Part shown: one piece after another, positions 1-64,000 of the stretch
How the letters are laid out: every line of letters begins with the position of its first letter
Position numbering within the stretch: the stretch's first letter is position 1
IMG/VR virus record: IMGVR_UViG_3300046703_000335
Span: 146,409-210,408 of that record
DNA length: 64,000 nucleotides
Strand: one strand, 5' to 3'
The notes under the pieces: generated by a model
What the model was told of the DNA's origin: nothing
The model's database searches: none
Seen by the model: only the letters and a program-made list of their open reading frames with translations
Translations under genes and position numbers: made by a program

Positions 1-159
1 AGCCGGGTCAAATGTAGCAAGGACTCCGATCTGAAAAGCCGTACTCTGGTCACCATCAGCTGGGATAGCATAAATTTTATTTTTAGAACTTATGACCGAA
101 GCGGTTTCGGGAGTAACACCTAACCGATGGACATAAGTATCTCTATCTCTAGCTGCCAT
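1..159 (-). CDS. Probable tail tube protein, 5' part only (runs off window start; not in ORF track)
   Basis: ATG at 159 behind an AGGAG RBS; reads MAARDRDTYVHRLGVTPETASVISSKNKIYAIPADGDQSTAFQIGVLATFDPA with no stop; lies two genes downstream of the sheath. Tube call rests on position and beta-rich character. Confidence 0.5.
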   Translation of the reverse strand, partial: MAARDRDTYVHRLGVTPETASVISSKNKIYAIPADGDQSTAFQIGVLATFDPA

Positions 160-182
160 AATTTATTTCTCCTTATAGTTAA

Positions 183-1145
183 TTACGAAAAGAGTCTGCT
201 AAGTTTTGCAGCTTCACCTGCATCAAGCTCAACTTCATCCAGGGATGACATAAGTTCGATACCTTCAATAACAGAAGATGCAGCATCTTTCTCTTCTTTT
301 TCAGCCTTTTCAGCTTTATCTTCTTCCTCTTTAGCCTCTTCCAATTTCTCTTCGGCTTTCTTAAGATCGTCCTGAGCTTGTTCAACCAACTTTTCGGCTT
401 CTTCCTCTTTCTTTTCAGCTATCTGCTCAATTTTTTCTTCAGCCTCATCAGAAGCGCTTTTTTCTTTTTTCTTAGTTTTCTTAGCCTTCTGATCTTTCTC
501 TAAAGTTTTAAGAAGCTCTTTATTTTTCTTTTCTTCTCTCGTCTTAGCAATGTCAGCCCCGGTAGCAGCTTCTTTCTTAACTGCTCCATGAGACTTCTCT
601 ACCATACCTGAATTAATGGATTTCTCAATGTCAGGAGCCTGTTCCTTCTTAAGAGTAGGAGCTAAAGTAGGCTTATGTGTACCATCAGGAATTTGCTCTT
701 TGTCGAGATGTCTTCCTGTGTCACAGCAGACACTCTTATTCATACCAACAACATCACGTAGTAAATTATCGACAACTGCTTTAGATGCTTGTTTACACCA
801 AAACATCCCAGCTGTTTTTTCTGAAGCTTCTACAGACATGGGCATCTCCCCTTCTTTTTTGATTATAATGACTTTTGGTTTTTCATCACTACCAGGAAGA
901 TCCAAAGGCTCATTCACTGGAACACCAGTTGGTATTATACCCTGTAAAGGCCCTGGGCCTTTATCACACATGCATGCATCAAACTCTTCAGATTCAAAGT
1001 CCCCAGAAAGAATACCTGTGAACTTATCATCAGCCATCTTATTCAAGACATAAGACATTGCCTTAAGATCACGATTATACGGCGTGTGACTGGCAAAGAC
1101 GCTTGATAAGCTCTCCAATCTTTTTGCTAATGCTATACGATCCAT
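183..1145 (-). CDS. Hypothetical virion-associated protein, Lys/Glu-rich coiled-coil C-terminus
   Basis: 320-aa ORF with AGGAG RBS, between sheath and probable tube; several K-x-A motifs (KTAG, KEAA, KSAS, KDAA). Confidence 0.6.
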   Translation of the reverse strand: MDRIALAKRLESLSSVFASHTPYNRDLKAMSYVLNKMADDKFTGILSGDFESEEFDACMCDKGPGPLQGIIPTGVPVNEPLDLPGSDEKPKVIIIKKEGEMPMSVEASEKTAGMFWCKQASKAVVDNLLRDVVGMNKSVCCDTGRHLDKEQIPDGTHKPTLAPTLKKEQAPDIEKSINSGMVEKSHGAVKKEAATGADIAKTREEKKNKELLKTLEKDQKAKKTKKKEKSASDEAEEKIEQIAEKKEEEAEKLVEQAQDDLKKAEEKLEEAKEEEDKAEKAEKEEKDAASSVIEGIELMSSLDEVELDAGEAAKLSRLFS

Positions 1146-1190
1146 AATATAAATCTCCTTATAATAGTTGTTTTCTACTGTTGTTCTTAA

Positions 1191-4124
1191 TTAAAGGCTC
1201 TGTCTCAGATTCAAAGTCACTACAATCCAATTCAAAGGAAATACTGGGCTGTAATATGCCTCTACATCAAGAGTACTAGGATCTTGTTGATTCTGAGTTA
1301 CGTTAATACCCGTAAAATCAACAATGAGCTCTTTTTGCTTCAGTGACTTAAAATATGACCCGACAGAATCTCTGACCTGAGACTGCATCTTTGGAAGATT
1401 CTTGGAACCAATGAATCTATCAAGAGATCTTCTAATACCCTGCTGAACAAAGTGCTTAACTTCTACTATTCTAGGATCTCTCGTTAAAGCTGTTGAAGTA
1501 TCAGATGTCAGATAGAAAAGAATCTTTATAACAGGAGCCTGTTCTTCAAGAACTGTACATCCAGCATTGGCAACAAGAGCTGCATTAACGCTATCCAATC
1601 TCCGATATAGTCTCTTAAATCCAACAATTGTAGAATTGGTTAAAGGAGTTGCTATATCAGAAACTTGAGATACATCTCGTCCAGCAACAGCAGCAGCTAT
1701 TATTGAACCATCAACGACATATTCCACTTCATTTCCATACGCATCCACGATACCTATAATCGCTCCATCAGGATAAATAGGAGTGAGTTTTTCAGTTTTA
1801 AGATTCTGGACCATTTGAATAACCTGGTCCGATGTCGTACCTACTGAAAAACCAAAGATACTCGTTCTCTCATTCTTATACCGTATACTTGACTGTATAG
1901 CATTTGAAGTCTTAAGATAACTGATAACTTCTGAATTAGTTGTCAAAGGTTGCATCAATGAAGGTCTCAAACCATTAGGTAAAGGTTCATTGAAAGCATC
2001 AATACCTGAGATGTAATCTGCAACAGAAGCATCCGTACCATTAGCACTACGTTTAATCTGCTTCAAGGCCACTGCCTGAGCACCATTTAAAAATGCTAAG
2101 TTAGCAGCTACAGTCAGTTTATTATTAATGTCCATAGGGCCATAATACTTTGTAACATCTCTCATGTTAGTCAAGAATCGTGTTGTATAATCTGTTTTTA
2201 CCTTATCAAAGGAAACATAATACAAATCACCAACTGCTGGCTCATTACCAGATTTTACATAAGTATCAATGATCACAGTGTCATCAGTATTATCAGGTGT
2301 TCCACCGCTTGTTGTAGGAACTGCTAAATTGACACCAGGGATTACTCTAACATTACTTACTGAAGCAGTAATGTAAAGTTTTTGTGTGGCATCTGACACG
2401 GTAGGATCACCTATATCATATCTTACTAAAGTACCCGCACCAGGATTAAAAGTTCCGGTATCACCAGAGAAAGTAATACGTAATCCTGTTGTAGGATCAA
2501 CATATGTCTTACCACAATAACCAATATTTTGATTATATGTAGTAACTGAACCAGTTCTTCCAGGAAGTGTGAATCCTGTACCAAGAAGTGAAGTAACTGT
2601 AAAAGCACCCGCACCATCAAAAGTAAATATTACACGTTCAACTGACCCTTTAAGAGGATCAATTTGAAAATTAGGGGTACCTGAACCAGAGTAAATTGGA
2701 GTAACTGTCCCACTGATATATTTAACTTCAAGTGCAGTACCACTTACTCTTGACGTTATAGTATACTTACCAATACCTGCACCACCAGGTACTTTATTGG
2801 TCATTGTCCACTTATCATCCAGAAGGAGATTTTCGAAGTATGTTACGAAAACTATTTCTTCAGTAGGTTGATCAGGAGACACCGTAAATGTAATCATATT
2901 GCCAGATATTTTTGAAACGGTTTTTGGTCCAGCTGTATAAGCTGCTGCCCAGTCAGTTCCAATATAAGCAATAATGTTTGCGGGATCTTCTGTCCATACA
3001 CCTAAACCTGATCCATCAACTGGCATCGTAGGAAGTGCAAAAGATTTATTACCTGCAAGATTGATCTGCTCTCCATTAGTATTAACTTGGATAACCCCAC
3101 CTACTGTATAAGGACTTGCTGGAGAAGCAACTCTTCCATATACACGTGTATCGGTAAGTGATACTGATACATTATTTATAAGAGGTACGGATCCTGCGGT
3201 AAACAAACCTTGAGCAGCATTGAAGGAATTTCCCCAATGAATTCTATTATTACCTGCAAGCACACAATCATCACCAATTGAGAAGTCATTAGTATCTTGA
3301 CTTAAACCAACCTTAACCAGTTGCTCAACAATTGATGCTGGAAGAATATCATATGTATCCTGCCAGGTATTTGTGAAGTAGGTAACAGTTAAAACTGATG
3401 AGACTGCAGGAGTATTTTGAAGTACAAACATTGCATCTGAACCATTAAGATGCGTAACCGGTACTTCTACACCGTTTACCTTAACTTGAAATACTCTTAC
3501 CTGACGTTCATACTCATCACCGATGATTAATGGGTCGGGGTTAAATAAGATAGTAGTCGTACCATTGATGTCGGAATCAACTGCTGATCTTCCACCATTA
3601 TCACCCTTTACAATACGATCACTTTTTACTTTGAAACTATTAGTAATACCATCTACTTGGACAGAAATGTCCTCATTTTCAATAAAGGTATCACGACGTT
3701 TGAAGTAGTAATTAGCTCTTACTTCATCACCCACTGCTGGGATCTGAACAAGAGTAACTTCACCAGTAAGACCATTTACAGAGTTAACTGCAACATTAAA
3801 TCCGTTAATTGAAACTATAACACTTCCAGGAGTAGTGGCTACTTTACCGCTACCATCACCAGTTACGATTGGTTTATTCTCGACTACAAATGTATTCTCC
3901 ATACCCGTGAATTGAGTACTGACATCTTCGTCAAGTATAAGATTATCAGAAATTGCTGATGAACCTCTTACCATTTCAAAGTTGCCAATACGAACAGTTT
4001 CAGCGGACACGCCCACAAAGGCTGGTATACGTATATCACCAGCTGCAGTAGTTCCAGCAGCTTCAGTGTTAGTTCTAGCGTATACACCTGGAAATACGAA
4101 ACTTTCTAAAGGTCCTATTGCCAT
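1191..4124 (-). CDS. Contractile tail sheath protein with large inserted beta/Ig-like domains
   Basis: N-terminal FPGVYART..IPAFVG; C-terminal sheath core (LAFLNGAQAV, AAAVAG..SDIATPLTN, YYSPVFPLNWIVVTLNL); 977 aa. Confidence 0.9.
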   Translation of the reverse strand: MAIGPLESFVFPGVYARTNTEAAGTTAAGDIRIPAFVGVSAETVRIGNFEMVRGSSAISDNLILDEDVSTQFTGMENTFVVENKPIVTGDGSGKVATTPGSVIVSINGFNVAVNSVNGLTGEVTLVQIPAVGDEVRANYYFKRRDTFIENEDISVQVDGITNSFKVKSDRIVKGDNGGRSAVDSDINGTTTILFNPDPLIIGDEYERQVRVFQVKVNGVEVPVTHLNGSDAMFVLQNTPAVSSVLTVTYFTNTWQDTYDILPASIVEQLVKVGLSQDTNDFSIGDDCVLAGNNRIHWGNSFNAAQGLFTAGSVPLINNVSVSLTDTRVYGRVASPASPYTVGGVIQVNTNGEQINLAGNKSFALPTMPVDGSGLGVWTEDPANIIAYIGTDWAAAYTAGPKTVSKISGNMITFTVSPDQPTEEIVFVTYFENLLLDDKWTMTNKVPGGAGIGKYTITSRVSGTALEVKYISGTVTPIYSGSGTPNFQIDPLKGSVERVIFTFDGAGAFTVTSLLGTGFTLPGRTGSVTTYNQNIGYCGKTYVDPTTGLRITFSGDTGTFNPGAGTLVRYDIGDPTVSDATQKLYITASVSNVRVIPGVNLAVPTTSGGTPDNTDDTVIIDTYVKSGNEPAVGDLYYVSFDKVKTDYTTRFLTNMRDVTKYYGPMDINNKLTVAANLAFLNGAQAVALKQIKRSANGTDASVADYISGIDAFNEPLPNGLRPSLMQPLTTNSEVISYLKTSNAIQSSIRYKNERTSIFGFSVGTTSDQVIQMVQNLKTEKLTPIYPDGAIIGIVDAYGNEVEYVVDGSIIAAAVAGRDVSQVSDIATPLTNSTIVGFKRLYRRLDSVNAALVANAGCTVLEEQAPVIKILFYLTSDTSTALTRDPRIVEVKHFVQQGIRRSLDRFIGSKNLPKMQSQVRDSVGSYFKSLKQKELIVDFTGINVTQNQQDPSTLDVEAYYSPVFPLNWIVVTLNLRQSL

Positions 4125-4224
4125 GTGTCGTTCTCCTTTTTATACCGTAAATATTTTTTCATTGATCTTATTTATATTTTTAAAATTCTTTATATAAGAT
4201 TTATTCATATTATTTAATGTGTAT

Positions 4225-4239
4225 ATTAGAAGAGTATTA
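4225..4239 (-). promoter_or_regulatory. Variant copy of 15-bp putative late promoter upstream of sheath
   Basis: Plus strand ATTAGAAGAGTATTA, 3 mismatches to consensus ATTAAGAGATTATTA, about 100 nt upstream of the sheath ATG. Confidence 0.45.
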
Positions 4240-4263
4240 CCAACGACACCAGGACCTGCAATA

Positions 4264-4743
4264 TCAACCTTCTGTAATTGCTCCAGATGATTCAAACTGT
4301 GGTATACCCTTTTTTACTCTATCTGATCTATGCTCCTGTAATGCTTCTGAATATTCTTTTCTTAACGTTCGTTCCTTATTATCTCCCAAGTGCATTATCG
4401 GACTATACTTACCATCCTGATCCTTGGGGATATTAACCTGCTCAGGAGTCTTACCCTTCCATCTCTTCTGCTGCCTAGCCTCATACCGGCTCTTCCATCT
4501 CTCATCGTAACCTTCCCATCTCTTTTCAGATACTTTACCTACGACTTTGTCAATCTCTTTACGAGTAACTATCGTATCTGTTTTAGGATTTAAGTCACTA
4601 TGCACCCCGAATAAAGAAGCCACTTTTCGTTCTGAAACCGTCCCACATCTTTTACAGGATTGCTCCGCATCCCTATCTTTATATGGCACTAATTCTTCAA
4701 ACTCATGACCACAGCCCACACACTTAAATTCATACAACGGCAT
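4264..4743 (-). CDS. FmdB-family zinc-ribbon protein
   Basis: MPLYEFKCVGCGHEFEEL...CKRCG signature. Confidence 0.75.
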   Translation of the reverse strand: MPLYEFKCVGCGHEFEELVPYKDRDAEQSCKRCGTVSERKVASLFGVHSDLNPKTDTIVTRKEIDKVVGKVSEKRWEGYDERWKSRYEARQQKRWKGKTPEQVNIPKDQDGKYSPIMHLGDNKERTLRKEYSEALQEHRSDRVKKGIPQFESSGAITEG

Positions 4744-4789
4744 AAATACTCCTATCTTATGTTATATATGATCTATTAATAGAATTCGT

Positions 4790-4804
4790 ATTAATAGATT
4801 ATCA
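4790..4804 (-). promoter_or_regulatory. Putative late promoter motif copy
   Basis: ATTAATAGATTATCA, 47 nt upstream of ATG 4743. Confidence 0.5.
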
Positions 4805-4839
4805 CCACTTAATGGGGTATATCATACACACCATGGATA

Positions 4840-6273
4840 CTAAAAATATCTAGGATAACCAATTTTGGGATAGGATACCTCAAAGATTGTGCTACTGGGC
4901 TTTAGCATCAATTCAAGTATTCTTCCCTGATTTGTTACGATATAACTCTTATTAGTTACATATCTGTAAATTTTAGTATCAAAATCTACAATCTCAGTCA
5001 GGAATGGAATAAACTTTTTCCATTCTGTCATAATCTGAATATTTATACCATGCCTATAGTATAAATCACCTGTATTCTCATCATATGGTTCCTCTGTTTC
5101 ACCCGTTGCATCCATCTCTTCAATAGTCAAACCTTCATCTATTAATAATAAACGGCGGTTTCCCCATATATCTTCTATTAGATGATCTGTAAGATTTGCC
5201 AGCTGCTGCGGGTCACGTGCCACTACATCAATATCAAAATTCATTTTATAGTGCCCACTATTCATATTTGCAGCAGCTTCCCGCTGAGGATATACAATAA
5301 CGACTACTTTATCTCCCACAGTTATTTCATTACTAAAAGAGAGAATCACCCCAGGAAGAGCCTCATTCACATAATGAAATTCACTGGGTATATTAAAAGG
5401 ACCCATAGTGCTGCCTACCCAGCGATAATTTGCATATAGGGTTGTATTAGCATCAAGAGGCTGTAAAAAAGTTATAAGACCATTTTGATCAATTGTATAG
5501 TCGATACCTTTTTCGAGATATAACTTAGTACTAACATCCATTTTTTTAGTGTAAAGCATATCAAAGTCACCATATAAATTTCCATTTAATAACTGTGCTG
5601 TAGGCTCCATACCTGTGGTTCTATCTATAACTTTTTCATTTTTAACAACATAAAATGGATCAATCACAAATTGCGTAGGAGATATTATCTCAATGTAATA
5701 CCTTCCCGGAGGAGTTAAATTACTATAATAATAAGACACTAAAAGCTGACTACCTAATACTGGGGCCATAGGCAAAGAAAACACACCACTGACACCATCT
5801 AAGAATTCTGGAAGTACTGATTGACCATCTAATAGAACCGAGATCTGCCGGAAATTATCAGCTACTAGCGTATTATTATACCCCGATAATACTGGCTTTC
5901 TTGGGATCTTAAAAAATCTATTAGTCCCTATAGATATTGTACCGGTTATTTGAGATGATAAATCTTCATCTTTTTGATATTTTGTCAAGTTATTAAAATC
6001 TTCCCAAACCCATGCTAAAAACTTTCCTTCAAAATTCTCTGCGTGAGCCATCATGACATGACTCTTCAATACCCCCGCGTGGTCATCAGCAGAGAGCTTT
6101 ATCCTTGATGATGAAGCATTCTTAAGTACGATCGCCATCATGGGTCTTTCTTTGTACGGGAATTTATGAAAAACCTCGACAGGAACTGATCTGAACACTT
6201 GATGTCTTTGTATAGAACCAGTAAGCTCATCCATGACCCGAGATTTAACAACTCTTAATAAATTATTTTCCAT
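4840..6273 (-). CDS. Probable tail completion/terminator-like structural protein with inserted beta domains
   Basis: 477 aa, upstream of sheath; shares a DEDLSSQITG..F....KP module with the sheath insertions; C-terminal MNFDIDVVARDPQQLANLTD resembles tail-terminator folds. Confidence 0.5.
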   Translation of the reverse strand: MENNLLRVVKSRVMDELTGSIQRHQVFRSVPVEVFHKFPYKERPMMAIVLKNASSSRIKLSADDHAGVLKSHVMMAHAENFEGKFLAWVWEDFNNLTKYQKDEDLSSQITGTISIGTNRFFKIPRKPVLSGYNNTLVADNFRQISVLLDGQSVLPEFLDGVSGVFSLPMAPVLGSQLLVSYYYSNLTPPGRYYIEIISPTQFVIDPFYVVKNEKVIDRTTGMEPTAQLLNGNLYGDFDMLYTKKMDVSTKLYLEKGIDYTIDQNGLITFLQPLDANTTLYANYRWVGSTMGPFNIPSEFHYVNEALPGVILSFSNEITVGDKVVVIVYPQREAAANMNSGHYKMNFDIDVVARDPQQLANLTDHLIEDIWGNRRLLLIDEGLTIEEMDATGETEEPYDENTGDLYYRHGINIQIMTEWKKFIPFLTEIVDFDTKIYRYVTNKSYIVTNQGRILELMLKPSSTIFEVSYPKIGYPRYF

Positions 6274-6277
6274 GCCA

Positions 6278-7636
6278 TCACCTATTCTTAATGTCTATTA
6301 TATCCAAATAAAGTTTTGATAATATATTGGGTAGTTCCGTATTTTGATTATAGCCTATTCGTATCAATGGTATTTTGTTTTCTTCACAAAACTTATTTTT
6401 AAGATTATCCCGATATTGCGACTTCTTGAAATTGGCGAGTGCTCTCTCCATAGATATGCCATTGAAACGGACTGGTCGGTAATGCTGTTCACCATCATAC
6501 TCAATTAATGTGTTTATTTCTGGGAGATAGAAATCAAACTGAAGCGGTTTTTTATCAACTTTTAATTCATTAAGCTTATACTGCTGAACAAAACTTATAC
6601 TATTTTCAGTAAACCATTTTTTTATTGCAAGTTCCCCATAAGATATATGGCAATTTGGGCACCTCTGCCCATCTATGTGATTATTTGGTTTCTGCCAGAA
6701 TTCACCATGCTCTCTACATATAATGCATACTTTAGTCCTCGAGTTATAATATTCAACTTTTGAATAATCGTAAATATCCCCATGTATTTCCTTAAATTTA
6801 TTAATACATTCAGATAAAGTATATGAAGCATACCCACATCTTTGACAACCATGCCCTTGTAAAAAAACATGTGCATTCTGATTAAACTCACCATGAATAT
6901 TACAAGTTACTATGACATCTGTAAGTGCATTTATATATCTTGTTTTATCATAGTTGTATTTATCTTTTCCGTATACTTTTATGGCCTTTTTAATAAATTT
7001 TTCCTGAGTCAGAGTACGTTTCTCACCAACTCTATCATACCCGCATTTAGGGCATCCACAACCACTTAAATGGTCGTTTGGGGTCTGATAGAATTTATTA
7101 TGCTTGGGACATATTATTAATAATTTAGAATGAGCATCAATGTACACAGATTTAGAATAATTGTACTTACTACCGTGAATAGAATTAGCTTTATCTACAA
7201 ATTCAGATAGGGTCTGTAGTTTTAGCTTTTTTAATAACTTATTAGCGCACTTTTTACAAATCCTACCCTTAAGATGTCCGTTAGGAGTCTGTAGGAAATC
7301 TCCATGTTCTGGGCAAGTTATTAGGACTTTAGAACCAATACCTGCATAGACAACTTTAGAATAATCATATCTATTACCATGAACTTTAATCGCTTTTTCA
7401 ACAAATTTATCTGTGGTGCAAGTATTAGACTTAGACCTGGACAAATTACCACATGTCGGGCACCCTTTTCCGGATATGTGACTTGAGGGCTTTTGACTAA
7501 AGATTCCATGTTCTGAGCATCTCATATCTATTTTTGTGCGCCAATCTTTATATTCAGATATGGAATAGTCATATCTGCTTCCATGCGTAGCCGTAGCTTT
7601 ATTAATAAATAATTGCGTTTGTTCTGATCTTTCCAT
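6278..7636 (-). CDS. Free-standing homing endonuclease: repeated Zn modules plus C-terminal PD-(D/E)XK (DUF559/Vsr-like) nuclease
   Basis: About five repeats of F..KA..HG..YDYS...Y....K..I.C..HG.F.Q.P..H..G.GCP.C; C-terminal FDFYLPEINTLIEYDGEQHY. Confidence 0.8.
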   Translation of the reverse strand: MERSEQTQLFINKATATHGSRYDYSISEYKDWRTKIDMRCSEHGIFSQKPSSHISGKGCPTCGNLSRSKSNTCTTDKFVEKAIKVHGNRYDYSKVVYAGIGSKVLITCPEHGDFLQTPNGHLKGRICKKCANKLLKKLKLQTLSEFVDKANSIHGSKYNYSKSVYIDAHSKLLIICPKHNKFYQTPNDHLSGCGCPKCGYDRVGEKRTLTQEKFIKKAIKVYGKDKYNYDKTRYINALTDVIVTCNIHGEFNQNAHVFLQGHGCQRCGYASYTLSECINKFKEIHGDIYDYSKVEYYNSRTKVCIICREHGEFWQKPNNHIDGQRCPNCHISYGELAIKKWFTENSISFVQQYKLNELKVDKKPLQFDFYLPEINTLIEYDGEQHYRPVRFNGISMERALANFKKSQYRDNLKNKFCEENKIPLIRIGYNQNTELPNILSKLYLDIIDIKNR

Positions 7637-7662
7637 AAGATATCCTCGACTATAATAAATCT

Positions 7663-7677
7663 ATTAAGGGATTATTA
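7663..7677 (-). promoter_or_regulatory. Putative late promoter motif copy
   Basis: ATTAAGGGATTATTA (1 mismatch), 27 nt upstream of ATG 7636, abutting a terminator. Confidence 0.6.
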
Positions 7678-7710
7678 AAAAAGGCTGAGAGAAGTTATTC
7701 TCCCAGCCCC
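7677..7710 (-). terminator. Rho-independent terminator after actin-like gene
   Basis: Minus strand GGCTGGGAGAA-TAAC-TTCTCTCAGCC followed by TTTTTT. Confidence 0.75.
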
Positions 7711-7758
7711 TTGCAGAAAGCTGTTCTTTCGCAAACAGCTAATTGATCAATATCTTAC

Positions 7759-8769
7759 TTAATCATTCATTGCAGCTATAAGAAGTCCTTTTGCTACATC
7801 TCCAAGAGGATCACTAGCCATTCTTATTTCAGATATGCTAATAGGAAAATTATCACGTTCTTTTTCGAACTCTTGTTTGAAAAATTCAAGGAAATTTTTG
7901 GCTTTAGCAGTACCACCACTAATAATCCATGGGATCTGGTCAGGAAGTTCAATCTTTCCATTATCCTTTTTGAACTCTCTCTTTATGCTATCTACCACAT
8001 AATGTATAAGATTCTTATAATAAACCACAATGGCTTCTCTTTCCCTAAGTTGTTTTGGATCACCTTCATTAGGATCAAGAAGATTTACACCTTTTTCCTT
8101 TATCGACATCAGACGTGTAGCAGTACTACCTACAGCTTTAGCTGCAGATTGATCAACCCAGTCACCACTACGTGAAACTGAAAATGACATACCCACCATG
8201 GTCTGGAAAACCAAAGCTGTATTTACCATACCTGCACCAAAAGATGAAGCAAGAGCTGTAAAACCATCAGAACTTCCATTTGCATAAACAATTGCAGCTG
8301 CTTCATTCATAGCAGTAGCTTTATAACCAAAAGACTCTATAATCTTTTGGAACATTGCTTGATGATAGATAATGTCCATATCTTTATCTATAGACTTCGC
8401 TGGTACAGAAAAGAATACTGACTCATTCTCAACTTTAGGAGAACTAAGAATATTTTTTAAAAGTATTACTAACATCCTCTCAGCATCATGTTCTCCAGAG
8501 GATATAACTCCCTGATTTAAAGGTCTTCTAGCTTCTCTTTTAAGAAGATTAGATACACTTAATGCAGGTTCTCCTACTATGTAAATAAAATCTTTTTCCT
8601 GCACGTAAGAAACATTTGACATCTTAAGCATATTCAAAATAGACTGGTCTGCTTCTACATCCAAAAATGCGTCCCGGATAGATTTTAGTTCTACAGGTGC
8701 ATTTTCATTTTTAATATCTTTTGTAGCACTTACCAAAAAACATGTCCCTATGTCAAGTCCAACTGCCAT
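7759..8769 (-). CDS. Actin-like ATPase (MreB/FtsA/Alp superfamily)
   Basis: Phosphate-1 GLDIGTCFL, FSVPA, connect-1 MNEAAA, phosphate-2 SFGAGMVN, RSGDWVD, adenosine IISGGTAK, C-terminal VAKGLLIAA; 336 aa. Confidence 0.85.
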   Translation of the reverse strand: MAVGLDIGTCFLVSATKDIKNENAPVELKSIRDAFLDVEADQSILNMLKMSNVSYVQEKDFIYIVGEPALSVSNLLKREARRPLNQGVISSGEHDAERMLVILLKNILSSPKVENESVFFSVPAKSIDKDMDIIYHQAMFQKIIESFGYKATAMNEAAAIVYANGSSDGFTALASSFGAGMVNTALVFQTMVGMSFSVSRSGDWVDQSAAKAVGSTATRLMSIKEKGVNLLDPNEGDPKQLREREAIVVYYKNLIHYVVDSIKREFKKDNGKIELPDQIPWIISGGTAKAKNFLEFFKQEFEKERDNFPISISEIRMASDPLGDVAKGLLIAAMND

Positions 8770-8783
8770 AAAAACCTCCTAAA

Positions 8784-9464
8784 TTATATTGATTTAGATT
8801 TCAACTCTTTAAGTTTTTTCAATGAATCAGACACGCTATCTCCAGAATCAATTGTCCGTACTTCTAACTTTATGTGTGAATTAGCATCTTCTACCCGAAT
8901 ATTAGGGATATAAACATCTTCTACCCGTCGACTATCTCCTTGTATAGATGCTGAATTCACACCAGATCGACTAATAATACCTTCAAGTTTTTCAAGTATA
9001 CCATCACTTTTATTACTCTGCATCCGTACTTCTATACTCTTTAAAGCATCTTGTATAACCGATAAATCAATAGAAGTAGGATTTTTTTCTAATTTCTCAA
9101 GTCTATCTAATATAATAGCCAAAGCATCATTATTCTGCGTTGAAGGAAGAGAAAGATTAGATTGATTTTTAACTGTTGCTTCTAAATCTTTAATCTTATC
9201 TAATAAGACTTCTATTTCTGGAGATGAGACTGATTCAGAAGATTTAATCTCAGAGGATATAATAGGTGTTTGAATATCAAAAGAACCTGTGGTATCTTCA
9301 GACTTTTTGAGAACTATAAGAATCTTACGTTCGATTGCGCGTTTTAAATCAACAGAACTTTCATATTGAGCATCAGTATAAACTTTCTGCTGCTTATAAT
9401 ACACACAATCGTTAAGATCTTTAAGTTCTACCTTCTTTGGGGAATTTCCAATGATATAGAACAT
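8784..9464 (-). CDS. Coiled-coil protein, possible partner of the actin-like ATPase
   Basis: 226 aa with repeated heptad segments (LLDKIKDLE, ILDRLEKLE, ILEKLEGII); directly upstream of the actin-like gene. Confidence 0.6.
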   Translation of the reverse strand: MFYIIGNSPKKVELKDLNDCVYYKQQKVYTDAQYESSVDLKRAIERKILIVLKKSEDTTGSFDIQTPIISSEIKSSESVSSPEIEVLLDKIKDLEATVKNQSNLSLPSTQNNDALAIILDRLEKLEKNPTSIDLSVIQDALKSIEVRMQSNKSDGILEKLEGIISRSGVNSASIQGDSRRVEDVYIPNIRVEDANSHIKLEVRTIDSGDSVSDSLKKLKELKSKSI

Positions 9465-9509
9465 ATTTTTTATTTTATATAAATTTTATGAAATTAAAAT
9501 ATCCAGCTA

Positions 9510-10388
9510 TTAAATGGAATATTTTACAACCGATTTCCAGAAATCATCTTGAGCTTCTTTTGGAATTTTTTCAAATTTAGGAACATTTTTTTTCGGGATT
9601 TCTACGCCTTTTTCATCTATTGGTTCTTCTTCCTCAGAGGTTCCCTCTTCTATAGATTCACCATCTATTACAGGCTCATCCTCAGGGACTGTCTCTTCTA
9701 CGACTGGCTCACCTTCAACAGCACCTTGATCCTCAGGTATTTCTTCATCCTTTGGAGCTACACCATCCTCAGGAGTTTCATCTCCCATTGGAGTTTCAGC
9801 TATTTCAGGTGTCTCATCCTTATCCGAAGTTGCATCACCTTCAGGTTTCTGTTCTTCATCAGGAGTTCCATCATAATCTGATATTTCAGGTGTTTCATCA
9901 GTTTTATCTTCATCAGAAGTTTCTTCATTTTCAGAAGTTTCAGAAACATCTTTATCTTCTTCAGGGTTCACTGCAGTCATGGGAAGAGTGCCATCAATAA
10001 CAGGGGGTTCATCAGTTTTAGGTTCGACTACATCAGAAGTCTCATCCCCCTTATCAGTTCCCTGATCATCAACAGGTTCGAATATATCCGCACCAGTATC
10101 TTCTGTATCATCAGACTCTACATAGTATTTTTCACTTGAGTCTGTAGGAACATAAGACATTTTACCACCACAAGCCAGACATGTTACGGCATCATTCACT
10201 GTAACATTAGCGATACGTTTAACACTATGATTTTTACCAGCAATCTTACGCTTTTTATTAATATCAAGTAATGACGATGTATGATTACATCCATCACAAA
10301 CAAAGAATGTATTATCCGCAGCTTCCTTCTCAAGATCATCAGCGATCTTAAGTAATCTTTCAGCGGCAAGTTTCATATTCGATCCCAT
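9510..10388 (-). CDS. Zinc-finger protein with long acidic tail, probable head-internal protein
   Basis: CDGC..CLACG; Asp/Glu-rich tail; N-terminal LLKIADDLEKEAA tag; ATG 10388 has an AGGAG RBS (track start is 10409). Confidence 0.6.
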   Translation of the reverse strand: MGSNMKLAAERLLKIADDLEKEAADNTFFVCDGCNHTSSLLDINKKRKIAGKNHSVKRIANVTVNDAVTCLACGGKMSYVPTDSSEKYYVESDDTEDTGADIFEPVDDQGTDKGDETSDVVEPKTDEPPVIDGTLPMTAVNPEEDKDVSETSENEETSDEDKTDETPEISDYDGTPDEEQKPEGDATSDKDETPEIAETPMGDETPEDGVAPKDEEIPEDQGAVEGEPVVEETVPEDEPVIDGESIEEGTSEEEEPIDEKGVEIPKKNVPKFEKIPKEAQDDFWKSVVKYSI

Positions 10389-10437
10389 GAAAAGACTCCT
10401 TTGAGGCAAAAGAACTTCTGATAGATTTATATATAAA

Positions 10438-10452
10438 ATTAAGAGATTATTA
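10438..10452 (-). promoter_or_regulatory. Putative late promoter motif, perfect copy
   Basis: ATTAAGAGATTATTA (coding strand TAATAATCTCTTAAT). Confidence 0.7.
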
Positions 10453-10507
10453 TAACAAAAGATTTCTTATAGAATAAAATTCTTAAAAGGAACTAAAAAT
10501 AAAAAGT

Positions 10508-11887
10508 TCAAAAAACAATATTCTCAAATGTTACTGTTCTCCCCTGTAAAGTATATTGACCTGGTATCCCTGGCTTGTTAGGGATAGTAGGACTTGCATC
10601 TGTAGGTCTATCTGTACGATAAGCATTCCACGCTGCGGGGACAATCAATCCTCCATTTATAGGTACCTGATACCTGATATCTCTCCGATCAAGGGGCGCT
10701 AACATAAAATGCTGCTGATATATAGCTCCACGAGATCCTTGTGGATTCACATGAGCTATGGACATCCTATCATTATTCTGTCTTACGATAAAATCACGAT
10801 CATTAAGAAGAGGATAAGGACCAGTCCAGGTTTGCCAATCGTAAGATATATGTAAACCCATATCCATAAGTTGGACAGTCTTTTCTGTTTCTGGGGGAGC
10901 TATAATTATATCATAAGGCCCTTCATACCCCCCAATATAACCTGTACCTAGGCATAAGGTATGATCACTTTGAGGAGTACGATATTGCTCATTCCAACAA
11001 GGGCAACGCTCTCCAGCCCATTTCCTAATGAATAACTTTACACGTTCTCCAGCCTGCTCTAATATCCATCTGTTTCGTCGAATACTTTCAGCCCAAATCC
11101 AATCAATCTTTTCCATATCATAAAGATTAATAGCGCCTACTTCAGTTAAGGGGGTCTCTTTCATTTCGTCATTAGACCCATCGATAGCAACTGTAGTACA
11201 TTTATAATAAATTTTTCTATTAGCATCCAACTGAATGTTATTATTGATATAGGTATAGGATACCCTTATCTCACCACCACTACTAAGAATGGGTAATACA
11301 GGAGGATCTAATCTATTAAACTGATTATTGTATGTTTGTTTATTTATTAAAAAGATTTCACCGGTTTCGCCTCTTACCTTAAATGCAGGAACTGTTTGAA
11401 ATGCATCCAAGGAAGTGGGCCTAATCTCAACCTTAACATGCTTAGGATGATTCGCCAATTCTCCATTTGTTCCGACAATTACTAATGGTTTATTATAGGT
11501 ATGAACAATCCAATCACCATTTGCATTAGTACCTGCTATAAGTCTTCCACCAGCTACAGGATCTTCCTGATTAGCCCAAACTTCCCGGGTTTCATCCCTA
11601 TAATACAAAGCCCCTATAGGTACATCATTTAACTTAATATAGGGTCCTTCAGGAGTATCATATGATCGATAGACATTTATACCAAGAACATTATACCCAT
11701 TATGCTCAGAATATTCTGCAGTAGAATCCCATCGGATGTCTATCGCTCCTATAAGATAAGGGCTGGTAGCATGTACATTCTTAGGTCCGAGAGGTATAGA
11801 AAGAGGCTTATCCGTATTCCATCGATAAGGAAGTTTAAAATCTGGTCTTCCATAATTATCCATAAAATTATGAGGAGATGTTGTCAT
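10508..11887 (-). CDS. Probable neck/head-closure protein with Fn3-like N-terminal region
   Basis: IRWD..GINVYRS (Fn3-like); GERVKLFIRKWAGERCPCW..CLGTGYIGGY; WTGPYPLLNDRDFIV; head-tail region context. Confidence 0.55.
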   Translation of the reverse strand: MTTSPHNFMDNYGRPDFKLPYRWNTDKPLSIPLGPKNVHATSPYLIGAIDIRWDSTAEYSEHNGYNVLGINVYRSYDTPEGPYIKLNDVPIGALYYRDETREVWANQEDPVAGGRLIAGTNANGDWIVHTYNKPLVIVGTNGELANHPKHVKVEIRPTSLDAFQTVPAFKVRGETGEIFLINKQTYNNQFNRLDPPVLPILSSGGEIRVSYTYINNNIQLDANRKIYYKCTTVAIDGSNDEMKETPLTEVGAINLYDMEKIDWIWAESIRRNRWILEQAGERVKLFIRKWAGERCPCWNEQYRTPQSDHTLCLGTGYIGGYEGPYDIIIAPPETEKTVQLMDMGLHISYDWQTWTGPYPLLNDRDFIVRQNNDRMSIAHVNPQGSRGAIYQQHFMLAPLDRRDIRYQVPINGGLIVPAAWNAYRTDRPTDASPTIPNKPGIPGQYTLQGRTVTFENIVF

Positions 11888-11898
11888 ACAATATATCC

Positions 11899-14316
11899 TT
11901 ATCCCTGTATTCCAGTAGAACCCATTATCGCAAAAAGTTTTTTCAGAGTCACAGTACTACTTATACCCGTAGCCCCTATAATAGCACTTGAAAAAGCACT
12001 TAAATTCGAAATAGTATCATCACCAGATCCTGAGTTAGTAAATCTCAGTACCCAATTTGTAAATGATCCTGAAACAAAATTATTAGTATAAGAACCATGA
12101 ACATATTTACCATCAATAGATATTACAAATTTATTACCATTAAATATAAATCGGACTTTAAGATCTGAAAATATCTCATCAGGTGTATGCGGATCAGATA
12201 TACTATAATTTATCTCATATGTATTTATGCCTGTCACATACCCATAAGTTATAACTGATAAAGATCTGTTTATCTTTATGTATGCACTATTATCATTATT
12301 ATTTATTTTTACCATTAAGTTATCTGATTTCACAGTAACAAATAGTTTTATATCTACATCTGTATTAAAACTAAATCCCCCCATTATATTCGAAGGGGAT
12401 GTCAATGTTAGATTATTCATATCATAACTATAAGTTCCTACCCCTGTCCAAGACCCATCTCTAGCATTACTATAAAAAATACCACTCAGACCGATTTCAT
12501 TAAATCTTTCTATACCTATAAGATTTATGCCTGTTACACCATGAAAAGAAGGGTAGTAACCTGGCTCCACAAGGATATATGGACTGCCATTCTGGAGTGC
12601 TCTATCAATAGTTCGGTAGGGGGATTCAAAAGTCCCAGTCCATAAATCATTACCATCCGGAGATGCATATATTAACCCTGTCTCAAAAGAAGGATGTGAT
12701 GGATATATAATGACCACATCATTTCTTGTCCTATTACCTATAATCAAATTGCTATCACTCAGAGTCATTTCTTTACTTCTAAACCTACTATAACTTGATC
12801 CAGTAGTATAAAAAGTATAAAGACCTGTTTCTCCATTTTGTGATGGGACAACATTTGTAGCTATATGTAAATCATTGACACCTGATCTCTGATACCCTCT
12901 ATCTGGAGTAGCATAAGGACCCGTTTCAGTACCCGGATAATCCTTATCGTACCCATATTCAGCGACATAATTTCCCAAAGCTGTTTCATTATAATTAAAC
13001 TCAAAAGCCCCTATATCTCCTGTAACACCCTGTATCCCTGTGGCACCTCTATGGAATAAGTCAAAATCTATATCACGATCAAATGGAGATACATTATCTC
13101 TGATACCTGTATAAGATGCAGTATAGTACCATCCCCCATCAATATTAACTTTCTTTACCCCTATCTCTCCATAGATATTATTCCACCTATCAAAATCTCC
13201 TCTATCGATATTTGGGGAAGAAAGCTGCAGTCTAAAATCCTCATTAAAAGGATCTCTATACATAGCAGTCTCACCGATATTATTCATACCAGTACTCCCA
13301 GTAGGAACAGATCCCCCCCACCATACGAGCACATCATCGAAATTATTATTTAAAATCTTTACAGGAGTATTGAAATAAACTCCAGTAGATATCGGAGTAC
13401 CTGCACTCGATATGCTATTAGAATCTACTCTACTATTCTCATCCCCGATATTACTAAGACTTATAGCCATACCAGGATCAATATCCCCTGCTTCTGAATA
13501 CATTACCCTAACTATATCACCTATAGCAAGTTCTTGTGATAGTTGAAGACCACTCCATGAAACTATAGATCCTAAAGATATAACTGTAAAATCCGTACCA
13601 TAATTAAATGATGGTCCATTTACGATATTTACAGCAACGTCATATTCTCCATTATTTGTCGGTGAAGCAAAACCTGGGAGTTGTATTCTATTATGGCTGA
13701 TATCAAAAGCATTAATAGTCTTATATATTACTCTAAGATTGGTATCAGGAAACAAAATCGGGGGTAAATCTAAAGCCCCATAAATAGTATTTCCCCACAG
13801 ATCTAATCTATCAACAGTAACTATGTCTATAGATTTTCGACCATTAGAAAAAACATTAGAATTTACACAGATTTCTTTTGCAGAATTAATTTTTATAGCT
13901 GATTGATGCTCATAGAAATAATTTCTATTAATTGAAATGTAATTTACGGAGTCTATATTTATTGCAATATCTACACTATTAAATCTACACCCACGAACTA
14001 TTGTTGAACCGACACTTAGATTATTTGCAGTTATTCCTGTGGAAATATTTTTAAATGTTAATCCTTCAATAAGACCCTGCATGTTTAATAGAGTTAAACT
14101 TCCCACTACTGGTGTAGCACCATATGCAGATTTAATTGTCAAATTTTTAGTAACAGTAAGATTTCCATAAGATACCCCATTACCGCTCTGAAGGACAATA
14201 ACACCACCCTCATATACTTGTGTCAAAGCATAAGGAAGTGTCTTCACCGGAGAAAGAAGTTCTCCGGTGTTTGTATCCAAGCCATATAAAGAATCAACGT
14301 ATACGGTATAAAGCAT
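11899..14316 (-). CDS. Right-handed beta-helix (pectin-lyase-like) virion protein
   Basis: Three YV/YA...G.D...G....P..T...A motifs (DUF1565-like), Asn/Ile ladder repeats, DFRLQLSSPNIDRG..DIGAFEF. Confidence 0.65.
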   Translation of the reverse strand: MLYTVYVDSLYGLDTNTGELLSPVKTLPYALTQVYEGGVIVLQSGNGVSYGNLTVTKNLTIKSAYGATPVVGSLTLLNMQGLIEGLTFKNISTGITANNLSVGSTIVRGCRFNSVDIAINIDSVNYISINRNYFYEHQSAIKINSAKEICVNSNVFSNGRKSIDIVTVDRLDLWGNTIYGALDLPPILFPDTNLRVIYKTINAFDISHNRIQLPGFASPTNNGEYDVAVNIVNGPSFNYGTDFTVISLGSIVSWSGLQLSQELAIGDIVRVMYSEAGDIDPGMAISLSNIGDENSRVDSNSISSAGTPISTGVYFNTPVKILNNNFDDVLVWWGGSVPTGSTGMNNIGETAMYRDPFNEDFRLQLSSPNIDRGDFDRWNNIYGEIGVKKVNIDGGWYYTASYTGIRDNVSPFDRDIDFDLFHRGATGIQGVTGDIGAFEFNYNETALGNYVAEYGYDKDYPGTETGPYATPDRGYQRSGVNDLHIATNVVPSQNGETGLYTFYTTGSSYSRFRSKEMTLSDSNLIIGNRTRNDVVIIYPSHPSFETGLIYASPDGNDLWTGTFESPYRTIDRALQNGSPYILVEPGYYPSFHGVTGINLIGIERFNEIGLSGIFYSNARDGSWTGVGTYSYDMNNLTLTSPSNIMGGFSFNTDVDIKLFVTVKSDNLMVKINNNDNSAYIKINRSLSVITYGYVTGINTYEINYSISDPHTPDEIFSDLKVRFIFNGNKFVISIDGKYVHGSYTNNFVSGSFTNWVLRFTNSGSGDDTISNLSAFSSAIIGATGISSTVTLKKLFAIMGSTGIQG

Positions 14317-14334
14317 AACTATTCATTTCTATTA

Positions 14335-14667
14335 TTAATTTGTGTATAGCCAGCTTGGTTTGGAAGATATGCTAAAAGTACCCCCGCCACCACCTCTCAC
14401 AGTTGTAACCGGTTTACTCTCTGCTGAGCCATCCGCAAGATTCACTCCTGAACTGTTATCTACTCTGTCTCCAAGAGGATTACCAAACTTTGTGTCAGGA
14501 GACACACCACCACCAGTAGAATTACTTATAGGAATGTTTTGAAACAATTCCGGAGGTATGACACCACCACTTAGTACTTCTCCATCATTAGAGGAATAGG
14601 AAGCAAAATTCCCATTAATAATTACAATATTCTTATCTGTATAATTCTGCACTATTACTTTGTTCAT
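14335..14667 (-). CDS. Hypothetical Gly/Ser-rich protein
   Basis: 110-aa ORF with GGGG-type RBS in the minus-strand operon. Confidence 0.5.
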   Translation of the reverse strand: MNKVIVQNYTDKNIVIINGNFASYSSNDGEVLSGGVIPPELFQNIPISNSTGGGVSPDTKFGNPLGDRVDNSSGVNLADGSAESKPVTTVRGGGGGTFSISSKPSWLYTN

Positions 14668-14718
14668 ACTAATACCCCTTTATGTGTTTATACAACTACC
14701 TGTATTAATCAACTTAAT

Positions 14719-15243
14719 TTAAAAATTTGGTATAACTAAACTTGGATCATTCATATCTCTCTGTATCTGCCAATAGGTAGGATCTAAACCAGTTATTATA
14801 TTTGATAATTTTTTTAGCTCTTCTAAATTTTCTTTAAAAGCTACAGACATAATTACCGTCTCACATCTACCCTTAACTGCATTAAATAGCTTAATGGCGC
14901 TATCGTAAACTCCCTCACCACGATATGCATCATGATATTCTTTAGTACCATCAAAGCTAATTCCTATCCTATCAACATGGTCAGCTATCTCTGGTCTATA
15001 AAAAGTTCCATTAGTAGTAACTCCTACTTTAAACCCTTTACTTTTTAGTATATCACAAATATCCGCTAAATTTGATATAGTAAAAGGTTCACCACCAGTA
15101 ATGTACACCCATTCTATTTCACCAGCTTTTGATAATATTGTTTCCAAACTTTTATCAATATCTATTATTGCGGTACTCTTTGCACAACATCCGGCGCATG
15201 ATAAATTACAAGCATACGTAATTGGGAAAAGTATATGATTCAT
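14719..15243 (-). CDS. Minimal radical SAM protein
   Basis: CNLSCAGC (CxxxCxxC), ITGGEPF, VTTNGT, ISFDG..HDAYRG; 174 aa, no SPASM domain. Confidence 0.85.
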   Translation of the reverse strand: MNHILFPITYACNLSCAGCCAKSTAIIDIDKSLETILSKAGEIEWVYITGGEPFTISNLADICDILKSKGFKVGVTTNGTFYRPEIADHVDRIGISFDGTKEYHDAYRGEGVYDSAIKLFNAVKGRCETVIMSVAFKENLEELKKLSNIITGLDPTYWQIQRDMNDPSLVIPNF

Positions 15244-15816
15244 TTATACAGTCTCTATTGGTTGTTCGATCATTTTAAGCTCGTTAATCCATTTTTGATG
15301 TAAGACCAATCCTGTAGAATATCGCCATTTATACATCGTAACAGCTTGCCAGTCTCGATAAAGATATGGAACCCATACATTACCCCCACCAAGTCGATGA
15401 TGTCTTGACCAGGCTACCGAATAAGGTAACCCTACATCATCAATACCATCCTCAGAAGGGCACTCTATACCATCAATGTAATATCGCATCTCACCATCAC
15501 CAAGACATACATAGGTAAGTAAATGCCATTTCTTATCATCTAATGATATACCTGTATACTGTTCAATAGGTTTAGATTCAGAATTAGAAAATTGTAATTT
15601 ATAATCGTAGTCACCAGATCTTTTTATTTCCATTAGTATTGCCTGATCTGACAGTACTAAACCTCCCGAATCTGATACAGTCAACAAATACACAGGGTAT
15701 TCATCCGGGATCTGTATATCATAAATCCACCCCATACAAGTAAACTTATTAGCCTTCTTAATACTGGTGGGTTCTACAGTTACATATTTACTTTTTATGA
15801 GTGAGACTTCTGGCAT
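15244..15816 (-). CDS. LamG/concanavalin-A-like domain protein
   Basis: FTCMGWIY...DDKKWHLLTYV...MRYYIDG. Confidence 0.6.
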   Translation of the reverse strand: MPEVSLIKSKYVTVEPTSIKKANKFTCMGWIYDIQIPDEYPVYLLTVSDSGGLVLSDQAILMEIKRSGDYDYKLQFSNSESKPIEQYTGISLDDKKWHLLTYVCLGDGEMRYYIDGIECPSEDGIDDVGLPYSVAWSRHHRLGGGNVWVPYLYRDWQAVTMYKWRYSTGLVLHQKWINELKMIEQPIETV

Positions 15817-15842
15817 ACTAATCCTTGAATTTATATATCGAT

Positions 15843-16145
15843 TTAATAGTTATATACTGCTCTCAGGTATAAGATACCTGTTACACCATGAGAAGTGTTA
15901 TTCATTACATCTTTTATATCCGAATTAGCAAGATTCAAAGCCAACATAGCTGTAGTACCCGGAACATTACTAAATGTAACTCCAAAATCGATACCATACC
16001 GCTGGGCAGGTCCATCAGTAGGATCTACAGCAATATCATAGGCACCATTGGGTCCAGTTGTCGGTGCTGCCCTTAACAGTATTAAGTCATTAGATAGAGG
16101 ACTTACCATACCTGTCAAACCAAAATATTCAACTTCTATAGCCAT
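15843..16145 (-). CDS. Small virion protein with G-x-T-G motifs
   Basis: 100 aa; GPAQRYGIDFGV resembles GPSFNYGTDFTV in the beta-helix protein. Confidence 0.55.
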   Translation of the reverse strand: MAIEVEYFGLTGMVSPLSNDLILLRAAPTTGPNGAYDIAVDPTDGPAQRYGIDFGVTFSNVPGTTAMLALNLANSDIKDVMNNTSHGVTGILYLRAVYNY

Positions 16146-16201
16146 GTGTATTTCACTTTATATGAACTTGTTTATGGAACGCCATTTATTAATATTGCTT
16201 C

Positions 16202-16216
16202 ATAAACAGATTATTA
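16202..16216 (-). promoter_or_regulatory. Putative late promoter motif copy
   Basis: ATAAACAGATTATTA, 57 nt upstream of ATG 16145. Confidence 0.5.
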
Positions 16217-16225
16217 GAAAAAGTC

Positions 16226-16254
16226 TTGAAATACCCGATAATAAGTAGTATTAT
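16226..16254 (+). promoter_or_regulatory. Sigma70-type promoter for the nuclease-Mom fusion
   Basis: TTGAAA-N17-TATTAT, followed by GGAGG RBS and ATG 16287. Confidence 0.6.
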
Positions 16255-16286
16255 TAATATTAAGACAACCATGCTATGGAGGATAT

Positions 16287-18422
16287 ATGACAGCAGCACA
16301 AAAAGGTATTACTTTGCTTTTATGGTCTGAACAAGAAGATACACTACTCAAGGAGCTATATTTAAAAACACCTAAAGATATAATATTAACTAAGTTAAAC
16401 AGAACTTGGAAATCTATAAGATATAGGGCTAGTAGACTAAAGTTTAAACGAGACCCATCCATTATAAAACAGGATAATATAGAAGGTACTAAAAAAGCTA
16501 TGCTTGAAAAATATGGTGTAGAATACTCTACCCTTCTACCGGCTATGAAAGAAAAAAGTAGACAAACCAATTTGAAAAAAAGGGGAGTAGAGTATCCTTC
16601 ACAATCCAAAGAAGTTCGTGACAAGATAAAATTAGTAGTAAATGAGAGATATGGTGTAGATAATGTATTTCAGGCACAGAAAATAAAAGAAAAATCTGAA
16701 CAAACTATTTTAAAAAGATATGGAGTAAGATATATAAACCAAAGTCCAACTATTCGAGAGAAAACAAAAGAAACAAATCTTGAAAGATATGGAATATCAA
16801 ATACTTTTCAATTAACAGATAGGGTCGAAAAAGGAATGATTGAAAAGTATGGACAAAGAGTCCCACTTAATGTCCCTGAAATTGCTGAAAAAAAGAAAAA
16901 AACGAGTTTAGAAAAATATGGTGTTGAAGTAGCTTCAAAAAATGAAGCTGTAAAAAGAAAATTATCAGAAACTTTAAAAACTGCTGTCGTTAGAGAAAAA
17001 AAATATCAAGCATTAAAGAAAAAAGGCTCTTTTAATTATTCTAATGAAGAGCTTGCATTCGCTAATTATTTATTAATAGCTGATCCAGACCTTAAAACTC
17101 ATCAGCTTCATCCTATAACAAAACATGTGATAGATTACTATATGCCCAGATATGACTTATGGGTACAATATGACGGAACTTATTGGCACGGTAAGGGAGA
17201 AGCAGTGCATACTGGACCTCAAGCCATATCCATAGAGAAGATAAAAGCAAAAGATATCTATCAGAACGAAAATATTCCAAATTTAATAAGATTCTGGTCA
17301 GATGATGTTAATGAAGCTATAAAAAAAGGCAGCATATTTACTCTTATTGAAATAAAAATAAAAGAAAAGATAAATACTACTGAGGATATATTTGTGTGCC
17401 ACCAGTATCGAAAAAAAATAGAACATTATACTGAAGACCGAGACAATTTACCATTTAACCCAGATAATATCAAAGCATCAAATTTTACGCTTATAAAGGA
17501 GGAACTATCAACAGAGATCGTAGAGTTTATAAAAAAATATGAATGGTTAGAAACTGTTGGAGTTAATCCTAAATGGTGTTTCACAGCTCGATACAATGAT
17601 AAACTTGGAGGAGTAGTCCTAATAAATGAACCTACTGCTTATTCAAAAATGCTGGGTAAAGATACCCCCATCTATGAAGCCCTTATACAAAGAGGTGCTA
17701 CAGCTTCCTGGACCCCTAAAAACCTCGGAAGCAGACTTGTTATGTTCTCTTGTAAGTGGATGGTAGCTAATACCCCAAAACGAATCTTTGTAGGTTATGC
17801 TGATCCTTCTGCTAAAGAACGCGGCATTATCTATCAAGCATGTAATTTTGATTATTTAGGGGATAATTTTGGGAATAGCTACCTATACAAGCACCCTGAA
17901 ATAAATCGAACATTTACATCCCAATATCTAAAAAGAACATCAACATTTAGACGCTGGTGTCTTCTTAATAAAATTGAACTGAGAAAAGAATGGTTTAAAG
18001 AAAATGGGTTTAAGAATTTGGAGATTATACCTCATGAAATTAAAAATATGTGGTATCTCTGGATAAAAGATATAATAAGCAGTGCAGAAAGAATAACTAT
18101 AAGTAAAAAGATGAAATATGCTATTCTACTCTATAGAGATAAAAAAGACAGAAAAATACTTGAACCTTTAAAAAAATATGACAAATTTCCATACAATAAA
18201 ATTTATAACACAACAAACCAGCTAACTCTCCGACCACGCGGAAAAAACAATCATGGCTTAACAGCAGATAGAAAAAATCCAGAAAAAATTGAATTTATAT
18301 TAAAAAATCATAGCACTATGTCCAGGTCAGTTATGGCCCTAGAGTTGAATGAAACTCAACGATGGGTAAAAAGACAAGTAAATAAATTAGTATCTGAGAA
18401 TAAGATTAAGCCAAAGAGATAA
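16287..18422 (+). CDS. Fusion: KYGV-repeat DNA-binding region + PD-(D/E)XK (Vsr/DUF559-like) endonuclease + Mom-like GNAT DNA-modification domain + C-terminal HTH
   Basis: Repeats (E/K)(K/R)YGV...; IDYYMPRYDLWVQYDGTYWHG; FIKKYEWL..RGATASWTPKNLGSRLV..GYADPSAKERGIIYQACNFDYLG; opposite strand to neighbours. Confidence 0.7.
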   Translation: MTAAQKGITLLLWSEQEDTLLKELYLKTPKDIILTKLNRTWKSIRYRASRLKFKRDPSIIKQDNIEGTKKAMLEKYGVEYSTLLPAMKEKSRQTNLKKRGVEYPSQSKEVRDKIKLVVNERYGVDNVFQAQKIKEKSEQTILKRYGVRYINQSPTIREKTKETNLERYGISNTFQLTDRVEKGMIEKYGQRVPLNVPEIAEKKKKTSLEKYGVEVASKNEAVKRKLSETLKTAVVREKKYQALKKKGSFNYSNEELAFANYLLIADPDLKTHQLHPITKHVIDYYMPRYDLWVQYDGTYWHGKGEAVHTGPQAISIEKIKAKDIYQNENIPNLIRFWSDDVNEAIKKGSIFTLIEIKIKEKINTTEDIFVCHQYRKKIEHYTEDRDNLPFNPDNIKASNFTLIKEELSTEIVEFIKKYEWLETVGVNPKWCFTARYNDKLGGVVLINEPTAYSKMLGKDTPIYEALIQRGATASWTPKNLGSRLVMFSCKWMVANTPKRIFVGYADPSAKERGIIYQACNFDYLGDNFGNSYLYKHPEINRTFTSQYLKRTSTFRRWCLLNKIELRKEWFKENGFKNLEIIPHEIKNMWYLWIKDIISSAERITISKKMKYAILLYRDKKDRKILEPLKKYDKFPYNKIYNTTNQLTLRPRGKNNHGLTADRKNPEKIEFILKNHSTMSRSVMALELNETQRWVKRQVNKLVSENKIKPKR

Positions 18423-18474
18423 GTACTTATCAAAAAGCATGTTAAGGATTATTTTTATATAATCCTCTTGGTCC

Positions 18475-19389
18475 TTAACTCCAACCCCCCCTTGCACCGG
18501 ACACGAAGTTTCTACGGCTTTGGACCCCCGGACGTGAATACGGTCCCAGGGCCGAACTGATACCTATACCGTAACGAGGCTGTTTTAGTCCTATAGCAAT
18601 CTTTATAGATCTCTTAGCTTGGTCAAGAAGCTTATCGTATTCACCTTCAAAAGAATCTCTCATTGATTGATACTTAGATGATTTCTCTATATTAAGAGAT
18701 ACACCACTGATGCTATAATCATATTCGTCAACTATCCAATTCAAAGCAAGAGCCCCGCAAGCCAGTGATGCGGACTTAAGAAGAATAACAGCTCTCCATC
18801 TATCTGGAGTTTGAAATAATGTTATACCTGTCACCGGAGGAGCCGTATTGAAATAATCAACAGCCATAAGTAGATACTCATAGAGTTCATAATCTTCCCA
18901 CACGTAACCAAATACCTGAGCTTGTGCTTGTATGAACTTTTCACTCGCCGGGGGACGAAATCTATAATTACGATCGGGATTATTATCCCTTAGCATAATT
19001 CTTAACCTTCTTACGAGCAACTGCTCAGAATCAACACTATTAATATCTGTCTTTACATCTTTAGCAACAACATTAAATTCCTGAACAACTTGAATTGTAG
19101 GAGATCCTGAAGTTTCCCTAAAATTCCATCGTACTAGCCAGTCTCCGATATTTGCATCTAAGGGTATGGTAATATTCACATAATATTGACCTACCCCCAT
19201 GGTAGCGGGGATTTGATCTGGAGGCCCAATAAGAACTTCAACACCTGTAGTATAATCAAATATAGAAAATCTAATATAATAGGGATCTACCAAATTTCCG
19301 ATATTATCCCGGATTAATATTTTCAAATCTTCTTGGGTAAGAGTTTGTCCCGGTTGGTATGCTACTGACATATTAAATTCCTCGATCAA
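18475..19389 (-). CDS. Probable head-tail adaptor/neck protein
   Basis: N-terminal Ig-like domain, then helical LRIMLRD...WEDYELYEYLLMAVDYFN...YDYSISGVSLNIEKSSKYQ; start may be ATG 19371. Confidence 0.55.
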   Translation of the reverse strand: MIEEFNMSVAYQPGQTLTQEDLKILIRDNIGNLVDPYYIRFSIFDYTTGVEVLIGPPDQIPATMGVGQYYVNITIPLDANIGDWLVRWNFRETSGSPTIQVVQEFNVVAKDVKTDINSVDSEQLLVRRLRIMLRDNNPDRNYRFRPPASEKFIQAQAQVFGYVWEDYELYEYLLMAVDYFNTAPPVTGITLFQTPDRWRAVILLKSASLACGALALNWIVDEYDYSISGVSLNIEKSSKYQSMRDSFEGEYDKLLDQAKRSIKIAIGLKQPRYGIGISSALGPYSRPGVQSRRNFVSGARGGWS

Positions 19390-19579
19390 TATTATTTAGA
19401 TACTTGTCAAGAACTTTCCTTACAGAGTCTTCTTTAAGGAATGAAAACTTATGGAACTGTTCCTGAATATATGGAGTAATCTTACCTGACTCATCTTTGA
19501 GAAACTCCCCATTTTCAGATCTTATATAGGATGATATTCGAATCATGTCCCTGAAGACAGGATTTTTTTTACGTTGCAT
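19373..19579 (-). CDS. Small hypothetical protein, possibly RHH-like
   Basis: 68 aa with GGGAG RBS; MIRISSYI...VRKVLDKYL. Confidence 0.45.
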   Translation of the reverse strand: MQRKKNPVFRDMIRISSYIRSENGEFLKDESGKITPYIQEQFHKFSFLKEDSVRKVLDKYLNNIDRGI

Positions 19580-19617
19580 AAGATTGTCTCCCTATAATAT
19601 TACTGTAAGGATTTTAT

Positions 19618-19632
19618 ATTATTAGATTATTA
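19618..19632 (-). promoter_or_regulatory. Putative late promoter motif copy
   Basis: ATTATTAGATTATTA, 39 nt upstream of ATG 19579. Confidence 0.5.
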
Positions 19633-19643
19633 GCTCTAAAATT

Positions 19644-20048
19644 TTAGTACAATATCATGAAAGCATTAATATCGAAGTGATTTTCCATAGCTGACATTTG
19701 CTGATGAATACCATCCGAAGTTACTGAAAATTCCACAGTGGTCAATTGTGTAGCAGAGGTCTCCAAAGCCCTATAATACCAGCGTATCTCATAAGTCCCA
19801 ATCTTCCATGTATCCTCAATAATAAAATTGGGTTTTATCTTTCCAGTATCTAAAATATCAGGTAACCGATTACGAATACCAATTGGCATAAATTGATTTG
19901 TAAGAAGATGAACAAACCCAATATCATATCTTATCCAATATGGAGTATATGGAAAAGTCTGGTATGGGTAGGCATTATAATACCGCGCATACAAATTAAG
20001 GATAAGATCTGTTTGTCCTATCCGATGTCCTTGTATAAAACTTTCCAT
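19644..20048 (-). CDS. Ig-like protein resembling the N-terminal domain of the adaptor gene
   Basis: PYWIRYDI..IG.YEIRWYYR parallels PYYIRFSI..IGDWLVRWNFR of 18475..19389. Confidence 0.5.
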   Translation of the reverse strand: MESFIQGHRIGQTDLILNLYARYYNAYPYQTFPYTPYWIRYDIGFVHLLTNQFMPIGIRNRLPDILDTGKIKPNFIIEDTWKIGTYEIRWYYRALETSATQLTTVEFSVTSDGIHQQMSAMENHFDINAFMILY

Positions 20049-20112
20049 AAGGAGTCTCCAGACAAAGGAACCGATATATGCAAGATCAGTTCTTTAACGG
20101 AAGGGCACAATC

Positions 20113-20571
20113 TTATTCTTCGTTATCTTCTTCTTCGATCTCAAGTACTAACTCAACAGTAAACTTGATCACCTTCTTATCCTCATCAATATCTGGCATA
20201 TAATCAACCTGGTCTTCCCAGATATAATCATCAAAATCCTGATTCAAATCTGATATATCAAGATTAGCATATTTTTCTTTAAGAAAGGATGATAGTTTTG
20301 GATTGATCATTTTTTTAAGATCACCATCATGATCATCAACCCAATCCTGAAGTATTCTATTAAGTACCCTATAACTGTCCGGTGGTATACCATCATAAGT
20401 TATATGGATATCTGCCCATACTTCAATATTTGCTGAGAATTCCTCATCATTGTTTTCTACAACATTTTCTTCATCGATATCAATGTTTTCAAACTCAATA
20501 AAAGAGGCTTCTTTTAGCTTAAAATTTTCAGAAGCTTTTTTAGCCATAAAATCAACAACAGATGCTCTCAT
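20113..20571 (-). CDS. Acidic hypothetical protein
   Basis: 152 aa; KKAS and KEAS near the N-terminus. Confidence 0.55.
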   Translation of the reverse strand: MRASVVDFMAKKASENFKLKEASFIEFENIDIDEENVVENNDEEFSANIEVWADIHITYDGIPPDSYRVLNRILQDWVDDHDGDLKKMINPKLSSFLKEKYANLDISDLNQDFDDYIWEDQVDYMPDIDEDKKVIKFTVELVLEIEEEDNEE

Positions 20572-20573
20572 AA

Positions 20574-20774
20574 TTAAAATCCATGTTTGCTGTTAGTAAA
20601 ATTAGCATCATTTATTCCCGTATAACCCATATCCCACATTACAGGCTCAAGTGTCCCCATACCTGTTATGCCACCGGTTTCAGGGGTCACTTTATCAATG
20701 TTATAAAATACATTGATTTCATATGGTCCTATAGCAGGGGATATAGTCATCATTTTACCTTGATATACATCCAT
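20574..20774 (-). CDS. Small virion protein with G-x-T-G motifs
   Basis: 66 aa, tightly packed in the operon; GITG, GYTG. Confidence 0.5.
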   Translation of the reverse strand: MDVYQGKMMTISPAIGPYEINVFYNIDKVTPETGGITGMGTLEPVMWDMGYTGINDANFTNSKHGF

Positions 20775-20782
20775 ATTAATTC

Positions 20783-21085
20783 TTATCCTTTTTTAATTTC
20801 ATTCCCAATTATGCTGGCACAAAGAGACTTTAATGACTTTATATTGTCAGCATAAGTAAGAGCATCAACTGGACATTGTCTTAAAAAGTATGCTGTTTTC
20901 AACTTTTCTACCACATCTGAATTTTCAAAAAAGAAAAATACTTTTCTTTGGTCCTTAGTGGTATTTTTTATTTTACAACCAGAGGTTGCAAATAGAGCTG
21001 CAAGATAAAGGTCACACGTCTTATACCCATCCCGTGTATAAATCAAATCACCGTGTATATTATCGTTCATTTGATCACCTCTCAA
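20783..21085 (-). CDS. DUF5659-like small protein
   Basis: YKTCDLYLAALFATSG..KVFFFFEN pattern; likely start is ATG 21070. Confidence 0.5.
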   Translation of the reverse strand: MRGDQMNDNIHGDLIYTRDGYKTCDLYLAALFATSGCKIKNTTKDQRKVFFFFENSDVVEKLKTAYFLRQCPVDALTYADNIKSLKSLCASIIGNEIKKG

Positions 21086-21120
21086 TATTTTTTATTATAG
21101 ATGTTATTTTAAATTTAAAC

Positions 21121-21152
21121 AAAAATTGCCGAGGTCGATGTAACCCCGGCAA
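21121..21152 (-). terminator. Rho-independent terminator
   Basis: Minus strand TTGCCGGGGTT-ACAT-CGACCTCGGCAA followed by a T run. Confidence 0.65.
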
Positions 21153-21183
21153 CCTCAAAAATCATCAAGTCTTAAAAAAAGTC

Positions 21184-21609
21184 TTAAGCATTACCGTAAT
21201 AATACCCAGTTGAACCAGCTGCACCAGTTGAATACTTATCATTAGCCAGAAGATCCATGTAAGTATTGGTGAATCTGGAAGTACCTGTATCACCGATATC
21301 TTGACGAGGGACTTCATCAGCTGAAGTGTATGCACCTTCAGTAAGAACAAATGGTGCACCATTATGGTCTGTGAAGAGTGAGTTACTTGCTGCTGTCGAG
21401 AAATACTTCAGGACACCCTTTGCAAGACTATACAGAACGTTATCTGTAAGTTGAATAACTTTTGTTTCTCCCCACACGATATATTCATCTTGACCGCTGA
21501 GGTAATTACCTTCCTGGGCACCGCCAAGCTGACTTCTTTTGTCAAAATCAGTAAAATAAATTTTACCTACGTTTGTGCCAAAATATTGTACACGTAGTGT
21601 ATCAGCCAT
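21184..21609 (-). CDS. Probable virion structural protein, monocistronic
   Basis: 141 aa, AGGAGG RBS, own promoter motif and terminator; GDTG and GSTG motifs. Confidence 0.6.
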   Translation of the reverse strand: MADTLRVQYFGTNVGKIYFTDFDKRSQLGGAQEGNYLSGQDEYIVWGETKVIQLTDNVLYSLAKGVLKYFSTAASNSLFTDHNGAPFVLTEGAYTSADEVPRQDIGDTGTSRFTNTYMDLLANDKYSTGAAGSTGYYYGNA

Positions 21610-21683
21610 AAAAGCCTCCTTAGACTAAATCTTTTTGTTTGTATATAAAACCCTTTATCAGGGATCTTCAATAAAGGTAGCAT

Positions 21684-21698
21684 ATTAAGAGATTATTA
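21684..21698 (-). promoter_or_regulatory. Putative late promoter motif, perfect copy
   Basis: ATTAAGAGATTATTA, 75 nt upstream of ATG 21609. Confidence 0.7.
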
Positions 21699-21705
21699 TC
21701 TATGT

Positions 21706-21742
21706 AAAAAAAAAGGCCACTCATTTTATTGAGCAGCCTTTT
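21706..21742 (-). terminator. Terminator after glycosyltransferase gene
   Basis: A9-GGC..CTCA/TGAG..GCC-T5 imperfect hairpin with A/T tails on both sides. Confidence 0.55.
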
Positions 21743-21766
21743 TACATACACGTTTAATAACTGATA

Positions 21767-24700
21767 TTATTTTATGCCAAATTCCTTAAGCCATCCATCA
21801 GCTATTTTTCCCCAATTATACTCCTTCATCTTAGCATAAGCCCTATCAGCCCACATAAGCCTATAAGACTCATCAGAAAGCATCCTTATAGCTTCTGCTA
21901 CGAATCTATTAACATATGAAGTGGGATATTCACCATTGCGACTTAATCCATCAGGAGAAAGAAGTATCCCTGCTGATCCTACAGTAGTTTGCAAACCGGC
22001 GAAGTCAGTACTTACAATAGAACACTTAGATAATCCTGCAGCAACTGCTGTTATACAAAATGTTTCACTGAACCAGCTCGGATACAACCAAATCTTTGAT
22101 TCTTTCTCATATTCAGCCAATTGCTTCTTACTCACTCGATCAACATACTTTACACCAGGCTGATTCATTAGATTTTTTATATCTGCTATAAATTTCAGTC
22201 CCTCGACATCCTTCCGCATACGAGCCATGGATTCCCAATTAAAAAAGCCATAAGCTACGACAAGTTCAAAATCAGGGATCTCTTTTCTTATTTGAGGAAC
22301 CATCTTTAAAAGCTGGTATAAACCTCTATCGGGGCTTGAAGAATAAACAGCTTGATTCTTCTTTTTATATTTGTCAACATCGCTATATAGACTGAAATCC
22401 TGACCATTTGCAGTAAGGAACATCTTATCACTTATAATACCATGGTGACTCATAATAAATTCTTTATGCCACTCTGACAAATAAGCGTACTTATCTACAC
22501 GCCAAGTCATAATATCATAACTTTTATCTGGGGATAACCAAATATCATGAAATATGATATAGTTTCTTAAAGAATGAATATTTAATTTTAATGGTTCCGT
22601 CGATCGTGACGCTATGAAATAATCAATAACATCATATTCTACATCAGCCTGCATCTTAGTATGATCACGATAAACAACATCCCCAACCTTTTCTCCGACA
22701 TTATCAAAGACCGGATCAAGAACGATATCATCTTTACTGTCTGATAGTAAATCATTATAAATAGTGGTCTCAAAACCTTTTTTTACAAATTCCCGAGCAA
22801 GATATGATGCCCAAGTTTCTGATCCTGCCATACCCTCATCTACTTTTTGTTTATTCCAAGGCTCCCAAGCTGGACCTGTCCAAATTACTACTCGGGGTTT
22901 ATTCCATTTTGCCCTATATTTCATATGATTTTCAGCATCTTCTTTATTATAAGATTCTCTATTCTCTTCCTGGTAGGCACCTCGGCTTATTCCGCCATAA
23001 TGAAAAACAAAAGAATCTATAGCTTGACCTGTCACATATCCAAATTTTGATAATCGATTCATAAGGTCAAGATCTTCGCACCCATTAAGGAAGAGAGGAT
23101 CAAATAAGCTTACTTCATTTATTGCACAGCGAGCAAAAATAGTAGCGTATGCTGCCACCCATCCCTGACGGACAAAAACATCCTTATGCTTTTTGTTAGA
23201 ATACTCCATGAATTTATAGAGTTCTTCCACATAAGGTTTAATCTCATCAATTTTCATAGCTGGGTGAAGATCAATCTTTGATTTTTCTAAGAGCATCGAA
23301 TAAGATGGTTTACCTGGAGCGTCATGCAACCAGCCTCTGTCACAATTAGACAATACCCCACAAGAAGCTAATCGATCAACAGTCTCCATTTTATTTACAA
23401 GGCTAGTAAGCCAGCACTTTGACACTATAACATCTGAATTCAAAATTACAAAATATTTTGTATTAGAAGCTTTAATACCTGCGTTACAAGTCTCAGAAAA
23501 AGATAAGCGCTTATTTGGGTCACCTATAACAGTAATTCCTTTTAATGTCAGCAAGTAATCCCATGTCTCTTTATTACTACCTCCATCTGAGATAATGATG
23601 TGGAAAGGGTATAGGGTATTCATGAGAATAGAGCTTACACACATCTTAAGATATTCAACGTTATTATAGTTAGCAATAATGATATCTACTATGGATCTAT
23701 TTTTTACATCTATCTTTTCGGGAGGATCCGGAAATTTCATCTGATTATTAATAAGCTCTGTTAAAGTGCTAATCCACTGACTAGCAATAACTGGTAGACT
23801 ATACTCTCCTATAGAAGCTTTTCCAGCTTCTCCTATCTTCTTTCTCACGGTACTATCTTTCAACTTTATGAGAGCATTTTTCCACTCTTCTTTAGTATCA
23901 CATATAAAACCGTTTTCTCCATCCTTGATAATTTCTTTGTATGCCTGAAGTGGAGAACAAAGAACTGGGAGACCAAGAGCCATTGCTACAGTAGCTTTCA
24001 CAGAACTCTTTGCTGGTTGAACCTCAACACGTTGAGGGCACAATACCACATCACAGGCATTCATTACATCGACCCAGCCTTCCTCTGTCCAGCGATGAGT
24101 AGCATTATCCCATTCTGTACATAATACTATTTCATAACCTGCTTCTTCAATTGTATCTTTTAGATATTCATTTACAAGCCAGGAATTTCCACCCATACCC
24201 ACATAAACTGCCTTAGGCTTTAGATATCGATTTTCATATACTGCTTTATCAGATGTTTTCTCCACTGCATCCTTAAGGACTACTGTCTTCATAAAACCAT
24301 GTTCATTAGTAATCTCTTTAAGCTTGGTAGAACAGCAGGTGATAAGATCAACCTCTTCCATACATTCCCGTTCAAACGGAAAATTGAATAAAGCCTCACA
24401 ATGATCAAAGACACATTTTATATCTGAGGATTTAAGATGCTTCATTATTTCAAGATCTTCTTTACCAAACTGAGTAAAAATAGCTACAGTTGCATCTCCT
24501 ACCTTGTTTCTTGTTTCATAGATATTATTACCGTAGTAATTAGAAATGATTGTGCTATCAATACCCATATCTACCAGTTGCTGGCAGATATTAAACCTTC
24601 TTAATCGGATAGAAGGATTCGTTAGATCAAGTGTGGGAATAAACCACACTATTTTAATATCGCGAATTTTATTCAATCTTATGTCACAAAAATCGAGGTT

Positions 24701-25888
24701 ATTCCGGAGAACACTCATATTAAGATCATTTTTCTGCAAAAATTCTTTTAATTTAGAAATGTCTTCTTCCTGGAGCACCATTCCTTTTGACAAACGATTC
24801 ATTTCGATATTCGTAATCTTAAGAAGTTCGCTCATCTGTTCATTACCGGGTTTATGCGTAAGAGCAAGTGTACAATATTTTACTACACTGTCATATTCTT
24901 TTCTGTTGTAATAAATAAGAGCCAGTTTAGCTGCTGGAATAAATCCATAATAGTCAATTATCTGAGACATTCCTCCTTCAAGCTTTTTATTAAGAGCTTC
25001 TTTATAATATGATACTGCGGTGTCTGTATCATTCTCTTGCTCAAAGATATTTCCAAGAACCACGTAATTCTCAGCATAAATGCTATTGAATCTAATACCT
25101 TTTAGTGCATAATTTTTTGATGAGGAATAATCAGATTTTTCAAAATAGTATCTTGATAATTTTATACATGCTGTAGTAAGATTATCCGCAAAATCAGCCC
25201 CCTTTTTTATATACGGATCAAGTACCGATATTGCTTTTTCCCACATTCCAAAATCAGCCAGTTCTTTACCATAATAAAATTTTATTCGCTCTGAACAATC
25301 TCCCGTTTCATATACTTTTTTGAGAGCCTCTATATTGCGAGCGGGATTATGTACTCTAACCCTATAATGATCAATATTGATATTTTCCCGATGTAATCTA
25401 TTGGGGGGGACATCCAAATTCATATACTCGTGTATGGGGTCATGCCATTTTATATGCTCACAATTTTTTACTATTCTTTCTCTAGGGAGAATTAGTACTG
25501 GAGCATCCTTCTCATCATGGCTATATACGTAGTTAAGAATTATAATATCCCAAGCACTTATCTTTGGCTTCAATACCTGCAGTCTCATATACTCTGAAGG
25601 CCTCAAAACATCGTCAGAGTCTAACCACATGATATATTGAGATGTATTATTACTAAAAGAGAAGTTTCTCGCAGCTGAGAAATCAGAAATCCATTTAAAG
25701 AAAAATGTCTTAGCACCATAACTTTCAGCTAAAGACTTTATCTCTGGGTCCTCTTTTTCCATAGCAAGAGTTATTACTATCTCGTCAAATAGTTCACCTT
25801 GACAACTTTTAAGACATCTATCTAAAACATCCTTATCATCAGGACCTACAATAATATTCAAACCCAATAAAGGGGTGCGTATACTCAT
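21767..25888 (-). CDS. Multidomain glycosyltransferase: GT2 + TPR + GT4-like + GT2 + GT4-like
   Basis: DFSAARNFSF..WLDSDD..IHEY (GT2 of SunS/flagellin-GT type); TPR helices; GT-B domain with AMALGLPVLCS..GENGFI; second GT2 IIIANYN..LNSDV..GCEDLD; last GT-B SSPDRGL..YPSWFSETFCIT. Confidence 0.85.
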   Translation of the reverse strand: MSIRTPLLGLNIIVGPDDKDVLDRCLKSCQGELFDEIVITLAMEKEDPEIKSLAESYGAKTFFFKWISDFSAARNFSFSNNTSQYIMWLDSDDVLRPSEYMRLQVLKPKISAWDIIILNYVYSHDEKDAPVLILPRERIVKNCEHIKWHDPIHEYMNLDVPPNRLHRENINIDHYRVRVHNPARNIEALKKVYETGDCSERIKFYYGKELADFGMWEKAISVLDPYIKKGADFADNLTTACIKLSRYYFEKSDYSSSKNYALKGIRFNSIYAENYVVLGNIFEQENDTDTAVSYYKEALNKKLEGGMSQIIDYYGFIPAAKLALIYYNRKEYDSVVKYCTLALTHKPGNEQMSELLKITNIEMNRLSKGMVLQEEDISKLKEFLQKNDLNMSVLRNNLDFCDIRLNKIRDIKIVWFIPTLDLTNPSIRLRRFNICQQLVDMGIDSTIISNYYGNNIYETRNKVGDATVAIFTQFGKEDLEIMKHLKSSDIKCVFDHCEALFNFPFERECMEEVDLITCCSTKLKEITNEHGFMKTVVLKDAVEKTSDKAVYENRYLKPKAVYVGMGGNSWLVNEYLKDTIEEAGYEIVLCTEWDNATHRWTEEGWVDVMNACDVVLCPQRVEVQPAKSSVKATVAMALGLPVLCSPLQAYKEIIKDGENGFICDTKEEWKNALIKLKDSTVRKKIGEAGKASIGEYSLPVIASQWISTLTELINNQMKFPDPPEKIDVKNRSIVDIIIANYNNVEYLKMCVSSILMNTLYPFHIIISDGGSNKETWDYLLTLKGITVIGDPNKRLSFSETCNAGIKASNTKYFVILNSDVIVSKCWLTSLVNKMETVDRLASCGVLSNCDRGWLHDAPGKPSYSMLLEKSKIDLHPAMKIDEIKPYVEELYKFMEYSNKKHKDVFVRQGWVAAYATIFARCAINEVSLFDPLFLNGCEDLDLMNRLSKFGYVTGQAIDSFVFHYGGISRGAYQEENRESYNKEDAENHMKYRAKWNKPRVVIWTGPAWEPWNKQKVDEGMAGSETWASYLAREFVKKGFETTIYNDLLSDSKDDIVLDPVFDNVGEKVGDVVYRDHTKMQADVEYDVIDYFIASRSTEPLKLNIHSLRNYIIFHDIWLSPDKSYDIMTWRVDKYAYLSEWHKEFIMSHHGIISDKMFLTANGQDFSLYSDVDKYKKKNQAVYSSSPDRGLYQLLKMVPQIRKEIPDFELVVAYGFFNWESMARMRKDVEGLKFIADIKNLMNQPGVKYVDRVSKKQLAEYEKESKIWLYPSWFSETFCITAVAAGLSKCSIVSTDFAGLQTTVGSAGILLSPDGLSRNGEYPTSYVNRFVAEAIRMLSDESYRLMWADRAYAKMKEYNWGKIADGWLKEFGIK

Positions 25889-26061
25889 GCGTACACCTCA
25901 CGTATATTTTCAAGTCCTGTAAATCCTTCAAATTTCTTTCTATTAATATAGTCATCAATTGCACGTCTTATAATCTCAGCACGAGGTACCCCCGTAAGTT
26001 CAGATATTACTCGAAGACCATGTATCTCACCATCGGTAAGATGAAAATTCACTCTTTCCAT
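25885..26061 (-). CDS. Ribbon-helix-helix (CopG-type) regulator, 58 aa (not in ORF track)
   Basis: MERVNFHLTDGEIHGLRVISELTGVPRAEIIRRAIDDYINRKK...; AGGAG RBS; its stop overlaps the GT start (ATGA). Confidence 0.8.
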   Translation of the reverse strand: MERVNFHLTDGEIHGLRVISELTGVPRAEIIRRAIDDYINRKKFEGFTGLENIREVYA

Positions 26062-26075
26062 TAAAAACTCCTATA

Positions 26076-26104
26076 TATAGGTAAGTACCATATACTTACC
26101 TATA
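26076..26104. promoter_or_regulatory. 12-bp inverted repeat, candidate RHH operator
   Basis: TATAGGTAAGTA-ccata-TACTTACCTATA between the promoter motif and the RBS of the RHH gene. Confidence 0.55.
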
Positions 26105-26112
26105 GAAAAGAT

Positions 26113-26127
26113 ATTAAGAGATTATTA
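26113..26127 (-). promoter_or_regulatory. Putative late promoter motif, perfect copy
   Basis: ATTAAGAGATTATTA, 52 nt upstream of ATG 26061. Confidence 0.7.
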
Positions 26128-26156
26128 ATTTTTAAAAATTATTAGAGAAAGGAAAT

Positions 26157-26609
26157 TTATACTGCGGCTTCTTTAGCAGCTTTCCACTTCCTGTCATCGA
26201 TACCGGAGATCTTTGAAATATTTTTTTCTTGAGTAATGAGAGGTTCATATGATTTAGTACTCAAACCAGCTTCTGAGGCTAATTTACTAGCATCTGACCA
26301 AGATTCTGTCTCTACCCCTGCAACATTGGGTTTTAATTTAGTCCCACCTGAACCATAGCGTTCGATTTGGCGAATTTCAAGTTCAGTATTCTGCTTCCTT
26401 TTATCCCGACTGATCTTATACGTCTGAGCCTCTGTCCATTGCTTGAAAAAAAATCCACCATTTAAATTTAGAGATATCAGGCGTTCCATCTTTACTTCCT
26501 TATGACCCTCTTCACATCGAGGGCATAAGATATCGGGGGTTTCTTTAATGGAATGAATAACTTCTTGTATCAAGCTACAGCTATTACATCTGTACTCGTA
26601 GGTAGGCAT
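26157..26609 (-). CDS. FmdB-family zinc-ribbon protein
   Basis: MPTYEYRCNSC...CPRC..MERLIS. Confidence 0.75.
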   Translation of the reverse strand: MPTYEYRCNSCSLIQEVIHSIKETPDILCPRCEEGHKEVKMERLISLNLNGGFFFKQWTEAQTYKISRDKRKQNTELEIRQIERYGSGGTKLKPNVAGVETESWSDASKLASEAGLSTKSYEPLITQEKNISKISGIDDRKWKAAKEAAV

Positions 26610-26629
26610 ATCTTAACTCCTATGTAATA

Positions 26630-26929
26630 TTATATTAATGATAATTTTAATTTAAATGTTTCATGTTGATTTATAAACCATATACCATTCTCTTTTACCG
26701 AAGGAAGGTATTTCAGATAAGCTGTTCTGAATATACCAATACCCTGATGAACATAGTCAAATTTTACTTCATCAGAAAAAGTTAAGACTATTTTTTTAAT
26801 TATGTCAGGATTGGCATAAATCATTCCAACGATATCATCGTGGAATTCTATGTAGTTAAAAGCACAATCAATCGCTTTTGAAAAAAGATTCTTATCAAAT
26901 TCGATAAGATATACGGGTAGATCATTCAT
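26630..26929 (-). CDS. Hypothetical protein
   Basis: 99-aa ORF with GGAG RBS in operon. Confidence 0.5.
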   Translation of the reverse strand: MNDLPVYLIEFDKNLFSKAIDCAFNYIEFHDDIVGMIYANPDIIKKIVLTFSDEVKFDYVHQGIGIFRTAYLKYLPSVKENGIWFINQHETFKLKLSLI

Positions 26930-26958
26930 TAATACTCCATTTTATATATATCTGTTTT

Positions 26959-28518
26959 TTATTTTATCGCTGGTCGTACTTTCGTTGGTCTTTTCATTCT
27001 TCCAGGATTTTTAACTTTCTTTGGTATAGTGGTAGGCATCCAATCAGGAGCTTCATTATTAACAACATCCACTTCACCAGTACCTATAGTACCATCATCA
27101 AGCTCTGGGATAACCTGAGCTTCAGCAGGATTATCCTTATCTATAACCTGATCCATTAACTCAAATCCCTCGTCGACAAGCCTCTTTGATATATACCCAC
27201 CGCTTTGACGTTTTAAGTATGCTTCTTCTATGAGTATAAAAAATACTCTTTCAGGAAACATACTGAATTCTTTAAGAGATTTTAATTTTTGTTCATCTGT
27301 CCGAGGGAACCAGGTATTCTGAAACCAATCAATAACTGTTGGCATAAAACTTTCTCTTTTAAAATACCCAGGCACTTTAGGACTTGAAGATAATAACCTA
27401 TTCTTTACATCTTTTTCTGTAAAAGGAAATTTCATCATCTTTTCCCATGCCGTTACATCAATTTTCTTGGATGGTGGAGAATATACAGGATAATTCTTAT
27501 AATGTACTTCTATGGGAGTATTCTTTATCTCATCAAAAACTGCAAGTATATGCTTACATACTCTCGCATTTTTACCCCTACCAGGGTTTCTTTTCCCATT
27601 AGGATATCTTTGACTTTTAGAAACAGTATATTGACCAGGTTCTTTCGGAGCAACTAAATCAGGTTTAAACGCAGGCATATACATGTAATTGTCTTTAACA
27701 GCATAATACTGAGCTCCGCTATACAAAAAAGCGGGGCAGGTACAACCAATATGTACAGGATAATCGACATACTTGGTTGCATCTATTTTATCATCTCTTA
27801 AAAACTGTAGATAGACACTATGCGTCCCATATCTGGATCCCGGGGAGGTTACTCTAAAAGTAAATAACCCACGTTCATATTGTTTAGGGTTATTTTTATT
27901 TGACCATATAGCCCTACACTTATTAGCACGCTGCAATTTTAAATCATTTTTATAATGATAATCTTTTTCAATTATCTCATCAAGAGATGCTGCAACTTTA
28001 CACCTCATAACAAATTCATTGAAGTCATTACCTGATATAGTAAGATTAGCTAAAAGTTCTTCCGGAATAATATCAGAAGATAATTTTCTGGTAAGACTTA
28101 TAGCAGGCTGTTGTTGATCCTCATCTGTAGTAAAATCCTGCTCTCTTGATTTTCTCCATTCTTCTAAAACGCCCCCCTCACTATATATTTTTGGGGTATT
28201 AAAGTACCCAAATTGAGTAGGATCTGAAATAGCGTTCTCAAAAGGGGGGGAGTCCTCCTGATCTTTTGGTTTATCAGAAGGACTATCATAATCATATGGA
28301 TCAGTTGTACTAAAAGAAGTATCAAGATGTTCCTTGCCTTTAAGCATATCAGGAACGGGATTATCTGGACCATGTGTAGTTTTAGCTTTATCCTTAAGAT
28401 ATTCCATCCAGGATTTATCAGTGTCTGTAGATACTTCTCCTGGTAAGTCATAATTCGGAGGACAATCCTCCGGTTTTTCGAAATATCTTGCTAAAACTCT
28501 TCTGACCCTTATATCCAT
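26959..28518 (-). CDS. SWIM zinc-finger protein
   Basis: HIGCTCPAFLY...VCKHILAVF (CxC..CxH); 519 aa. Confidence 0.7.
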   Translation of the reverse strand: MDIRVRRVLARYFEKPEDCPPNYDLPGEVSTDTDKSWMEYLKDKAKTTHGPDNPVPDMLKGKEHLDTSFSTTDPYDYDSPSDKPKDQEDSPPFENAISDPTQFGYFNTPKIYSEGGVLEEWRKSREQDFTTDEDQQQPAISLTRKLSSDIIPEELLANLTISGNDFNEFVMRCKVAASLDEIIEKDYHYKNDLKLQRANKCRAIWSNKNNPKQYERGLFTFRVTSPGSRYGTHSVYLQFLRDDKIDATKYVDYPVHIGCTCPAFLYSGAQYYAVKDNYMYMPAFKPDLVAPKEPGQYTVSKSQRYPNGKRNPGRGKNARVCKHILAVFDEIKNTPIEVHYKNYPVYSPPSKKIDVTAWEKMMKFPFTEKDVKNRLLSSSPKVPGYFKRESFMPTVIDWFQNTWFPRTDEQKLKSLKEFSMFPERVFFILIEEAYLKRQSGGYISKRLVDEGFELMDQVIDKDNPAEAQVIPELDDGTIGTGEVDVVNNEAPDWMPTTIPKKVKNPGRMKRPTKVRPAIK

Positions 28519-28519
28519 T

Positions 28520-29794
28520 TTACACTTCCGCTAAAAGATCATTAAGATCAATATCATCGTCCTTGGCATAAATTACTTCTGCCTCTGAAGCATCAAAGGG
28601 GGTATCTTCACCTGAAGAATACACTGCGGTAGGTTCCTCAAAATCATTATTCGATGAAAAAGTAACCTCACCAGCATCAACTTCACCAGAAGCACCTACA
28701 GTCACTCTCGAAGTGATTCCATCTTCAGTTTGAATACTTGACCTTGTATCTCGGGATACCTTACTTATCACAACAGCTTCCTGACCTTCAGTAATAACTG
28801 TGACCCCTTTAGCTACTGTAGGTTTAGTATCCACTATAATTGGAGCACTATCGATAAGTTCTTCAACAGAATCTGTAACATTCATAACCGGAGCATTAGA
28901 AGTAATTTTAGCAGGAGCCTTCTTAGCAGGAGCCTTCTTAACAGGAGCCTTCTTAGCAGGAGCTTTTTTAACCGGAACCTTATTAGAAGAAACCTTATGT
29001 TGTTCCATCTGAGCCTGAGTACTTGACCCTACATCTGTTGTTTGTGTCGATGGGTAAGATGTCCCAGCAACTTCTACATCAGTAGCAAATGTTTCCATTT
29101 TTACAGGAGCTTTAACTACATTACTTTTATTATTCGATGTCTTACGAACTTCTACACCAGATGATTCATAATCAATAGTTAATTTTTTTCTATCCTCAGT
29201 ACTGGCTTGTTTACCTGTATAATTTGTTGCTTTGGCAACATTACCTTCATGAGATAACGTTGCACTTTTTGCATTAGTATTGCTGCCAATAGCTACGCTA
29301 TCCTTATTTGTAACTGGAGCGCCATCATAAGCAGATACTTTTCTAACTTCATTGGCATCCTCGTTAACAACAGTAACTTCTCTTTTAATATCATCCAGAT
29401 CACTGGTAACTTCTCTTTTACCATTAACCAATTTAATCTCAGGTGTCTTATCATAACCCTTTAAAAGTTTATCGATGCTATCACTGGGAGGATTCTGTAT
29501 TCCAACGAGGGGATCAGAAGTGTAATCACTATGCTCTACAACCCTACCTCCTGTAGCATTACGAGATACAGATGCAAGCTGCTTCTCGACAGGTTTTAAT
29601 GATGTCCCCGTAAGAGCTATCCATTCCCCTACTACTTTAGATAATGAACGTGCGGTACCCTGCTCCCCACGAAGTATCACATTAAGACCATCAAATTGTA
29701 AAATCTCCCCTCTTTTTACATAGAGAGAAGTCTTACCATTATCCAGACTTACGGTAAAATCCTGAAGTGCTGAGTATTCCTTTAAATTTGACAT
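28520..29794 (-). CDS. Low-complexity protein with histone-H1-like KKAP(A/V) repeats
   Basis: KVPVKKAPAKKAPVKKAPAKKAPAK; acidic C-terminus. Confidence 0.6.
   Translation of the reverse strand: MSNLKEYSALQDFTVSLDNGKTSLYVKRGEILQFDGLNVILRGEQGTARSLSKVVGEWIALTGTSLKPVEKQLASVSRNATGGRVVEHSDYTSDPLVGIQNPPSDSIDKLLKGYDKTPEIKLVNGKREVTSDLDDIKREVTVVNEDANEVRKVSAYDGAPVTNKDSVAIGSNTNAKSATLSHEGNVAKATNYTGKQASTEDRKKLTIDYESSGVEVRKTSNNKSNVVKAPVKMETFATDVEVAGTSYPSTQTTDVGSSTQAQMEQHKVSSNKVPVKKAPAKKAPVKKAPAKKAPAKITSNAPVMNVTDSVEELIDSAPIIVDTKPTVAKGVTVITEGQEAVVISKVSRDTRSSIQTEDGITSRVTVGASGEVDAGEVTFSSNNDFEEPTAVYSSGEDTPFDASEAEVIYAKDDDIDLNDLLAEV
28908..28982. repeat. 15-bp tandem repeat, about 5 copies, coding KKAP(A/V)
   Basis: Unit approximately ttagcaggagccttc. 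Confidence 0.8.
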
Positions 29795-29836
29795 ATCTGT
29801 ATCTCCTTTTTATGTTATTATGATTTGATTTATATG

Positions 29837-31117
29837 TTATATATTCAATGGTAACTTTTTTTCATTATCCCTATCTTTACCATTAGAAAATACTATATTA
29901 TTTACTTTAAACGTCTTACCTTTAAAAGTCTCATCCCCTATAAAATTGTCCATGGAATCTTTTTTAACATATGCTATAGTAACATGGGGATTGTATGTCG
30001 GGAATGTGCTTTCATTTTTTATCTTTTTTACGAGATTATAATACAATTTCTCAAGATCTCCAGATTCTACTTCAATCTTAAGAACATCATATTCTTTTTT
30101 ATCCTTAAATGCATTAATCAAACCAAGGCGTACTTCAAAAGGTTTAATTTCTCCAATAATCTTTGCAGTCCTTATAGGAGAATCATCTGTAATCCCATAA
30201 AGCACTGTTACATGAATATCATCCTCTCGACCTTTTGAATTATCCCCTTCTACATATAATTTATTACCTGGTACATTATCCTTACCCCATTTTATAATTG
30301 ACTTAGATAAGGCATCCGGTAAATTGATTTTAGTACACGAATACTCATACTTCACTCCGGTTTTTGCAACTTTTGTACGTACATCAACGTAGGTACTAGA
30401 AGGAACATCATAAGTGAAGATAATTGATTCTGGATTGCGATTAGAAAATGTTTTTTTTACATGTTCAATATCTTTATAATTCTTAAGAAATGCCAAAGAG
30501 TTATCCGGATCAGAGAGACTTTTAATACTAAATGTGTTAAATCCTGTAGTAGCTTCACCATACTTTGGAATTCTTATAGTCTTACCAGAGAAAATATCAT
30601 TCACTACTTTTGGGATGGAATCCGTATCCAGGCGTTCAAATTTAAAATCTATAGCCCTTGAGGTACCTTTATCTGGAGATACGAAAGGCATAGCCATTTT
30701 TGAAAGTGTATTCGCGCACTTTCTTATTTTTGAGCTAATACTTTTCAAATTTTTTTCCTTTAGTTTATTTAAAAACTTTTTTACACTGTCGATACTGTCA
30801 AATTCCTTGACTATGCCACTACGCCTACCTATAAGTTCAAGAAATTTCTTTTCCCTATCTGATTGGTTACCGCCATTATAGAAAATAACATAATCTGAAT
30901 TTATCATCCCAGCTATTTCTTTATAAGTATTCTTTGCTGGATCATAATTATTATCAAAAGGGTCTAATAGGTATAAGTCTCCTCCAAACTCTTTCTCGAT
31001 TTCTTTACGCCAACTGTTATTCTGACAGTCTCCACCAAGAAAAATAACAGGGGTACCAGATTTTGGAGCGTTAACAATATCTTTATCAGATAAATAGGAT
31101 GTAATTAAACGAATCAT
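29837..31117 (-). CDS. Fusion: nucleoside 2-deoxyribosyltransferase-like Rossmann domain + 2H phosphoesterase (Acb1/T4 gp57B-like)
   Basis: N-terminal VIFLGGDC..SWR..LLDPF..EIAGMINSDYVIFY; C-terminal GREDDIHVTVLYG and YNPHVTIAYV (two HxT motifs). Confidence 0.7.
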   Translation of the reverse strand: MIRLITSYLSDKDIVNAPKSGTPVIFLGGDCQNNSWRKEIEKEFGGDLYLLDPFDNNYDPAKNTYKEIAGMINSDYVIFYNGGNQSDREKKFLELIGRRSGIVKEFDSIDSVKKFLNKLKEKNLKSISSKIRKCANTLSKMAMPFVSPDKGTSRAIDFKFERLDTDSIPKVVNDIFSGKTIRIPKYGEATTGFNTFSIKSLSDPDNSLAFLKNYKDIEHVKKTFSNRNPESIIFTYDVPSSTYVDVRTKVAKTGVKYEYSCTKINLPDALSKSIIKWGKDNVPGNKLYVEGDNSKGREDDIHVTVLYGITDDSPIRTAKIIGEIKPFEVRLGLINAFKDKKEYDVLKIEVESGDLEKLYYNLVKKIKNESTFPTYNPHVTIAYVKKDSMDNFIGDETFKGKTFKVNNIVFSNGKDRDNEKKLPLNI

Positions 31118-31317
31118 ATTCTAAGTAATTCTCGTGATAGTTCTCTAATAATATCTGAAGCGCACTTTTTCTTTTTATCCTTATCTCTCCACATACCTAA
31201 ACATTGAGCGATACTTTGATCTCTATCCTTGTTTTCAATGCGGACACATTGATGCATACAATCACCCATAAATTTTTGCTTGTCTCCATCATATTTGTTA
31301 GGATCAGGCATCATCAT
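31114..31317 (-). CDS. Small Cys-containing head-associated protein
   Basis: P.P.......FMGDCM.....E..D.DQ.IAQC..MW pattern seen in phage head-morphogenesis proteins. Confidence 0.5.
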   Translation of the reverse strand: MMMPDPNKYDGDKQKFMGDCMHQCVRIENKDRDQSIAQCLGMWRDKDKKKKCASDIIRELSRELLRI

Positions 31318-31565
31318 TCCCCTGTCTTAAGTAAATCACTATCAGTAGTCTTCTTATTTTCCGAAAAAGATTGGGCTGCTTTCGCACCTAAAACTCCAGC
31401 AATCAAAAGTGCTTCTGATGTCCCTAACGAAATAAAACCTCCACCCTTTATCATAGAAACAATATTATGTGCAGCAAAAACTATCATAATAGTTATACAT
31501 ACTACAAAAGACATCAAACGCATCATACTAATTTTTCCATCAGGACCAGTGAACAAACTACTCAT
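31314..31565 (-). CDS. Two-TM membrane protein, holin-like
   Basis: DGKISMMRLMSFVVCITIMIVFAA and LLIAGVLGAKAAQ hydrophobic helices; charged tail. Confidence 0.5.
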   Translation of the reverse strand: MSSLFTGPDGKISMMRLMSFVVCITIMIVFAAHNIVSMIKGGGFISLGTSEALLIAGVLGAKAAQSFSENKKTTDSDLLKTGE

Positions 31566-31587
31566 AATGCCCCCAATATCCTAAAGG

Positions 31588-32172
31588 TTACTCTGAAACT
31601 GCTTTTGTATATTCATCCATAGCAATTTTTAATTTTTTCACTAATAAAGTATATCCTCGCTTTTTCAAACAATCCTTAATATATGATAGTCTCTCAGCTG
31701 GATAACGTACTTCATCTATCTTTTTTGAAGAAATATTACGGGATGCTTCTTTACTTTTTGCATATTCTATTAAAGGTCTCATCTGTGCTTTTACATCAGG
31801 AGTAGCTTTATTATATGGACCAATCAAACGCTCTTCTCTCATAGCCCCTGTTTCAACCATATCCTCAATTTCTTTTTTAGGAACTAATCTCTTACCATCC
31901 CACATCATCAACTCTTCTTTACCAGTAGAAGAATTCAGTTCAATAACAAATTCTCCCTTTTCATACGGTTTGATATTAGGATCAGTAGGCTCATGAAAAG
32001 TTTTACCAGGTGTTCTATCACTCAATAATCGTGGACTATGCTTGGTTTCCCCAAAAAAAGGATACCCAGTAAGAGTCGCTTCCTTAATAGCTTTTAGCTC
32101 AGAAGCTTCTTTACTAAAACCACGTTCATTAAGAATATCAGAAATCTTATTTAGTCTACTTAAGATACTCAT
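31588..32172 (-). CDS. Hypothetical, probable head-internal protein
   Basis: N-terminal LSRLNKISDILNERGFSKEASEL; similar helix at the C-terminus (LSYIKDCLKKRGY). Confidence 0.55.
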   Translation of the reverse strand: MSILSRLNKISDILNERGFSKEASELKAIKEATLTGYPFFGETKHSPRLLSDRTPGKTFHEPTDPNIKPYEKGEFVIELNSSTGKEELMMWDGKRLVPKKEIEDMVETGAMREERLIGPYNKATPDVKAQMRPLIEYAKSKEASRNISSKKIDEVRYPAERLSYIKDCLKKRGYTLLVKKLKIAMDEYTKAVSE

Positions 32173-32888
32173 TATTTACCACCTTTAAGATATTTCTTTA
32201 AAAGCTTATCAAAATACGCTATTTTATCCTTTGGTAAGTAGCTTTTAGCTCCTCCAAGATAATATGAAAAGCTATCCGCCCAATCCTCCCAAGGGGATCT
32301 TTTTGCATAGAATCTTGTGAATCTAGCATATGGTGAATAATAATAATCTCCTATTACTTCAGGAGTACCTTTTTCATTAATATGTATTCTTTTAAGTCCT
32401 GGTTTTGGATATTTTGACCAACCAGATAATTCCTGCCAATCTTTTTTAAGAGATAGATCCCCATCTTCTCCCTGTGCTTCATCCCACCCATGACCAAGCT
32501 CATGATAAAGAGTTTGATCAAATTTATTTATTATAGACCCATTATCAGGATCTATAATTAACTTGGGGTCATTAAGCAATTGATCATTCATGATAAGAGT
32601 ATTATTAACATATTTACCATGATTCGGATAGTATTCCTTGGAGGGACCTAAGTCATCAAATGATAAAGATTTTATACCACACATCTTTACAATTTCTGGA
32701 GATATTCTCTGAAGGCTACTATATAATGCCTGGATACACTCAGGATTAGTTTTTCTATCTACATTAATACCATAAATTTCTTTGATACCAGAAAACAAAT
32801 CAGAGTTACGACTATGTTCTTCTAAATCAGCCGCAATTCTCCGTAGACGAAAAATAAGTTCTATTGGTGTACTTTTTATAGTCATCAT
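32172..32888 (-). CDS. Zincin-type metallopeptidase (lethal-factor-like)
   Basis: LYHELGHGWD (HExxH) and downstream YA..SPWEDWADSF third-ligand motif. Confidence 0.75.
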   Translation of the reverse strand: MMTIKSTPIELIFRLRRIAADLEEHSRNSDLFSGIKEIYGINVDRKTNPECIQALYSSLQRISPEIVKMCGIKSLSFDDLGPSKEYYPNHGKYVNNTLIMNDQLLNDPKLIIDPDNGSIINKFDQTLYHELGHGWDEAQGEDGDLSLKKDWQELSGWSKYPKPGLKRIHINEKGTPEVIGDYYYSPYARFTRFYAKRSPWEDWADSFSYYLGGAKSYLPKDKIAYFDKLLKKYLKGGK

Positions 32889-32903
32889 TACACTAAAAAA
32901 AAT

Positions 32904-32918
32904 ATTAATGTATTATTA
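32904..32918 (-). promoter_or_regulatory. Putative late promoter motif copy
   Basis: ATTAATGTATTATTA, next to a terminator. Confidence 0.4.
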
Positions 32919-32924
32919 TTTAAT

Positions 32925-32956
32925 AAAAAAGGTATTGGGCTACATACCCAATACCC
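32925..32956 (-). terminator. Rho-independent terminator
   Basis: GGTATTGGG / CCCAATACC stem with A6 on plus (T6 on minus). Confidence 0.7.
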
Positions 32957-32989
32957 TTATTAATATCTTACTATTCCTAAAAAATGAAT

Positions 32990-33748
32990 TTAACTATTAT
33001 GTGGTAAATTAGATCTATCTGTTTTTACCATTGGAGCATTAGGGGTAAAAGGAATTTCACCTGATCGGACTAACTTATCACGAAGACTCACACCACCATG
33101 CATAATATCCCCTTCTAATTTCTTCTTACCATCAGTATAAGTAATCAATCGAGCGGTATTACCAAATGCATCCTTTAGTTCTTCAACATTTTTTACAGTT
33201 TTATCAGCTTGTCCAGGTTTTCGAGAATTTTGTGCATCATCTACATTTACGCTATCCTGAAAACGAGACTTATGATGCTCAGCTTCTTGTTTATGATAAT
33301 TCTCCATAACTATCGCAAAACTTTTAGGATCCCCTTTTTCAAGTTGTCTCAAATCCTTAGCAGTATAAGTAACTGTGCCTCCCTGAGGAGCCTTAACTGT
33401 AATGGGGCTACCTTTTGCTTCTACCTGAGAAAGAAATGAAGAAGCAAGTACCATAGCTAACATAGCCAAGGATCTTATCTTAGGACTAACACCCATAGCT
33501 TCCTTATCCCCTATACCCTCTGTAGAAGGCGTATTCAAGTATTTCGCAACAATCTCAGCAGCATTCTGGGGATTAAGCGTAATACCTACCTCACGTGCCA
33601 ATTGAACTGCTTCAGGGGGGAAAGTAGTCATGGCTTCCAAAGATTCAGAAATCTTATCAATTTCATAAGCTTCTTTTAAATACCCATGAGACTCTACTGA
33701 ATCAGCAATTTTATCAAGAGCTTTAGCTATCTTCAAAAATTCACACAT
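32990..33748 (-). CDS. Hypothetical, probable head-internal protein with one hydrophobic helix
   Basis: KIAKALDKIADSVESHGYLKEAYEIDKISESLEA tag; KEAM; hydrophobic SLAMLAMVLASSFL. Confidence 0.55.
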   Translation of the reverse strand: MCEFLKIAKALDKIADSVESHGYLKEAYEIDKISESLEAMTTFPPEAVQLAREVGITLNPQNAAEIVAKYLNTPSTEGIGDKEAMGVSPKIRSLAMLAMVLASSFLSQVEAKGSPITVKAPQGGTVTYTAKDLRQLEKGDPKSFAIVMENYHKQEAEHHKSRFQDSVNVDDAQNSRKPGQADKTVKNVEELKDAFGNTARLITYTDGKKKLEGDIMHGGVSLRDKLVRSGEIPFTPNAPMVKTDRSNLPHNS

Positions 33749-33808
33749 ACTATCTCCACCTTCTATAGTGATTCAATAAACATACACGTCATATCCCTTA
33801 TACGCGAT

Positions 33809-33823
33809 ATTAATAGACTATTA
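33809..33823 (-). promoter_or_regulatory. Putative late promoter motif copy
   Basis: ATTAATAGACTATTA, 61 nt upstream of ATG 33748. Confidence 0.55.
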
Positions 33824-33840
33824 ATTTTTTAATAACCTTG

Positions 33841-33869
33841 TTGTTATGCTCATTCTAAACCAGTATATT
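33841..33869 (+). promoter_or_regulatory. Sigma70-type promoter
   Basis: TTGTTA-N17-TATATT, then AAGGAG RBS and ATG 33899. Confidence 0.5.
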
Positions 33870-33898
33870 ATTAATAGACACACTAACAAGGAGACTTT

Positions 33899-34405
33899 AT
33901 GTTGAATAAGAAACTAATAATCATGTTGACCGTAATTTTAATGTCAGTAATTAATATCTCTGCAAAAAATATCCTCAGCATCTATGATAGTCATAAAAAG
34001 CTATATACCAGCAAGTCACTGAACCCTGCTTATATTGGACCTCTATTTGCCACTGGGGGAGCCATGACAGACATTAACCGGTATATCAACAATATGGCAC
34101 CAGAGAAGATTGGGCATTTCACCAGTAATACTTTAGTTCTTATTGAAACAGACACCCTCCTAAATCAGGTGTATACATTTAATAAAGTGACAGCCTATAA
34201 TGTGACAAAAGATACCAATAGCTTTAATATAATGCACATAGTTGGTACTCTGGGGGGAGAAAAGTATGATATAATTGTAGAAATAAAAGAGGGACCAGAG
34301 TATGATCGGATCATCACGATCTATAAGAATCTTAAACCTATAACAATAATTTTGTGGTTAGATAATTCAAAAATTACTCAGAAGAAAGCTCCTACTACTA
34401 TCTAA
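33899..34405 (+). CDS. Secreted hypothetical protein (moron-like)
   Basis: Signal peptide MLNKKLIIMLTVILMSVINISA; own promoter and terminator; opposite strand. Confidence 0.65.
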   Translation: MLNKKLIIMLTVILMSVINISAKNILSIYDSHKKLYTSKSLNPAYIGPLFATGGAMTDINRYINNMAPEKIGHFTSNTLVLIETDTLLNQVYTFNKVTAYNVTKDTNSFNIMHIVGTLGGEKYDIIVEIKEGPEYDRIITIYKNLKPITIILWLDNSKITQKKAPTTI

Positions 34406-34419
34406 CATCATATAGCAGT

Positions 34420-34460
34420 AAAGGCTCCTGGTACAAAACAACCTGTACCAGGAGCCTTTT
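34420..34460. terminator. Bidirectional terminator between convergent genes
   Basis: AAAGGCTCCTGGTACA ... TGTACCAGGAGCCTTT 16-bp stem. Confidence 0.8.
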
Positions 34461-34475
34461 TAATACACTATCCGT

Positions 34476-37058
34476 TTACATAAACTCTTTTAAGAATCTT
34501 CCATGATCAGCAGCAATAGGAGCTACTTTGAAAAGTTCTTCTTTTAGCGAAGCATATTTCTTACCAGCATTAAACAATCGCTTCATCTTAAGAGTATAAT
34601 TATTTCCTCGAATCTTCCCATACTCATAGAAGGACAGAGCTTTATTCTGTGCGAGGCATTCTTTAAAATACTCTGACACTATTATAGTAGGAGTCTCAGC
34701 CTGATATTGTGGTATCATCCCACAGGCTTCTATAAACTTATTCCAACTACCATAATAGTGCTCAATAACATGTGAGGGTGCCCCCAAAATTGATTTTTCA
34801 CGATAGGTCTCTCGAGACATCCCTAATTTTAAGCTAACTTCTTTAAACTTATTCTGGATTGTATTCTCGTCAAAAGATACCGAAAAAGCTCTTTTATTTA
34901 CTTCATGTGGAGCATCAGTGCACTTTATAATATTATCATAACTGTTTTTTAAGTTAACCCAGTTAATCGAGTCCTTAACATGTCTGGAAAACAACAAGAT
35001 AACTTCATAACTGTCTGAGGTAGTCACATGCTTAAAAGGTATTCTCAACACTTTAAATAACTTATACCCTAAATTACTACATGTGTTTATTGATCTTTCA
35101 ATAAGGGGAACTTTTTGGTTGGGGCTATAACAGACACCGAATACTCCATCCTCCCTCAAGGATTTAATACAACCTTTTACAGTAGCATCCCAATACTGAG
35201 TCAACCAATCGGAAAGTTCTGGAAATCTATTGATACTTTGAGATTCTTCATTAGAATAGCTTTCATAATCAAAGTATGGTGGTGATGAAAATGCTAATCC
35301 AAAATAATTCGTGTAAGGGATATCAACTTCAGAGCCCTTATTGTGTACACAATAATTTCCCCCTAAGTTAGCTTTTACAAATGCTCCGAAATTTAATAGA
35401 TTTTCATATGTTATAGTATTAGGCTCAAAACCTACATACTCCATACCTAAAGACATTGCTGCCAGCATCCTTGAACCAAAACCAGCAGAATAATCTAATA
35501 CCTTACCATTTTTACAAAAGTTGGCATATATATACCTAGCTATTGAGGGCTTAAAGTTACTTACAACAGTATTCATTAACTTTAGCCCTTTACGCATTGA
35601 AGAATCATTTATTCTATCTGCGTACCTCAACCTATTCTCTACTAACTTTTTAAAAAAAGTCTCATCAACCCATACATCTATAGGTGCTGGATAACCTTTA
35701 CGTTTACTGCTATATATATTCGGAAAAAACTTCTCGCATAATTCCATCCCAGAGGTGTTAAAGCTTAAGAGATCGCCATCACATGTTGAAATCCCGTTGT
35801 CTTTAAAGCTCCTTAACAAATAAAGAGCCCTACTGTCTGATATGTCTGAAAATGGAAAAGGTTTCCCCCAATATTGCTCAAAAGTCATATTAAACATCCG
35901 GGCCTTCATAACATCATTACCTACCCTATAAAATTTAGGATGTACCATTAATGGGGTTAAGGTATTAACCTTATCGGGGATTAAGAACTCTTCAGGTATC
36001 TTATATAGGACATCCGGAGTGGCTACTTGATATACAATATCAAAAAATTCCTTATAAAATTTTTTAGAAAAACTTATCCCACTTTTATAAAGCTGAAAAC
36101 CCCACCCCAACTTATTCTCTAAAAAATCAACAAAAGCACTTAGTTGTTCCTTTATAGGGCAATAATTATTAATTATAAGAAATCGAGAATCATCATCGTA
36201 ATAACCATCATCTATAAACCAATAGGCCAATATTCTTTCATCCCAGTACTCTGAAATTAAGTCTATTGGAATTAGCTTACCTTCAACACCCTCTTTATAA
36301 AAAGATTCTCTAAACTTTGAGAAATGTTCACTCTGAATTGTTGCAAAACGTAACCCTGTTCCGTTATCACAGGGGTAGCAATTAGTGGAATAAGGTTCTA
36401 AAAGTTTATGTTTTAAACGAAGGTACTGCTCTTGTTTTAATGAGTGACTCTCATAATATCTTGGAGAAGAATCTATTCCACCATCCCCAAGTAGACCACC
36501 AATAATTAAGACAATCTGATTATGTGTTAAAGGAGGAGACTGCTTCTGTGTTTTTAATAAAATCCCTTTATCTTGTATTATAGGTCTCCAAGTAGTTTTT
36601 GAAACACCATATTTAGAAGAAAATTCTTCTTGTGTTAATTCATAATAATCTTTTTCAAGAACTTCTTTTGGAGTCTGTATGACTCTTTCTTTTTGTATAT
36701 CATTAACTTTTATAGATATCCCAAGATTCAATTTCTTCCTTCTATATGCTACACCCTCTCCAGACATCTTAAAAAGTTTGCCAATATTTGAATCTGTTTT
36801 TCCTTCAGCGTGCAAGGTTCTCAAGATATCATCAGTGAGTTTATTCTTAAGATCTTTTCGTATACCCTCATACACCACAGTAATTTTCGAGTTATATGCC
36901 CCTCTACTATCCGAAGTAATACCATAGGTTTTCATTCGCTTAAAGATTGCATCTTCTGAGACACCAAAAATTCCACCTATAGCTTTTGCAGTAAAACCAA
37001 AATCGCAATATAGCCTTTTTATGGATTCCATATTTAATTCTTCGATAGTATACTGCAT
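34476..37058 (-). CDS. Fusion: HTH repeats + LAGLIDADG endonuclease + amino (N4C/N6A) DNA methyltransferase + homing-endonuclease-associated repeat
   Basis: IIGGLLGDGGI and LAYWFIDDGYY; MTase motif I LDYSAGFGSR and motif IV FSSPPYFDYE; PSHVIEHYYGSWNKFIEACG; 860 aa. Confidence 0.8.
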   Translation of the reverse strand: MQYTIEELNMESIKRLYCDFGFTAKAIGGIFGVSEDAIFKRMKTYGITSDSRGAYNSKITVVYEGIRKDLKNKLTDDILRTLHAEGKTDSNIGKLFKMSGEGVAYRRKKLNLGISIKVNDIQKERVIQTPKEVLEKDYYELTQEEFSSKYGVSKTTWRPIIQDKGILLKTQKQSPPLTHNQIVLIIGGLLGDGGIDSSPRYYESHSLKQEQYLRLKHKLLEPYSTNCYPCDNGTGLRFATIQSEHFSKFRESFYKEGVEGKLIPIDLISEYWDERILAYWFIDDGYYDDDSRFLIINNYCPIKEQLSAFVDFLENKLGWGFQLYKSGISFSKKFYKEFFDIVYQVATPDVLYKIPEEFLIPDKVNTLTPLMVHPKFYRVGNDVMKARMFNMTFEQYWGKPFPFSDISDSRALYLLRSFKDNGISTCDGDLLSFNTSGMELCEKFFPNIYSSKRKGYPAPIDVWVDETFFKKLVENRLRYADRINDSSMRKGLKLMNTVVSNFKPSIARYIYANFCKNGKVLDYSAGFGSRMLAAMSLGMEYVGFEPNTITYENLLNFGAFVKANLGGNYCVHNKGSEVDIPYTNYFGLAFSSPPYFDYESYSNEESQSINRFPELSDWLTQYWDATVKGCIKSLREDGVFGVCYSPNQKVPLIERSINTCSNLGYKLFKVLRIPFKHVTTSDSYEVILLFSRHVKDSINWVNLKNSYDNIIKCTDAPHEVNKRAFSVSFDENTIQNKFKEVSLKLGMSRETYREKSILGAPSHVIEHYYGSWNKFIEACGMIPQYQAETPTIIVSEYFKECLAQNKALSFYEYGKIRGNNYTLKMKRLFNAGKKYASLKEELFKVAPIAADHGRFLKEFM

Positions 37059-37090
37059 CTTATTCCCCCTATTATGTAAATTATTAAGTA

Positions 37091-37119
37091 AGTATACTAT
37101 ATTTTACGCCAATAATCCA
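37091..37119 (-). promoter_or_regulatory. Sigma70-type promoter for the LAGLIDADG-MTase gene
   Basis: TGGATT-N17-TATACT on minus (weak -35), then AGGGGG RBS. Confidence 0.4.
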
Positions 37120-37145
37120 TAAATTTTAGATCCTTATGCACAAAT

Positions 37146-37181
37146 AAAAAAGGATTGGTAATTTTACTTACCAATCCTAAA
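37146..37181 (-). terminator. Terminator after major capsid gene
   Basis: AGGATTGGTAA / TTACCAATCCT stem with T run on minus. Confidence 0.7.
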
Positions 37182-37242
37182 ATGATAACCTGATGTTTTA
37201 CTTTAAGGTAGTATGTAAACACACTACCTTTACAGTTGAAAA

Positions 37243-39252
37243 TTAGCGAGCTATCTTAACCCTTGTAATTGCCAATGGGTTATGGCACCCAATACCTAAA
37301 TTTTCGAAGACTGAAAATCCTATTCTTCTTGCCTTTGGATCATCAGCAGATAGTACTGTAAGTTCGGTACGTACAGGAATGCGCCCGAAAAATTCTGGTT
37401 CTGCGCAAACATAAGCATAACCAGGATTAACTTTTCTGCTGACGATGATCTGAGCACCCCAAACGGTACCAAGTAGACCACTCTTAAGCAATGTCCCTTG
37501 AGTTTCAATATCAAGAACGTCTCTTCCCCATTTTCTTAAATCTGCAAAGTCAAGAGCGTTCATGAAAATACGAGCAACTCGAAGATCATGAGTCTCAATA
37601 CGTGCAAAAGCGTCAATCAAGTTTGCAGGTGTAAGAGGAGCAACAGCATTGATCTGTGCGTTTACATATGCACTTCCAAGATTGTCAAAACCAAACTGAG
37701 AAACTGCATCCATAACATCAAAGGCACGTGCATCTTCAGCAGCTTGAATTTGAGCTTTTGCCAAATCCTGTGCGCGTTCGATAAGGTCAAAACGACGTTC
37801 TTTGATCTGTGTCAAAGGCAGTTCAGGATTCGATGCTATTTCGAAAAGAGGGAATATCACACGGCGAGGTTTTGTGATCGCCAGAATGTTTTCACCTTCT
37901 TCTCCGACAACGAAAGCAGTGACGTTAGGATCTTTGTCGTAAATTGGCAGCGCACCATCAGGGAGCTGTTCTACGAGAAAAGCCTTACGTGCAACTGACG
38001 TATAATCTCTGCGAAGACGCAGAGGCTGGATCCACTTTGTTACTACCCTATTTAAGGGCGTATGAGTCTTTCAACTCATATCTCATGGTTACCCATGAGT
38101 TCAGACTGTATCACTACCTGTTATATACAGGTACTCGGCATGTCTTGACAAATTACTCTGTCAAGGTAGGTCTTATCGCCATTACCAAAACTTGGTATTA
38201 GGCTTCCCTCAGTCGTTGAACCTTCAATGGGGTTTCCCCCAAAGCTTGGCTGCTGATTGTCCTTTGAACGATATCTCTTAGGTAACTTATAGATCAAATC
38301 ATTAGTAATATTATCACGGATATACTCATAAGCAGTATCTCTTGATTCCTTCAAAACCCTAATATGGCATTCACCATCAGAGTTCTCAGTAACACTTACA
38401 ACCAGGTTTAAAACATCCTTAAAGATATCTATAACCAGTTCTTTGTTGTTTTTGAAAAAGCTATCATAAGACACTATAGTAAACCCGTAATCACCAACCG
38501 CCCCATCATCCATCCACCAAAAAGACAACCCTACACCAGTAAGTTCACTTAGTAGTTCAGCACTCAGTACCTTTGTACCTTCAGGATAAAACTTTTTTCT
38601 TAACTCTGTAAATTGATGCAAGGCATAACTCCTTGCATCAACATATGAAAAAAGTTCTCCACCGGATATAAAAGCTCTTTCACCATAAAATACTTTAGCA
38701 GTAAAAAGGCTTCATTATCTCTGCTTTTCTAAGCAATAGTTGCTCTTGTTTCACACTATGCCTACAAAGCCAATATCCAGTCCCAGATGATTGTACTGCA
38801 ATGCAGGAATCCCCAAACAAACTCCCATGCAGAAATTCTTTCTGATAGCTATTTAACGGAACCAATCTTAATGCGTTACGATTCAAATGATAGCCCTTAT
38901 TTGTACTAATACCATAGATACTTCTTAAGGTACAAACTACTCTATCAGTTAAACCATATTTTTCACCTATCTCAATATCGCATAAACCAGCATTGATGTA
39001 CTCTTCAACAAGCACATCTTCCGGCAAAACACTTATAAGTCTTGCCAGTTTCTCTTCGCTGATTATTACGTTATTGATCTTCATACCTACCCATCGTTCA
39101 AAGGATGTTCCAGACAATTTACCGAGTTTTACGTCCACCATCCAGAATCAATTAATGGACGCCGCTAACTTTGCACGGCCAGAAGCAGTCTTAATGTAAT
39201 CTCCAATGATCTGTTGTTTCAGTTCATTAGTGATTGTGTTTGTTCCTTCCAT
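37243..39252 (-). CDS. Major capsid protein (HK97 fold), 295 aa after splicing: exon 1 39252-39155, exon 2 38032-37243
   Basis: Exon 1 MEGTNTITNELKQQIIGDYIKTASGRAKLAAS+AT (AGGAGG RBS) joins G+IQPLRLRRDYTSVARKAFLVEQLPDG.. in frame with track ORF 37243..37860 (IFMNALDFADLRKW, GTVWGAQIIVS, GFSVFENLGIG); follows protease, scaffold and decoration genes. Confidence 0.9.
38033..39154 (-). ncRNA. Group I intron (1122 nt) in the major capsid gene
   Basis: 5' exon ends in U pairing with G of IGS GTGGACGT (P1); CTGGAT pairs with 3' exon ATCCAG (P10); P AAATTGTCTGGAA, Q AATCAGCAGCC, R TTCAACGACTGA, S GATACAGTCTG; P3 CTCGGTA/TGCCGAG; P9 hairpins; terminal G. Confidence 0.9.
38121..39084 (-). pseudogene. 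Intron-encoded HTH-LAGLIDADG homing endonuclease split by a 1-nt frameshift near 38705
   Basis: Motif 1 FLHGSLFGDSCI in ORF 38695..39141, motif 2 LSFWWMDDGAV in ORF 38121..38621; removing one T from CCTTTTTAC gives a continuous 320-aa frame (..MKPFTAKVFYGERAF..YALHQFTELRKKFY). Confidence 0.75.
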
Positions 39253-39331
39253 TTCACTTCCTCCTAAAAAAATAAGTTTTCTGCGTGTCTACTATATCAT
39301 ATTATGGATTATTTTCACGGCTAACGATTAA

Positions 39332-39910
39332 TTAGATCGAAAGCTGAACAACCATAAATGGATCAGTTGCACTTGGAGCAATCAATACGATACCAACTAC
39401 GAAAGCTGCAACATCAACAGCTGTACTAACAGCATTGCTGAGCAAGCCATTCTGAGAAACATAAAGTCTTGCACCAGGAAGATATGTGATAGGAACTCCG
39501 GCACCAGCCTGAGTACATGTCTCATACATATCTGTTGAGAAAACGGTACCTGTTCCATGTAAATATGGGCATTTACCACTTGCTACACCAGAGCTTGACT
39601 CGAAAGGATAACCAACAGCGTTATTAATCGCAACACCAACTGGGCGACCAACAAGAACTGATGGAGCTGCATCTGTACCTGTACATGCTACGACTGTTCC
39701 GTTCACTGTTCCAACACATACAAACTGACCTGCAAGAATACCCTTAGGTGTGTCAGCACTAAGACGAGAATTCGCCAAAGATTGAACATTTGCACCGTAG
39801 TTATCTCTTGTCAGTCCAGCCGCTGTCAGATTCATGAGAGTATTCATTGTCACGCGATTGAGGATATTTAGGCCTCTATCAGGGGCAATTCCACTTCCTT
39901 CACCAACCAT
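39332..39910 (-). CDS. Head decoration/cement protein
   Basis: Between scaffold and MCP; SGVASGKCPYLHG..TDMYE..GARLYVSQNGLL..VGIV beta-rich pattern. Confidence 0.65.
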   Translation of the reverse strand: MVGEGSGIAPDRGLNILNRVTMNTLMNLTAAGLTRDNYGANVQSLANSRLSADTPKGILAGQFVCVGTVNGTVVACTGTDAAPSVLVGRPVGVAINNAVGYPFESSSGVASGKCPYLHGTGTVFSTDMYETCTQAGAGVPITYLPGARLYVSQNGLLSNAVSTAVDVAAFVVGIVLIAPSATDPFMVVQLSI

Positions 39911-40031
39911 GTTAAACCTCCTATTAAATGAAACCCAATCCCCTTATGGGGCGGGTAGATACTGTTAAAAATCTTATATCGATCTTTTTACTACTGATAC
40001 CCCTCTAATAAAGTGGGGTATCGAATATCAC

Positions 40032-41039
40032 TTAATTAAAAATTTCTCTTACATCCGGAGCAGTAGACCATAGACTTGATAAGTCACTGGAACCACTTGA
40101 AGAAGCTTCTTTCTTAACCATACCGGAAAGTTTTGAAGCACCCTTCTTGATAGGAGAAGGCATAACACCACTGAAAATCTGATCAAGAAGACTTGCATCT
40201 TTTGATGAGCCTTCTTCTTCATCTTCTTCTTTTTTATCCTTGGAGGAAGCTTCGACTTCTTCTTCATCTTCTTCTTTTTTGGCAGAAGCTTCGACTTCTT
40301 CTTCGTCTTTGCCTACTTCTTTTTCAAGCTCTTCAGCTTGCTTTTTCAGGCTGGCAAGTTTTTCTTTTTTCTTTTTAATGTCCAGATCCTTAGTGCCGGC
40401 TTCTTTTTCTTTCTTATCATCTTCGTCTTTGTCGGCAGAGGCATCCTTCTCTTCTTTATCCTTATCATCTTCATCTTTGTCAGCAGAAGCATCCTTCTCT
40501 TCTTTATCCTTGTCATCTTCATCTTTGTCAGCAGAAGCATCCTTCTCTTCATCTTCTTCATCAGAAGAATCAGAAGCAGCTTTTGCGATCATCTGAGCGA
40601 GACCTTCTTGGTTTGCAAGAGTCGCATTAAGGCCCTCTTCAGGAAGATGCATAAGAATACCCGCCTGCTTCTCGATAATCTCGTCTGTAGCACCAGGAAG
40701 CATTCTCTGTGAAGCAATAATAGCTTTGACAGCTTTCTCTTCAAGTCTACGAGCACTTGCGATAGCTTCTTGAGCAGCATGTTTATCAATAAGAGGAGCA
40801 TGACCAGTCTCTTCACGTTTCTGATCATCTTTATTTACTTTGTCTTTATTAACGCCTTCATTCCATGCTTCAGGATCACCCTTAGCATATTCACCGACAC
40901 TTGGATTATTCTTGCTGTGTCCAGTATCATTCATATCAAAAACATCATTGTCAATTCCAGAACCCTTATCTTCAACTTGGGCACCTGGTTTTGACTTCAT
41001 ATCCGAAGCTAATCTGTTAGTCAAACGATTACGAGACAT
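40032..41039 (-). CDS. Probable capsid scaffolding protein
   Basis: Highly charged and coiled-coil, between protease and decoration/MCP; C-terminal LSSLWSTAPDVREIFN. Confidence 0.65.
   Translation of the reverse strand: MSRNRLTNRLASDMKSKPGAQVEDKGSGIDNDVFDMNDTGHSKNNPSVGEYAKGDPEAWNEGVNKDKVNKDDQKREETGHAPLIDKHAAQEAIASARRLEEKAVKAIIASQRMLPGATDEIIEKQAGILMHLPEEGLNATLANQEGLAQMIAKAASDSSDEEDEEKDASADKDEDDKDKEEKDASADKDEDDKDKEEKDASADKDEDDKKEKEAGTKDLDIKKKKEKLASLKKQAEELEKEVGKDEEEVEASAKKEEDEEEVEASSKDKKEEDEEEGSSKDASLLDQIFSGVMPSPIKKGASKLSGMVKKEASSSGSSDLSSLWSTAPDVREIFN
40413..40550. repeat. 48-bp tandem repeat x3 coding EEKDASADKDEDDKDK
   Basis: gcatccttctcttc recurs at 40441, 40489 and 40537. Confidence 0.85.
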
Positions 41040-41109
41040 GCTTGTCCTCCTGTGTCAATTTATTTATGAAGTTCTAATGAACTTGGTTGTTTTCAGAGAA
41101 AAAACAGAT

Positions 41110-41124
41110 ATTAAGAGATTATTA
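41110..41124 (-). promoter_or_regulatory. Putative late promoter motif, perfect copy (scaffold-decoration-MCP unit)
   Basis: ATTAAGAGATTATTA, 71 nt upstream of ATG 41039. Confidence 0.7.
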
Positions 41125-41136
41125 TAAAAAAGTTTT

Positions 41137-43989
41137 TTACTCTTCAAATTGAGATAAAATCTTAGCCCATGAAGCTAACTTTTTACACTCTCTCTGACTT
41201 GGCTTGCGACCTATCTCAACTATCATCTTTGTGAAAAAGGGCACCATTCCTGTTGATCCAAGTTTGACTCTGGATAAAGTCTTAACTGCATCTGTACCAA
41301 CAGGGATATTAGAAGCATTCTTATCTATAAAGTGCAATATCCCTAAAACATCATCACGAGTGTACCCATACTTTTTAAATTGTTTCCAATTCTTAGTATT
41401 AGATAAAATCATAATACCATTGTACAGCCGATCATTTTTTGTATCTCTTGCAGAAGCTAAAATCTTTTTAAAACTAGCGGACTTGTTCACTAAGTTATCA
41501 TTTGTAGAAGTCTCTTCATCCGAAGGACGTCCACTATCTCCGCCATCTTGCTTAGCCTGATCCTTCATGATCTCTCTACGAATCTGATTAAGCAATTGTC
41601 TCTTTACCATATCTTTTACTTCACCGACTGTAGCATCCTCTTTAGGTTCTTCTATCTGAGGTTCCGGAGCTGCTGCGGGAGCACCACCCAAACCACCACC
41701 AAGATCATCACCAGGAGCACCCATAGAATCCGCAGGAGGAGCTGCTCCCTCTGCTGGAGGGGTATCTACGGTAAGAGGCTTATCTGCTTCTGGGGGAGCT
41801 TCAGGGAAGCTGAAATCATCTTTTGGAGGAGCCGGTGCATCGCCTTCAGCAGCTTCAAGATCTCTTACGATATCCTTTGCTGATTGAGCTGCTGACTTCA
41901 GGTACATTCCCGGGGTATAATCAAACCCTGGCATAACTACAGCTTTTTGTATCTTATCAGATACGTCAAAATCACAAGGAAGAACTTTATGAAGCACTGC
42001 CCCTTCAAAGGCAGGTTTACGTACCCAACTTGCATCTATAAATTTACAACTCTCAGGGTCGTCAACGCTGCCACATAATTCTGCTATTATCCTTTTTGTA
42101 CCATTCTTATCATAGAAATAATTACCTTTAAAATATTTTATATGCTTGCAAGATTGGGACTCATCTTCAGCTATACAACCGCACTGTGTACAGATACTAT
42201 ATTTTATCAAGCATCCCATTGACACAGCGGAATATTCACCAGATTGAATCTTATTTACAAGATCTGTATGCTTCTTATTAGTAGCTATAAGGATATCTAC
42301 GTACAGAGAAGTAAGGTCATTACCGTTTACATCTTTTGCAAAGGGTACCTCTCTCAAAGCCATATCAATAACTTTGCCTTTTGACAATTCAGAGATCTGG
42401 ACGTGTTCACAGTTATGCACTGTTACACCTTCAGCAACATAAGAGTTATCCCCTTCAACCTCTATGTTATAAACATCAAAAGTACCTTCTAAATCTCTTA
42501 TTCCATCTATTTTAGATATAGTCCATTTATTCCCACCATCTTCAAATACATGGGTTATCTTTTTAGATAATCTATCTGAAATCCTGGTATCTGTATGTCC
42601 TACAATTTCATTTAACTTTTTAGAATCCCTTGTAGATATCCTTAAAAAATATCCAGGTCTTGACTTCTTATTAGTAATTGGGTCTGTATATACTTCATAC
42701 CCATCAATTAACTCACAATCTGTATATCTCGGTAAAACCCCAACTTCCCTATAATTCGGAAGTATCCCCATTCTCCAAAACATCCAGTTAATTTGTTGAA
42801 TTAACGCTTGTGATTTAAGCTCTAGGCAATAACCTCTTGAGGTATGCTCTCCACACCCATCTCCATTAATACAATGCTTAACTATTATAGCCTGTAATTT
42901 TTTGGGGAGCCACATTGCCTCTTCTGGCATTTTTTTAGCCCAGGAATATTTACCACACCACTTCTTAAAAAACTGAGCTACTTCCTTATTACTAATTGAT
43001 AGGCAGTATGATCCTGATTGAGTTTCATACAATCTTGGTTTGCAATCTATTCTAAAAGTACTTCCAAATTCTTTTATTAATAGATAGGATAGCCTTTCAG
43101 CTACATCAGTCTCTTCATTACCAAGGGCAAAGGTTACTCCTGACTCTTCATCAGAAAAGACATTCTTATTATCATAATAACCTTCGGCAAGAAACCACCC
43201 TATTAACTCCGCTCTAGCTTCATTTATCTCATCATTAGGAATTTCGACTAACGATACAGGATGAGTAAAGAAATCTCTATCAGAATTAATATCCCCAGCA
43301 TTTTTCCATTCTGATGTTATCCCCCTTGGGTAAACTTCACCGGATGCTCTATGCACTCCGACAGAAAAACCTGTCCAGGTATCTAATAAACCAAAATTTG
43401 CATCTTTATCAAAAAAATTAGGACGACCTGTTTTTGGACAAGTCTCACGAGCATGGTATACCCAAAAAGGGTGATTTCTAGTTACGCATATTTTCCTAGA
43501 GAGAATATTCAGACCTGACATCTCTACTAAGTTATCAGCCTGATGCTTAAAAGTTCTTGTTACTTTTCCTATTTCACCCTTACGATTTATAACCCTATCA
43601 CCTTCGACTACCTGTTCTATAGCTTTATACGTACCATCAGCCATTAATACCCGTGTACCTGCTACAAAACAAAAATTATCAGCCCCAAGAAAACTCTTTG
43701 AAGCCATCCTCAATAATTTGGTTTCCCAGCTGTCTCCATTATTATTTACAAAAATTGAATATTCAGGTTTGATCAGATAGTTACTCTTAGGATCTTTTGG
43801 ATCAGCTAAGTCGACATCTACTGAGGCCATTATAGAAACATGACTAAGTAGCCATTTGGATGGATCAAACTGAGCTACAACATTTTTTGCTACAACAATG
43901 CGACCTTTTGGAACAACATTGTCCACCCATTTACCAGGGCAGACAACTTTATTCACTACAGCAGCATGTCCAAATTTAAGCATTGCCAT
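41137..43989 (-). CDS. Prohead (maturation) protease, intein-containing; about 530 aa after splicing
   Basis: NNNGDSW, F|CEH (probable catalytic His), AVSMGC (Ser), CTQCG..CKH, DASWVRKPAFEGA. Confidence 0.8.
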   Translation of the reverse strand: MAMLKFGHAAVVNKVVCPGKWVDNVVPKGRIVVAKNVVAQFDPSKWLLSHVSIMASVDVDLADPKDPKSNYLIKPEYSIFVNNNGDSWETKLLRMASKSFLGADNFCFVAGTRVLMADGTYKAIEQVVEGDRVINRKGEIGKVTRTFKHQADNLVEMSGLNILSRKICVTRNHPFWVYHARETCPKTGRPNFFDKDANFGLLDTWTGFSVGVHRASGEVYPRGITSEWKNAGDINSDRDFFTHPVSLVEIPNDEINEARAELIGWFLAEGYYDNKNVFSDEESGVTFALGNEETDVAERLSYLLIKEFGSTFRIDCKPRLYETQSGSYCLSISNKEVAQFFKKWCGKYSWAKKMPEEAMWLPKKLQAIIVKHCINGDGCGEHTSRGYCLELKSQALIQQINWMFWRMGILPNYREVGVLPRYTDCELIDGYEVYTDPITNKKSRPGYFLRISTRDSKKLNEIVGHTDTRISDRLSKKITHVFEDGGNKWTISKIDGIRDLEGTFDVYNIEVEGDNSYVAEGVTVHNCEHVQISELSKGKVIDMALREVPFAKDVNGNDLTSLYVDILIATNKKHTDLVNKIQSGEYSAVSMGCLIKYSICTQCGCIAEDESQSCKHIKYFKGNYFYDKNGTKRIIAELCGSVDDPESCKFIDASWVRKPAFEGAVLHKVLPCDFDVSDKIQKAVVMPGFDYTPGMYLKSAAQSAKDIVRDLEAAEGDAPAPPKDDFSFPEAPPEADKPLTVDTPPAEGAAPPADSMGAPGDDLGGGLGGAPAAAPEPQIEEPKEDATVGEVKDMVKRQLLNQIRREIMKDQAKQDGGDSGRPSDEETSTNDNLVNKSASFKKILASARDTKNDRLYNGIMILSNTKNWKQFKKYGYTRDDVLGILHFIDKNASNIPVGTDAVKTLSRVKLGSTGMVPFFTKMIVEIGRKPSQRECKKLASWAKILSQFEE
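42412..43671 (-). mobile_element. Intein (420 aa) with LAGLIDADG endonuclease in prohead protease
   Basis: Starts CFVAGTRVLMADG; block B TRNHPFWV; LIGWFLAEG and HCINGDG; ends YVAEGVTVHN followed by Cys. Confidence 0.9.
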
Positions 43990-44010
43990 TATATAAAATC
44001 CTTATTGCTA

Positions 44011-44565
44011 TTAAGCCTTAATGCTCTTATAGATTTTGCTGACAGCAGATCTCATAAGACCATCGGAGCAGATATTAGAATACCGAGGATACAAACTCTG
44101 ATAAGCTTGTATGTCCGTCAGACCTTTACTGACACATGCAACGACATCATTAGCCAATTTTGTCACGACATTATCAGCAAAGTTACCTGCTACCTTAGAA
44201 GCCATCCCAGACATACGCTTTTTAGCGGCTTCTTTAGAGGTCATCTTACTTGCCATTTTTTTAATCTTATCCTGAAGAGTACCGTAATTCTCATCAGAAA
44301 TAGTCTTATCAAAACTACCGTAACCTGTATCTTCACCAACCGGAGAAGTACCTACAAAAGGTGTAATCAGAATAAGCTCCGTAGGATCTTTCTGCTGATT
44401 ACCTCCCATAGGAAAATCTACCCACACCTTATTTATTGCGGGACATACTTGAGTCACCACACCAACATAAGGTGATATAGATTTCTCACTGGTGAACCAT
44501 TTTACCTGATCACCAATTTTATAGTTCTCTGCCGATCCTGATGGATGAGGGTATAAACCTGGCAT
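44011..44565 (-). CDS. Hypothetical head-region protein, SH3-like N-terminus
   Basis: YKIGDQVKWF..VGVVTQV..VWVDFP; KMAS, KEAA and KVAG motifs. Confidence 0.55.
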   Translation of the reverse strand: MPGLYPHPSGSAENYKIGDQVKWFTSEKSISPYVGVVTQVCPAINKVWVDFPMGGNQQKDPTELILITPFVGTSPVGEDTGYGSFDKTISDENYGTLQDKIKKMASKMTSKEAAKKRMSGMASKVAGNFADNVVTKLANDVVACVSKGLTDIQAYQSLYPRYSNICSDGLMRSAVSKIYKSIKA

Positions 44566-44583
44566 GATTACTATCCTTTCGCC

Positions 44584-45207
44584 TTATTTAGCTATCTGGT
44601 ATGGGAAACTAGAAGCATCCTTACCGAGCTGTTTTTTCTGAAACTTATCTTTAAGCTCCGTACTGGTATCTGTGTTGTATTCTTTCATGTAAGGTTCATC
44701 GCTGTCTGTCTCACGGGCACCAGCATGAAAGAACTGCTTCATGTATGGTTCGTCACTATCACTCTCAAGAGTGGAAGCTTCTTTTCTACCTTCAAGGACA
44801 TCAGAGACTCTATCGAGTTCGTAAGCAAGTTTTGTAAGTTCAGGGTCATTCTGAGATTCAAGAAGACCGGCTATCTGATCAAGAGATTCTGCCACTTTTG
44901 CAGCAGCTTCTTTTTCTTTCTTTTTCTTATCAGAATCTTTCTTGTCGTCCTTCTTGTCATCCTTCTTTACATCATCTTTTTTAGTATCGCCACCCTTTAT
45001 CTTTTTCTTACATTTAAGGCAGTAGCTTGTGGCTTTTAAAACTTTTGAGCCGCAGTCTGGGCATTTAATCATATCAGCTTTACCAGCTTCTTTTTCAGTA
45101 GCCTTTTCTTTTTCGTCCTCGTCTTCATCTTCACCTGCGAGCACTTGAAGTGCAGCCAATTTACGACGAGTAGCTTCGATTTCACTCTTGATAATAGACT
45201 TGTCCAT
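44584..45207 (-). CDS. Charged zinc-ribbon protein, probable head-internal
   Basis: CPDCG..CLKC; LDQIAGLLES..KLAYELDRVSDVLEGRKEAS; duplicated E(S/T)DSDEPYMK. Confidence 0.6.
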   Translation of the reverse strand: MDKSIIKSEIEATRRKLAALQVLAGEDEDEDEKEKATEKEAGKADMIKCPDCGSKVLKATSYCLKCKKKIKGGDTKKDDVKKDDKKDDKKDSDKKKKEKEAAAKVAESLDQIAGLLESQNDPELTKLAYELDRVSDVLEGRKEASTLESDSDEPYMKQFFHAGARETDSDEPYMKEYNTDTSTELKDKFQKKQLGKDASSFPYQIAK

Positions 45208-45242
45208 CCTAATCCTCCTTAAAAACCTATGTCAAATTATTA

Positions 45243-45659
45243 TTACGACTTTAGCAAGTTATCCATTAAGAGACTATATGTGGATGCATTGATTTTATTA
45301 GCATATTTACCATCATCTAATGTAGCAATAGCCCTTGTTAAGGCATCTTCCATAGCCACTCTCTCATCATATTCCTTCATTGGGGCATCTACAATCTTTT
45401 TTGCATGTTTGGATATCGCATGAAGATCCTCATTCTTAACATCATATTGAGTTCTAGGCATGATAGATGCTTCAGTACTTAAGTCCCCGCGAGGAACCAT
45501 AGCCTCAATGACCGTTTCCCCATTTTTATTGTGAAAAAGATCACGGGCGCTAAAAAGAATCTCTGGATGATTTGCTAAAAGATCCTTAGCTTTTTCACGA
45601 GCGGAGTCTTTTTCACCAGGCTGTACCTTAAGGCTTTTTTTATCTTCAGTTTTTGACAT
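45243..45659 (-). CDS. Hypothetical protein
   Basis: 138-aa ORF with GGGG RBS. Confidence 0.55.
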   Translation of the reverse strand: MSKTEDKKSLKVQPGEKDSAREKAKDLLANHPEILFSARDLFHNKNGETVIEAMVPRGDLSTEASIMPRTQYDVKNEDLHAISKHAKKIVDAPMKEYDERVAMEDALTRAIATLDDGKYANKINASTYSLLMDNLLKS

Positions 45660-45705
45660 AAATTCCCCAATAAATGGAACGACAAGATGTTATTACAATT
45701 CTAAT

Positions 45706-45720
45706 ATTAATACATTATTA
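45706..45720 (-). promoter_or_regulatory. Putative late promoter motif copy
   Basis: ATTAATACATTATTA, 47 nt upstream of ATG 45659. Confidence 0.5.
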
Positions 45721-46026
45721 AAAATCTGTACTACTAGACAGAAACTGATTGATCACGCTTGTGGTTGTTTCCTTACTAACATTCCCTGCAAATCTGTCAC
45801 TGCTATAGTACTGTTCTGTCACTGCCCTCTCCATGTAACTCTTGAAAAGCTCAAGATCATTACGTAATTCCATAGCTTTCGTTCGAATCTTAGTGAGAGG
45901 TTCAAGAAAATCCTTACCATAATTTTCAACCTTAATTTTCTTATTATCAATAAGAGTATTTACACTTTCAATAACTCCAGAAACAATCTCTATCTGCTTG
46001 ATAAGTTCTTTTGGTGGCTTAGGCAT
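45718..46026 (-). CDS. Hypothetical helical protein
   Basis: 102 aa, AGGAG RBS. Confidence 0.55.
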   Translation of the reverse strand: MPKPPKELIKQIEIVSGVIESVNTLIDNKKIKVENYGKDFLEPLTKIRTKAMELRNDLELFKSYMERAVTEQYYSSDRFAGNVSKETTTSVINQFLSSSTDF

Positions 46027-46043
46027 ATCACTAATCTCCTTAT

Positions 46044-46400
46044 TTAAACTTTAAATTTTTTCTTATAAGTACTCTTTGGGCCGTCAACTTCTTTATCCTT
46101 ACCCTCTGCTCGATACTCAGTTATATAATCTTTCATAAGTCCTGTCTTAGTCTCCTCATTCCATTTATTTTTATGACCCGGTTGCTTCCTGGGTCTCCTC
46201 TGCTGAGAAGGGGCTGTAGGAGTTGTTTCCTCAATATCAACATTTTTTGGTTTCACTACCTGCTTTTTCTTTTCTACAGGTTGTTCTTCCCTACCCCCCT
46301 CAAGCATCTTATGATCTCCAATTGAGGTATCCTCTGGAGTATTATCCCGCTCTATAAGGGAAGCCAGTTTTCGAATCTCATCAGATATCAAAAATTTCAT
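46044..46400 (-). CDS. Hypothetical protein with N-terminal helical tag
   Basis: MKFLISDEIRKLASLIER; directly after portal. Confidence 0.55.
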   Translation of the reverse strand: MKFLISDEIRKLASLIERDNTPEDTSIGDHKMLEGGREEQPVEKKKQVVKPKNVDIEETTPTAPSQQRRPRKQPGHKNKWNEETKTGLMKDYITEYRAEGKDKEVDGPKSTYKKKFKV

Positions 46401-46403
46401 AAG

Positions 46404-49400
46404 TTAACCCTTAGACATATATTCAGCTATTTTATCCAACTTTTCAGGATGCTTCATAACTACAGAAATAAGTTTAGTTAATGCTGCCTGTTTCTTACTA
46501 TCTAACCCTGCAGAAGAAAATCTACCCATACCTCCACCGCCAAGACCCCCACCGCCAAGACCCTCGCCTAACCCGCCCTCTTCCCCAGCAGGTGGTGGTG
46601 GAAGCGGATCAAGATTAAGATACTCAGCAAGTCGATCAGCCACTGTAAATCGTTCGACCAGCGCCTGTCCTGCGGCACTATAGATATTTGCCAAAAGTTG
46701 ATTGAATGCAAAGTCATTGACTGTGAACAAATCAGCTTCAATCTTTTTACGAGTAGAAATAGGATCGATATTAAGCATCTCAAGGATCACATCTATGGAA
46801 ATTGATCCTTTATTATAAAGCTGCATAGCCTGGTCAAAGAAAGTATCGTTATCTTTGATAGCAAGACGTGTAAAGCTTAATCGTGGATATATAAGTTTTT
46901 CTCTTCCGTATTTATCCTTCTCAATAAAACCTTTTTTTCTCGCCACAGGTTTAAAGAGATAATCCTCAACATATTCCTGAAGGAGTTCCCGGAATAAGAG
47001 GTACTGGGTATTTAGAATCTCGAGAGTCATCTTATTACCCGCATATGTACCTTCACCGGTCAAAATCTCTCGGGTAACTCCAAGACCTGCAAATAAGCTA
47101 TTCTCAATGTGCTCATACTCACTGGAGAGTTCTAAGAGACGACCATTTGAACCCATTTCTTCCCAGTGAACTTCATAGTTGGCAATGATAGAGAAGTCGG
47201 GATCAACAAGAGCAGTGTCCACTTGTTCCCTTAAATTCTCGATATCCACATCAGATAACTCTTCAGCCCATACTACCCGTATTGGGGTCATATGCCGGGA
47301 TGCTATCTGTGTCTGAGCCTGACGAAGCTTATCCTGTAGTAGTAACGAGTTAATACATCTTTCAAGAATTGATACTCCAAGAGTCTCATATTGACTTTTT
47401 TTACGAGCCATATGATAAACATATGACCCACTGTATGGATCAGTATCAAGAGGGATACTACCATTCTGTTGAAGATCCATAGAGAGTGACTTGGGTAATC
47501 GTGGCATGGCACTCTCCTCTTCCGGACTAAGCGGGAAGTAGGCAGGATCCTGCGAACTGAGAATACTCTTACGGGTTTCCGGATCAGGAATAAATTCTAT
47601 AAGGCTCTCATCCGAAAAAGGAATCTTTTTGATACGGACCTGGTCAGGTGGGAGGATTATTAACTTTCTCCAGCCCTTATAATTTGGATCCTTATCAATA
47701 ACTTTAAATTCTTTGAAGAGTCTCTCAGACTCTATTCTTCCCCACTCCTTAAGCTCTGCTACTTTAGCTTTACCCTCTTCATTACCCTCATCTACTTCAT
47801 ATGGGTTGTGGTCCTCCGCATAAGTAAAACAGTTGTGCGTGCTATATCCTGCTACCTGATATGTATGATCCTCTTCCACTTCAAAGTTATAAACGAAGTC
47901 ATTATAAGCTGTCTCTTCTATTGTTTTAACTTTAAATGCTATATCCCCATCAATATTAATCCAATATCTATTATCATCAGGGAAATGAGCATCATCAGGT
48001 AGGCTCTTATTAGAATATTGGGTTAGTATGTCACAGGAAGTTTCATCAGAGGCAGTTAATATATATGCATCTCTTACTACTTTTAGGGTACCATTTGGAA
48101 GAACGCATTCCCTGTTAGAAAAGTGATTTAAGCTACACACAGCACCACATTTAAGAGAGATATCCCTAATATTATCGATTAAACCTTTTGAGACCGTGGT
48201 ACAAGAAACAATAGTATGTCTTTTAGGACCCGCCACAGTGACACACCCATCTGAATCAACAATCCCTGCTAAAAAGTTCTTTAACTTTTCGATAGGTAAA
48301 TTTATAAACCACTCAGGTATCCTTTTTAGATTTTTACCAAGAGATGTTTCACCAAAGTTACTTGACCACCACTCTATAAATGCAGGGTTAGAATTTACTT
48401 TAAGATAAGTCATCCCCTCACATGTCCATACTTTTATAGCATCGATACCAAAGATCTTTATTAATATTCGATATAATCTATCGATTTCTATTACACATGT
48501 TTCTTTAGCAGATATCTGCCACAAACCTCTACCCCAGTTACTACGTGAGGAATCCCGAGAGAGAGTTCCATCCCCAGCCCAGAAACCTACTAAATAAGCG
48601 AAATCATCATCTATCTCAAGAGTATCTATTGCATTTAGAAACTTCTGTCTCTTATGTATGTACGTACCAGTAATTTCAATACTGGAGGTATCCGTTGGTA
48701 GCCATCTTACTTGTGATCCTTTTTGATATCCTTTAGCTCCTATCCGCTCATGAAACTTAGTATCTATAATCTCCTGTAATGAACTCACAGCAGCATTTAA
48801 TGATCGTAAGGGCACATCAAAAAGTTCAGCGAGTTCTTGATGAGTTTTTATTATAGGTTCTTTTAAAGCATTAAGCCAATTTAAAAGTCCTTTTTTAGCA
48901 GTAATCGCTTTTTCTGATCTTGGCTGATTTATCGTAACATTTGATATATATCCCCCATCAACTTTTGTATAGGTTGATGGAAAACTAAGAGGCAATTCAT
49001 GTACATCTGACACCTCTACAGGCCATGTTACTCTTATGTAGTCTTTTAAAGTTAAATCTTCAGCTTCAATAAAGATAAATTCCCCGTCTCTAAATACCTC
49101 TACAGGGTGCTCTCCTGTAATGGGTAACTCTTTAAATGTCTTCCAGGTATTTATCTTATATATAGTATCTGAGGGTCTACAAAATTTATTAGTTACTTTT
49201 CGATATCTTCCTTTATTCGTTAGTAGATAATCACCGATAGCTACTTCATCAGCTCTTTTAATGCCTGATAGCGTCTTTATTTCAGCGTAATTAGCCAGGC
49301 AATTACCTAACAAATGGTATTCGTGGCTTATCTCGAGTAAGGTCTTAAAAAGCTTGGTTTCACTACATAATTCTAAAAAGAACTCATATACATAGTCAAT

Positions 49401-49829
49401 CTGTTCCTGATTATCCCCATGAGGTTTTTCAAGCCTAATTTTAGACAAAGGAAGAGTAGAATGGAGATCGATCGCCTGTCCTACAAACTCATTTGCATTA
49501 TAAAAGTTTCGATACCAGGCGCGTCGTTCTCGTAAATTTTGCGGTTTCTCAAGAAAGTCAGTAGATAGCTGAGGAGAATAAAAGTTACCTTGAGAACTCT
49601 CTGATGTACCACCACTACTATAGCCTCCACCAGAAAAAGCTGAGCGGGTATTAAACCCAAAATTACTTGTAGTAGCATACTTTTTTATCTTACGTACTGC
49701 TTTTTCTTTTTCAGTAAGTTTTGAGGAAGGCATAATGTTATCCCCATTCTTTACTGTGGCAGCAGTCTTTATCGTGGCAGCAGTCTTAGAGCGTACAGTT
49801 GTTTTAGTACGAGTTCCTTCTTTATTCAT
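46404..49829 (-). CDS. Portal protein, intein-containing; about 651 aa after splicing
   Basis: FYSPQLSTDFLEKP..WYRNFY..VGQAIDLHSTLPLS..HEYHLLGN|CF; GVSILERC; GLGVTREILTGEGTY; position upstream of protease. Confidence 0.85.
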   Translation of the reverse strand: MNKEGTRTKTTVRSKTAATIKTAATVKNGDNIMPSSKLTEKEKAVRKIKKYATTSNFGFNTRSAFSGGGYSSGGTSESSQGNFYSPQLSTDFLEKPQNLRERRAWYRNFYNANEFVGQAIDLHSTLPLSKIRLEKPHGDNQEQIDYVYEFFLELCSETKLFKTLLEISHEYHLLGNCLANYAEIKTLSGIKRADEVAIGDYLLTNKGRYRKVTNKFCRPSDTIYKINTWKTFKELPITGEHPVEVFRDGEFIFIEAEDLTLKDYIRVTWPVEVSDVHELPLSFPSTYTKVDGGYISNVTINQPRSEKAITAKKGLLNWLNALKEPIIKTHQELAELFDVPLRSLNAAVSSLQEIIDTKFHERIGAKGYQKGSQVRWLPTDTSSIEITGTYIHKRQKFLNAIDTLEIDDDFAYLVGFWAGDGTLSRDSSRSNWGRGLWQISAKETCVIEIDRLYRILIKIFGIDAIKVWTCEGMTYLKVNSNPAFIEWWSSNFGETSLGKNLKRIPEWFINLPIEKLKNFLAGIVDSDGCVTVAGPKRHTIVSCTTVSKGLIDNIRDISLKCGAVCSLNHFSNRECVLPNGTLKVVRDAYILTASDETSCDILTQYSNKSLPDDAHFPDDNRYWINIDGDIAFKVKTIEETAYNDFVYNFEVEEDHTYQVAGYSTHNCFTYAEDHNPYEVDEGNEEGKAKVAELKEWGRIESERLFKEFKVIDKDPNYKGWRKLIILPPDQVRIKKIPFSDESLIEFIPDPETRKSILSSQDPAYFPLSPEEESAMPRLPKSLSMDLQQNGSIPLDTDPYSGSYVYHMARKKSQYETLGVSILERCINSLLLQDKLRQAQTQIASRHMTPIRVVWAEELSDVDIENLREQVDTALVDPDFSIIANYEVHWEEMGSNGRLLELSSEYEHIENSLFAGLGVTREILTGEGTYAGNKMTLEILNTQYLLFRELLQEYVEDYLFKPVARKKGFIEKDKYGREKLIYPRLSFTRLAIKDNDTFFDQAMQLYNKGSISIDVILEMLNIDPISTRKKIEADLFTVNDFAFNQLLANIYSAAGQALVERFTVADRLAEYLNLDPLPPPPAGEEGGLGEGLGGGGLGGGGMGRFSSAGLDSKKQAALTKLISVVMKHPEKLDKIAEYMSKG
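47832..49301 (-). mobile_element. Intein (490 aa) with LAGLIDADG endonuclease in portal
   Basis: Starts CLANYAEIKT; ITGEHPV; LVGFWAGDG and LAGIVDSDG; ends YQVAGYSTHN followed by Cys. Confidence 0.9.
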
Positions 49830-49832
49830 AGA

Positions 49833-50150
49833 TTAATCCCTCAATATCTTATCTAATTCTTTTACAAGTTCATCGTGCTCACTGATGTCAAAACCAGACA
49901 GGTCAGACATTCTGGACAAAAGATTACAAGCGGATCTTACCGTACCAAAATTCTTTTTACAGATATAGGACAACTGATGGAAATCTTCAAGCCCATTTAG
50001 CTTATTGTTATTATGGCTGTATTCCTCTTGAAATCTGCTCTGGACTTCTTTTTCCAAAGCAGCATAGTGTGCCATGTATTCCTGTAATATCTTAAGAGCA
50101 TTTTTCCTCATTCCATTTGCATCTAATATCATTTTATTTATATCTGGCAT
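49833..50150 (-). CDS. Hypothetical protein
   Basis: 105-aa ORF coupled to neighbours. Confidence 0.55.
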   Translation of the reverse strand: MPDINKMILDANGMRKNALKILQEYMAHYAALEKEVQSRFQEEYSHNNNKLNGLEDFHQLSYICKKNFGTVRSACNLLSRMSDLSGFDISEHDELVKELDKILRD

Positions 50151-50359
50151 TATGAAAGCTCCTGTTTTCCTTGTTCATTCTCCATACGATCTTTTGTAAA
50201 ATTACGAAGAACTTTCATCACGCTTCTCTGTGTAGGTTTTTTTTTCATGTCCCCTATAGTGCCTTGAGGCTTCATATTGGGGGTATCATCAGGAGAATAT
50301 CTATGCTCATAGTATCCTACACTACTCTGCTCTTCCTCATTTCCCAATTCTCCAGGCAT
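50150..50359 (-). CDS. Hypothetical protein
   Basis: 69-aa ORF with AAGGA RBS, first gene of the portal operon. Confidence 0.5.
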   Translation of the reverse strand: MPGELGNEEEQSSVGYYEHRYSPDDTPNMKPQGTIGDMKKKPTQRSVMKVLRNFTKDRMENEQGKQELS

Positions 50360-50398
50360 AAAAGTTCCTTTATCAAAAGCGTATATTCTATTACCAGT

Positions 50399-50413
50399 AA
50401 TAAGAGATTATTA
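50399..50413 (-). promoter_or_regulatory. Putative late promoter motif copy (portal operon)
   Basis: AATAAGAGATTATTA, 40 nt upstream of ATG 50359. Confidence 0.65.
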
Positions 50414-50590
50414 TGTTGTTTTAGCAGTAATATTTTTTGATGTCTCTTCATTTACTATCTTCTTACCACTATCGAGATACTTATCCATGACTCTTCGAAG
50501 CAACTCTGACTTAGATATTCCCAATATTTTAGCTTCTGCACCCAATATTTCCATTTGACGTTCTGTTAGACTAATAAGCGTCTTTACCAT
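50411..50590 (-). CDS. Ribbon-helix-helix (CopG-type) regulator, 59 aa (not in ORF track)
   Basis: MVKTLISLTERQMEILGAEAKILGISKSELLRRVMDKYLDSGKK...; AGGAG RBS. Confidence 0.8.
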   Translation of the reverse strand: MVKTLISLTERQMEILGAEAKILGISKSELLRRVMDKYLDSGKKIVNEETSKNITAKTT

Positions 50591-50650
50591 CTTTTTACTC
50601 CTGAATCATTTGATGTTATTTTAGATAGATATCTATTAGATATGAAGTGT

Positions 50651-50665
50651 ATTAAGAGAGTATTA
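50651..50665 (-). promoter_or_regulatory. Putative late promoter motif copy, with palindrome ATAGATATCTAT (50625-50636) downstream
   Basis: ATTAAGAGAGTATTA, 61 nt upstream of RHH ATG 50590. Confidence 0.6.
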
Positions 50666-50693
50666 CTCATGGAATTTAATTTTTTTATAATTA

Positions 50694-50798
50694 TTGAAAA
50701 ATTCATTTTATGAGTATATTCTTTAGATATATCCAATATATAAATTTTTAATATTTATTTAGTTGTTTATTGTTTAACTCATTTTATATAAGTATATT
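50694..50798 (+). promoter_or_regulatory. Two tandem sigma70-type promoters
   Basis: TTGAAA-N17-TATTCT (50694-50722) and TTGTTT-N17-TATATT (50770-50798). Confidence 0.45.
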
Positions 50799-50841
50799 AA
50801 TTATAGATAGATCATTTAATAACCTTAAAATGGAGTTTTTT

Positions 50842-51984
50842 ATGAACAAGTTAACTCAAACACTGATGATTGTTCTACTCACAATTCTTCCGGTATTATC
50901 TCAAATTCCTACAAAGGGACTTGTTGCCTGGTTCCCTTTCACCGGGAATTTTGCTGATGAAAGTGGAAACGGGATTGTACTTACTCAAGTAATGGCTCTC
51001 CCTACACTTACTGCTGACCATAATGGTATTGCTAATGCTGCCTACAGTTTTGATGGCTCAAAAAGTGGTTTCAAATATCCTACTTCTGCAAAATTTCCAT
51101 TAGGTAATTCTGATCTTACTATCAGTGCCTGGGTTTATATGCTGAATGGCGGAATACCTAGAGCTTTTACAAGCTGGGGCACCGATACCACAGGGCAAAA
51201 AAAGGAGATAGTATTTTATCAGGCAACTATTAATGATGTTATTTGCCTCGGTGTAACAAACGGAGTAGACTCTGTTACAACAGAATTCCCTGGAAATCCT
51301 GGTGGAAAGTGGTTACATGTTGCTGTATCGGTAAAATCTGGTAATGCTAAATTATATATCAATGGCATCTTGGGTGTATCAAAAGCAATAACTTTCAACA
51401 TTCAGAATGGTACATTAGGTGGAGCAGCATTCGGTATTGGAACTGATATGACTAATGCCTATTATGGTGATAATTATTTTGGAGGATCTCTTGATGATAT
51501 TTCGATATATAACAGAGCTCTTACCGATCAAGAGATTCTTTATGTTAAAAATTGCAAATCAACAAAAAATTCTGCACCGACATTCACTTCTATACCTTCC
51601 GCTACAGCTAATATTGCAGTTCAATATAACTATAATATAATTACTACTGATATCGAAAATCAGGCTGTTACAATAGCTCTTAAAGCTAACCCTTCTGGTA
51701 TGACTCTTGTTAACGGAAAAATATCATGGACACCAGAAAAAAGTCAAGTTGGAAAAAATTCTATCACTATCGTTGCTAAGGATGTTACAGGAGATTCAAC
51801 AATTCAAAGTTTTGAAGTAACAGTAACTCCATCGACTTCAGTTATACAAAAAGTTATTAACCCAAGACTTTCAAATAAGTCGACAAGCACTCTTTTTTAT
51901 CTCCCAAATGGTCAGGCTTGTGTTAATAAAAATTTTAGTGGTTTAAGATTGATTAATAACATGAAACAGTTAATTGTACGATAA
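50842..51984 (+). CDS. Secreted LamG + Ig-like (He_PIG/cadherin-like) protein, moron-like
   Basis: ATG 50842 with GGAG RBS; signal peptide; GLVAWFPFTGN..D.SGNG; KWLHVAV..LYING; GSLDDISIYNRALT; PSGMTL..G.ISWTP. Confidence 0.8.
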   Translation: MNKLTQTLMIVLLTILPVLSQIPTKGLVAWFPFTGNFADESGNGIVLTQVMALPTLTADHNGIANAAYSFDGSKSGFKYPTSAKFPLGNSDLTISAWVYMLNGGIPRAFTSWGTDTTGQKKEIVFYQATINDVICLGVTNGVDSVTTEFPGNPGGKWLHVAVSVKSGNAKLYINGILGVSKAITFNIQNGTLGGAAFGIGTDMTNAYYGDNYFGGSLDDISIYNRALTDQEILYVKNCKSTKNSAPTFTSIPSATANIAVQYNYNIITTDIENQAVTIALKANPSGMTLVNGKISWTPEKSQVGKNSITIVAKDVTGDSTIQSFEVTVTPSTSVIQKVINPRLSNKSTSTLFYLPNGQACVNKNFSGLRLINNMKQLIVR

Positions 51985-52011
51985 AAGAAAGGGGGCTTTT
52001 CGCCCCCTTTC
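51985..52011. terminator. Terminator between convergent genes
   Basis: GAAAGGGGGC-TTTTC-GCCCCCTTTC. Confidence 0.75.
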
Positions 52012-52015
52012 CTGT

Positions 52016-55000
52016 TTAAGATTGATAGTATCCTATGTAAGTTTTACCTACCATGTTTGCCACTTTACCAATACCTTCTGATACGATGCACAGATCAAGA
52101 CTCCACTCTCCACTATAGATCTTTTCAAGATTAGTACCCACATGAATTCTATTCTGTTTAATTAATCTTGGATAAAGTACCATCTTCCAATCAGCAGTCT
52201 CTGCTCCATTATCAGCATTCTGTTTGCCAAAAGTTATAAAATTGAAATCCTTAATAACTCTCTCGTATGGTGTATAAAGTGAAAAAGATTTATAGCCATT
52301 ATTATCCGCAGAAGTAGCATACTGCCACCAATTACTCTTAGGAATATACAACCCAATCGCTTTATCCACTGAATAGATAGATGGAAATGCCGCATTAGTA
52401 TCAATAATATCTGCTTGAACTTTAATGACAAAATTATCATCTCCAAATCTATTACCTTCAGGATACCAGTCGATATTTATTCCACCATCCCGATTACGGA
52501 AATATGGTGAAGTAAAATAATATTTAGTAATTGCACTTGTAGTAGGCACTATTATTGATGGGTCATACTTATAGCCAGACCATTCAATGATTAATGACCC
52601 AAGACTTGCTATAGTTATTCTTTCACACCGTAGCTTCTTATACTTCTGTATAGTAATATCTCCCACTATAATCTCATCAGGAGATGTATCTGTTGAAGCC
52701 TCAATTTCATTATATTGCGTTTCAAGATAACTAGCATTATCAAATGCCCATCTACCCGGGATTCTATCTATAGGAGTATCGTAATACTCTTTCATAGTCA
52801 GCATATAATACTGTTGCGGATCAGTAATAGGTGGATCTAAAGGCAATCCAAGTCCACTACTATTATCCAAATAAATTCTCTTAGTAGATGTAAATTTCTT
52901 TTCACGAAGAATGATCTGATTATTCTGATACTCCTCTCCATTCGAAGAATCGGCTATCCGCCCAATAACGGTAACATTAGGAGGGGTAACAATATCCTGA
53001 TTACCCTCTGGAGCCTCAGCCCCTACAAATCTCAATGCCTTTACCTCAAGAATATCGTTAATCAGTACTCTACCCTGAACCTGCAACCTATAATCAGTAT
53101 TAACATCTGTAATGGGACCAACACCCATATACTGAGTTTTAAGAATGCCGTTAGTAGAAATATTCCCCTTAACTTCAACAGCTACATCTGAATAATTCCC
53201 TCGACCATCAGAAAAATCTACAGTAAATGTCTTTAATTTTTCAGTATCTGTAACATTACGACTATCAATGAGGTGAAGACCAAAAGGATTTGATGTGCTA
53301 CCTGGTGTACCACCAATATTCGCAGATACTTTTGGATCTTTAAGATTTGTGAAGCCTAAAGTCCCCATAATATTACTATTAACATCCGTACCCCTTAAAG
53401 CGATCTCATTCGCCATCCCTGTACCTTTTACATAAAGATTGAGATTAGCATCAGATTGCCTTAATCCTTCATATATTACATCCGCACCATCTCCGAAAGA
53501 AGCTCCTTCTTTGAAGTACCCCTTTTTACCACACCAGATATTATTCTTTACAGTTAGATTCTGGACATTAGCAATATTAAAAATCTGCTCATTTGCATAA
53601 ATCGTCCCGTAAACAAAGATATCATCTCTAAAAATAACATTTGGGGAAAAGGTCACCCGGTTAAGCAGGCCTATTCCATTGAAATAGACATCACCGTTAA
53701 ACAACCACCCATCCGCAGCTTCACCAAGATCGAGCTTAGCAAATTTAATATTGAGGAAATCTCCACCATACCCACCAGAACCAAAATAATGAAATTTGGT
53801 AAATGCGACATCTACAGGAGCAAACAAACCTCGTGTCACTCTAAATAATTCTACTGCCTCGACCTTGATAGGATCAGCACCATTTAAAAGGTCTTTAATA
53901 ATAATGCGACCATGCTGATCACCACTCATACCTGTATACCCAAACGGATCTTCTACAACTTGTACTCCATATGCTATACCGGTTTCTGAAGTCACGGTAC
54001 CATCAGTATTATTATAAATAAAATTGTAAACTCTACTATCAGGCATACCAGTATATCCCTGATTGGGATCTGCCGGGAATCCTATGTTGTTAAGGATATC
54101 ATCTTTAACTTCTTCAATACCCCCCCACCCAGCTTGTGTAAGGGTAACGCTACCTGATACAATGGTACTATTTTCGAGTCTTATTTGATAATCGACCACA
54201 TCACCAGCGATAACAGTCCCTATCGGTTCTGGAAGAAGAAGCAAAGAATAATCGGACAGATATGCTGTACTGATGCCCATACCATAGAGACTCTTAACAT
54301 CACGATCATAACCATTTCCGATATCACCAATGGTAAAAAGACGAGTTCCCTCCGCATCATAAGCCTCATACGCTACCTGACCCCCAGTATAACCATAAGC
54401 AGAGACCCCTGTCTCACCAATAACTGCTATACCGCGTTTAACGAGAACAATAGCTGCAGCATCCACAACATCGGAGGATTGCGGGATTCCTGTAAACCCT
54501 ATTAAAGCAGGCATTTCACGTGAAACTGTCCCAGGGAGTTTCCAGGTTCTACCATACATATCCCGCTCGATATATGCATCTTTCCCTACAAACAAATGAT
54601 CATTTACCTGAGCAGACCCGTTAATTTCAAGAATGGTATTTACACCAGTGGCACCTTGGAAGCCATCATTATATCGATCAGTATTCCAGATAGGATCAGG
54701 TTGTTCCTGTCCCGGTGTTACAGTATTAAGACCTACTCGACCTTCATAGTCAACTGCTACATAATTCTTTATATCACCATCTTGTATAGCTTTGGCGAGA
54801 AGAATCAGTGAACCGGTCTCCCCATCGAAGTTTGTTATAGATACTATATTTTTACCAGTTTCACCTCTATGAATTACACTTAATGTATCCGAATATTCTC
54901 TCATACCTGTGATACCGGTTTCTCCAAACCCAATCATGACCTGTCTAGCAGATATCTGCTGAGCTATAATTTCTCCGGAATTAAGAGCTTCAGGACCTGT

Positions 55001-56083
55001 CTCCAGGGTAATTAATCCTGTATCATTCCCTACCATCAAACCTTGCATGGCGAACATGCCAGTATTACTTAAAACACGAGGAGTCACAGAATTACTATTG
55101 AATGCTTCAGTACCCAGACCTTGGTTTAACCCCGTGGCAAAAGCACCCTCATCTATAATCCCATTGGGGAATTGTGGTGTAAAACCATCAAGATTTTTAT
55201 CAGCAATATTTTCAGTATTATACCCACCATGAGTGATCCGATAAGAAATCTCATCAAGAGAGCACACTCTTTTATTATACAAGCTAAGTAAATCAACTAT
55301 CTGATTATCTTCTATTGTATCAGAAAAAGCAGTACGGTAAATAGCTGCTATTGGTATATTATAAGTATTGTCAGTAGGTTGACCATCGGAGCTTACAGCT
55401 CCGATAAACTCTACATCTCCTTGAGACTCATTGAAAATATCCTTACTTATAGGAGTATTCCAACCTTCAAGGACTCTTATATCTATAACCGCTCTTAATC
55501 GATTAGCTGTCTCTGTTCCTACAATAGGATTTTTAAGATTGCTATCCCGGTAGACATCCTGATCGGTACCCGTAGCTGCAGTAACTTCTGCAAAATGAAG
55601 ACTTACATAAACTATATCTATGCGATCTGTATCGGGCTGATTGATCATTGGGATAGGGGTAAGTGTTTTTGATTTATCTGTTTGAGTATTCAGATCGATA
55701 TTGTCTGAAGGATATGTCTGATCCCTATACTCTATATCTCCTGTCAGAAAAATATAATATCCTTTTGCATACAATACTGCTGGTCGATCGAGACTGACTC
55801 CTCCAGATACCGTAAAATTTTCCTGAGTACCAAATATCATTCCACCTTCTTTTACTTTGAAAGCTTCTGCAGTACTAAAAAATCCGGAAAATTTATTATT
55901 AGGAGATGCTACTTCGCCATAGACATGCTGGATACCCCGGCGTACTTGATCCAGTAAACCAATACCCATGTTACGGACTTCATCATCAAGTAAGGGCTTG
56001 TTTTTCTGAGCCCACAGATAATAGTAACGATTATATTCACCATATACGATCACATCAGAGTAAAATCCGCGTTTTCCTGACAT
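52016..56083 (-). CDS. Large tail-fibre/baseplate-like structural protein
   Basis: N-terminal QKNKPLLDDEVRN and R.DIVYV..H..EV....D...NP.VG.ETANRL typical of fibre/baseplate N-termini; GRVGLNT.TP fibre motif; 10 G-x-T-G motifs; 1355 aa. Confidence 0.6.
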   Translation of the reverse strand: MSGKRGFYSDVIVYGEYNRYYYLWAQKNKPLLDDEVRNMGIGLLDQVRRGIQHVYGEVASPNNKFSGFFSTAEAFKVKEGGMIFGTQENFTVSGGVSLDRPAVLYAKGYYIFLTGDIEYRDQTYPSDNIDLNTQTDKSKTLTPIPMINQPDTDRIDIVYVSLHFAEVTAATGTDQDVYRDSNLKNPIVGTETANRLRAVIDIRVLEGWNTPISKDIFNESQGDVEFIGAVSSDGQPTDNTYNIPIAAIYRTAFSDTIEDNQIVDLLSLYNKRVCSLDEISYRITHGGYNTENIADKNLDGFTPQFPNGIIDEGAFATGLNQGLGTEAFNSNSVTPRVLSNTGMFAMQGLMVGNDTGLITLETGPEALNSGEIIAQQISARQVMIGFGETGITGMREYSDTLSVIHRGETGKNIVSITNFDGETGSLILLAKAIQDGDIKNYVAVDYEGRVGLNTVTPGQEQPDPIWNTDRYNDGFQGATGVNTILEINGSAQVNDHLFVGKDAYIERDMYGRTWKLPGTVSREMPALIGFTGIPQSSDVVDAAAIVLVKRGIAVIGETGVSAYGYTGGQVAYEAYDAEGTRLFTIGDIGNGYDRDVKSLYGMGISTAYLSDYSLLLLPEPIGTVIAGDVVDYQIRLENSTIVSGSVTLTQAGWGGIEEVKDDILNNIGFPADPNQGYTGMPDSRVYNFIYNNTDGTVTSETGIAYGVQVVEDPFGYTGMSGDQHGRIIIKDLLNGADPIKVEAVELFRVTRGLFAPVDVAFTKFHYFGSGGYGGDFLNIKFAKLDLGEAADGWLFNGDVYFNGIGLLNRVTFSPNVIFRDDIFVYGTIYANEQIFNIANVQNLTVKNNIWCGKKGYFKEGASFGDGADVIYEGLRQSDANLNLYVKGTGMANEIALRGTDVNSNIMGTLGFTNLKDPKVSANIGGTPGSTSNPFGLHLIDSRNVTDTEKLKTFTVDFSDGRGNYSDVAVEVKGNISTNGILKTQYMGVGPITDVNTDYRLQVQGRVLINDILEVKALRFVGAEAPEGNQDIVTPPNVTVIGRIADSSNGEEYQNNQIILREKKFTSTKRIYLDNSSGLGLPLDPPITDPQQYYMLTMKEYYDTPIDRIPGRWAFDNASYLETQYNEIEASTDTSPDEIIVGDITIQKYKKLRCERITIASLGSLIIEWSGYKYDPSIIVPTTSAITKYYFTSPYFRNRDGGINIDWYPEGNRFGDDNFVIKVQADIIDTNAAFPSIYSVDKAIGLYIPKSNWWQYATSADNNGYKSFSLYTPYERVIKDFNFITFGKQNADNGAETADWKMVLYPRLIKQNRIHVGTNLEKIYSGEWSLDLCIVSEGIGKVANMVGKTYIGYYQS

Positions 56084-56111
56084 TTTTACATCCTCTTTTT
56101 ATATTTCCACA

Positions 56112-59100
56112 TTATCTCGAGAATCTATTCCCACTACTCATACCAGAAAATCTTGAGGATGGTCTATTTAAACTAAATTTACTCATCTCAGATTTTCTTA
56201 ACATCCTAGCCATCCTCAAATGTCCTACAGCAGCTGACCCTGCTATATTATGTGTAAATGACTTATTTCTATATTCATGAGCGATATACACCATACGAGC
56301 AAGACTATCACTTAAGTCATCGTGCTCTCCTTCTCTTTCTGGAGCTGCTACTTGTACGATATATTTAGATTTCTGTTGAGCCTGCAAAGTCAAAAGTTCT
56401 GTAACAAGTATAGAATCTGTAGATCTTATACCTTTTACAAATACTTCATCACCTTCAGGTATTCTTAATATCCTGGATAGTAAACATGACAAAAGCATTT
56501 GATATACGGAAGAATTAAGACTGTCATTAAAGTGTCTTGCTTCAAACTGCTTAAGTCCTAATCTATGAAGCTTAGGTTCCATAGTCATATCATAGTACTG
56601 ATCAAACAAACCTTTAGCTATGTAAAACTTTTTAGTGAAAGATGCTATCCAATCCACCATTTCTTCTGGTTCAAAATATTCCTTACCTTCATCTTTGGCG
56701 AATCTTATACCATAGTAGTCAATTTCAAGCTTATCAACTTTTACCCCTTCAACTAATTCCTGTATCCAATGACCTATAGTTATGGCAGTACCATCCTTTT
56801 TTAATCCTAAATCTACTCCCATAAAATGAGGTACACGTTGCATACTTCGATCTTTTATTTTAAGACCAGGTATAACATTTCTTCTTACAATTTCTGGATC
56901 ATCTAACCAGCCAAACATACGATCGCTGAACTGAGCACCATATTCTGATTTAAAAGTTATAGGGTTAGCACTATAACTATTCTTTAGAAATTGTGTAGAG
57001 AGATCGGGATCAACTTCCCATGTTGGAGCCTGCATCATAAATAAATCTTCATTTTCCTCTTCAAAAGATCGTTCATATTCCTTGAAGAATTTTCCAGTCA
57101 TAGGCCCAGGAGAAGACAAACAAATAATTTTTCCATCTGGCGTACCATCAGGTTTTTTAAACTTAGCGACAGATGGTGTAGCTGCTTTATATATCGCCCC
57201 ATCATCCCTGTCTTTATTACTGGTTACACCGCCACCCTTTTCGTCTGCGAAAAAGAATGCCATCTCATCAAGAGCCACGACGATATTACCTGGACCACGA
57301 AGACCCTTCGCACTACACGGTGCTACTCGAATATTTATAGATGCCAAACCCTTTGGACCATACTTATCAAGATCTCTCTGGGTATGTAAATAGACATATT
57401 GCTGTGTGGGTTTTCTTCGATATTTACGAAAAAATTCAGATCGTTCTATATGACCCACGATCTTTGTAAATAGTTCACTGGCTGTATCTTTACTAGTAGA
57501 TATGCATGTTACTTTTATAGTATCTTCTGGCATGATCCCATAGTATTCTTGAGGGCAATATTTATTTAGCAATTTATAAACTTCATAGGCTATAATACAA
57601 GACGTGATTGTCGAGTTATGATTAGTCATGCCATTAGCTACGAATGACTCTCCATCAGGTACATTTAAATCATAAACTTTACATTCTCCAGACTCAGTGC
57701 TTACAACTTTATCCCAGTAATAATTCGCATTATATATTTCTTCAAAATGATTTATTAGTAGTATATCAGCATTAGCGTCTTTTACCTTATCTAATACATT
57801 TTTTAACCTTGGGTAAGTCATTTGCTCATTACAGTTTTTTATAACATTCCCCAGAGCATCTTTAATCCTTGTACGATGACGATCTCCACTCCCTTTACCA
57901 TTTATATTGAACTGACCATTAGGTACAGAATCTCTTAATTTTCTACACCATTCTTTTTGATTAGGTATAGATTCGGTAGAACTCTTATTACCCTGATAAC
58001 CCTTTAGTATATATTCATTTAATAAAGATTGCTTTCTATCACTTAAAAAGCCTATCTCCTTATTAAATATATTCATTGAGTTAGAACCTATGATATTTAT
58101 ATGACAATAAACTTTATTATATTTTTTATTAGTCCGATATCTTATTCTACATACAATGCCAAAATTTAATAAAAGAAGTTGTACTTCCTGAGCTAATCTT
58201 TTACTTGCAGTTGAAAAAGAAATAACTCTATTACCCTCAAAGCAACCATCTGTTTCAAATAAACCTTTTAGAAACGCAGCTACTACTCTCTTCGGAGACT
58301 GCATGATAACCCATGGTATTCGTTTATTATCAGATTTTGCATCTAAATTATACCCTATCTTATCAAGAAAACTTCTTAGTAGCATTGAATAATAACACAC
58401 TCTATAGTATCTATTTTTACGATAGCAATTAACACTTGGAGTACCCACGGACTTTTCGAATATATCCTTTACTTTTTCTAACCACTCAGGATAAGGGCCC
58501 ACCGTTACTTGGATACCGTTTTCATTACCCCAAGTTCCATCCCCAACAAGTACTCCTAATAATGTAGCCCAATTCTCATCTATGATATTAGGAAGGTTAT
58601 ATTCTTTGATGTTAACTTTATTTTCAAGTACTAAATTTTCATGAAATTTTTTCAAGGAAATATTCTCTATAGGCCACAGATCAGTCTTTCTATTTATACC
58701 TATATAATCCCCTATCTTAATATCTTCTAAGTATCTCCATTGAATAATACCTTCTTCAGACATAACCTTAATTCGATGATTGGGGGTTCCTTCCTCTTCA
58801 AAACCACAATAACTAACTACTCTGATAGTTTTCCTTACCCCACCATTATAAAAATAAGCAGAAGAAGATCTTTTACCCATTTCTTGAACGACAGTCTCAA
58901 TAAGAGGCTGATATTCCGGTCCATCAGGATTACCCAGCTTTTGAATCTCTATAAAACCTCTACCAGTATTAATTAATGTATCCCCTGTTAAGCACTTTCC
59001 AGAACGCCGCCCGCACACTAAAACCATGTTAGGATACATCTGACCTTGTTCATATAGTCTGTTGATCCTGCCTTCATTGAACAAAAACATCATGTATTCC

Positions 59101-59360
59101 TGTTCATTGAATCGATAGAGTTCAACTTCATTAAACTGATCATTTACTATGATATCTCTATTTGCAGAATTATCAAGTTCAAGACCATAATATGATTTTA
59201 TGATAAATCTTTGAGCGGGGTAAAGAGCTGGAACGTCACTATTGCAACCCATGGCAAGACCCCAGGGTGCTGTAATAAAATCTATAACATTTTTATCAAG
59301 ATATTCTTTATTTTCGCCTCTCGGAGAAATGAGATTAGCACATAGTTCAGATAAGCTCAT
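56112..59360 (-). CDS. terL: Terminase large subunit, intein-containing; about 622 aa after splicing
   Basis: Walker A CGRRSGK|S, Walker B VVALDEMAFF, LSSP coupling motif, RNase-H nuclease GVDLG..HDDLSDS. Confidence 0.92.
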   Translation of the reverse strand: MSLSELCANLISPRGENKEYLDKNVIDFITAPWGLAMGCNSDVPALYPAQRFIIKSYYGLELDNSANRDIIVNDQFNEVELYRFNEQEYMMFLFNEGRINRLYEQGQMYPNMVLVCGRRSGKCLTGDTLINTGRGFIEIQKLGNPDGPEYQPLIETVVQEMGKRSSSAYFYNGGVRKTIRVVSYCGFEEEGTPNHRIKVMSEEGIIQWRYLEDIKIGDYIGINRKTDLWPIENISLKKFHENLVLENKVNIKEYNLPNIIDENWATLLGVLVGDGTWGNENGIQVTVGPYPEWLEKVKDIFEKSVGTPSVNCYRKNRYYRVCYYSMLLRSFLDKIGYNLDAKSDNKRIPWVIMQSPKRVVAAFLKGLFETDGCFEGNRVISFSTASKRLAQEVQLLLLNFGIVCRIRYRTNKKYNKVYCHINIIGSNSMNIFNKEIGFLSDRKQSLLNEYILKGYQGNKSSTESIPNQKEWCRKLRDSVPNGQFNINGKGSGDRHRTRIKDALGNVIKNCNEQMTYPRLKNVLDKVKDANADILLINHFEEIYNANYYWDKVVSTESGECKVYDLNVPDGESFVANGMTNHNSTITSCIIAYEVYKLLNKYCPQEYYGIMPEDTIKVTCISTSKDTASELFTKIVGHIERSEFFRKYRRKPTQQYVYLHTQRDLDKYGPKGLASINIRVAPCSAKGLRGPGNIVVALDEMAFFFADEKGGGVTSNKDRDDGAIYKAATPSVAKFKKPDGTPDGKIICLSSPGPMTGKFFKEYERSFEEENEDLFMMQAPTWEVDPDLSTQFLKNSYSANPITFKSEYGAQFSDRMFGWLDDPEIVRRNVIPGLKIKDRSMQRVPHFMGVDLGLKKDGTAITIGHWIQELVEGVKVDKLEIDYYGIRFAKDEGKEYFEPEEMVDWIASFTKKFYIAKGLFDQYYDMTMEPKLHRLGLKQFEARHFNDSLNSSVYQMLLSCLLSRILRIPEGDEVFVKGIRSTDSILVTELLTLQAQQKSKYIVQVAAPEREGEHDDLSDSLARMVYIAHEYRNKSFTHNIAGSAAVGHLRMARMLRKSEMSKFSLNRPSSRFSGMSSGNRFSR
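57615..58994 (-). mobile_element. Intein (460 aa) with LAGLIDADG endonuclease in the TerL Walker A motif
   Basis: Starts CLTGDTLINT; GTPNHRI; LLGVLVGDG and LKGLFETDG; ends FVANGMTNHN followed by Ser. Confidence 0.92.
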
Positions 59361-59363
59361 ATA

Positions 59364-60077
59364 TTATTCCTTCCCATAATATATGCGCTCGGCACTCTTT
59401 TCAAAGCTATCAAATGACTTTGCTAACTCTGTAAAGAAAATATCCTCAAATTGTTCTGGAATGTGAACTTTACGAAAGGTCTTCTGGATAGTCTCAAGGA
59501 AGAATTTTAAAACTTTTTGAAAAGGTTCTCCATGAAAATCAACTTTACCTGTTACTGTATCCTTCTTTAGCTTTTCCTGTTCTACTATAGTCTCGACAAG
59601 ATGCTTAAGTATTTTTATTCTTTTAAAGGTCGGTTCAGAAAGGTCTTCACCAGTACTCCAGTTCTCATTTCTCCAAGCTTTTAGATATGCTGCTTCTTCA
59701 GCAATTTCCTCCATGATAGTCCTAAGCACTGTATTTATTGGCTTATTATCTCGAATTACAGCTAATAAATTGTCATTTTCCGTAGGACTGGCTATAGCAT
59801 GACTTAAAGAGCTACCGGGCTTAATATTAATATTCATAACGCCATGAGCACTATTTCTAAGAACTTGTGAAGGAGCCGTAGCAGGTATTATAACTTCTTT
59901 TTTTAGTAGTCTAGCCTCCGCTTCCTGCCCTATATCAGCCATAAATTCACTATCAACATTTAATATAGGGGAGACATCCTTAAAATCTTCATCTATTAGA
60001 CTATTGACTAAATCCATATTTGGATCAATACAAATGTCCTTCTCATAAATGACAATATCTGGTTTCTTTTTTTCCAT
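59364..60077 (-). CDS. Candidate terminase small subunit
   Basis: Helical 237-aa ORF directly upstream of TerL; positional inference only. Confidence 0.4.
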   Translation of the reverse strand: MEKKKPDIVIYEKDICIDPNMDLVNSLIDEDFKDVSPILNVDSEFMADIGQEAEARLLKKEVIIPATAPSQVLRNSAHGVMNINIKPGSSLSHAIASPTENDNLLAVIRDNKPINTVLRTIMEEIAEEAAYLKAWRNENWSTGEDLSEPTFKRIKILKHLVETIVEQEKLKKDTVTGKVDFHGEPFQKVLKFFLETIQKTFRKVHIPEQFEDIFFTELAKSFDSFEKSAERIYYGKE

Positions 60078-60131
60078 GCTAATTGCTCCATAGTATTTAT
60101 ATTTTATGTTATATTATATACTTGATAATAA

Positions 60132-62036
60132 TTATTCAAGGTGGCTGTCAATACCCTCATTGTTAAGGTCAATGACAGATTCACTTGGAGATGCTTCACG
60201 TATATTATCCAGAGCTATATTCATCCCTGATCCAAAATCATCAGACATATCATATTTTTGATTAATATCCTCACGCTCTACATCAGGATTTTCATTAAAT
60301 TGTACTTTAACTATAACTTCTTCAACAGATGGTTTTTCTCCATTAGCTTCCTTTAAGTCAAAAAAGGCTTTATCAAGATTAATACTACCGATAAAATCAG
60401 TTGACTGCTTAATGCAACTTGAAGCACCTTTAAGTACACACTCCTTACATTTCTCAGTGGGCTTAATTGAAGCTGTTTTACTAAGATCATATCTCTCGTA
60501 AGTACATTTTGACAAGCAATCCGCACTAATTTCAGGAATATTAGCTATAACATTATGTACCATACCAACAGCCTCAGATGTACCAACTATCGATGCAACT
60601 TTATCTTCAATACGATCAATAGCTACACCTGCTTCGATAGCCTTTATAATATTCTTTTTAAGACCTACATGATCAAGAGCTTGTTTGCTCACTACTGGTG
60701 CAGCAACCCCCTGCACACCTCCCATACGAACATCTTTCTTATGAAGTAATGATGCATCAAAAGCTTCTTTTATAACATTTAAATTACATTCCCCATTTAG
60801 TACTTTATTTAACAGACCCTGGGAGATATTCGAAGCAATACGATTATTAGCTTGAAGATCTTTAATGTAGCTAAATGCAACTTTTTTATCCAATTTACCA
60901 TCTTCTGGTAATCCTGAGCAACCTGTAGCGCTAGCTACTTTTGCGAGAGTATTATCAAATGCATTCTGCTTAAAAGATTGTACCAGATATAATGGATTAG
61001 TACTAGCATTCTTAATAGCATAGATAGCATCTTTAGCAGTATCATAATAAGAAACATCTACATAGATGTTTCCAAGAATACCTTGTAAAGATGCCACTTT
61101 AGCGATTTCATTAGAATACTCAGCGATATGCGTTGAAGAAAATTTTTGACGAATACTCTCCTTAAGAGATTCCCCCGCTTTTCCCTTTAATAACTGATCC
61201 TGCATATAAGCAAGAAGTGGGCGTGCAGCAAAAAATCTTTGTTCCGCGGCATCCTTTTTTTGTATTGCGGCATTCTTCTCTATATGCTCAGAAAAATCCT
61301 TTTTAACTTGTGTTATATCGATTGGTGCAGCTTCTTTTGTACTAACTTCAGAATGTATCTCAGGCTGCTTTAAAAATGCTTCCCTAAGATTATCCTTAGA
61401 AGTGATAGTCTCTGACGCCCCTATCACACCAGCAATCCGAAGATGTGTGGTATATTCACTAAGAACAGGATCAGAATAATCCATTGATTCTTTGACTCTT
61501 TTATTGAGCTCTTTGCAAAAGCCATCATGATGTGAAGAGCATACTCTACGAGCAGGATTACCTACAACGTAACGAGCTGTACGAATACGATTTTTACCGA
61601 GAACTTCTGCAGCTTCATGGCAACTATCAAAAGGAGTAAGATCAATATAAACTTTTCCAAGGAGGCCCTGTTCCGCAGCAAGCTTGACAAGTTCATCTTT
61701 AGCAGCATATATCATATCAGGCAAGTATAAACTAGCGAGTTTATCTGCGAGCTTTTTCCCACTAAACCCCATCATCATTTCTTTTTTAGCCTGCTTAACT
61801 ACACCAGAGATATCTTCCTGTGAAGCTTTCTTCATGCTTTCACCGCCCTTAACGGTCGCGTTGGATACCAGACGAGTACTTGGCTCATTAGTATGAGTCC
61901 AGGCTTCCTGGAGCTGAGGAATAGATTCTACTGGGAATTCCCCGGGGATATTTTCTCTTGATAGCACTAACCAATCAAGATCAGGAATTTGAACCAAATT
62001 TTTATCTTGCTCAATTGACTTTCCAAACGCGTCCAT
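60132..62036 (-). CDS. Large head-associated protein with internal duplication
   Basis: LAAEQGLLGKVYIDL and VASLQGILGNIYVDV repeats; Cys clusters; many K-x-A motifs. Confidence 0.55.
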   Translation of the reverse strand: MDAFGKSIEQDKNLVQIPDLDWLVLSRENIPGEFPVESIPQLQEAWTHTNEPSTRLVSNATVKGGESMKKASQEDISGVVKQAKKEMMMGFSGKKLADKLASLYLPDMIYAAKDELVKLAAEQGLLGKVYIDLTPFDSCHEAAEVLGKNRIRTARYVVGNPARRVCSSHHDGFCKELNKRVKESMDYSDPVLSEYTTHLRIAGVIGASETITSKDNLREAFLKQPEIHSEVSTKEAAPIDITQVKKDFSEHIEKNAAIQKKDAAEQRFFAARPLLAYMQDQLLKGKAGESLKESIRQKFSSTHIAEYSNEIAKVASLQGILGNIYVDVSYYDTAKDAIYAIKNASTNPLYLVQSFKQNAFDNTLAKVASATGCSGLPEDGKLDKKVAFSYIKDLQANNRIASNISQGLLNKVLNGECNLNVIKEAFDASLLHKKDVRMGGVQGVAAPVVSKQALDHVGLKKNIIKAIEAGVAIDRIEDKVASIVGTSEAVGMVHNVIANIPEISADCLSKCTYERYDLSKTASIKPTEKCKECVLKGASSCIKQSTDFIGSINLDKAFFDLKEANGEKPSVEEVIVKVQFNENPDVEREDINQKYDMSDDFGSGMNIALDNIREASPSESVIDLNNEGIDSHLE

Positions 62037-62037
62037 G

Positions 62038-62691
62038 TTATTTATCTCCTTTTGCTATATTTGCCATGATTCTTTTACTGAGGACAGAAGCTACTTTATC
62101 TTTAACATTACCATTAACAAGATCGCCATATCTCTTAAAAGCATCTACCTCAAATGAGTTTACAACATCGTCAGGATTAATATCTTCCAAAGGTGTTTTA
62201 TTAACTTCAGGGGGAAGATCTGTATTATCCGTGTCAGAAGTATTTTTACCAGGAACTACTTCCTCAACTTCTTGAATTTCTTCTTCAACAATCTCATTTT
62301 CCTGCTTTACTTTTTTCTTATCAGAATCACTTAAACCCCACTTAGGATTTGTAAGCTCATCTGCAAGAGTATCTGTCACATCAGACAATTCCGTAATAGC
62401 TGTATTGATCTTAGCTTTCACATCTTTGAAAGGCATAATAAAACCCCGACCACCCAGCATCCCATCGGGAGTAATATCCGATCCTCTGAGAATAGATAAA
62501 TCTTTCATGGCTGAGATCATTGTACCAAGAGAGACATTGATATTATGGAGTGCCTTTTTAAGTACTGTAGCTTTAGAAGGATCATACTCAAACCCTCTAA
62601 TATCCCTACTCATACCACCTTTATTTTCTTTTCTTTTTTCTGCGGCTTTTTCAGCAGCAGCTACTCGCATGGTTAAACGATCTCTGCTCAT
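62038..62691 (-). CDS. Hypothetical head-associated protein
   Basis: MSRDRLTMRVAA start resembles scaffold MSRNRLTNRLAS; PDGMLGGRGFIM. Confidence 0.55.
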   Translation of the reverse strand: MSRDRLTMRVAAAEKAAEKRKENKGGMSRDIRGFEYDPSKATVLKKALHNINVSLGTMISAMKDLSILRGSDITPDGMLGGRGFIMPFKDVKAKINTAITELSDVTDTLADELTNPKWGLSDSDKKKVKQENEIVEEEIQEVEEVVPGKNTSDTDNTDLPPEVNKTPLEDINPDDVVNSFEVDAFKRYGDLVNGNVKDKVASVLSKRIMANIAKGDK

Positions 62692-62696
62692 TTTAT

Positions 62697-63365
62697 TTAT
62701 CCTTTAATTGGGTCACCGGTGTTATCAAAAAGTCTTTTGATCTGGACGTTTCCATCTTTATCGGAATCAATAGTCCACAAATCATGAGTACATTTGTGTA
62801 TAAGCTGATTACTTCCTATTCGATCAAATGAAAAGAGATCGTCAAGACTTGCTACTTTCATTCTGCTCTCATCAAAGAAAGGATCAATACCATTTTCGGA
62901 AGCTACTGAAATGATTGATGCTGATTTTATTGTCTGATGAAGATTATTAAAAACTCCATTAATAATATTCTTGTCAAAATCTCCACTGCTTGACAACTTT
63001 TGTACTACTGCTTTTACAGCCATTTCATATCTGTCTGACATAGAAGCACTCCTATTATCTATAGAAAATCCTGGGCATCTTTTTTCAAACTTTTTAGGAA
63101 AATCAGCACACTGTTCTGGTTTAACATCCCATATGCTGCATTTATTGTCTTTAAGAAAAACACATGATGAGGAATTTGGCTTATTTCTTAGTACAATATT
63201 TGTCTTATACTTTCTTGTATGTTCTTCTAAAAACTTTTCTTTATTAACAAACTGATAATCAGCTATCCTGTTAATGTCGTCAGGAGTAAGCAGAACTACA
63301 CCTTCCCACTTACAGCAAGCTCCACATTTTTTACACTCAAACTCTTTCCCATCAATTACTCTCAT
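62697..63365 (-). CDS. YkgJ/CxxCxxCC metal-cluster domain fused to an unknown C-terminal domain
   Basis: FECKKCGACC...CVFL..NKCSIWDVKPEQCADFP. Confidence 0.75.
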   Translation of the reverse strand: MRVIDGKEFECKKCGACCKWEGVVLLTPDDINRIADYQFVNKEKFLEEHTRKYKTNIVLRNKPNSSSCVFLKDNKCSIWDVKPEQCADFPKKFEKRCPGFSIDNRSASMSDRYEMAVKAVVQKLSSSGDFDKNIINGVFNNLHQTIKSASIISVASENGIDPFFDESRMKVASLDDLFSFDRIGSNQLIHKCTHDLWTIDSDKDGNVQIKRLFDNTGDPIKG

Positions 63366-63374
63366 AAATCACTT

Positions 63375-63776
63375 TTAAAAAGGATTAAAGTTAAGTTCAT
63401 CTGGATCAAATCCAATAGTATCTTTATTCTCATTAAGTCCATCAGGAGTTGTACTATCATTTACAGGCTCACCCTGTACATTTTCAAAATGCCCTCCAGG
63501 ATTAGTATCAATCATTGGTCTGGAGTTATAATCCATCCAATCAACTGGAGTTGGTCTTTCTCCTTGCCTACGGATATCCTCTACATTCTTACATTTGTCT
63601 TCTTTGTCTGTATCATTGTACATACTTGGAGGACCATCACCAATTTCTTTAGAATCCTCTTCAGGCTCTGTTTGTTGTTGATAATAAGGGATATTCATAT
63701 ACGGGGAATCACCGGAATAGTTATCATCCACCATAAAGGCTAATTTTCTTATCCGGTCAGAGAAGCTTATAAACAT
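63375..63776 (-). CDS. Acidic hypothetical protein with N-terminal helical tag
   Basis: MFISFSDRIRKLAFMVDD. Confidence 0.55.
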   Translation of the reverse strand: MFISFSDRIRKLAFMVDDNYSGDSPYMNIPYYQQQTEPEEDSKEIGDGPPSMYNDTDKEDKCKNVEDIRRQGERPTPVDWMDYNSRPMIDTNPGGHFENVQGEPVNDSTTPDGLNENKDTIGFDPDELNFNPF

Positions 63777-63836
63777 ACATACCCCTACAAAAAGATAACA
63801 TTACTGCATAATGTAAAACCTAAGTGTAGGTATAGT

Positions 63837-63851
63837 ATTAAGAGATTATTA
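63837..63851 (-). promoter_or_regulatory. Putative late promoter motif, perfect copy
   Basis: ATTAAGAGATTATTA, 61 nt upstream of ATG 63776. Confidence 0.7.
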
Positions 63852-63853
63852 CT

Positions 63854-64000
63854 TTAGCAGATCTTATGGAGTCGAACCCTATAACCTTTATCAAAGTGAG
63901 GAAGAACAACCTCATGCATCATATACAGATTTTCCTGAATGTATACTAACAATTTGAGACATACAGCTAAATCAATATTATTCTTCTTACTTTTCTTAAG
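63854..64000 (-). CDS. 3' end of a gene entering from beyond the window
   Basis: Open frame LKKSKKNNIDLAVCLKLLVYIQENLYMMHEVVLPHFDKGYRVRLHKIC-stop. Confidence 0.5.
   Translation of the reverse strand, partial: LKKSKKNNIDLAVCLKLLVYIQENLYMMHEVVLPHFDKGYRVRLHKIC

What the first reader, a model, noticed from the sequence alone, without database searches (positions are those of the whole stretch)
16287..18422. Second nuclease-modifier fusion: PD-(D/E)XK endonuclease joined to a Mom-like acyltransferase
Seen: KYGV repeats, a Vsr/DUF559-like motif (IDYY..WVQYDGTYWHG; Gln where Glu is usual) and a GNAT region with YADPSAKERGIIYQACNFDYLG. It is inserted antisense in the neck operon with its own TTGAAA-N17-TATTAT promoter. 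Known: Mu Mom is a GNAT-fold enzyme that hypermodifies adenine and blocks restriction. Inference: together with the LAGLIDADG-MTase, this shows two independent cases of homing-endonuclease scaffolds carrying DNA-modifying enzymes, possibly a general class of mobile cut-and-protect genes.
Basis: partly seen in the sequence, partly recalled or inferred. Interest (0 to 1): 0.72.

Follow-up and report, generated by a model that had tools for sequence, protein, structure and literature searches.

The report
Hef-type homing nuclease fused to Mom
A large uncultured peat/sediment phage carries a mobile gene that joins a site-specific DNA-cutting enzyme to a relative of phage Mu's Mom adenine-modifying enzyme; this type of fusion was already noted in jumbo phages in 2021, but no member has been tested.

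Summary
ORF 16287-18422 (+), 711 aa, lies antisense among minus-strand genes. It encodes five modules:
- a SANT-like N-terminus;
- seven 23-residue KYGV repeats;
- a Vsr-fold 'EDxHD'/Hef-type nuclease (Pfam DUF7487; VIA Z 12 to Vsr);
- a Mom-family GNAT domain (above the Pfam cutoff; best PDB match is Mu Mom 8BV8, E 1.6e-9);
- a putative HTH tail.

Nuclease residues E255/D283/D296/H301/D323 and Mom residues R469/S482/D506/Y516 (= Mu R111/S124/D149/Y159) are invariant or nearly so in 49 homologs. dN/dS is about 0.08 in both domains.

The gene behaves as a mobile element. One relative has an empty site. A near-identical phage has a mosaic allele and a co-conversion-like gradient in the neighbouring gene. 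Another relative holds a LAGLIDADG-methyltransferase at the same site, sharing the HTH tail.

The same Mom lineage is also fused to LAGLIDADG and endonuclease VII/HNH nucleases.

This is not a new kind. Iyer et al. 2021 described Mom-REase fusions in jumbo phages, and about 90 proteins with this architecture exist in metagenomes. The 'cut-and-protect' mechanism is inferred. The 'neck operon' and promoter claims are unverified.

The parts
16287..18422 (+). Complete CDS of the 711-aa nuclease-Mom fusion protein (P0001)
   Evidence: ORF list and translation. Pfam DUF7487 1.1e-32 plus Mom 6e-8, 33 bits vs cutoff 27.1. dN/dS 0.10 against the 83%-identical ortholog.
16226..16254 (+). Promoter-like hexamers TTGAAA-N17-TATTAT
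   Evidence: Found by the scan, 10 of 12 matches. The site count in the region equals the shuffle expectation, so this is a candidate only.
16278..16282 (+). GGAGG ribosome-binding site, 4 nt upstream of the ATG
   Evidence: Read directly from the sequence.
16314..16454 (+). SANT/Myb-like N-terminal module (residues ~10-56, W-x2-EED...W...R)
   Evidence: Aligns with a motif present in 1-3 copies in homologs, some of which carry Pfam Myb hits. There is no significant Pfam hit in P0001 itself.
16467..16982 (+). Seven 23-residue KYGV helical-hairpin repeats (residues ~61-232), presumed DNA-binding array
   Evidence: Regex periodicity. The AlphaFold model shows tandem helix hairpins, pLDDT 92. This is the N-terminal part of DUF7487.
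16920..16930 (.). Recombination breakpoint inside the gene: ~100% identity to L007 upstream, 55-69% downstream
   Evidence: 100-nt identity profile; blastn segments. Short divergent contigs in run X3 also end at 16887-16928.
17019..17381 (+). Vsr-fold EDxHD (Hef-type) nuclease core, residues ~245-365; E255, D283, D296, H301, D323
   Evidence: VIA-align: Vsr 1cw0 Z 12.0, I-Bth0305I Z 9.3. Foldseek. Alignment register to E. coli Vsr. Residues invariant or near-invariant.
17397..18200 (+). Mom-family GNAT module, residues ~371-638; R469, S482, D506, Y516
   Evidence: Pfam and PHROGs. Alignment to 8BV8 and Mu Mom. Model pLDDT 93 with top PDB hit Mu Mom at E 1.6e-9.
18249..18419 (+). Putative HTH tail, residues ~655-711; absent from the L007 allele and shared with the L012 LAGLIDADG-MTase
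   Evidence: 47% identity to P0123 residues 29-88, E 2.3e-13. Weak phrog_323 and HTH_24 hits. Deleted in L007.
16146..18505 (.). Extent of the inserted segment relative to the empty site in L011 (58-bp intergenic spacer there)
   Evidence: tblastn synteny and blastn junction mapping.
18475..19389 (-). g304, the conserved neighbour whose 3' end abuts the fusion gene in every relative examined; its last ~300 nt show an 84-99% identity gradient to L007
15843..16145 (-). g100, the neighbour on the other side of the insertion site

Best explanation
The ORF encodes a free-standing, mobile homing-endonuclease-type gene of the Hef/EDxHD (Vsr-fold, DUF7487) family. Its nuclease is translationally fused to a catalytically competent Mom-family GNAT domain. 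It sits in a large (probably ~0.4-0.5 Mb) uncultured peat/sediment phage.

Proposed mechanism:
- The SANT-like module, the seven KYGV repeats and the HTH tail position the protein on DNA.
- The nuclease cuts cognate DNA of related phage genomes that lack the element, probably at or near the g304/g100 junction. Recombinational repair then copies the gene and adjacent sequence into them.
- The Mom domain, by analogy with Mu Mom, transfers an aminoacyl group from charged tRNA onto adenine N6 in double-stranded DNA. This marks the carrier's own genome so that it resists its own nuclease and/or host restriction.

Shown here: domain identities and folds, conservation of catalytic residues, purifying selection on every module, presence/absence and mosaic polymorphism at one site, and recurrent partnership of this Mom lineage with several nuclease folds.

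Inferred: both enzymatic activities, the target site, and the self-protection logic.
For: Domains:
- Pfam DUF7487 plus Mom above cutoff; PHROGs homing endonuclease plus Mom-like.
- Nuclease fold: Vsr Z 12.0, I-Bth0305I Z 9.3.
- Mom fold: 8BV8 at E 1.6e-9 vs about 1e-4 for other GNATs; hhalign to Mu Mom 90% probability, running to the PYPK C-terminus.

Catalytic residues:
- R469/S482/D506/Y516 align to Mu R111/S124/D149/Y159. R111 and S124 are essential, and D149A and Y159A strongly reduce activity (PMC13219725). All four are invariant in 49 homologs.
- E255/D283/D296/H301/D323 align to Vsr E25/D51/H64/H69/D97, the EDxHD set of PMC3239194. D283, D296, H301 and D323 are invariant and E255 is at least 90% conserved.

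Selection: dN/dS is 0.08 for both the nuclease and Mom domains.

Mobility:
- Empty site in L011.
- In L007 the flanking proteins are 93-100% identical while the gene product is 64% identical.
- Sharp breakpoint at 16920, tail deletion, and an 84->99% identity gradient in g304's 3' end.
- A LAGLIDADG-MTase sharing the HTH tail occupies the same site in L012.
- Nuclease-half relatives are annotated Hef or F-LimVIII homing endonucleases and are multicopy in Lak phages.

Coupling: among 104 complete representatives of this Mom lineage, 58 carry an N-terminal extension of at least 150 aa. Most of the family matches in these extensions are nucleases: endonuclease VII 24, Hef-like 14, HNH at least 7, LAGLIDADG 2-3.

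Prior prediction of the same logic: Iyer et al. 2021.
Against: - No biochemical data exist for any member.
- Mu R151, essential in Mom, is Ser508 here and is variable in the family (K19/S7/A6/R6 of 49).
- The counterparts of Mu H58/Y59 could not be aligned with confidence.
- The hhalign link of the nuclease core to Vsr is weak by sequence (13% probability), so the residue mapping rests on fold plus motif spacing.
- The gene occupies the same position next to g304 in phages whose copies are only 41-48% identical. That fits long vertical residence as well as repeated homing.
- Standalone members of the same Mom lineage exist (31% of representatives; Vibrio phage 501E54-1), so Mom does not need a nuclease.
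- No empty-site variant was seen in the four metagenomic runs examined.
Confidence: 0.6

Rival explanations
1. Mobility engine plus cargo. The nuclease only mobilises the gene, as in an ordinary free-standing homing endonuclease. The Mom domain is a general anti-restriction enzyme that modifies the whole phage genome against host restriction systems and has no role in shielding the genome from its own nuclease.
For: Standalone enzymes of the same Mom lineage exist in DNA-metabolism gene blocks (Vibrio phage 501E54-1; 32 of 104 representatives). A nuclease-less derivative (P0096) is nested within the fused clade, so Mom is kept when the nuclease is lost. Mu Mom itself is a broad anti-restriction enzyme.
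Against: Hitch-hiking needs only adjacency, not a translational fusion. Yet the fusion recurs with at least three unrelated nuclease folds, and LAGLIDADG-MTase fusions form a parallel case. That argues for a benefit of tethering both activities to the same DNA-binding modules.
Confidence: 0.22
2. Single-chain restriction-modification enzyme that does not home. As Iyer et al. 2021 predicted, the nuclease degrades host or superinfecting-phage DNA in general, momylation protects the resident genome, and the gene is inherited vertically.
For: Published prediction for jumbo-phage Mom-REase fusions. The position next to g304 is conserved across phages with 41-83% identical copies. Purifying selection is strong on all modules.
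Against: There is an empty site in L011, an allele swap with a sharp internal breakpoint, and a flank identity gradient in L007. An unrelated LAGLIDADG-MTase occupies the same site in L012. The nuclease family is the Hef/F-Lim homing type, with long DNA-binding arrays typical of rare-cutting enzymes.
Confidence: 0.1
3. The Mom-like domain is not a DNA adenine modifier here. It serves as a DNA-binding or dimerisation module, or it acylates another substrate such as tRNA or protein.
For: R151 is not conserved. The H58/Y59 region differs (Y418/E419/W420 are the conserved residues there). Mu Mom is a dimer, and Vsr-type homing endonucleases need dimerisation.
Against: Four of the five best-supported catalytic residues are invariant across 49 sequences at 37-83% identity. 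dN/dS is 0.08. The closest structure is Mom and not tRNA-acetylating toxins or other GNATs.
Confidence: 0.06
4. The C-terminal region is only the ordinary C-terminus of Hef-like endonucleases, and the Mom resemblance is spurious.
For: None found.
Against: Mom-less DUF7487 proteins end after the nuclease core. Pfam, PHROGs, hhalign and the fold search all identify Mom.
Confidence: 0.01

Closest known systems
Mom-REase fusions of jumbo phages (Iyer, Anantharaman, Krishnan, Burroughs and Aravind 2021, Viruses 13:63, section 3.4.7)
   Same: A Mom-family GNAT domain is fused to a restriction-endonuclease-fold DNase in a very large phage. The paper makes the same functional prediction: modification protects self DNA while the nuclease attacks other DNA.
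   Different: That paper treats the nuclease as a restriction component and does not discuss homing, site polymorphism, KYGV repeats, or fusions to LAGLIDADG or HNH nucleases. The example checked here, PA5oct EST35_0196 (538 aa, annotated 'Hef-like homing endonuclease'), has NUMOD3/Zn-ribbon modules, only a sub-threshold Mom match, and only remote similarity to this protein.
Phage Mu Mom (PDB 8BV8; Silva et al. 2026, Nat Commun 17:4787)
   Same: It shares the GNAT fold and is the best structural match. R111, S124, D149 and Y159 and the C-terminal PYPK end align. An insertion is present at the position of Mom's HTH-like insert.
   Different: Sequence identity is only about 14-16% in the structural alignment. 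R151 is Ser here. The insert is larger. Mu Mom is a 231-aa standalone protein regulated by Com, not a nuclease fusion. The donor and product for this lineage are unknown.
EDxHD / Vsr-like homing endonucleases: I-Bth0305I (PDB 3R3P) and phage Hef-type enzymes (Taylor et al. 2011; Sandegren et al. 2005)
   Same: It shares the Vsr-like catalytic fold (Z 9.3-12) and the five-residue active-site pattern. It is phage-borne, free-standing, with an N-terminal DNA-binding array. Relatives are annotated Hef or F-LimVIII.
   Different: I-Bth0305I is intron-encoded and uses NUMOD repeats. This protein uses 23-residue KYGV repeats plus a SANT-like module and carries two extra C-terminal modules (Mom and the HTH tail).
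Type IIG / IIC single-chain restriction-modification enzymes (e.g. BpuSI, PDB 3S1S)
   Same: One polypeptide carries a PD-(D/E)XK-type nuclease and an adenine-N6-modifying domain. BpuSI appears among the structural matches of the nuclease core (Z 6.1).
   Different: Those enzymes use a SAM-dependent methyltransferase and a target-recognition domain, and they are cellular defence enzymes. Here the modifier is a Mom-type acyltransferase, and the gene behaves as a mobile phage element.
LAGLIDADG-methyltransferase fusions in the same phage group (window 34476-37058; L012 P0123)
   Same: A homing-type nuclease is fused to a DNA-modifying enzyme. P0123 shares the HTH module and occupies the same intergenic site.
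   Different: The nuclease fold is unrelated and the modifier is a SAM-dependent N6/N4 methyltransferase. In L012 the gene runs in the same direction as its neighbours.

Membership tests
Mom family (Pfam PF25680) | Profile match above Pfam's gathering score | tested here: met
   33.0 bits vs cutoff 27.1; 35.4 bits in the genome scan; phrog_1384 Mom-like at 6.6e-17 over residues 409-648.
Mom family (Pfam PF25680) | GNAT fold closest to Mu Mom among solved structures | tested here: met
   Model pLDDT 93. 8BV8 at E 1.6e-9, TM 0.62-0.63 by target; the next GNATs are at about 1e-4.
Mom family (Pfam PF25680) | Catalytic residues R111, S124, D149 and Y159 of Mu Mom | tested here: met
   They align to R469, S482, D506 and Y516, all invariant in 49 homologs. 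Residue roles are taken from PMC13219725.
Mom family (Pfam PF25680) | Essential R151 of Mu Mom | tested here: not met
   It aligns to Ser508. The column is variable in the family (K19, S7, A6, R6 of 49). K510 and R512 lie nearby, but compensation was not tested.
Mom family (Pfam PF25680) | HTH-like insertion in the GNAT core (Mu residues ~175-209), essential for activity | tested here: inconclusive
   Extra helices occur at the equivalent position (model 175-229 = residues 545-599). hhalign bridges this region only with gaps. No superposition was inspected.
Mom family (Pfam PF25680) | tRNA-dependent transfer of glycine to adenine N6 in dsDNA | not testable with these tools
   Needs biochemistry. 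No tRNA genes are present in the window.
EDxHD / Hef-type Vsr-like homing endonucleases (Pfam DUF7487) | Profile match to DUF7487 | tested here: met
   114.2 bits vs cutoff 27; phrog_3339 and phrog_12131 homing endonuclease.
EDxHD / Hef-type Vsr-like homing endonucleases (Pfam DUF7487) | Vsr-like catalytic fold | tested here: met
   Vsr 1cw0 Z 12.0, rmsd 2.5 A over 112 residues; I-Bth0305I Z 9.3 (93 of 97 residues); 3hrl Z 8.1. By sequence alone nothing in PDB is reached.
EDxHD / Hef-type Vsr-like homing endonucleases (Pfam DUF7487) | Active-site set E-D-x-H-D (Vsr E25, D51, H64, H69, D97) | tested here: met
   The alignment register gives E255, D283, D296, H301 and D323 (hhalign probability only 13%). 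D283, D296, H301 and D323 are invariant and E255 is at least 90% conserved.
EDxHD / Hef-type Vsr-like homing endonucleases (Pfam DUF7487) | Behaves as a mobile element (sporadic presence at a fixed site, co-conversion of flanks) | tested here: met
   Empty site in L011, a different occupant in L012, and a mosaic allele with a flank gradient in L007. Cleavage and homing themselves are not testable here.
Canonical PD-(D/E)XK / DUF559 nucleases | Acidic residue in the (D/E)xK position (E of ExDG in DUF559) | tested here: not met
   Q294 is invariant in the fusion family and is the majority residue in Mom-less DUF7487 proteins (14 Q, 5 E, 1 A). The position corresponds to Vsr F62. The protein is therefore filed under the Vsr-type variant of the fold, not the canonical motif.
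Jumbo-phage Mom-REase fusions (Iyer et al. 2021) | Mom domain and REase-fold nuclease in one polypeptide of a jumbo phage | tested here: met
   Both domains lie in one ORF. The record is 210 kb at an estimated 45% completeness, and relatives lie on 388-590 kb contigs.
Jumbo-phage Mom-REase fusions (Iyer et al. 2021) | Modification protects self DNA from the fused nuclease | not testable with these tools
   Requires expression, a modification assay and a cleavage assay.

The most novel reading that the evidence does not exclude
Nuclease-Mom and nuclease-methyltransferase fusions may form a polyphyletic class of self-immunising homing elements. A rare-cutting nuclease from any of at least three folds (Vsr-like EDxHD, LAGLIDADG, His-Me finger) is tethered to an adenine modifier. 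The modifier marks the element's own target site, so the carrier genome needs no protective sequence change in an essential neighbouring gene, while naive relatives are cut and converted. Different members, such as DUF7487-Mom and LAGLIDADG-MTase, can share an HTH module and compete for the same genomic site. If the Mom domain works as in Mu, this would also be the first homing or restriction system whose immunity depends on charged tRNA.
Probability: 0.3. Interest if true: 0.8.

Novelty: new member of a known kind. Interest (0 to 1): 0.52.

Why it matters
Mom's chemistry was solved only in 2026: glycine is transferred from Gly-tRNA to adenine N6 (PMC13219725). All biochemistry so far concerns small standalone enzymes.

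This gene is an intact, strongly conserved representative of a large uncharacterised branch. In that branch more than half of the cluster representatives are fused to homing-type nucleases. The related phages also provide natural controls: an empty site, a swapped allele and an alternative occupant.

The locus therefore makes a concrete question testable. Can a homing endonuclease protect its own genome epigenetically, the way a restriction-modification system does, instead of relying on target-site sequence change? Such enzymes could also supply long-site nucleases with a built-in protective modifier.

The limits are clear. The architecture was already noted in 2021, the same domain pair appears in the precomputed Pfam annotations of about 90 database proteins, and nothing here demonstrates activity.

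Tried and rejected
- **HTH tail search:** searching residues 640-711 in the large protein database found only the protein itself and its 83% ortholog. The word index is too insensitive for so short a domain, so the distribution of the tail is unknown beyond P0123.
- **Nuclease half vs PDB by sequence:** the profile search gave only chance hits. The link to Vsr and I-Bth0305I rests on fold.
- **Neighbour annotation:** PHROGs annotated only the radical-SAM protein among ten neighbours. Atlas leads for g304 (Mu gp36, T4 gp13 neck, gp6-like connector, SU10 adaptor) all scored below 0.9, so 'neck operon' is neither confirmed nor excluded.
- **Promoter and terminator:** counts do not exceed shuffles. 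The 3' intergenic hairpin (AGGATTAT...ATAATCCT, 18444-18466) has z = -1.3, not significant.
- **Megablast against 50,697 phage records:** no match. No GenBank phage has both halves in one hit covering at least 80% of the protein.
- **Structure job:** It was redone without that row.
- **Reads from four runs:** no deletion joint corresponding to an empty site was seen. Contig data cannot show absence.
- **tRNA scan:** the window encodes no tRNA.
- **Careful phylogeny:** it did not finish in the time allowed, so only the quick tree is reported.
- **Considered and rejected:** decay of the nuclease because of the Gln (it is a family-wide, non-catalytic position), and assembly chimerism (an independent contig spans both junctions).
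Full report
**Observation**

GGAGG lies at 16278-16282, four bases before the ATG. All neighbouring ORFs are on the minus strand, and GC and AT skew invert across 16200-18400.

The quoted motifs are all present. Seven KYGV-type repeats occur at residues 75, 98, 121, 144, 167, 187 and 210, with a 23-residue period. IDYY...WVQYDGTYWHG is at residues 282-302, and YADPSAKERGIIYQACNFDYLG at 504-525.

The TTGAAA-N17-TATTAT hexamers exist at 16226-16254. Promoter-like sites are no more frequent here than in shuffled sequence (15 vs 13.5 +/- 3.2), so this is only a candidate promoter.

The locus is not an assembly artefact. It recurs in peat, sediment and soil metagenomes from at least ten studies. 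One independent 176-kb contig spans 15000-20000, including both junctions, at 98.4% identity.

**Domain content**

Pfam finds DUF7487 (1.1e-32) and Mom (33 bits against a cutoff of 27.1). PHROGs finds homing-endonuclease families and the Mom-like family over residues 409-648 (6.6e-17).

An AlphaFold model of residues 60-372 (pLDDT 92) shows tandem helical hairpins followed by an alpha-beta-beta-beta-alpha-beta-alpha core. VIA-align places that core, residues ~250-365, on three structures:
- Vsr: Z 12.0, rmsd 2.5 A over 112 residues.
- The I-Bth0305I homing endonuclease catalytic domain: Z 9.3, 93 of 97 residues aligned.
- A DUF559-like protein (3hrl): Z 8.1.

Taylor et al. 2011 defined the Vsr-like 'EDxHD' homing family around I-Bth0305I and included phage Hef-type enzymes in it (PMC3239194). 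A profile alignment to E. coli Vsr is weak in score (13% probability) but falls in the expected register. It gives E255, D283, D296, H301 and D323 for Vsr E25, D51, H64, H69 and D97. D283, D296, H301 and D323 are invariant in 49 full-length homologs, and E255 is at least 90% conserved.

It corresponds to the non-catalytic Vsr F62. It is a family trait, not a sign of decay.

Isolated-phage relatives of the nuclease half are annotated Hef, F-LimVIII/F-LimX or homing endonuclease. They occur in 7-17 places per Lak megaphage genome.

**The Mom module**

The model of residues 371-650 (pLDDT 93) has Mu Mom (8BV8) as its best PDB match at E 1.6e-9. Ordinary GNATs follow at about 1e-4. hhalign of the family against Mu Mom gives 90% probability over 145 columns and runs to the C-terminal PYPK end of Mom.

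The 2026 structure-function paper identifies R111 and S124 as essential. It also lists D149, R151, Y159, H58, Y59 and an HTH-like insert as important (PMC13219725). Here R469, S482, D506 and Y516 align to R111, S124, D149 and Y159, and all four are invariant in 49 homologs.

R151 aligns to Ser508, a variable column that is Lys or Arg in about half the family. The counterparts of H58 and Y59 could not be aligned reliably.

Two smaller modules flank these domains. One is an N-terminal SANT/Myb-like motif, recognised through homologs that carry one to three copies. The other is a C-terminal tail (residues ~655-711) with weak HTH signals.

**Is the gene functional?**

Against its 83%-identical ortholog (L006), dN/dS is 0.09 for the repeats, 0.08 for the nuclease core, 0.08 for Mom and 0.15 for the tail, with dS about 1. 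Every module is under strong purifying selection.

**Is the gene mobile?**

Six related viral contigs were recovered with the neighbouring protein g304 as the query. Synteny mapping gave the following:
- L011 has an empty site, with the g304 and g100 homologs separated by 58 bp.
- L010 also lacks the gene.
- L008 and L009 carry copies that are 63% and 50% identical at the same site.
- L007 has flanking proteins that are 93-100% identical to the window, but its copy is only 64% identical.

A 100-nt identity profile of the window against L007 shows the following pattern:
- about 94-100% identity generally;
- about 100% from 16300 to 16920;
- an abrupt fall to 55-69% from 16920 to 18180;
- deletion of 18180-18470, which is the tail;
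- a gradient of 84, 91, 93 and 99% through the last 300 nt of g304.

This looks like a recombination or co-conversion tract centred on the nuclease-Mom portion.

In L012 the same site holds a 776-aa ORF. It has the same HTH module at its N-terminus (47% identity, E 2.3e-13), a LAGLIDADG domain and an N6/N4 DNA methyltransferase.

In more distant phages, whose copies are 41-48% identical, the gene again lies convergent with and adjacent to the 3' end of the g304 homolog. That fits either long residence or repeated homing to one conserved target.

**How general is the partnership?**

About 90 database proteins share the full DUF7487-Mom architecture at 38-83% identity. A profile of the Mom module finds 148 cluster representatives at E <= 1e-30. 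Of the 104 with a complete module, 58 have an N-terminal extension of at least 150 residues and 32 are standalone.

Most family matches in those extensions are nucleases:
- endonuclease VII / His-Me finger in 24;
- Hef-like in 14;
- other HNH families in at least 7;
- LAGLIDADG in 2-3;
- other REases in a few;
- an integrase in 1-2.

In a quick tree, the LAGLIDADG-fused copies and a nuclease-less SANT-Mom protein (P0096) sit inside a well-supported clade that is otherwise all DUF7487-fused. This suggests partner swapping and nuclease loss within one Mom lineage. The careful tree search did not finish.

It shares no module with this protein.

**Comparison with what is known**

Iyer et al. [quoted passage not shown] They predict that momylation protects phage DNA while the nuclease attacks host or superinfecting-phage DNA (PMC7824862). 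They do not mention homing endonucleases or LAGLIDADG.

PA5oct is the phage that paper says contains five momylating enzymes. Its gene EST35_0196 is annotated 'Hef-like homing endonuclease' and combines a Vsr-like core with a sub-threshold Mom-like C-terminus among structural genes. It has different DNA-binding modules and only remote similarity to this protein.

Other isolates (Muenster, AS-sw, Vibrio phage 501E54-1) carry standalone Mom genes. No GenBank phage record matches both halves together in one place.

The finding is therefore a new, well-preserved member of a kind already described computationally. The additional points from this analysis are the homing-type population behaviour and the multi-fold partnership.

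**Mechanism**

I favour a mobile Hef-type homing nuclease whose fused Mom domain modifies the carrier's DNA (confidence 0.6). Protection from its own nuclease is the most attractive reason for a translational fusion that recurs with unrelated nucleases and is paralleled by the nuclease-methyltransferase fusions.

The main rival (0.22) is that Mom is simply anti-restriction cargo. Standalone and nuclease-less members of the lineage support that view.

A non-homing restriction-modification reading (0.10) and a non-catalytic or non-DNA role for the Mom domain (0.06) are less likely for the reasons given under each rival.

None of the activities has been measured. 'Neck operon' and 'own promoter' remain unverified.

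Noticed in passing
L006:12156-14529, L019:8161-10535, L021:8427-9959 (relatives; not in the window): In several relatives the g304 homolog next to the fusion gene is itself interrupted. A 510-517-aa ORF carries an intein C-terminal splicing region (about 1e-6, below the Pfam cutoff). In L006 and L019 it also carries a DUF559/Vsr-like nuclease segment, followed by the last ~95 residues of g304. g304 therefore appears to be a hotspot for a second selfish element of the same nuclease superfamily. In L006 and L019 the gene is called as two ORFs, so the element may be frameshifted or not a true intein.
   Followed up: partly
L012:6876-9206 (+): A 776-aa HTH + LAGLIDADG + N6/N4-methyltransferase ORF occupies the g304/g100 site in place of the nuclease-Mom gene, in the opposite orientation relative to the window's gene. 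Its N-terminal HTH module is 47% identical to the C-terminal tail of the window protein.
   Followed up: partly
window 34476-37058 (-): This is the window's own 860-aa LAGLIDADG_2 (3e-15) plus methyltransferase-like protein. The MTase match is below the Pfam cutoff, but the region is 30% identical to the L012 MTase region (E 7e-15).
   Followed up: partly
window 14335-15243 (-): A 174-aa radical-SAM protein (phrog_1802, 3.6e-13) and a 110-aa Gly-rich ORF lie between the 805-aa beta-helix protein and g190. Both are present in L007. L006 and L008 lack both, and L011 has only a partial match to the 110-aa ORF. This is a second indel polymorphism in the same gene block.
   Followed up: no
G000:C1:72782-73183 (-), outside the window: A 380-aa open frame elsewhere in the same 210-kb record has weak KYGV-repeat matches (1.4e-5 and 1.5e-4). 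It may be a second DUF7487-type gene without Mom. Only one Mom domain was found in the record.
   Followed up: no
window 16887-16928: In run X3 several short, low-depth contigs match only this stretch of the repeat region and then diverge. The mosaic breakpoint against L007 is at the same place. The conserved repeat-coding sequence may serve as a recombination point between alleles or paralogs.
   Followed up: no
database proteins P0116, P0118, P0119, P0120, P0139 and others: The same Mom lineage is fused to Zn-ribbon plus endonuclease VII/HNH (His-Me finger) nucleases. At the level of 50%-identity clusters these outnumber the DUF7487 fusions (24 vs 14 of 58). One or two members carry a phage-integrase domain instead.
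   Followed up: partly
window 18444-18466: An 8-bp inverted repeat (AGGATTAT / ATAATCCT) lies in the 52-bp gap between the convergent stop codons of the fusion gene and g304. Its folding energy is not significantly better than shuffles (z = -1.3).
   Followed up: yes

Follow-up and report, generated by a model that had tools for sequence, protein, structure and literature searches.

A large environmental phage carries, directly 3' of its major capsid gene, a mobile selfish gene in which a predicted LAGLIDADG homing endonuclease is fused to a predicted DNA methyltransferase. The gene was identified in a 64,000-nt stretch of IMG/VR record IMGVR_UViG_3300046703_000335 (positions 146,409 to 210,408; hereafter the window) and occupies window positions 34476..37058 (-). 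It is one uninterrupted ORF of 860 aa, starting with ATG and without internal stop. The pairing is common in phage metagenomes, yet no published description was found in literature searches for a LAGLIDADG-methyltransferase fusion, which did not cover most subscription journals. The original prediction of such a fusion was confirmed, whereas the interpretation attached to it was supported only in part (see below).

For domain assignment, profile, sequence and structure searches were combined. LAGLIDADG_2 (PF03161) matched residues 185-325 (E 3.1e-15, 57 bits against a cut-off of 25). Sequence matches to I-SceI and 6x1j and a Foldseek match to I-SceI (1r7m, E 3.5e-7, TM by target 0.64) agreed, and the predicted model had a pLDDT of about 90 over residues 180-350, consistent with the pseudo-dimeric alpha-beta-beta-alpha-beta-beta-alpha fold. 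The single-chain, I-SceI-type nuclease domain was assigned to residues 172-358 (35985..36545 (-)). Both LAGLIDADG helices end in metal-binding acidic residues, LLGDG with D192 (codon 36483-36485) and WFIDDG with D283/D284 (D284 codon 36207-36209). These residues were invariant in an alignment of 32 relatives, as were K261, Q209, E203, H205 and T240. Residues 1-170 (36549..37058 (-)) form three three-helix units in the AlphaFold model, of the helix-turn-helix kind found at the N-termini of phage homing endonucleases. They matched PHROGs 8446, 7545 and 9759 and, weakly, HTH_23. Some relatives lack the first unit.

The methyltransferase module consists of a helical N-terminal subdomain (residues 372-498, 35565..35945 (-)), also present in stand-alone relatives, and a Rossmann core (residues 499-695, 34974..35564 (-)). 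Motif I is DYSAGFG (residues 522-528, 35475-35495), followed by the acidic motif II residue E545, and motif IV is SSPPY (residues 591-595, 35271-35285). G526, G528, E545, P593 and P594 were invariant in the alignment, and D522 was at least 90% conserved. The order of motif I before motif IV is circularly permuted relative to PF01555. This protein scored 19.9-20.3 bits against PF01555, below the cut-off of 26.7, but 25 of 32 family members matched at E <= 0.1 (best 1.3e-10), and the fusions of four divergent related loci (L017, L082, L045 and L057) scored 56, 50, 47 and 28 bits. A PADLOC Type II methyltransferase model was collinear over residues 498-676. Phage tblastn matches started near residue 435, and stand-alone 'cytosine-N4' methyltransferases of 336-405 aa from AFDB and Atlas aligned to residues 365-700 with TM 0.70-0.84. 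These nearest sequence and structure relatives are annotated as N4-cytosine DNA methyltransferases by automatic pipelines only, and the fold search did not separate DNA from RNA enzymes, as matches included tRNA and rRNA amino-methyltransferases as well as DNA enzymes. The C-terminal helical module (residues 731-860, 34479..34868 (-)) carries the G-S-W-N...CG motif of the homing-endonuclease-associated repeat. Its PF18780 match was below threshold but recurred in 5 of 5 members tested at 13-23 bits. The module is absent in the ~705-aa relatives and showed no BLASTP similarity to a DUF7487-Mom protein encoded in the window. NCBIfam gave nothing useful for any domain.

The ORF is independent of introns and inteins. 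No Hint or Intein_splicing match was found in it, whereas three other genes in the window did match, and the only intron match within 33500-40000 lies in the capsid gene. Exon 2 of this gene (37243..38032 (-)) ends 184 nt upstream of the fusion ATG, and the gene was identified as a major head protein through its 92%-identical orthologue (phrog_2522, E 2.3e-53). An intrinsic terminator of the capsid gene with an 11-bp stem and a T-run is located upstream of the fusion gene at 37151..37178 (-). A 12-bp hairpin at 34423..34456 lies between the fusion stop codon and the stop of the convergent gene 33899-34405; it is followed by a T-run on the + strand and is a likely bidirectional terminator. A spurious Rfam 'mir-17' match fell on the same hairpin. 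A -10-like TATACT (37096-37091) and the ribosome-binding site AGGGGGA (37070-37064) precede the ATG at 37058. In the window alone, the best sigma70-like match was only 9/12, which is chance level, and the promoter scan gave 25 sites against 23.1 expected. In 15 orthologous loci with the same layout of terminator then promoter, however, 8 had matches of at least 10/12 and 5 had 11/12 at the same place, against a shuffle mean of about 8. The original prediction was right on the terminators, the position after the capsid gene and the absence of intein ends, while its claim of an own promoter holds by comparison with relatives, but not from the window alone.

A stop or frameshift separating the domains had been named beforehand as grounds for rejection. 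Contigs from three other peat metagenomes, assembled independently, covered the ORF including the LAGLIDADG-to-methyltransferase junction with substitutions only, so no frameshift separates the domains. Of the 18 listed strain-level substitutions, 12 are synonymous. The family comprised 75 full-length relatives at 28-71% identity, and about 86 of the best 150 cluster representatives spanned both domains. Two Atlas clusters of 255 and 57 members were all viral. Among 185,579 species genomes only one held the fusion, on a mis-binned phage contig carrying the same phage capsid gene. A megablast of 12 kb of the window against GenBank phages found nothing, and the phage has no close sequenced relative there. 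By tblastn, one unannotated 485-kb huge phage (LR745208.1) was found with a related LAGLIDADG-LAGLIDADG-methyltransferase ORF after its capsid gene.

For analysis of occurrence, related loci were compared. The gene was located directly after the highly conserved capsid gene in every locus examined. Of 54 non-redundant loci, 21 carried a fusion, 14 a LAGLIDADG-only gene, 17 nothing, 1 a methyltransferase-only gene (L013) and 1 a remnant. The closest relative by flanking genes, L014, has a clean empty site, in which the capsid stop is followed by the terminator and then the stop of the next gene. The fusion tree strongly conflicted with the capsid tree, and AU tests rejected congruence with p values of 6.6e-48, 2e-07 and 4.7e-94, although the clades used were named after the trees had been seen. 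The methyltransferase tree mirrored the LAGLIDADG tree. At least three lineages inside the main clade lost the methyltransferase (L051 and L055 keep a truncated stub) yet kept GDG and DDG, and a whole clade of LAGLIDADG-only genes uses the same site. The methyltransferase is therefore dispensable for the persistence of a nuclease gene there. To search for co-conversion, nucleotide identity along the capsid gene was compared between genomes whose fusions are close relatives and genomes that are close by capsid protein. Identity was flat at about 70-80% without a rise at the 3' end, so synonymous sites are saturated. Among the most conserved 20-nt stretches of the capsid gene across 78 loci, none stood out near the 3' end as a candidate target.

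The gene is best explained, with fairly good confidence, as a free-standing homing endonuclease gene at a homing hot spot, carrying a fused and selected methyltransferase, and not as a domesticated core gene. The domain architecture, conservation of both catalytic centres down to 28% identity, presence or absence at one fixed site, phylogenetic conflict with the capsid gene, co-divergence of both halves and restriction to phage contigs were established here, while cleavage, methylation, substrate, base specificity and homing itself are inferred. In this view, the element brings its own promoter region and terminator and encodes one protein with two working enzymes. When a carrier and a related phage lacking the element infect the same cell, the HTH modules and the I-SceI-type domain would bind a long site in or beside the 3' region of the capsid gene. 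The nuclease would cut it, and recombinational repair from the carrier would copy the gene into the break (intronless homing). As the insertion does not interrupt the capsid gene, which tolerates little sequence change, the carrier would need another way to avoid being cut. The fused methyltransferase most likely methylates carrier DNA, predicted to be at N4-cytosine from the SPPY/F motif and the nearest relatives, which would mark self DNA and block cleavage of the element's own target. Methylation can block LAGLIDADG cleavage (PMC3827243), and homing endonucleases act in phage-phage competition (PMC11620839). For the role of the methyltransferase, self-immunity is only tentatively preferred and by a narrow margin over anti-restriction cargo, with a comparable share left for both or another role.

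The original prediction had offered two alternatives, a one-gene selfish element protecting its own allele by methylation while cutting competing phage or host DNA, or a methyltransferase guided by a domesticated LAGLIDADG. The selfish and mobile part of the former is well supported. Protection of its own allele is plausible, but remains a hypothesis weakened by the lineages that lost the methyltransferase and kept intact nuclease motifs, and cutting of host DNA is unlikely for an I-SceI-type enzyme.

The strongest rival, possible though less likely, is that the methyltransferase is beneficial cargo, an ordinary short-motif orphan phage enzyme which protects phage DNA from host restriction and is unrelated to the nuclease target, with fusion merely guaranteeing co-transfer. 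Stand-alone relatives of the module are common in phages and giant viruses, its N-terminal subdomain could act as target-recognition part, the nuclease persists without it, and L013 carries a methyltransferase-only gene at the same site. The phage also encodes a Mom-family DNA-modification protein, so evading restriction matters to it. However, cargo genes normally travel as separate ORFs, whereas here the halves stayed in one frame and co-diverged down to 28% identity. Moreover, the methyltransferase lies between homing-endonuclease-type DNA-binding modules, and the same methyltransferase family is repeatedly fused to other such modules, which suggests targeted rather than genome-wide methylation.

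Domestication of the nuclease, with the LAGLIDADG domain only steering the methyltransferase to a specific place, for example as a regulatory mark near the capsid gene, is very unlikely for this family. LAGLIDADG folds have been recruited as pure DNA binders in WhiA and maturases, and related phage methyltransferases are fused to nuclease-free homing-endonuclease DNA-binding domains such as I-TevI_DNA-bd, DUF7487 and DUF723, so the idea is not absurd for relatives. D192, D283, D284, K261 and Q209 are however invariant in 32 members, the motifs are kept even in methyltransferase-less derivatives, and sporadic occurrence with horizontal movement is not expected of a fixed regulatory gene. Still less likely is a restriction-modification-like weapon which degrades unmodified host or foreign DNA at many sites. 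The layout of nuclease, methyltransferase and C-terminal DNA-binding part resembles MmeI-type enzymes, and a promoter-like signal recognised by host polymerase would allow early expression. Yet I-SceI-type enzymes recognise sites of about 18 bp, too rare for bulk degradation, conserved DNA-contacting strand residues point to one conserved target, the gene is absent from cellular genomes apart from the mis-binned phage contig, and presence or absence at one locus is a homing pattern. Joining of two adjacent genes by an assembly or sequencing error is refuted by the independent assemblies and by the same continuous frame in 75 relatives from many studies.

With I-SceI and other single-chain LAGLIDADG_2 enzymes the protein shares domain family, metal-binding Asp residues and predicted fold. 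I-SceI, however, has about 235 aa and is encoded inside a group I intron, with its own allele protected because the insertion disrupts the target, whereas here the domain is free-standing within an 860-aa protein with HTH modules and a methyltransferase, and the neighbouring, presumed target gene is left intact. Like the free-standing phage genes for T4 Seg and Mob proteins and cyanophage F-CphI beside psbA (general descriptions in PMC2988022 and PMC2790892), the gene is an intergenic ORF with its own expression signals next to a conserved gene, sporadic among relatives and transferred horizontally. Those are GIY-YIG or HNH enzymes without modification enzyme, and immunity comes from sequence differences or an intron in the target. 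Type IIG/IIL/IIC enzymes (MmeI, BpuSI, Eco57I) likewise join a nuclease, an amino-methyltransferase with motif I before IV and a further DNA-binding part, and the logic of cutting unmodified and sparing modified DNA would be the same if self-immunity holds. They use PD-(D/E)XK nucleases, recognise short sites, cut at a distance and are cellular defence genes, whereas this nuclease is LAGLIDADG with its own presumed long-site reader, is phage-only and behaves as a homing element. With PF01555 N6/N4 methyltransferases (beta class, including N4-cytosine enzymes) and stand-alone phage or giant-virus 'cytosine-N4' methyltransferases it shares the SAM-binding motif D-x-x-G-x-G, the catalytic S-P-P-Y/F motif and the segment after motif IV, but differs in the permuted motif order and the score below Pfam's cut-off. 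In the ShiLan insertion (PMC11855218), a homing endonuclease and a DNA methylase also share one phage locus. There, an out-of-frame HNH gene invaded an actinophage methylase gene, while here both are one in-frame protein and the whole unit is the mobile element, inserted beside a capsid gene.

Homing endonucleases are thought to avoid cutting their own genome through target disruption or sequence differences, and restriction enzymes through methylation. This family, abundant in large environmental phages, joins the two principles in one mobile protein. In a more novel reading, which is possible though less likely than not, the protein would be a 'homing restriction-modification' enzyme whose methyltransferase methylates the nuclease's own long recognition site, giving sequence-independent self-immunity. 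This would let a homing endonuclease target an almost invariant stretch of an essential capsid gene without disrupting or recoding it, and discriminate carrier from competitor DNA by an epigenetic mark. The related methyltransferases fused to nuclease-free DNA-binding modules would then be anti-homing immunity proteins. If the methyltransferase shields the nuclease's own site, that would be a third route to homing immunity and would explain how a selfish gene can park beside an essentially invariant gene. In practice, the family offers natural single-chain meganucleases with a built-in, probably site-directed, methyltransferase, both activities being inferred from sequence, as a ready scaffold for methylation-gated cutting or targeted DNA methylation. 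The locus also shows how intensely capsid-module genes of these phages are colonised. The same window holds a group I intron, three inteins and this element, and is thus a useful natural system for studying phage-phage competition.

For domain assignment, the ORF at window positions 34476-37058 on the minus strand was translated as a single 860-aa protein. Pfam placed an I-SceI-type LAGLIDADG_2 domain at residues 185-325 (57 bits against a cut-off of 25) and gave sub-threshold matches to N6_N4_Mtase, to the homing-endonuclease-associated repeat and to HTH_23. PHROGs, PDB sequence search and PADLOC agreed on a homing endonuclease plus a Type II-like methyltransferase. An AlphaFold model built on 32 relatives was confident (mean pLDDT 87) and showed three N-terminal three-helix units, the LAGLIDADG core, a helical subdomain, a Rossmann methyltransferase core and a C-terminal helical module. 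The best solved match in Foldseek was I-SceI (E 3.5e-7), while the methyltransferase part matched class I amino-methyltransferases in general. Matches in AlphaFold DB, BFVD and ESM Atlas showed that residues 365-700 correspond to whole stand-alone phage and giant-virus proteins of 336-405 aa, which are annotated automatically as cytosine-N4 DNA methyltransferases. Motif I (DYSAGFG) precedes motif IV (SSPPY). The two segments match the C-terminal and N-terminal ends of PF01555, respectively, so the order is a circular permutation of the beta-class order. The observation made in the original prediction, a LAGLIDADG homing endonuclease joined to a DNA methyltransferase in one ORF, was thus confirmed at the level of sequence and predicted structure.

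Conservation of the fusion was examined in several collections. A search of 5.8 billion proteins returned 75 full-length relatives of 28-71% identity, on contigs of up to 474 kb. In an alignment of 32 of them, L190-G-D192-G, W280, D283-D284-G, K261, Q209, E203, H205, T240, G526, G528, E545-P546, E577, P593-P594, E599, Y601, Q607-S608 and W618 were invariant. Both catalytic centres are therefore under selection. An exhaustive profile search found 1,853 representatives at E <= 1e-30, and by our count about 86 of the best 150 had one continuous match spanning both the nuclease and the methyltransferase. The ESM Atlas holds two clusters (255 and 57 members, all viral) that are automatically named as LAGLIDADG plus DNA methylase. 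Contigs from three other peat metagenomes covered the ORF, including the domain junction, with substitutions only, and 12 of the 18 listed substitutions were synonymous. A stop or frameshift between the domains, which had been named beforehand as refuting the prediction, is excluded.

The gene upstream of the fusion is the major capsid gene, whose orthologue matched phrog_2522 'major head protein' at E 2.3e-53. In every locus examined the fusion lies directly 3' of this gene. These were the relatives L002-L009, the published 485-kb huge phage LR745208.1 and L090 (WJJK01000202.1). The latter is a 16.9-kb contig labelled as MAG Candidatus Altiarchaeales, which carries the phage capsid gene (92% identical), its neighbours and the fusion. 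It is almost certainly a phage contig binned into an archaeal MAG, so the UniProt/NCBI organism label for that protein is misleading. The capsid protein is 73-94% identical among these genomes, whereas the fusion is 28-71% identical. Between the capsid stop codon and the fusion ATG, 15 orthologous loci showed a GC-rich terminator followed by a sigma70-like promoter. At least 10 of 12 consensus positions matched in 8 of the 15 loci, and 11 of 12 in five, against shuffle means near 8. The best match in the window itself was only 9/12, which is chance level, although the window does keep the terminator (37178-37151), an ATAGTATACT -10-like element and a strong ribosome-binding site. Downstream, a 12-bp hairpin is shared with the convergent gene.

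The major capsid gene (37243-39252, minus strand) is itself split by a 1,122-nt group I intron at 38033-39154. Exon 1 ends at 39155 (U), the intron ends at G 38033, and joining of the exons restores the conserved AASMIQPL sequence. The Rfam Intron_gpI match at 38082-38340 scored 29.3 bits (E 1.6e-4), below the gathering score of 50. Relatives L023, L029 and L024 are interrupted at the same codon. Three other peat metagenomes carry near-identical strains with an intron-less capsid gene (38032/39173 joint). The 18 exon nucleotides next to the insertion point (39155-39172) differ at 7 positions, all synonymous (K-L-A-A-S-M is kept), which looks like target-site recoding or a co-conversion tract of the intron's own endonuclease. 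The LAGLIDADG_2 endonuclease of the intron is split into two ORFs in different frames (38695-39141 and 38121-38621, minus strand; 148 and 166 aa). It is probably a decaying pseudogene, and only the second piece matched PF03161 (51.8 bits). Three large proteins (41137-43989, 46404-49829 and 56112-59360, all on the minus strand) each contain an intein with a LAGLIDADG_3 endonuclease, as judged from Intein_splicing, Hint and LAGLIDADG_3 matches. With the intron and the fusion gene, that makes five LAGLIDADG-type mobile elements in 25 kb of the structural module.

Just upstream of the capsid module, a very acidic 335-aa protein (40032-41039, minus strand) has tandem KDASADKDEDDKDKEE repeats. It resembles a scaffolding protein, but PHROGs gave no match. 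A 426-aa protein (29837-31117, minus strand) has two H-x-T-type motifs and a match to 2',5' RNA ligase / 2H phosphoesterase (phrog_755, E 1.8e-10). Precomputed Pfam hits on its orthologues are 2_5_RNA_ligase2, and Acb1 only weakly or faintly, which hints at a possible anti-defence role. A 711-aa protein (16287-18422, plus strand) has three DUF7487 repeats (114 bits) followed by a Mom-family domain (33 bits). It is a second candidate DNA-modification enzyme fused to a repeat module, with no detectable similarity to the fusion protein. A Mom-family gene also lies two genes downstream of the fusion in L006.

For analysis of mobility, IMG/VR was searched with the capsid protein, which returned more than 550 relatives, of which 80 loci were kept and scanned with domain HMMs built from the family. 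Among 54 non-redundant loci with at least 2.5 kb of sequence downstream, 21 have a LAGLIDADG-methyltransferase fusion, 14 a LAGLIDADG-only gene, 1 a methyltransferase without LAGLIDADG, 1 a remnant and 17 nothing. L014 is the genome closest to the window by flanking genes, with the capsid 94% identical to the L002 reference protein (81-94% nucleotide identity to the capsid gene of the window) and neighbours 55-78%. It has an empty site, in which the capsid stop, one terminator and then the stop of the convergent gene follow within about 70 nt. Tandem copies occur in L017, L049, L057, L084 and L090, the last with two complete fusions (4989-7385 and 7337-9442). L045 (3594-6878) encodes a 1,095-aa protein with LAGLIDADG followed by two methyltransferase modules, and the locus of LR745208.1 (L001, 5143-8832) has a 1,230-aa stop-to-stop frame with two LAGLIDADG domains and then a methyltransferase. 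Truncated stubs are present in L051 and L055. In L042 (1948-2485), the first HTH unit of the fusion is separated from the rest by a stop codon and about 400 nt of unrelated sequence, which is either an insertion or the start of decay.

The fusion tree conflicts with the capsid tree. AU tests rejected the capsid clade on fusion data (p 6.6e-48) and the fusion clades on capsid data (p 2e-07 and 4.7e-94), although the groups were named after the trees had been seen. Only one of 185,579 species-representative genomes holds the fusion, and that is the mis-binned phage contig. The gene is mobile and not a fixed core gene, and this is the signature of a free-standing homing endonuclease gene at a homing hot spot.

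The relation between the two halves was analyzed on a tree of 46 LAGLIDADG domains from this site. The methyltransferase state changes at least 8 times, and at least 6 changes are forced by well-supported branches. Inside the main clade there are at least three nested losses, and the methyltransferase-less derivatives keep GDG and DDG. For proteins that have both halves, the methyltransferase tree mirrors the LAGLIDADG tree. The fusion is therefore old and evolves as a unit, but the methyltransferase is dispensable. The same phage methyltransferase family also occurs in ESM Atlas clusters fused to I-TevI_DNA-bd, DUF7487, DUF723 and ParB_N. At this locus in L013 (1578-3362) it is fused to an HTH plus an unassigned 200-aa region, with no LAGLIDADG. 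AlphaFold DB also lists a 723-aa protein with a TnsA-type endonuclease N-terminal domain, aligned over residues 4-689.

By comparison with described systems, the nuclease is a member of the LAGLIDADG_2 family and the gene behaves as a free-standing homing endonuclease gene. The methyltransferase is PF01555-like but permuted, and in this particular protein it scores below threshold. The protein is not a Type IIG restriction-modification enzyme, because the nuclease fold is different and the gene is not cellular. It is neither an intein nor intron-encoded. Full-text literature searches, in a library without most subscription journals, found no description of a LAGLIDADG-methyltransferase fusion, and the nearest report is an out-of-frame HNH inserted in an actinophage methylase gene (PMC11855218). 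The family that joins this known type of homing endonuclease to a methyltransferase is large, unstudied and directly testable.

The analysis itself establishes the architecture, the conserved catalytic residues, the mobility and the restriction to phages, whereas cleavage, homing and methylation by the protein are inferred. In the inferred mechanism, the nuclease would cut alleles that lack the element, near the 3' end of the capsid gene, in co-infecting relatives, and repair would copy the element in. No target site could be derived from the sequences compared. The insertion leaves the constrained capsid gene intact, so the carrier would need protection by some other means. The fused methyltransferase, predicted to be N4-cytosine-specific from SPPY/F and its relatives, is the obvious candidate, and methylation is known to inhibit LAGLIDADG meganucleases (PMC3827243). 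Of the two readings in the original prediction, that of a selfish element that protects its own allele by methylation is partly supported, in that mobility was found while protection remains a hypothesis. The main rival is that the methyltransferase is anti-restriction cargo. The recurrent fusion of this methyltransferase family to other homing-endonuclease-type DNA-binding modules (I-TevI_DNA-bd, DUF7487, DUF723) favours site-directed methylation, and the repeated loss of the methyltransferase argues that immunity can be obtained otherwise.

What the first reader, a model, noticed from the sequence alone, without database searches (positions are those of the whole stretch)
40032..49829. K-x-A-(S/A/G) motifs as the predicted prohead-protease cleavage code
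Seen: head-module proteins are rich in K-x-A-small. Scaffold has KDAS in each 48-bp repeat, plus KEAG, KEAS, KGAS. Portal N-terminus has KTAATIKTAA, protease C-terminal region KSAA and KSAS, MCP residues 21-24 KTAS. The motif also occurs in 44584 (KEAG, KEAA, KEAS, KDAS), 60132, 62697, 20113 and 183, often at domain boundaries. Known: T4 gp21 cuts after (I/L)-x-E and phiKZ gp175 after (S/A/G)-x-E at many head proteins. Inference: this protease cleaves after K-x-A, a different specificity, and the scaffold repeat expansion multiplies cleavage sites.
Basis: partly seen in the sequence, partly recalled or inferred. Interest (0 to 1): 0.65.

Follow-up and report, generated by a model that had tools for sequence, protein, structure and literature searches.

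The report
Predicted K-x-A-S cleavage code of megaphage head protease
In this phage G-like giant phage, the short protein motif Lys-x-Ala-Ser is far more common than chance in head-assembly proteins and sits at conserved places in relatives, so it is most likely the cutting signal of the head-maturation protease, though nobody has yet observed the cuts.

Summary
K.AS was the most over-represented of about 48,000 gapped three-residue patterns in the window (39 seen, 6.9 expected, P=3e-17). K-x-A-[SAG] occurs 65 times against 18.6 expected. The excess survives shuffling within 10-residue blocks and uses ordinary codons. It is absent from the other 146 kb of the same contig (K.AS 12 vs 11.6).

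The signal recurs in relatives. K.AS is the top pattern of its shape in a 485-kb uncultured phage and in Tunturiibacter phage Tunturi_5, is 4-fold enriched in Bacillus phage G, and totals 427 vs 113 in 55 metagenomic loci.

Sites are conserved in position:
- directly after the protease domain ([KR]-x-A in 97/97 homologues);
- before the protease's C-terminal domain;
- 15-40 residues from the scaffold C-terminus (22/24 relatives);
- at portal termini and the MCP N-terminus.

The decoration protein family has none (0 vs 6.8).

The protease model has the herpesvirus assemblin / T4 gp21 fold (Z 10.8 and 10.2). Known enzymes of this fold cut at P3-x-P1, and herpesviruses cut at x-A|S. Best reading: cleavage at K-x-A|S, with herpes-like release and maturation sites. 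No cleavage has been measured. The fourth-position G and the "domain boundary" claim are weaker.

The parts
41137..43989 (-). Prohead protease precursor, 950 aa. It has an N-terminal assemblin/gp21-fold domain, a Pro/Ala/Gly-rich linker and a C-terminal domain of about 115 aa. It is about 530 aa after protein splicing.
   Evidence: PHROG 18299 'head maturation protease' E=5e-7. 120 intein-free homologues of 520-550 aa. AF2 model of a homologue's domain matches VZV protease at Z 10.8 and T4 gp21 at Z 10.2.
42412..43671 (-). Intein with a LAGLIDADG endonuclease (precursor residues 107-526). It is inserted directly before the invariant Glu-His of the protease domain.
   Evidence: Pfam Hint, Intein_splicing and LAGLIDADG_3 hits. 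Alignment with uninterrupted orthologues. Boundaries C107 and HN|C527. Invariant E108-H109 in homologues.
41887..41898 (-). Protease site 1 (KSAA, precursor residue 698), right after the catalytic domain. Predicted self-release site, analogous to the herpesvirus R-site.
   Evidence: In 97 homologues K/R occupies this column in 97/97, Ala at +2 in 97/97, and Ser or Ala at +3 in 87/97, preceded by [YFL]-L. The site lies in a low-pLDDT stretch of the model.
41473..41484 (-). Protease site 2 (KSAS, precursor residue 836), between the linker and the C-terminal domain.
   Evidence: Conserved S-L-V-[KR]-x-A-[SAG] column: K/R in 81/97 and Ala in 78/97. Aligned with KQAS in the LR745208 orthologue.
40032..41039 (-). 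Scaffolding protein, 335 aa, acidic, with 11 K-x-A-[SAG] sites.
   Evidence: It lies between protease and MCP. 11 sites vs 1.4 expected. Homologues total 142 vs 36.8.
40413..40550 (-). 48-bp tandem repeat, 2.9 copies. Each 16-aa unit carries one KDAS.
   Evidence: Tandem Repeats Finder: period 48, 95% matches. KDAS at residues 166, 182 and 198.
40101..40112 (-). Scaffold C-terminal site (KEAS, residue 310, 26 aa from the end). Predicted maturation site, analogous to the herpesvirus M-site. A KGAS site lies 11 residues upstream (40134-40145).
   Evidence: 22 of 24 distinct relatives keep [KR]-x-A-S 15-40 aa from the C-terminus, in front of a conserved L-W..PPDVS..F tail. It aligns in LR745208 and Tunturi_5.
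46404..49829 (-). Portal protein precursor, 1141 aa, with an intein at residues 177-666. Sites: KTAA at 15 and 21 (nt 49758-49787) and KQAA at 1113 (nt 46482-46493). All three lie within 30 residues of an end.
   Evidence: PHROG 16240 portal E=6e-31. Intein Pfam hits. In 44 portal homologues 26 of 50 sites fall in the terminal 80 residues, which are 12% of the length.
39151..39252 (-). MCP exon 1 (about 33 aa), carrying KTAS (residues 21-24, nt 39181-39192) and KLAA (28-31, nt 39160-39171).
   Evidence: Translation. Intact MCPs of relatives read through this sequence. Both motif columns are kept in 32 of 39 MCPs (38 homologues plus the window's own), but not in phage G gp27.
37243..37980 (-). 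MCP exon 2 (HK97-fold body). It has no K-x-A-[SAG] site.
   Evidence: 74% identical to LR745208, 48% to the Tunturi_5 major head protein and 41% to phage G gp27. Site counts.
44584..45207 (-). Lys-rich 207-aa protein between portal and protease, 5 sites. Candidate internal head or core protein and protease substrate.
   Evidence: 5 vs 0.7 expected. Family 74 vs 22, with conserved columns at residues 142 and 196.
44011..44565 (-). 184-aa protein upstream of the protease, 3 sites. Candidate substrate.
   Evidence: 3 vs 0.33 expected. Family 39 vs 6.8.
60132..62036 (-). 634-aa protein of unknown function upstream of the terminase, 12 sites. Candidate internal head protein cut into several pieces.
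   Evidence: 12 vs 1.3 expected. 51 sequences (50 homologues plus the window's own) average 7.8 sites vs 1.26 expected, with conserved columns such as residue 313 in 38/51. In the AF2 model, sites 69 and 234 lie at disordered boundaries.
183..1145 (-). Lys/Ala-rich 320-aa protein with 5 sites. Possible further substrate; function unknown.
   Evidence: 5 vs 1.0 expected, P=0.003. No PHROG or Pfam family.
20113..20571 (-). 152-aa protein with two sites in its first 25 residues (KKAS 11, KEAS 20). Possible N-terminal propeptide.
   Evidence: 2 vs 0.06 expected. Contexts.
39332..39910 (-). Probable head decoration protein (position of phage G gp26). It carries no site.
   Evidence: Synteny with phage G gp26/gp27. 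41 homologues have 0 sites vs 6.8 expected.

Best explanation
K-x-A-S (then K-x-A-A, with Arg tolerated in place of Lys) is the recognition motif of the assemblin-fold prohead serine protease encoded at 41137-43989. After its intein splices out, the protease is built into the procapsid with the scaffold and internal proteins. It then most likely cuts between Ala and Ser, with Lys at P3, Ala at P1 and Ser/Ala at P1'. It frees its own catalytic domain at the site just after that domain, and separates its C-terminal domain at a second site. It clips the last ~26 residues (the conserved tail) off the scaffold and chops the rest of the scaffold into short peptides that can leave the shell. It trims the portal ends, possibly the first ~23 residues of the MCP, and processes several small Lys-rich proteins and ORF 60132. 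Shown: the enrichment, its restriction to the structural module, its recurrence in relatives, the positional conservation and the protease fold. Inferred: that the motif is cut, which bond is cut, and which individual sites are used.
For: K.AS ranks first of about 48,000 patterns (39 vs 6.9, P=3e-17). The excess survives whole-protein and 10-residue block shuffles. There is no DNA-level bias and no enrichment in the other 146 kb of the contig. The same motif is the top pattern of its shape in LR745208 and Tunturi_5, 4-fold enriched in phage G, and totals 427 vs 113 in 55 IMG/VR loci. Protease homologues keep [KR]-x-A right after the domain in 97/97 and a second site before the C-terminal domain. 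The scaffold site 15-40 aa from the C-end is kept in 22/24 relatives even where the flanking register shifts by one residue. Portal sites cluster at the termini and MCP sites at the N-terminus. The external decoration protein has 0 vs 6.8, and TerL 3 vs 7.3. The fold matches VZV protease (Z 10.8), T4 gp21 (Z 10.2) and HCMV protease (Z 8.3). Known relatives use a P3-x-P1 rule: SPN3US A-x-E with Ser favoured at P1' (PMC10052503), and pseudorabies R-site YLQA-T and M-site VQA-S, the M-site near the scaffold C-terminus releasing it from the MCP (PMC4498786). Positive control: the same scan puts I.E first and L.E third in T4 genes 20-24 but not in neighbouring genes.
Against: No mature N-terminus, peptide or gel shift has been seen for any phage of this clade; the phage G virion proteomics paper could not be read. 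Many sites in ORF 60132 lie inside confidently predicted helices. The two MCP motifs sit in a conserved N-arm segment that may be kept for structural reasons, and they are missing in phage G gp27. The phage G candidate scaffold gp21 has no site. Thirteen related loci show little overall K.AS excess, although their scaffold tail site is kept. No Pfam peptidase family matches. The catalytic His and Ser are inferred from invariance, not from a residue-level superposition. The complex prediction gave no verdict.
Confidence: 0.72

Rival explanations
1. The motif marks cleavage, but the scissile bond or the enzyme differs. The cut could fall after the Lys (K|x-A-S, as in the Lys-Ser cut of the HK97 capsid protein, recalled from memory). 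At site 1 it could fall after the first Ala in a herpes-like Y-L-K-A|A register. A second protease, from host or phage, could also do the cutting.
For: Site 1 reads [YFL]-L-[KR]-A-A-S in most homologues, which also fits the herpes R-site pattern Y-L-Q-A|T one residue earlier. Lys or Arg is the most strictly kept residue besides Ala.
Against: Across sites, Ala is fixed two residues after Lys while the residue between them varies freely. This fits a P3-x-P1 reader better than a P1-Lys enzyme, which would not need Ala-Ser downstream. Sites flank the assemblin-fold protease's own domain, as expected for self-processing.
Confidence: 0.12
2. K-x-A-S is a functional short motif that is not cut. It could be a capsid-targeting or core-assembly contact, or a modification site on Ser or Lys, for example for the large glycosyltransferase encoded in the same module.
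For: Many ORF 60132 sites lie in stable helices, and two belong to a duplicated K[LV]AS.QGLLG module. A 1373-aa multi-glycosyltransferase lies at 21767-25888. The MCP motifs are in a conserved structural segment.
Against: The positions mirror known protease sites: after the protease domain, about 25 aa from the scaffold end, and at portal termini. The motif is richest in proteins that are removed from mature heads (scaffold, protease) and absent from the surface decoration protein, the opposite of what virion surface modification predicts.
Confidence: 0.12
3. The enrichment is an artefact of composition, low-complexity repeats or shared ancestry of the compared loci.
For: Three scaffold sites are copies of one repeat. 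The 55 IMG/VR loci are related, so pooled counts are not independent.
Against: Removing two repeat copies leaves 37 K.AS vs 6.9. Block shuffles that keep local composition give z of about 11. Permuted motifs are not enriched. The rest of the same genome shows none. Sites recur in non-homologous proteins, and in scaffolds too diverged to align outside the tail.
Confidence: 0.03

Closest known systems
Herpesvirus assemblin (pUL26 / VP24) with its release (R) and maturation (M) sites
   Same: The fold is shared (VZV Z 10.8, HCMV Z 8.3, KSHV Z 6.8). Both have a small P1 Ala followed by Ser. Both have one site immediately after the protease domain and one near the scaffold C-terminus, which in herpesviruses detaches the scaffold from the major capsid protein (PMC4498786).
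   Different: Here Lys or Arg occupies the place of the aliphatic P3 residue. Protease and scaffold are separate genes rather than nested in-frame genes. The scaffold carries many sites rather than one. The protease domain carries a Cys/His zinc-ribbon-like insertion and, in this genome, an intein. No sequence-level similarity was detected.
T4 gp21, phiKZ gp175 and SPN3US gp245 prohead proteases
   Same: The fold is shared (T4 gp21 Z 10.2, 125 residues aligned). All use a P3-x-P1 motif and process themselves. The scaffold or core is degraded at many sites, portal and MCP are trimmed, and internal head proteins are processed (PMC10052503). The motif is statistically enriched in head genes (T4 control).
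   Different: P1 is Glu in those phages (I/L-x-E, S/A/G-x-E, A-x-E) and Ala here. No x.E pattern stands out in this window; K.A is the top two-residue pattern.
Bacillus phage G gp19 and Tunturiibacter phage Tunturi_5 gp331 (annotated head maturation proteases)
   Same: They are orthologues of the catalytic domain (42-44% identity over it). K-x-A-[SA] sites lie just after the domain (KVAS and KIAS in gp19, KVAS in gp331). K.AS is enriched in their head modules.
   Different: They are about 290-300 aa and lack the long linker and C-terminal domain, and have no intein. The phage G MCP and its candidate scaffold gp21 lack the motif. No cleavage specificity was found reported for them in the papers searched.

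Membership tests
Assemblin-fold prohead serine proteases (herpesvirus protease / T4 gp21 / HK97 gp4 type) | Characteristic beta-barrel fold | tested here: met
   AF2 model of an intein-free homologue 89% identical over the protease domain (pLDDT 78; 85-96 across the core). Against 48,161 PDB representatives the top hits were VZV protease Z 10.8, T4 gp21 Z 10.2 and HCMV protease Z 8.3, with unrelated folds from Z 6.8 down. Foldseek alone was weak, E 0.02-0.08.
Assemblin-fold prohead serine proteases (herpesvirus protease / T4 gp21 / HK97 gp4 type) | Catalytic His and Ser conserved | tested here: inconclusive
   His109 (in E-H, directly after the intein insertion point), Ser170 (in S-M-G-C) and His50 are invariant in 56 homologues. 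I could not obtain a residue-level superposition on the T4 or herpesvirus catalytic residues.
Assemblin-fold prohead serine proteases (herpesvirus protease / T4 gp21 / HK97 gp4 type) | Sequence membership in a curated peptidase family (Pfam S78/U35, U9, S21) | tested here: not met
   No Pfam peptidase hit for the exteins searched separately or for three uninterrupted orthologues, even at E up to 1. No PDB sequence hit with a family profile. Only PHROG 18299 'head maturation protease' at E=5e-7.
Assemblin-fold prohead serine proteases (herpesvirus protease / T4 gp21 / HK97 gp4 type) | Gene placed between portal and scaffold/MCP | tested here: met
   The order portal, small ORFs, protease, scaffold, decoration, MCP is seen in the window and in relatives.
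Assemblin-fold prohead serine proteases (herpesvirus protease / T4 gp21 / HK97 gp4 type) | Demonstrated proteolysis of head proteins | not testable with these tools
   This needs proteomics or biochemistry. No relevant data were found in the papers held.
Herpesvirus-type x-A|S site architecture (R and M sites) | P1 Ala and P1' Ser at sites | tested here: inconclusive
   The motif has invariant Ala followed by Ser, then Ala, Gly or Asn. The scissile bond itself has not been observed.
Herpesvirus-type x-A|S site architecture (R and M sites) | Aliphatic P3 (V/L/I) | tested here: not met
   The position two residues before Ala is Lys or Arg: 97/97 at site 1 and 81/97 at site 2.
Herpesvirus-type x-A|S site architecture (R and M sites) | One site directly after the protease domain and one near the scaffold C-terminus | tested here: met
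   Site 1 is present in 97/97 protease homologues. The scaffold tail site is present in 22/24 relatives.
T4 / phiKZ-type P3-x-Glu cleavage code | Glu at P1, with enrichment of I/L-x-E or S/A/G-x-E in head proteins | tested here: not met
   The two-residue scan of the window puts K.A first (142 vs 92.5). Of the x.E patterns only F.E reaches the top five (fifth, 71 vs 50, P=3e-3). The same scan finds I.E and L.E in T4.

The most novel reading that the evidence does not exclude
A large clade of mostly uncultured 200-500 kb phages (phage G, Tunturi_5 and hundreds of metagenomic contigs) uses an assemblin-fold protease that keeps the herpesvirus-like Ala|Ser scissile pair and the release-site and maturation-site layout, but reads Lys at P3. 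If so, the K-x-A-S density of an ORF would serve as a sequence-only predictor of which unknown proteins are packaged inside the head and processed, such as ORF 60132, the small ORFs between portal and protease, and ORF 183.
Probability: 0.5. Interest if true: 0.65.

Novelty: new variant of a known kind. Interest (0 to 1): 0.58.

Why it matters
Prohead protease specificities are known by experiment for only a few phage groups, among them T4 and the phiKZ/SPN3US group. For megaphages, almost all uncultured, nothing is known about head maturation. A sequence-readable cleavage code would let one predict the mature ends of portal, MCP and protease. It would also predict how the scaffold is removed, and which proteins of unknown function are internal head cargo, directly from metagenomes. 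The Ala-Ser pair, together with release-type and maturation-type site positions, would add a functional link between phage and herpesvirus capsid maturation beyond the shared fold. The prediction can be tested at once in two cultured relatives, phage G and Tunturi_5.

Tried and rejected
- **Pfam and PDB sequence searches for the protease.** Pfam scans of the precursor, of the two exteins searched separately by reference, and of three uninterrupted orthologues found no peptidase family. A family profile against PDB sequences gave only a chance zinc-ribbon match.
- **Foldseek against the PDB.** Only weak rows (E 0.02-0.08), although herpesvirus proteases and T4 gp21 recurred. The exhaustive aligner settled the question.
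- **Complex prediction.** Protease domain with the last 65 residues of the cognate scaffold (locus L008) gave no verdict (score 0.12, mark 0.34). This is not evidence either way.
- **ORF 60132 identity.** No PHROG or Pfam family, no Atlas lead, and no BFVD structural match.
- **Literature.** The phage G cryo-EM and proteomics paper (PMC7316594) is not held. The 2025 phage G multi-omics paper gives no cleavage data and has no held supplements. Searches for a reported K-x-A-S or Ala-Ser phage protease motif found nothing.
- **Bixzunavirus I3.** This phage has a more distant MCP relative. K.AS is not enriched (4 vs 2.0), so the code does not obviously extend there.
- **DNA-level explanation.** A methylation or regulatory word read in frame was rejected on codon usage.
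- **Sites in the first 30 residues.** Only a weak trend across all window ORFs (9 of 65, P=0.09), although it is strong for the portal and MCP families.
- Not used.

Full report
**What the window is.** The window is the last 64 kb of a 210-kb contig. It encodes, almost entirely on the minus strand, the structural module of a phage G-like giant phage.
- The second exon of the major capsid protein (MCP) is 74% identical to a 485-kb uncultured phage (LR745208). It is 48% identical to the major head protein of Tunturiibacter phage Tunturi_5 and 41% identical to Bacillus phage G gp27.
- The gene order is portal (46404-49829), four small ORFs, ORF 44011, protease (41137-43989), scaffold (40032-41039), probable decoration protein (39332-39910), then MCP.
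- Portal and protease each carry a LAGLIDADG intein.
- The MCP gene is split after about 33 codons by an intron.

The excess is large:
- K-x-A-[SAG] occurs 65 times in 19,953 residues of non-overlapping ORFs, against 18.6 expected from per-protein shuffles.
- I scanned all 8,000 residue triples in six spacing patterns without prior choice. K.AS came first by many orders of magnitude: 39 observed, 6.9 expected, P=3e-17. K.AA was also raised (18 vs 6.2).
- Shuffling only within blocks of 10 to 50 residues, which preserves local Lys/Ala/Ser richness, leaves z at about 11-12. Permuted versions (K.SA, SA.K, KA.S and others) occur 4-9 times.
- Codons at the sites follow the genome's general usage, with both Ser codon families used. 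The signal is therefore in the protein, not the DNA.
- The other 146 kb of the same contig holds 36 vs 29.9, and exactly the expected number of K.AS (12 vs 11.6).

Two refinements apply. Ser is the dominant fourth residue, followed by Ala, while Gly is not clearly enriched on its own. One protease site (KNAG 229) lies in the intein.

**Is it found elsewhere?**
- K.AS is the top pattern of its shape in the 40-kb head regions of LR745208 (18 vs 4.8) and Tunturi_5 (14 vs 3.7). It is four-fold enriched in phage G (8 vs 1.9).
- A profile of the protease domain found 393 related viral contigs, of which 80 were fetched.
- In the 55 fetched loci of at least 12 kb, K.AS totals 427 vs 113 expected and is the single best pattern in 13 of them. 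These loci are related, so pooled P values are not independent.
- Thirteen loci show little overall excess, yet they keep the scaffold tail site.
- A more distant MCP relative, mycobacteriophage I3, shows no K.AS excess.

**Where the sites sit.** Their positions are what make cleavage the best reading.
1. *After the protease domain.* In 97 intein-free protease homologues, the residue just after the catalytic domain is Lys or Arg in 97/97. Ala follows two residues later in 97/97, then Ser or Ala in 87/97, all preceded by [YFL]-L. The window's KSAA 698 is this site.
2. *Before the protease's C-terminal domain.* A second column, S-L-V-[KR]-x-A-[SAG], lies at the end of the Pro/Ala/Gly linker (Lys/Arg 81/97, Ala 78/97). 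The window's KSAS 836 is this site.
3. *Near the scaffold C-terminus.* The gene after the protease keeps [KR]-x-A-S 15-40 residues from its C-terminus in 22 of 24 distinct relatives, ahead of a conserved L-W..PPDVS..F tail. The K-x-A-S unit is preserved even where its distance to the preceding hydrophobic residues shifts by one. The site also aligns in LR745208 and Tunturi_5, whose scaffolds are otherwise barely alignable.
4. *Portal termini.* Portal homologues have 26 of 50 sites within the terminal 80 residues, which are 12% of the length. Many carry R-T-R-V-x-K-T-A-[SA] near residue 15.
5. *MCP N-terminus.* MCP homologues have 64 of 67 sites in the first 40 residues, in two columns each kept in 32 of 39 sequences (38 homologues plus the window's own).
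6. *By family.* The scaffold (142 vs 36.8), ORF 44011 (39 vs 6.8), ORF 44584 (74 vs 22), ORF 45243 (55 vs 15.3) and ORF 60132 (7.8 per protein vs 1.26) are enriched. The decoration protein (0 vs 6.8), ORF 52016 (0 vs 3.9) and the terminase (3 vs 7.3) are not.

**The enzyme.** The 950-aa ORF is a precursor. A 420-residue intein sits between Phe106 and Cys527, directly in front of an invariant Glu-His.
- Pfam and PDB sequence searches do not place the exteins or uninterrupted orthologues in any peptidase family.
- Only PHROG 18299 'head maturation protease' matches.
- An AlphaFold2 model of the domain of an 89%-identical intein-free homologue (pLDDT 78, core 85-96) was compared with 48,161 PDB representatives.
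- The best matches were varicella-zoster virus protease (Z 10.8), T4 gp21 (Z 10.2) and cytomegalovirus protease (Z 8.3). Unrelated folds start at Z 6.8.
- His50, His109 and Ser170 are invariant. I could not verify by superposition that they are the catalytic residues.
- The domain also has a Cys/His zinc-ribbon-like insertion.

**Mechanism proposed.** Characterised enzymes of this fold read a P3-x-P1 motif.
- SPN3US gp245 cuts after A-x-E and prefers Ser at P1' (PMC10052503).
- Pseudorabies assemblin cuts YLQA|T at its release site and VQA|S at its maturation site. The maturation site lies near the scaffold C-terminus and frees the scaffold from the MCP (PMC4498786).

By analogy I place the cut between Ala and Ser: Lys at P3, a free P2, Ala at P1 and Ser/Ala at P1'. 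Site 1 then plays the role of the release site and the scaffold tail site that of the maturation site. The remaining ten scaffold sites would break the scaffold into peptides of roughly 10-85 residues that can leave the shell.

The three KDAS-bearing repeat units do add sites. Close relatives with the repeats have 10-13 sites, while more distant scaffolds have 4-5. Whether the expansion was selected for this reason is inference.

The enrichment, conservation and fold are shown. The cutting itself, the bond cut, and the use of any given site are inferred.

**Control for the method.** The same composition-corrected scan on T4 genes 20-24 ranks I.E first (29 vs 13.8) and L.E third (26 vs 15.1). 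Neighbouring non-head genes show neither. Motif enrichment in head genes therefore does recover a known prohead protease code, and the signal here is much stronger than in T4.

**Points against, or unresolved.**
- No cleavage product has been observed in this clade. The one paper likely to hold phage G virion peptide data is not in the library.
- In the AF2 model of ORF 60132 (pLDDT 73), only sites 69 and 234 lie at disordered domain boundaries and 520 and 536 in loops. The other eight are inside helices, and two belong to an internally duplicated K[LV]AS.QGLLG module.
- The two MCP motifs lie in a conserved N-arm segment and are absent in phage G gp27. MCP trimming is the least secure prediction.
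- Phage G's candidate scaffold gp21 has no site.
- A complex prediction of protease domain with scaffold tail gave no verdict.

**Comparison and novelty.** The system works like the known assemblin-fold maturation proteases. The structural test for that fold is met. The curated sequence families are not matched, and the catalytic residues remain unconfirmed.
- It is not a T4/phiKZ-type Glu-specific code: K.A, not an x.E pattern, leads the window scan.
- It resembles the herpesvirus A|S sites in P1, P1' and site placement, but has Lys/Arg instead of an aliphatic P3.
- I found no report of this specificity for phage G, Tunturi_5 or any other phage in the literature available.

I class it as a new variant of a known kind. 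I put the confidence that K-x-A-S is the protease's cleavage motif at about 0.72. The full reading (cleavage motif, cut specifically at Ala|Ser, and site density usable as a predictor of internal head cargo) I put at about 0.5.

Noticed in passing
window 42412-43671 (-), 47832-49301 (-), and within 56112-59360 (-): Three head-assembly genes carry large in-frame insertions. The protease (aa 107-526) and portal (aa 177-666) have LAGLIDADG inteins. The terminase ORF is about 440 aa longer than its LR745208 orthologue, and its BLAST match is split into 24-147 and 571-1082, which suggests a third intein. The protease intein sits immediately before the invariant Glu-His.
   Followed up: partly
window 37861-39150 (-): The MCP gene is interrupted after about 33 codons. 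There is a sub-threshold Rfam group I intron match at 38082-38340 (29 bits, E 6e-5). Two endonuclease-like ORFs lie at 38121-38621 and 38695-39141. Relatives such as L008 have an uninterrupted 295-aa MCP.
   Followed up: partly
window 39332-39910 (-) and 41 homologues: The probable decoration protein family has no K-x-A-[SAG] at all (0 vs 6.8 expected). This may reflect avoidance of the motif in a protein that must stay intact.
   Followed up: partly
window 60132-62036 (-): This 634-aa protein of unknown function has 12 sites and an internal duplication (K[LV]AS.QGLLGN.Y[IV]D near residues 118 and 313). It has several invariant Cys. No family or structural match was found.
   Followed up: partly
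protease domain, homologue residues ~173-200 (window C-extein): An invariant Cys-x-x-Cys ... Cys-x-His cluster is inserted in the assemblin-fold domain, resembling a zinc ribbon. The only PDB sequence match was to ribosomal protein L32's zinc ribbon, at chance level. I know of no other prohead protease with such an insertion.
   Followed up: no
window 21767-25888 (-): A 1373-aa protein with at least three glycosyltransferase domains lies inside the structural module. It might modify virion proteins.
   Followed up: no
window 34476-37058 (-), 16287-18422 (+), 6278-7636 (-): The structural module is dense with homing-endonuclease-type ORFs (LAGLIDADG, HNH) fused to or next to methylase and Mom-like domains.
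   Followed up: no
loci L023, L028, L032, L038, L041, L044, L045, L057 and others: A subset of related contigs shows little overall K.AS excess but keeps V-K-Q-A-S in the scaffold tail. Two of them have many K-x-A-[SAG] sites in the scaffold (7 and 10) and a raised K.AA count (8 each). The P1' preference may have drifted within the clade.
   Followed up: partly
whole contig G000 (210,408 bp): The contig is about half the size of its nearest relatives (363-497 kb), and the window ends at the contig end. The genome is probably incomplete.
   Followed up: no
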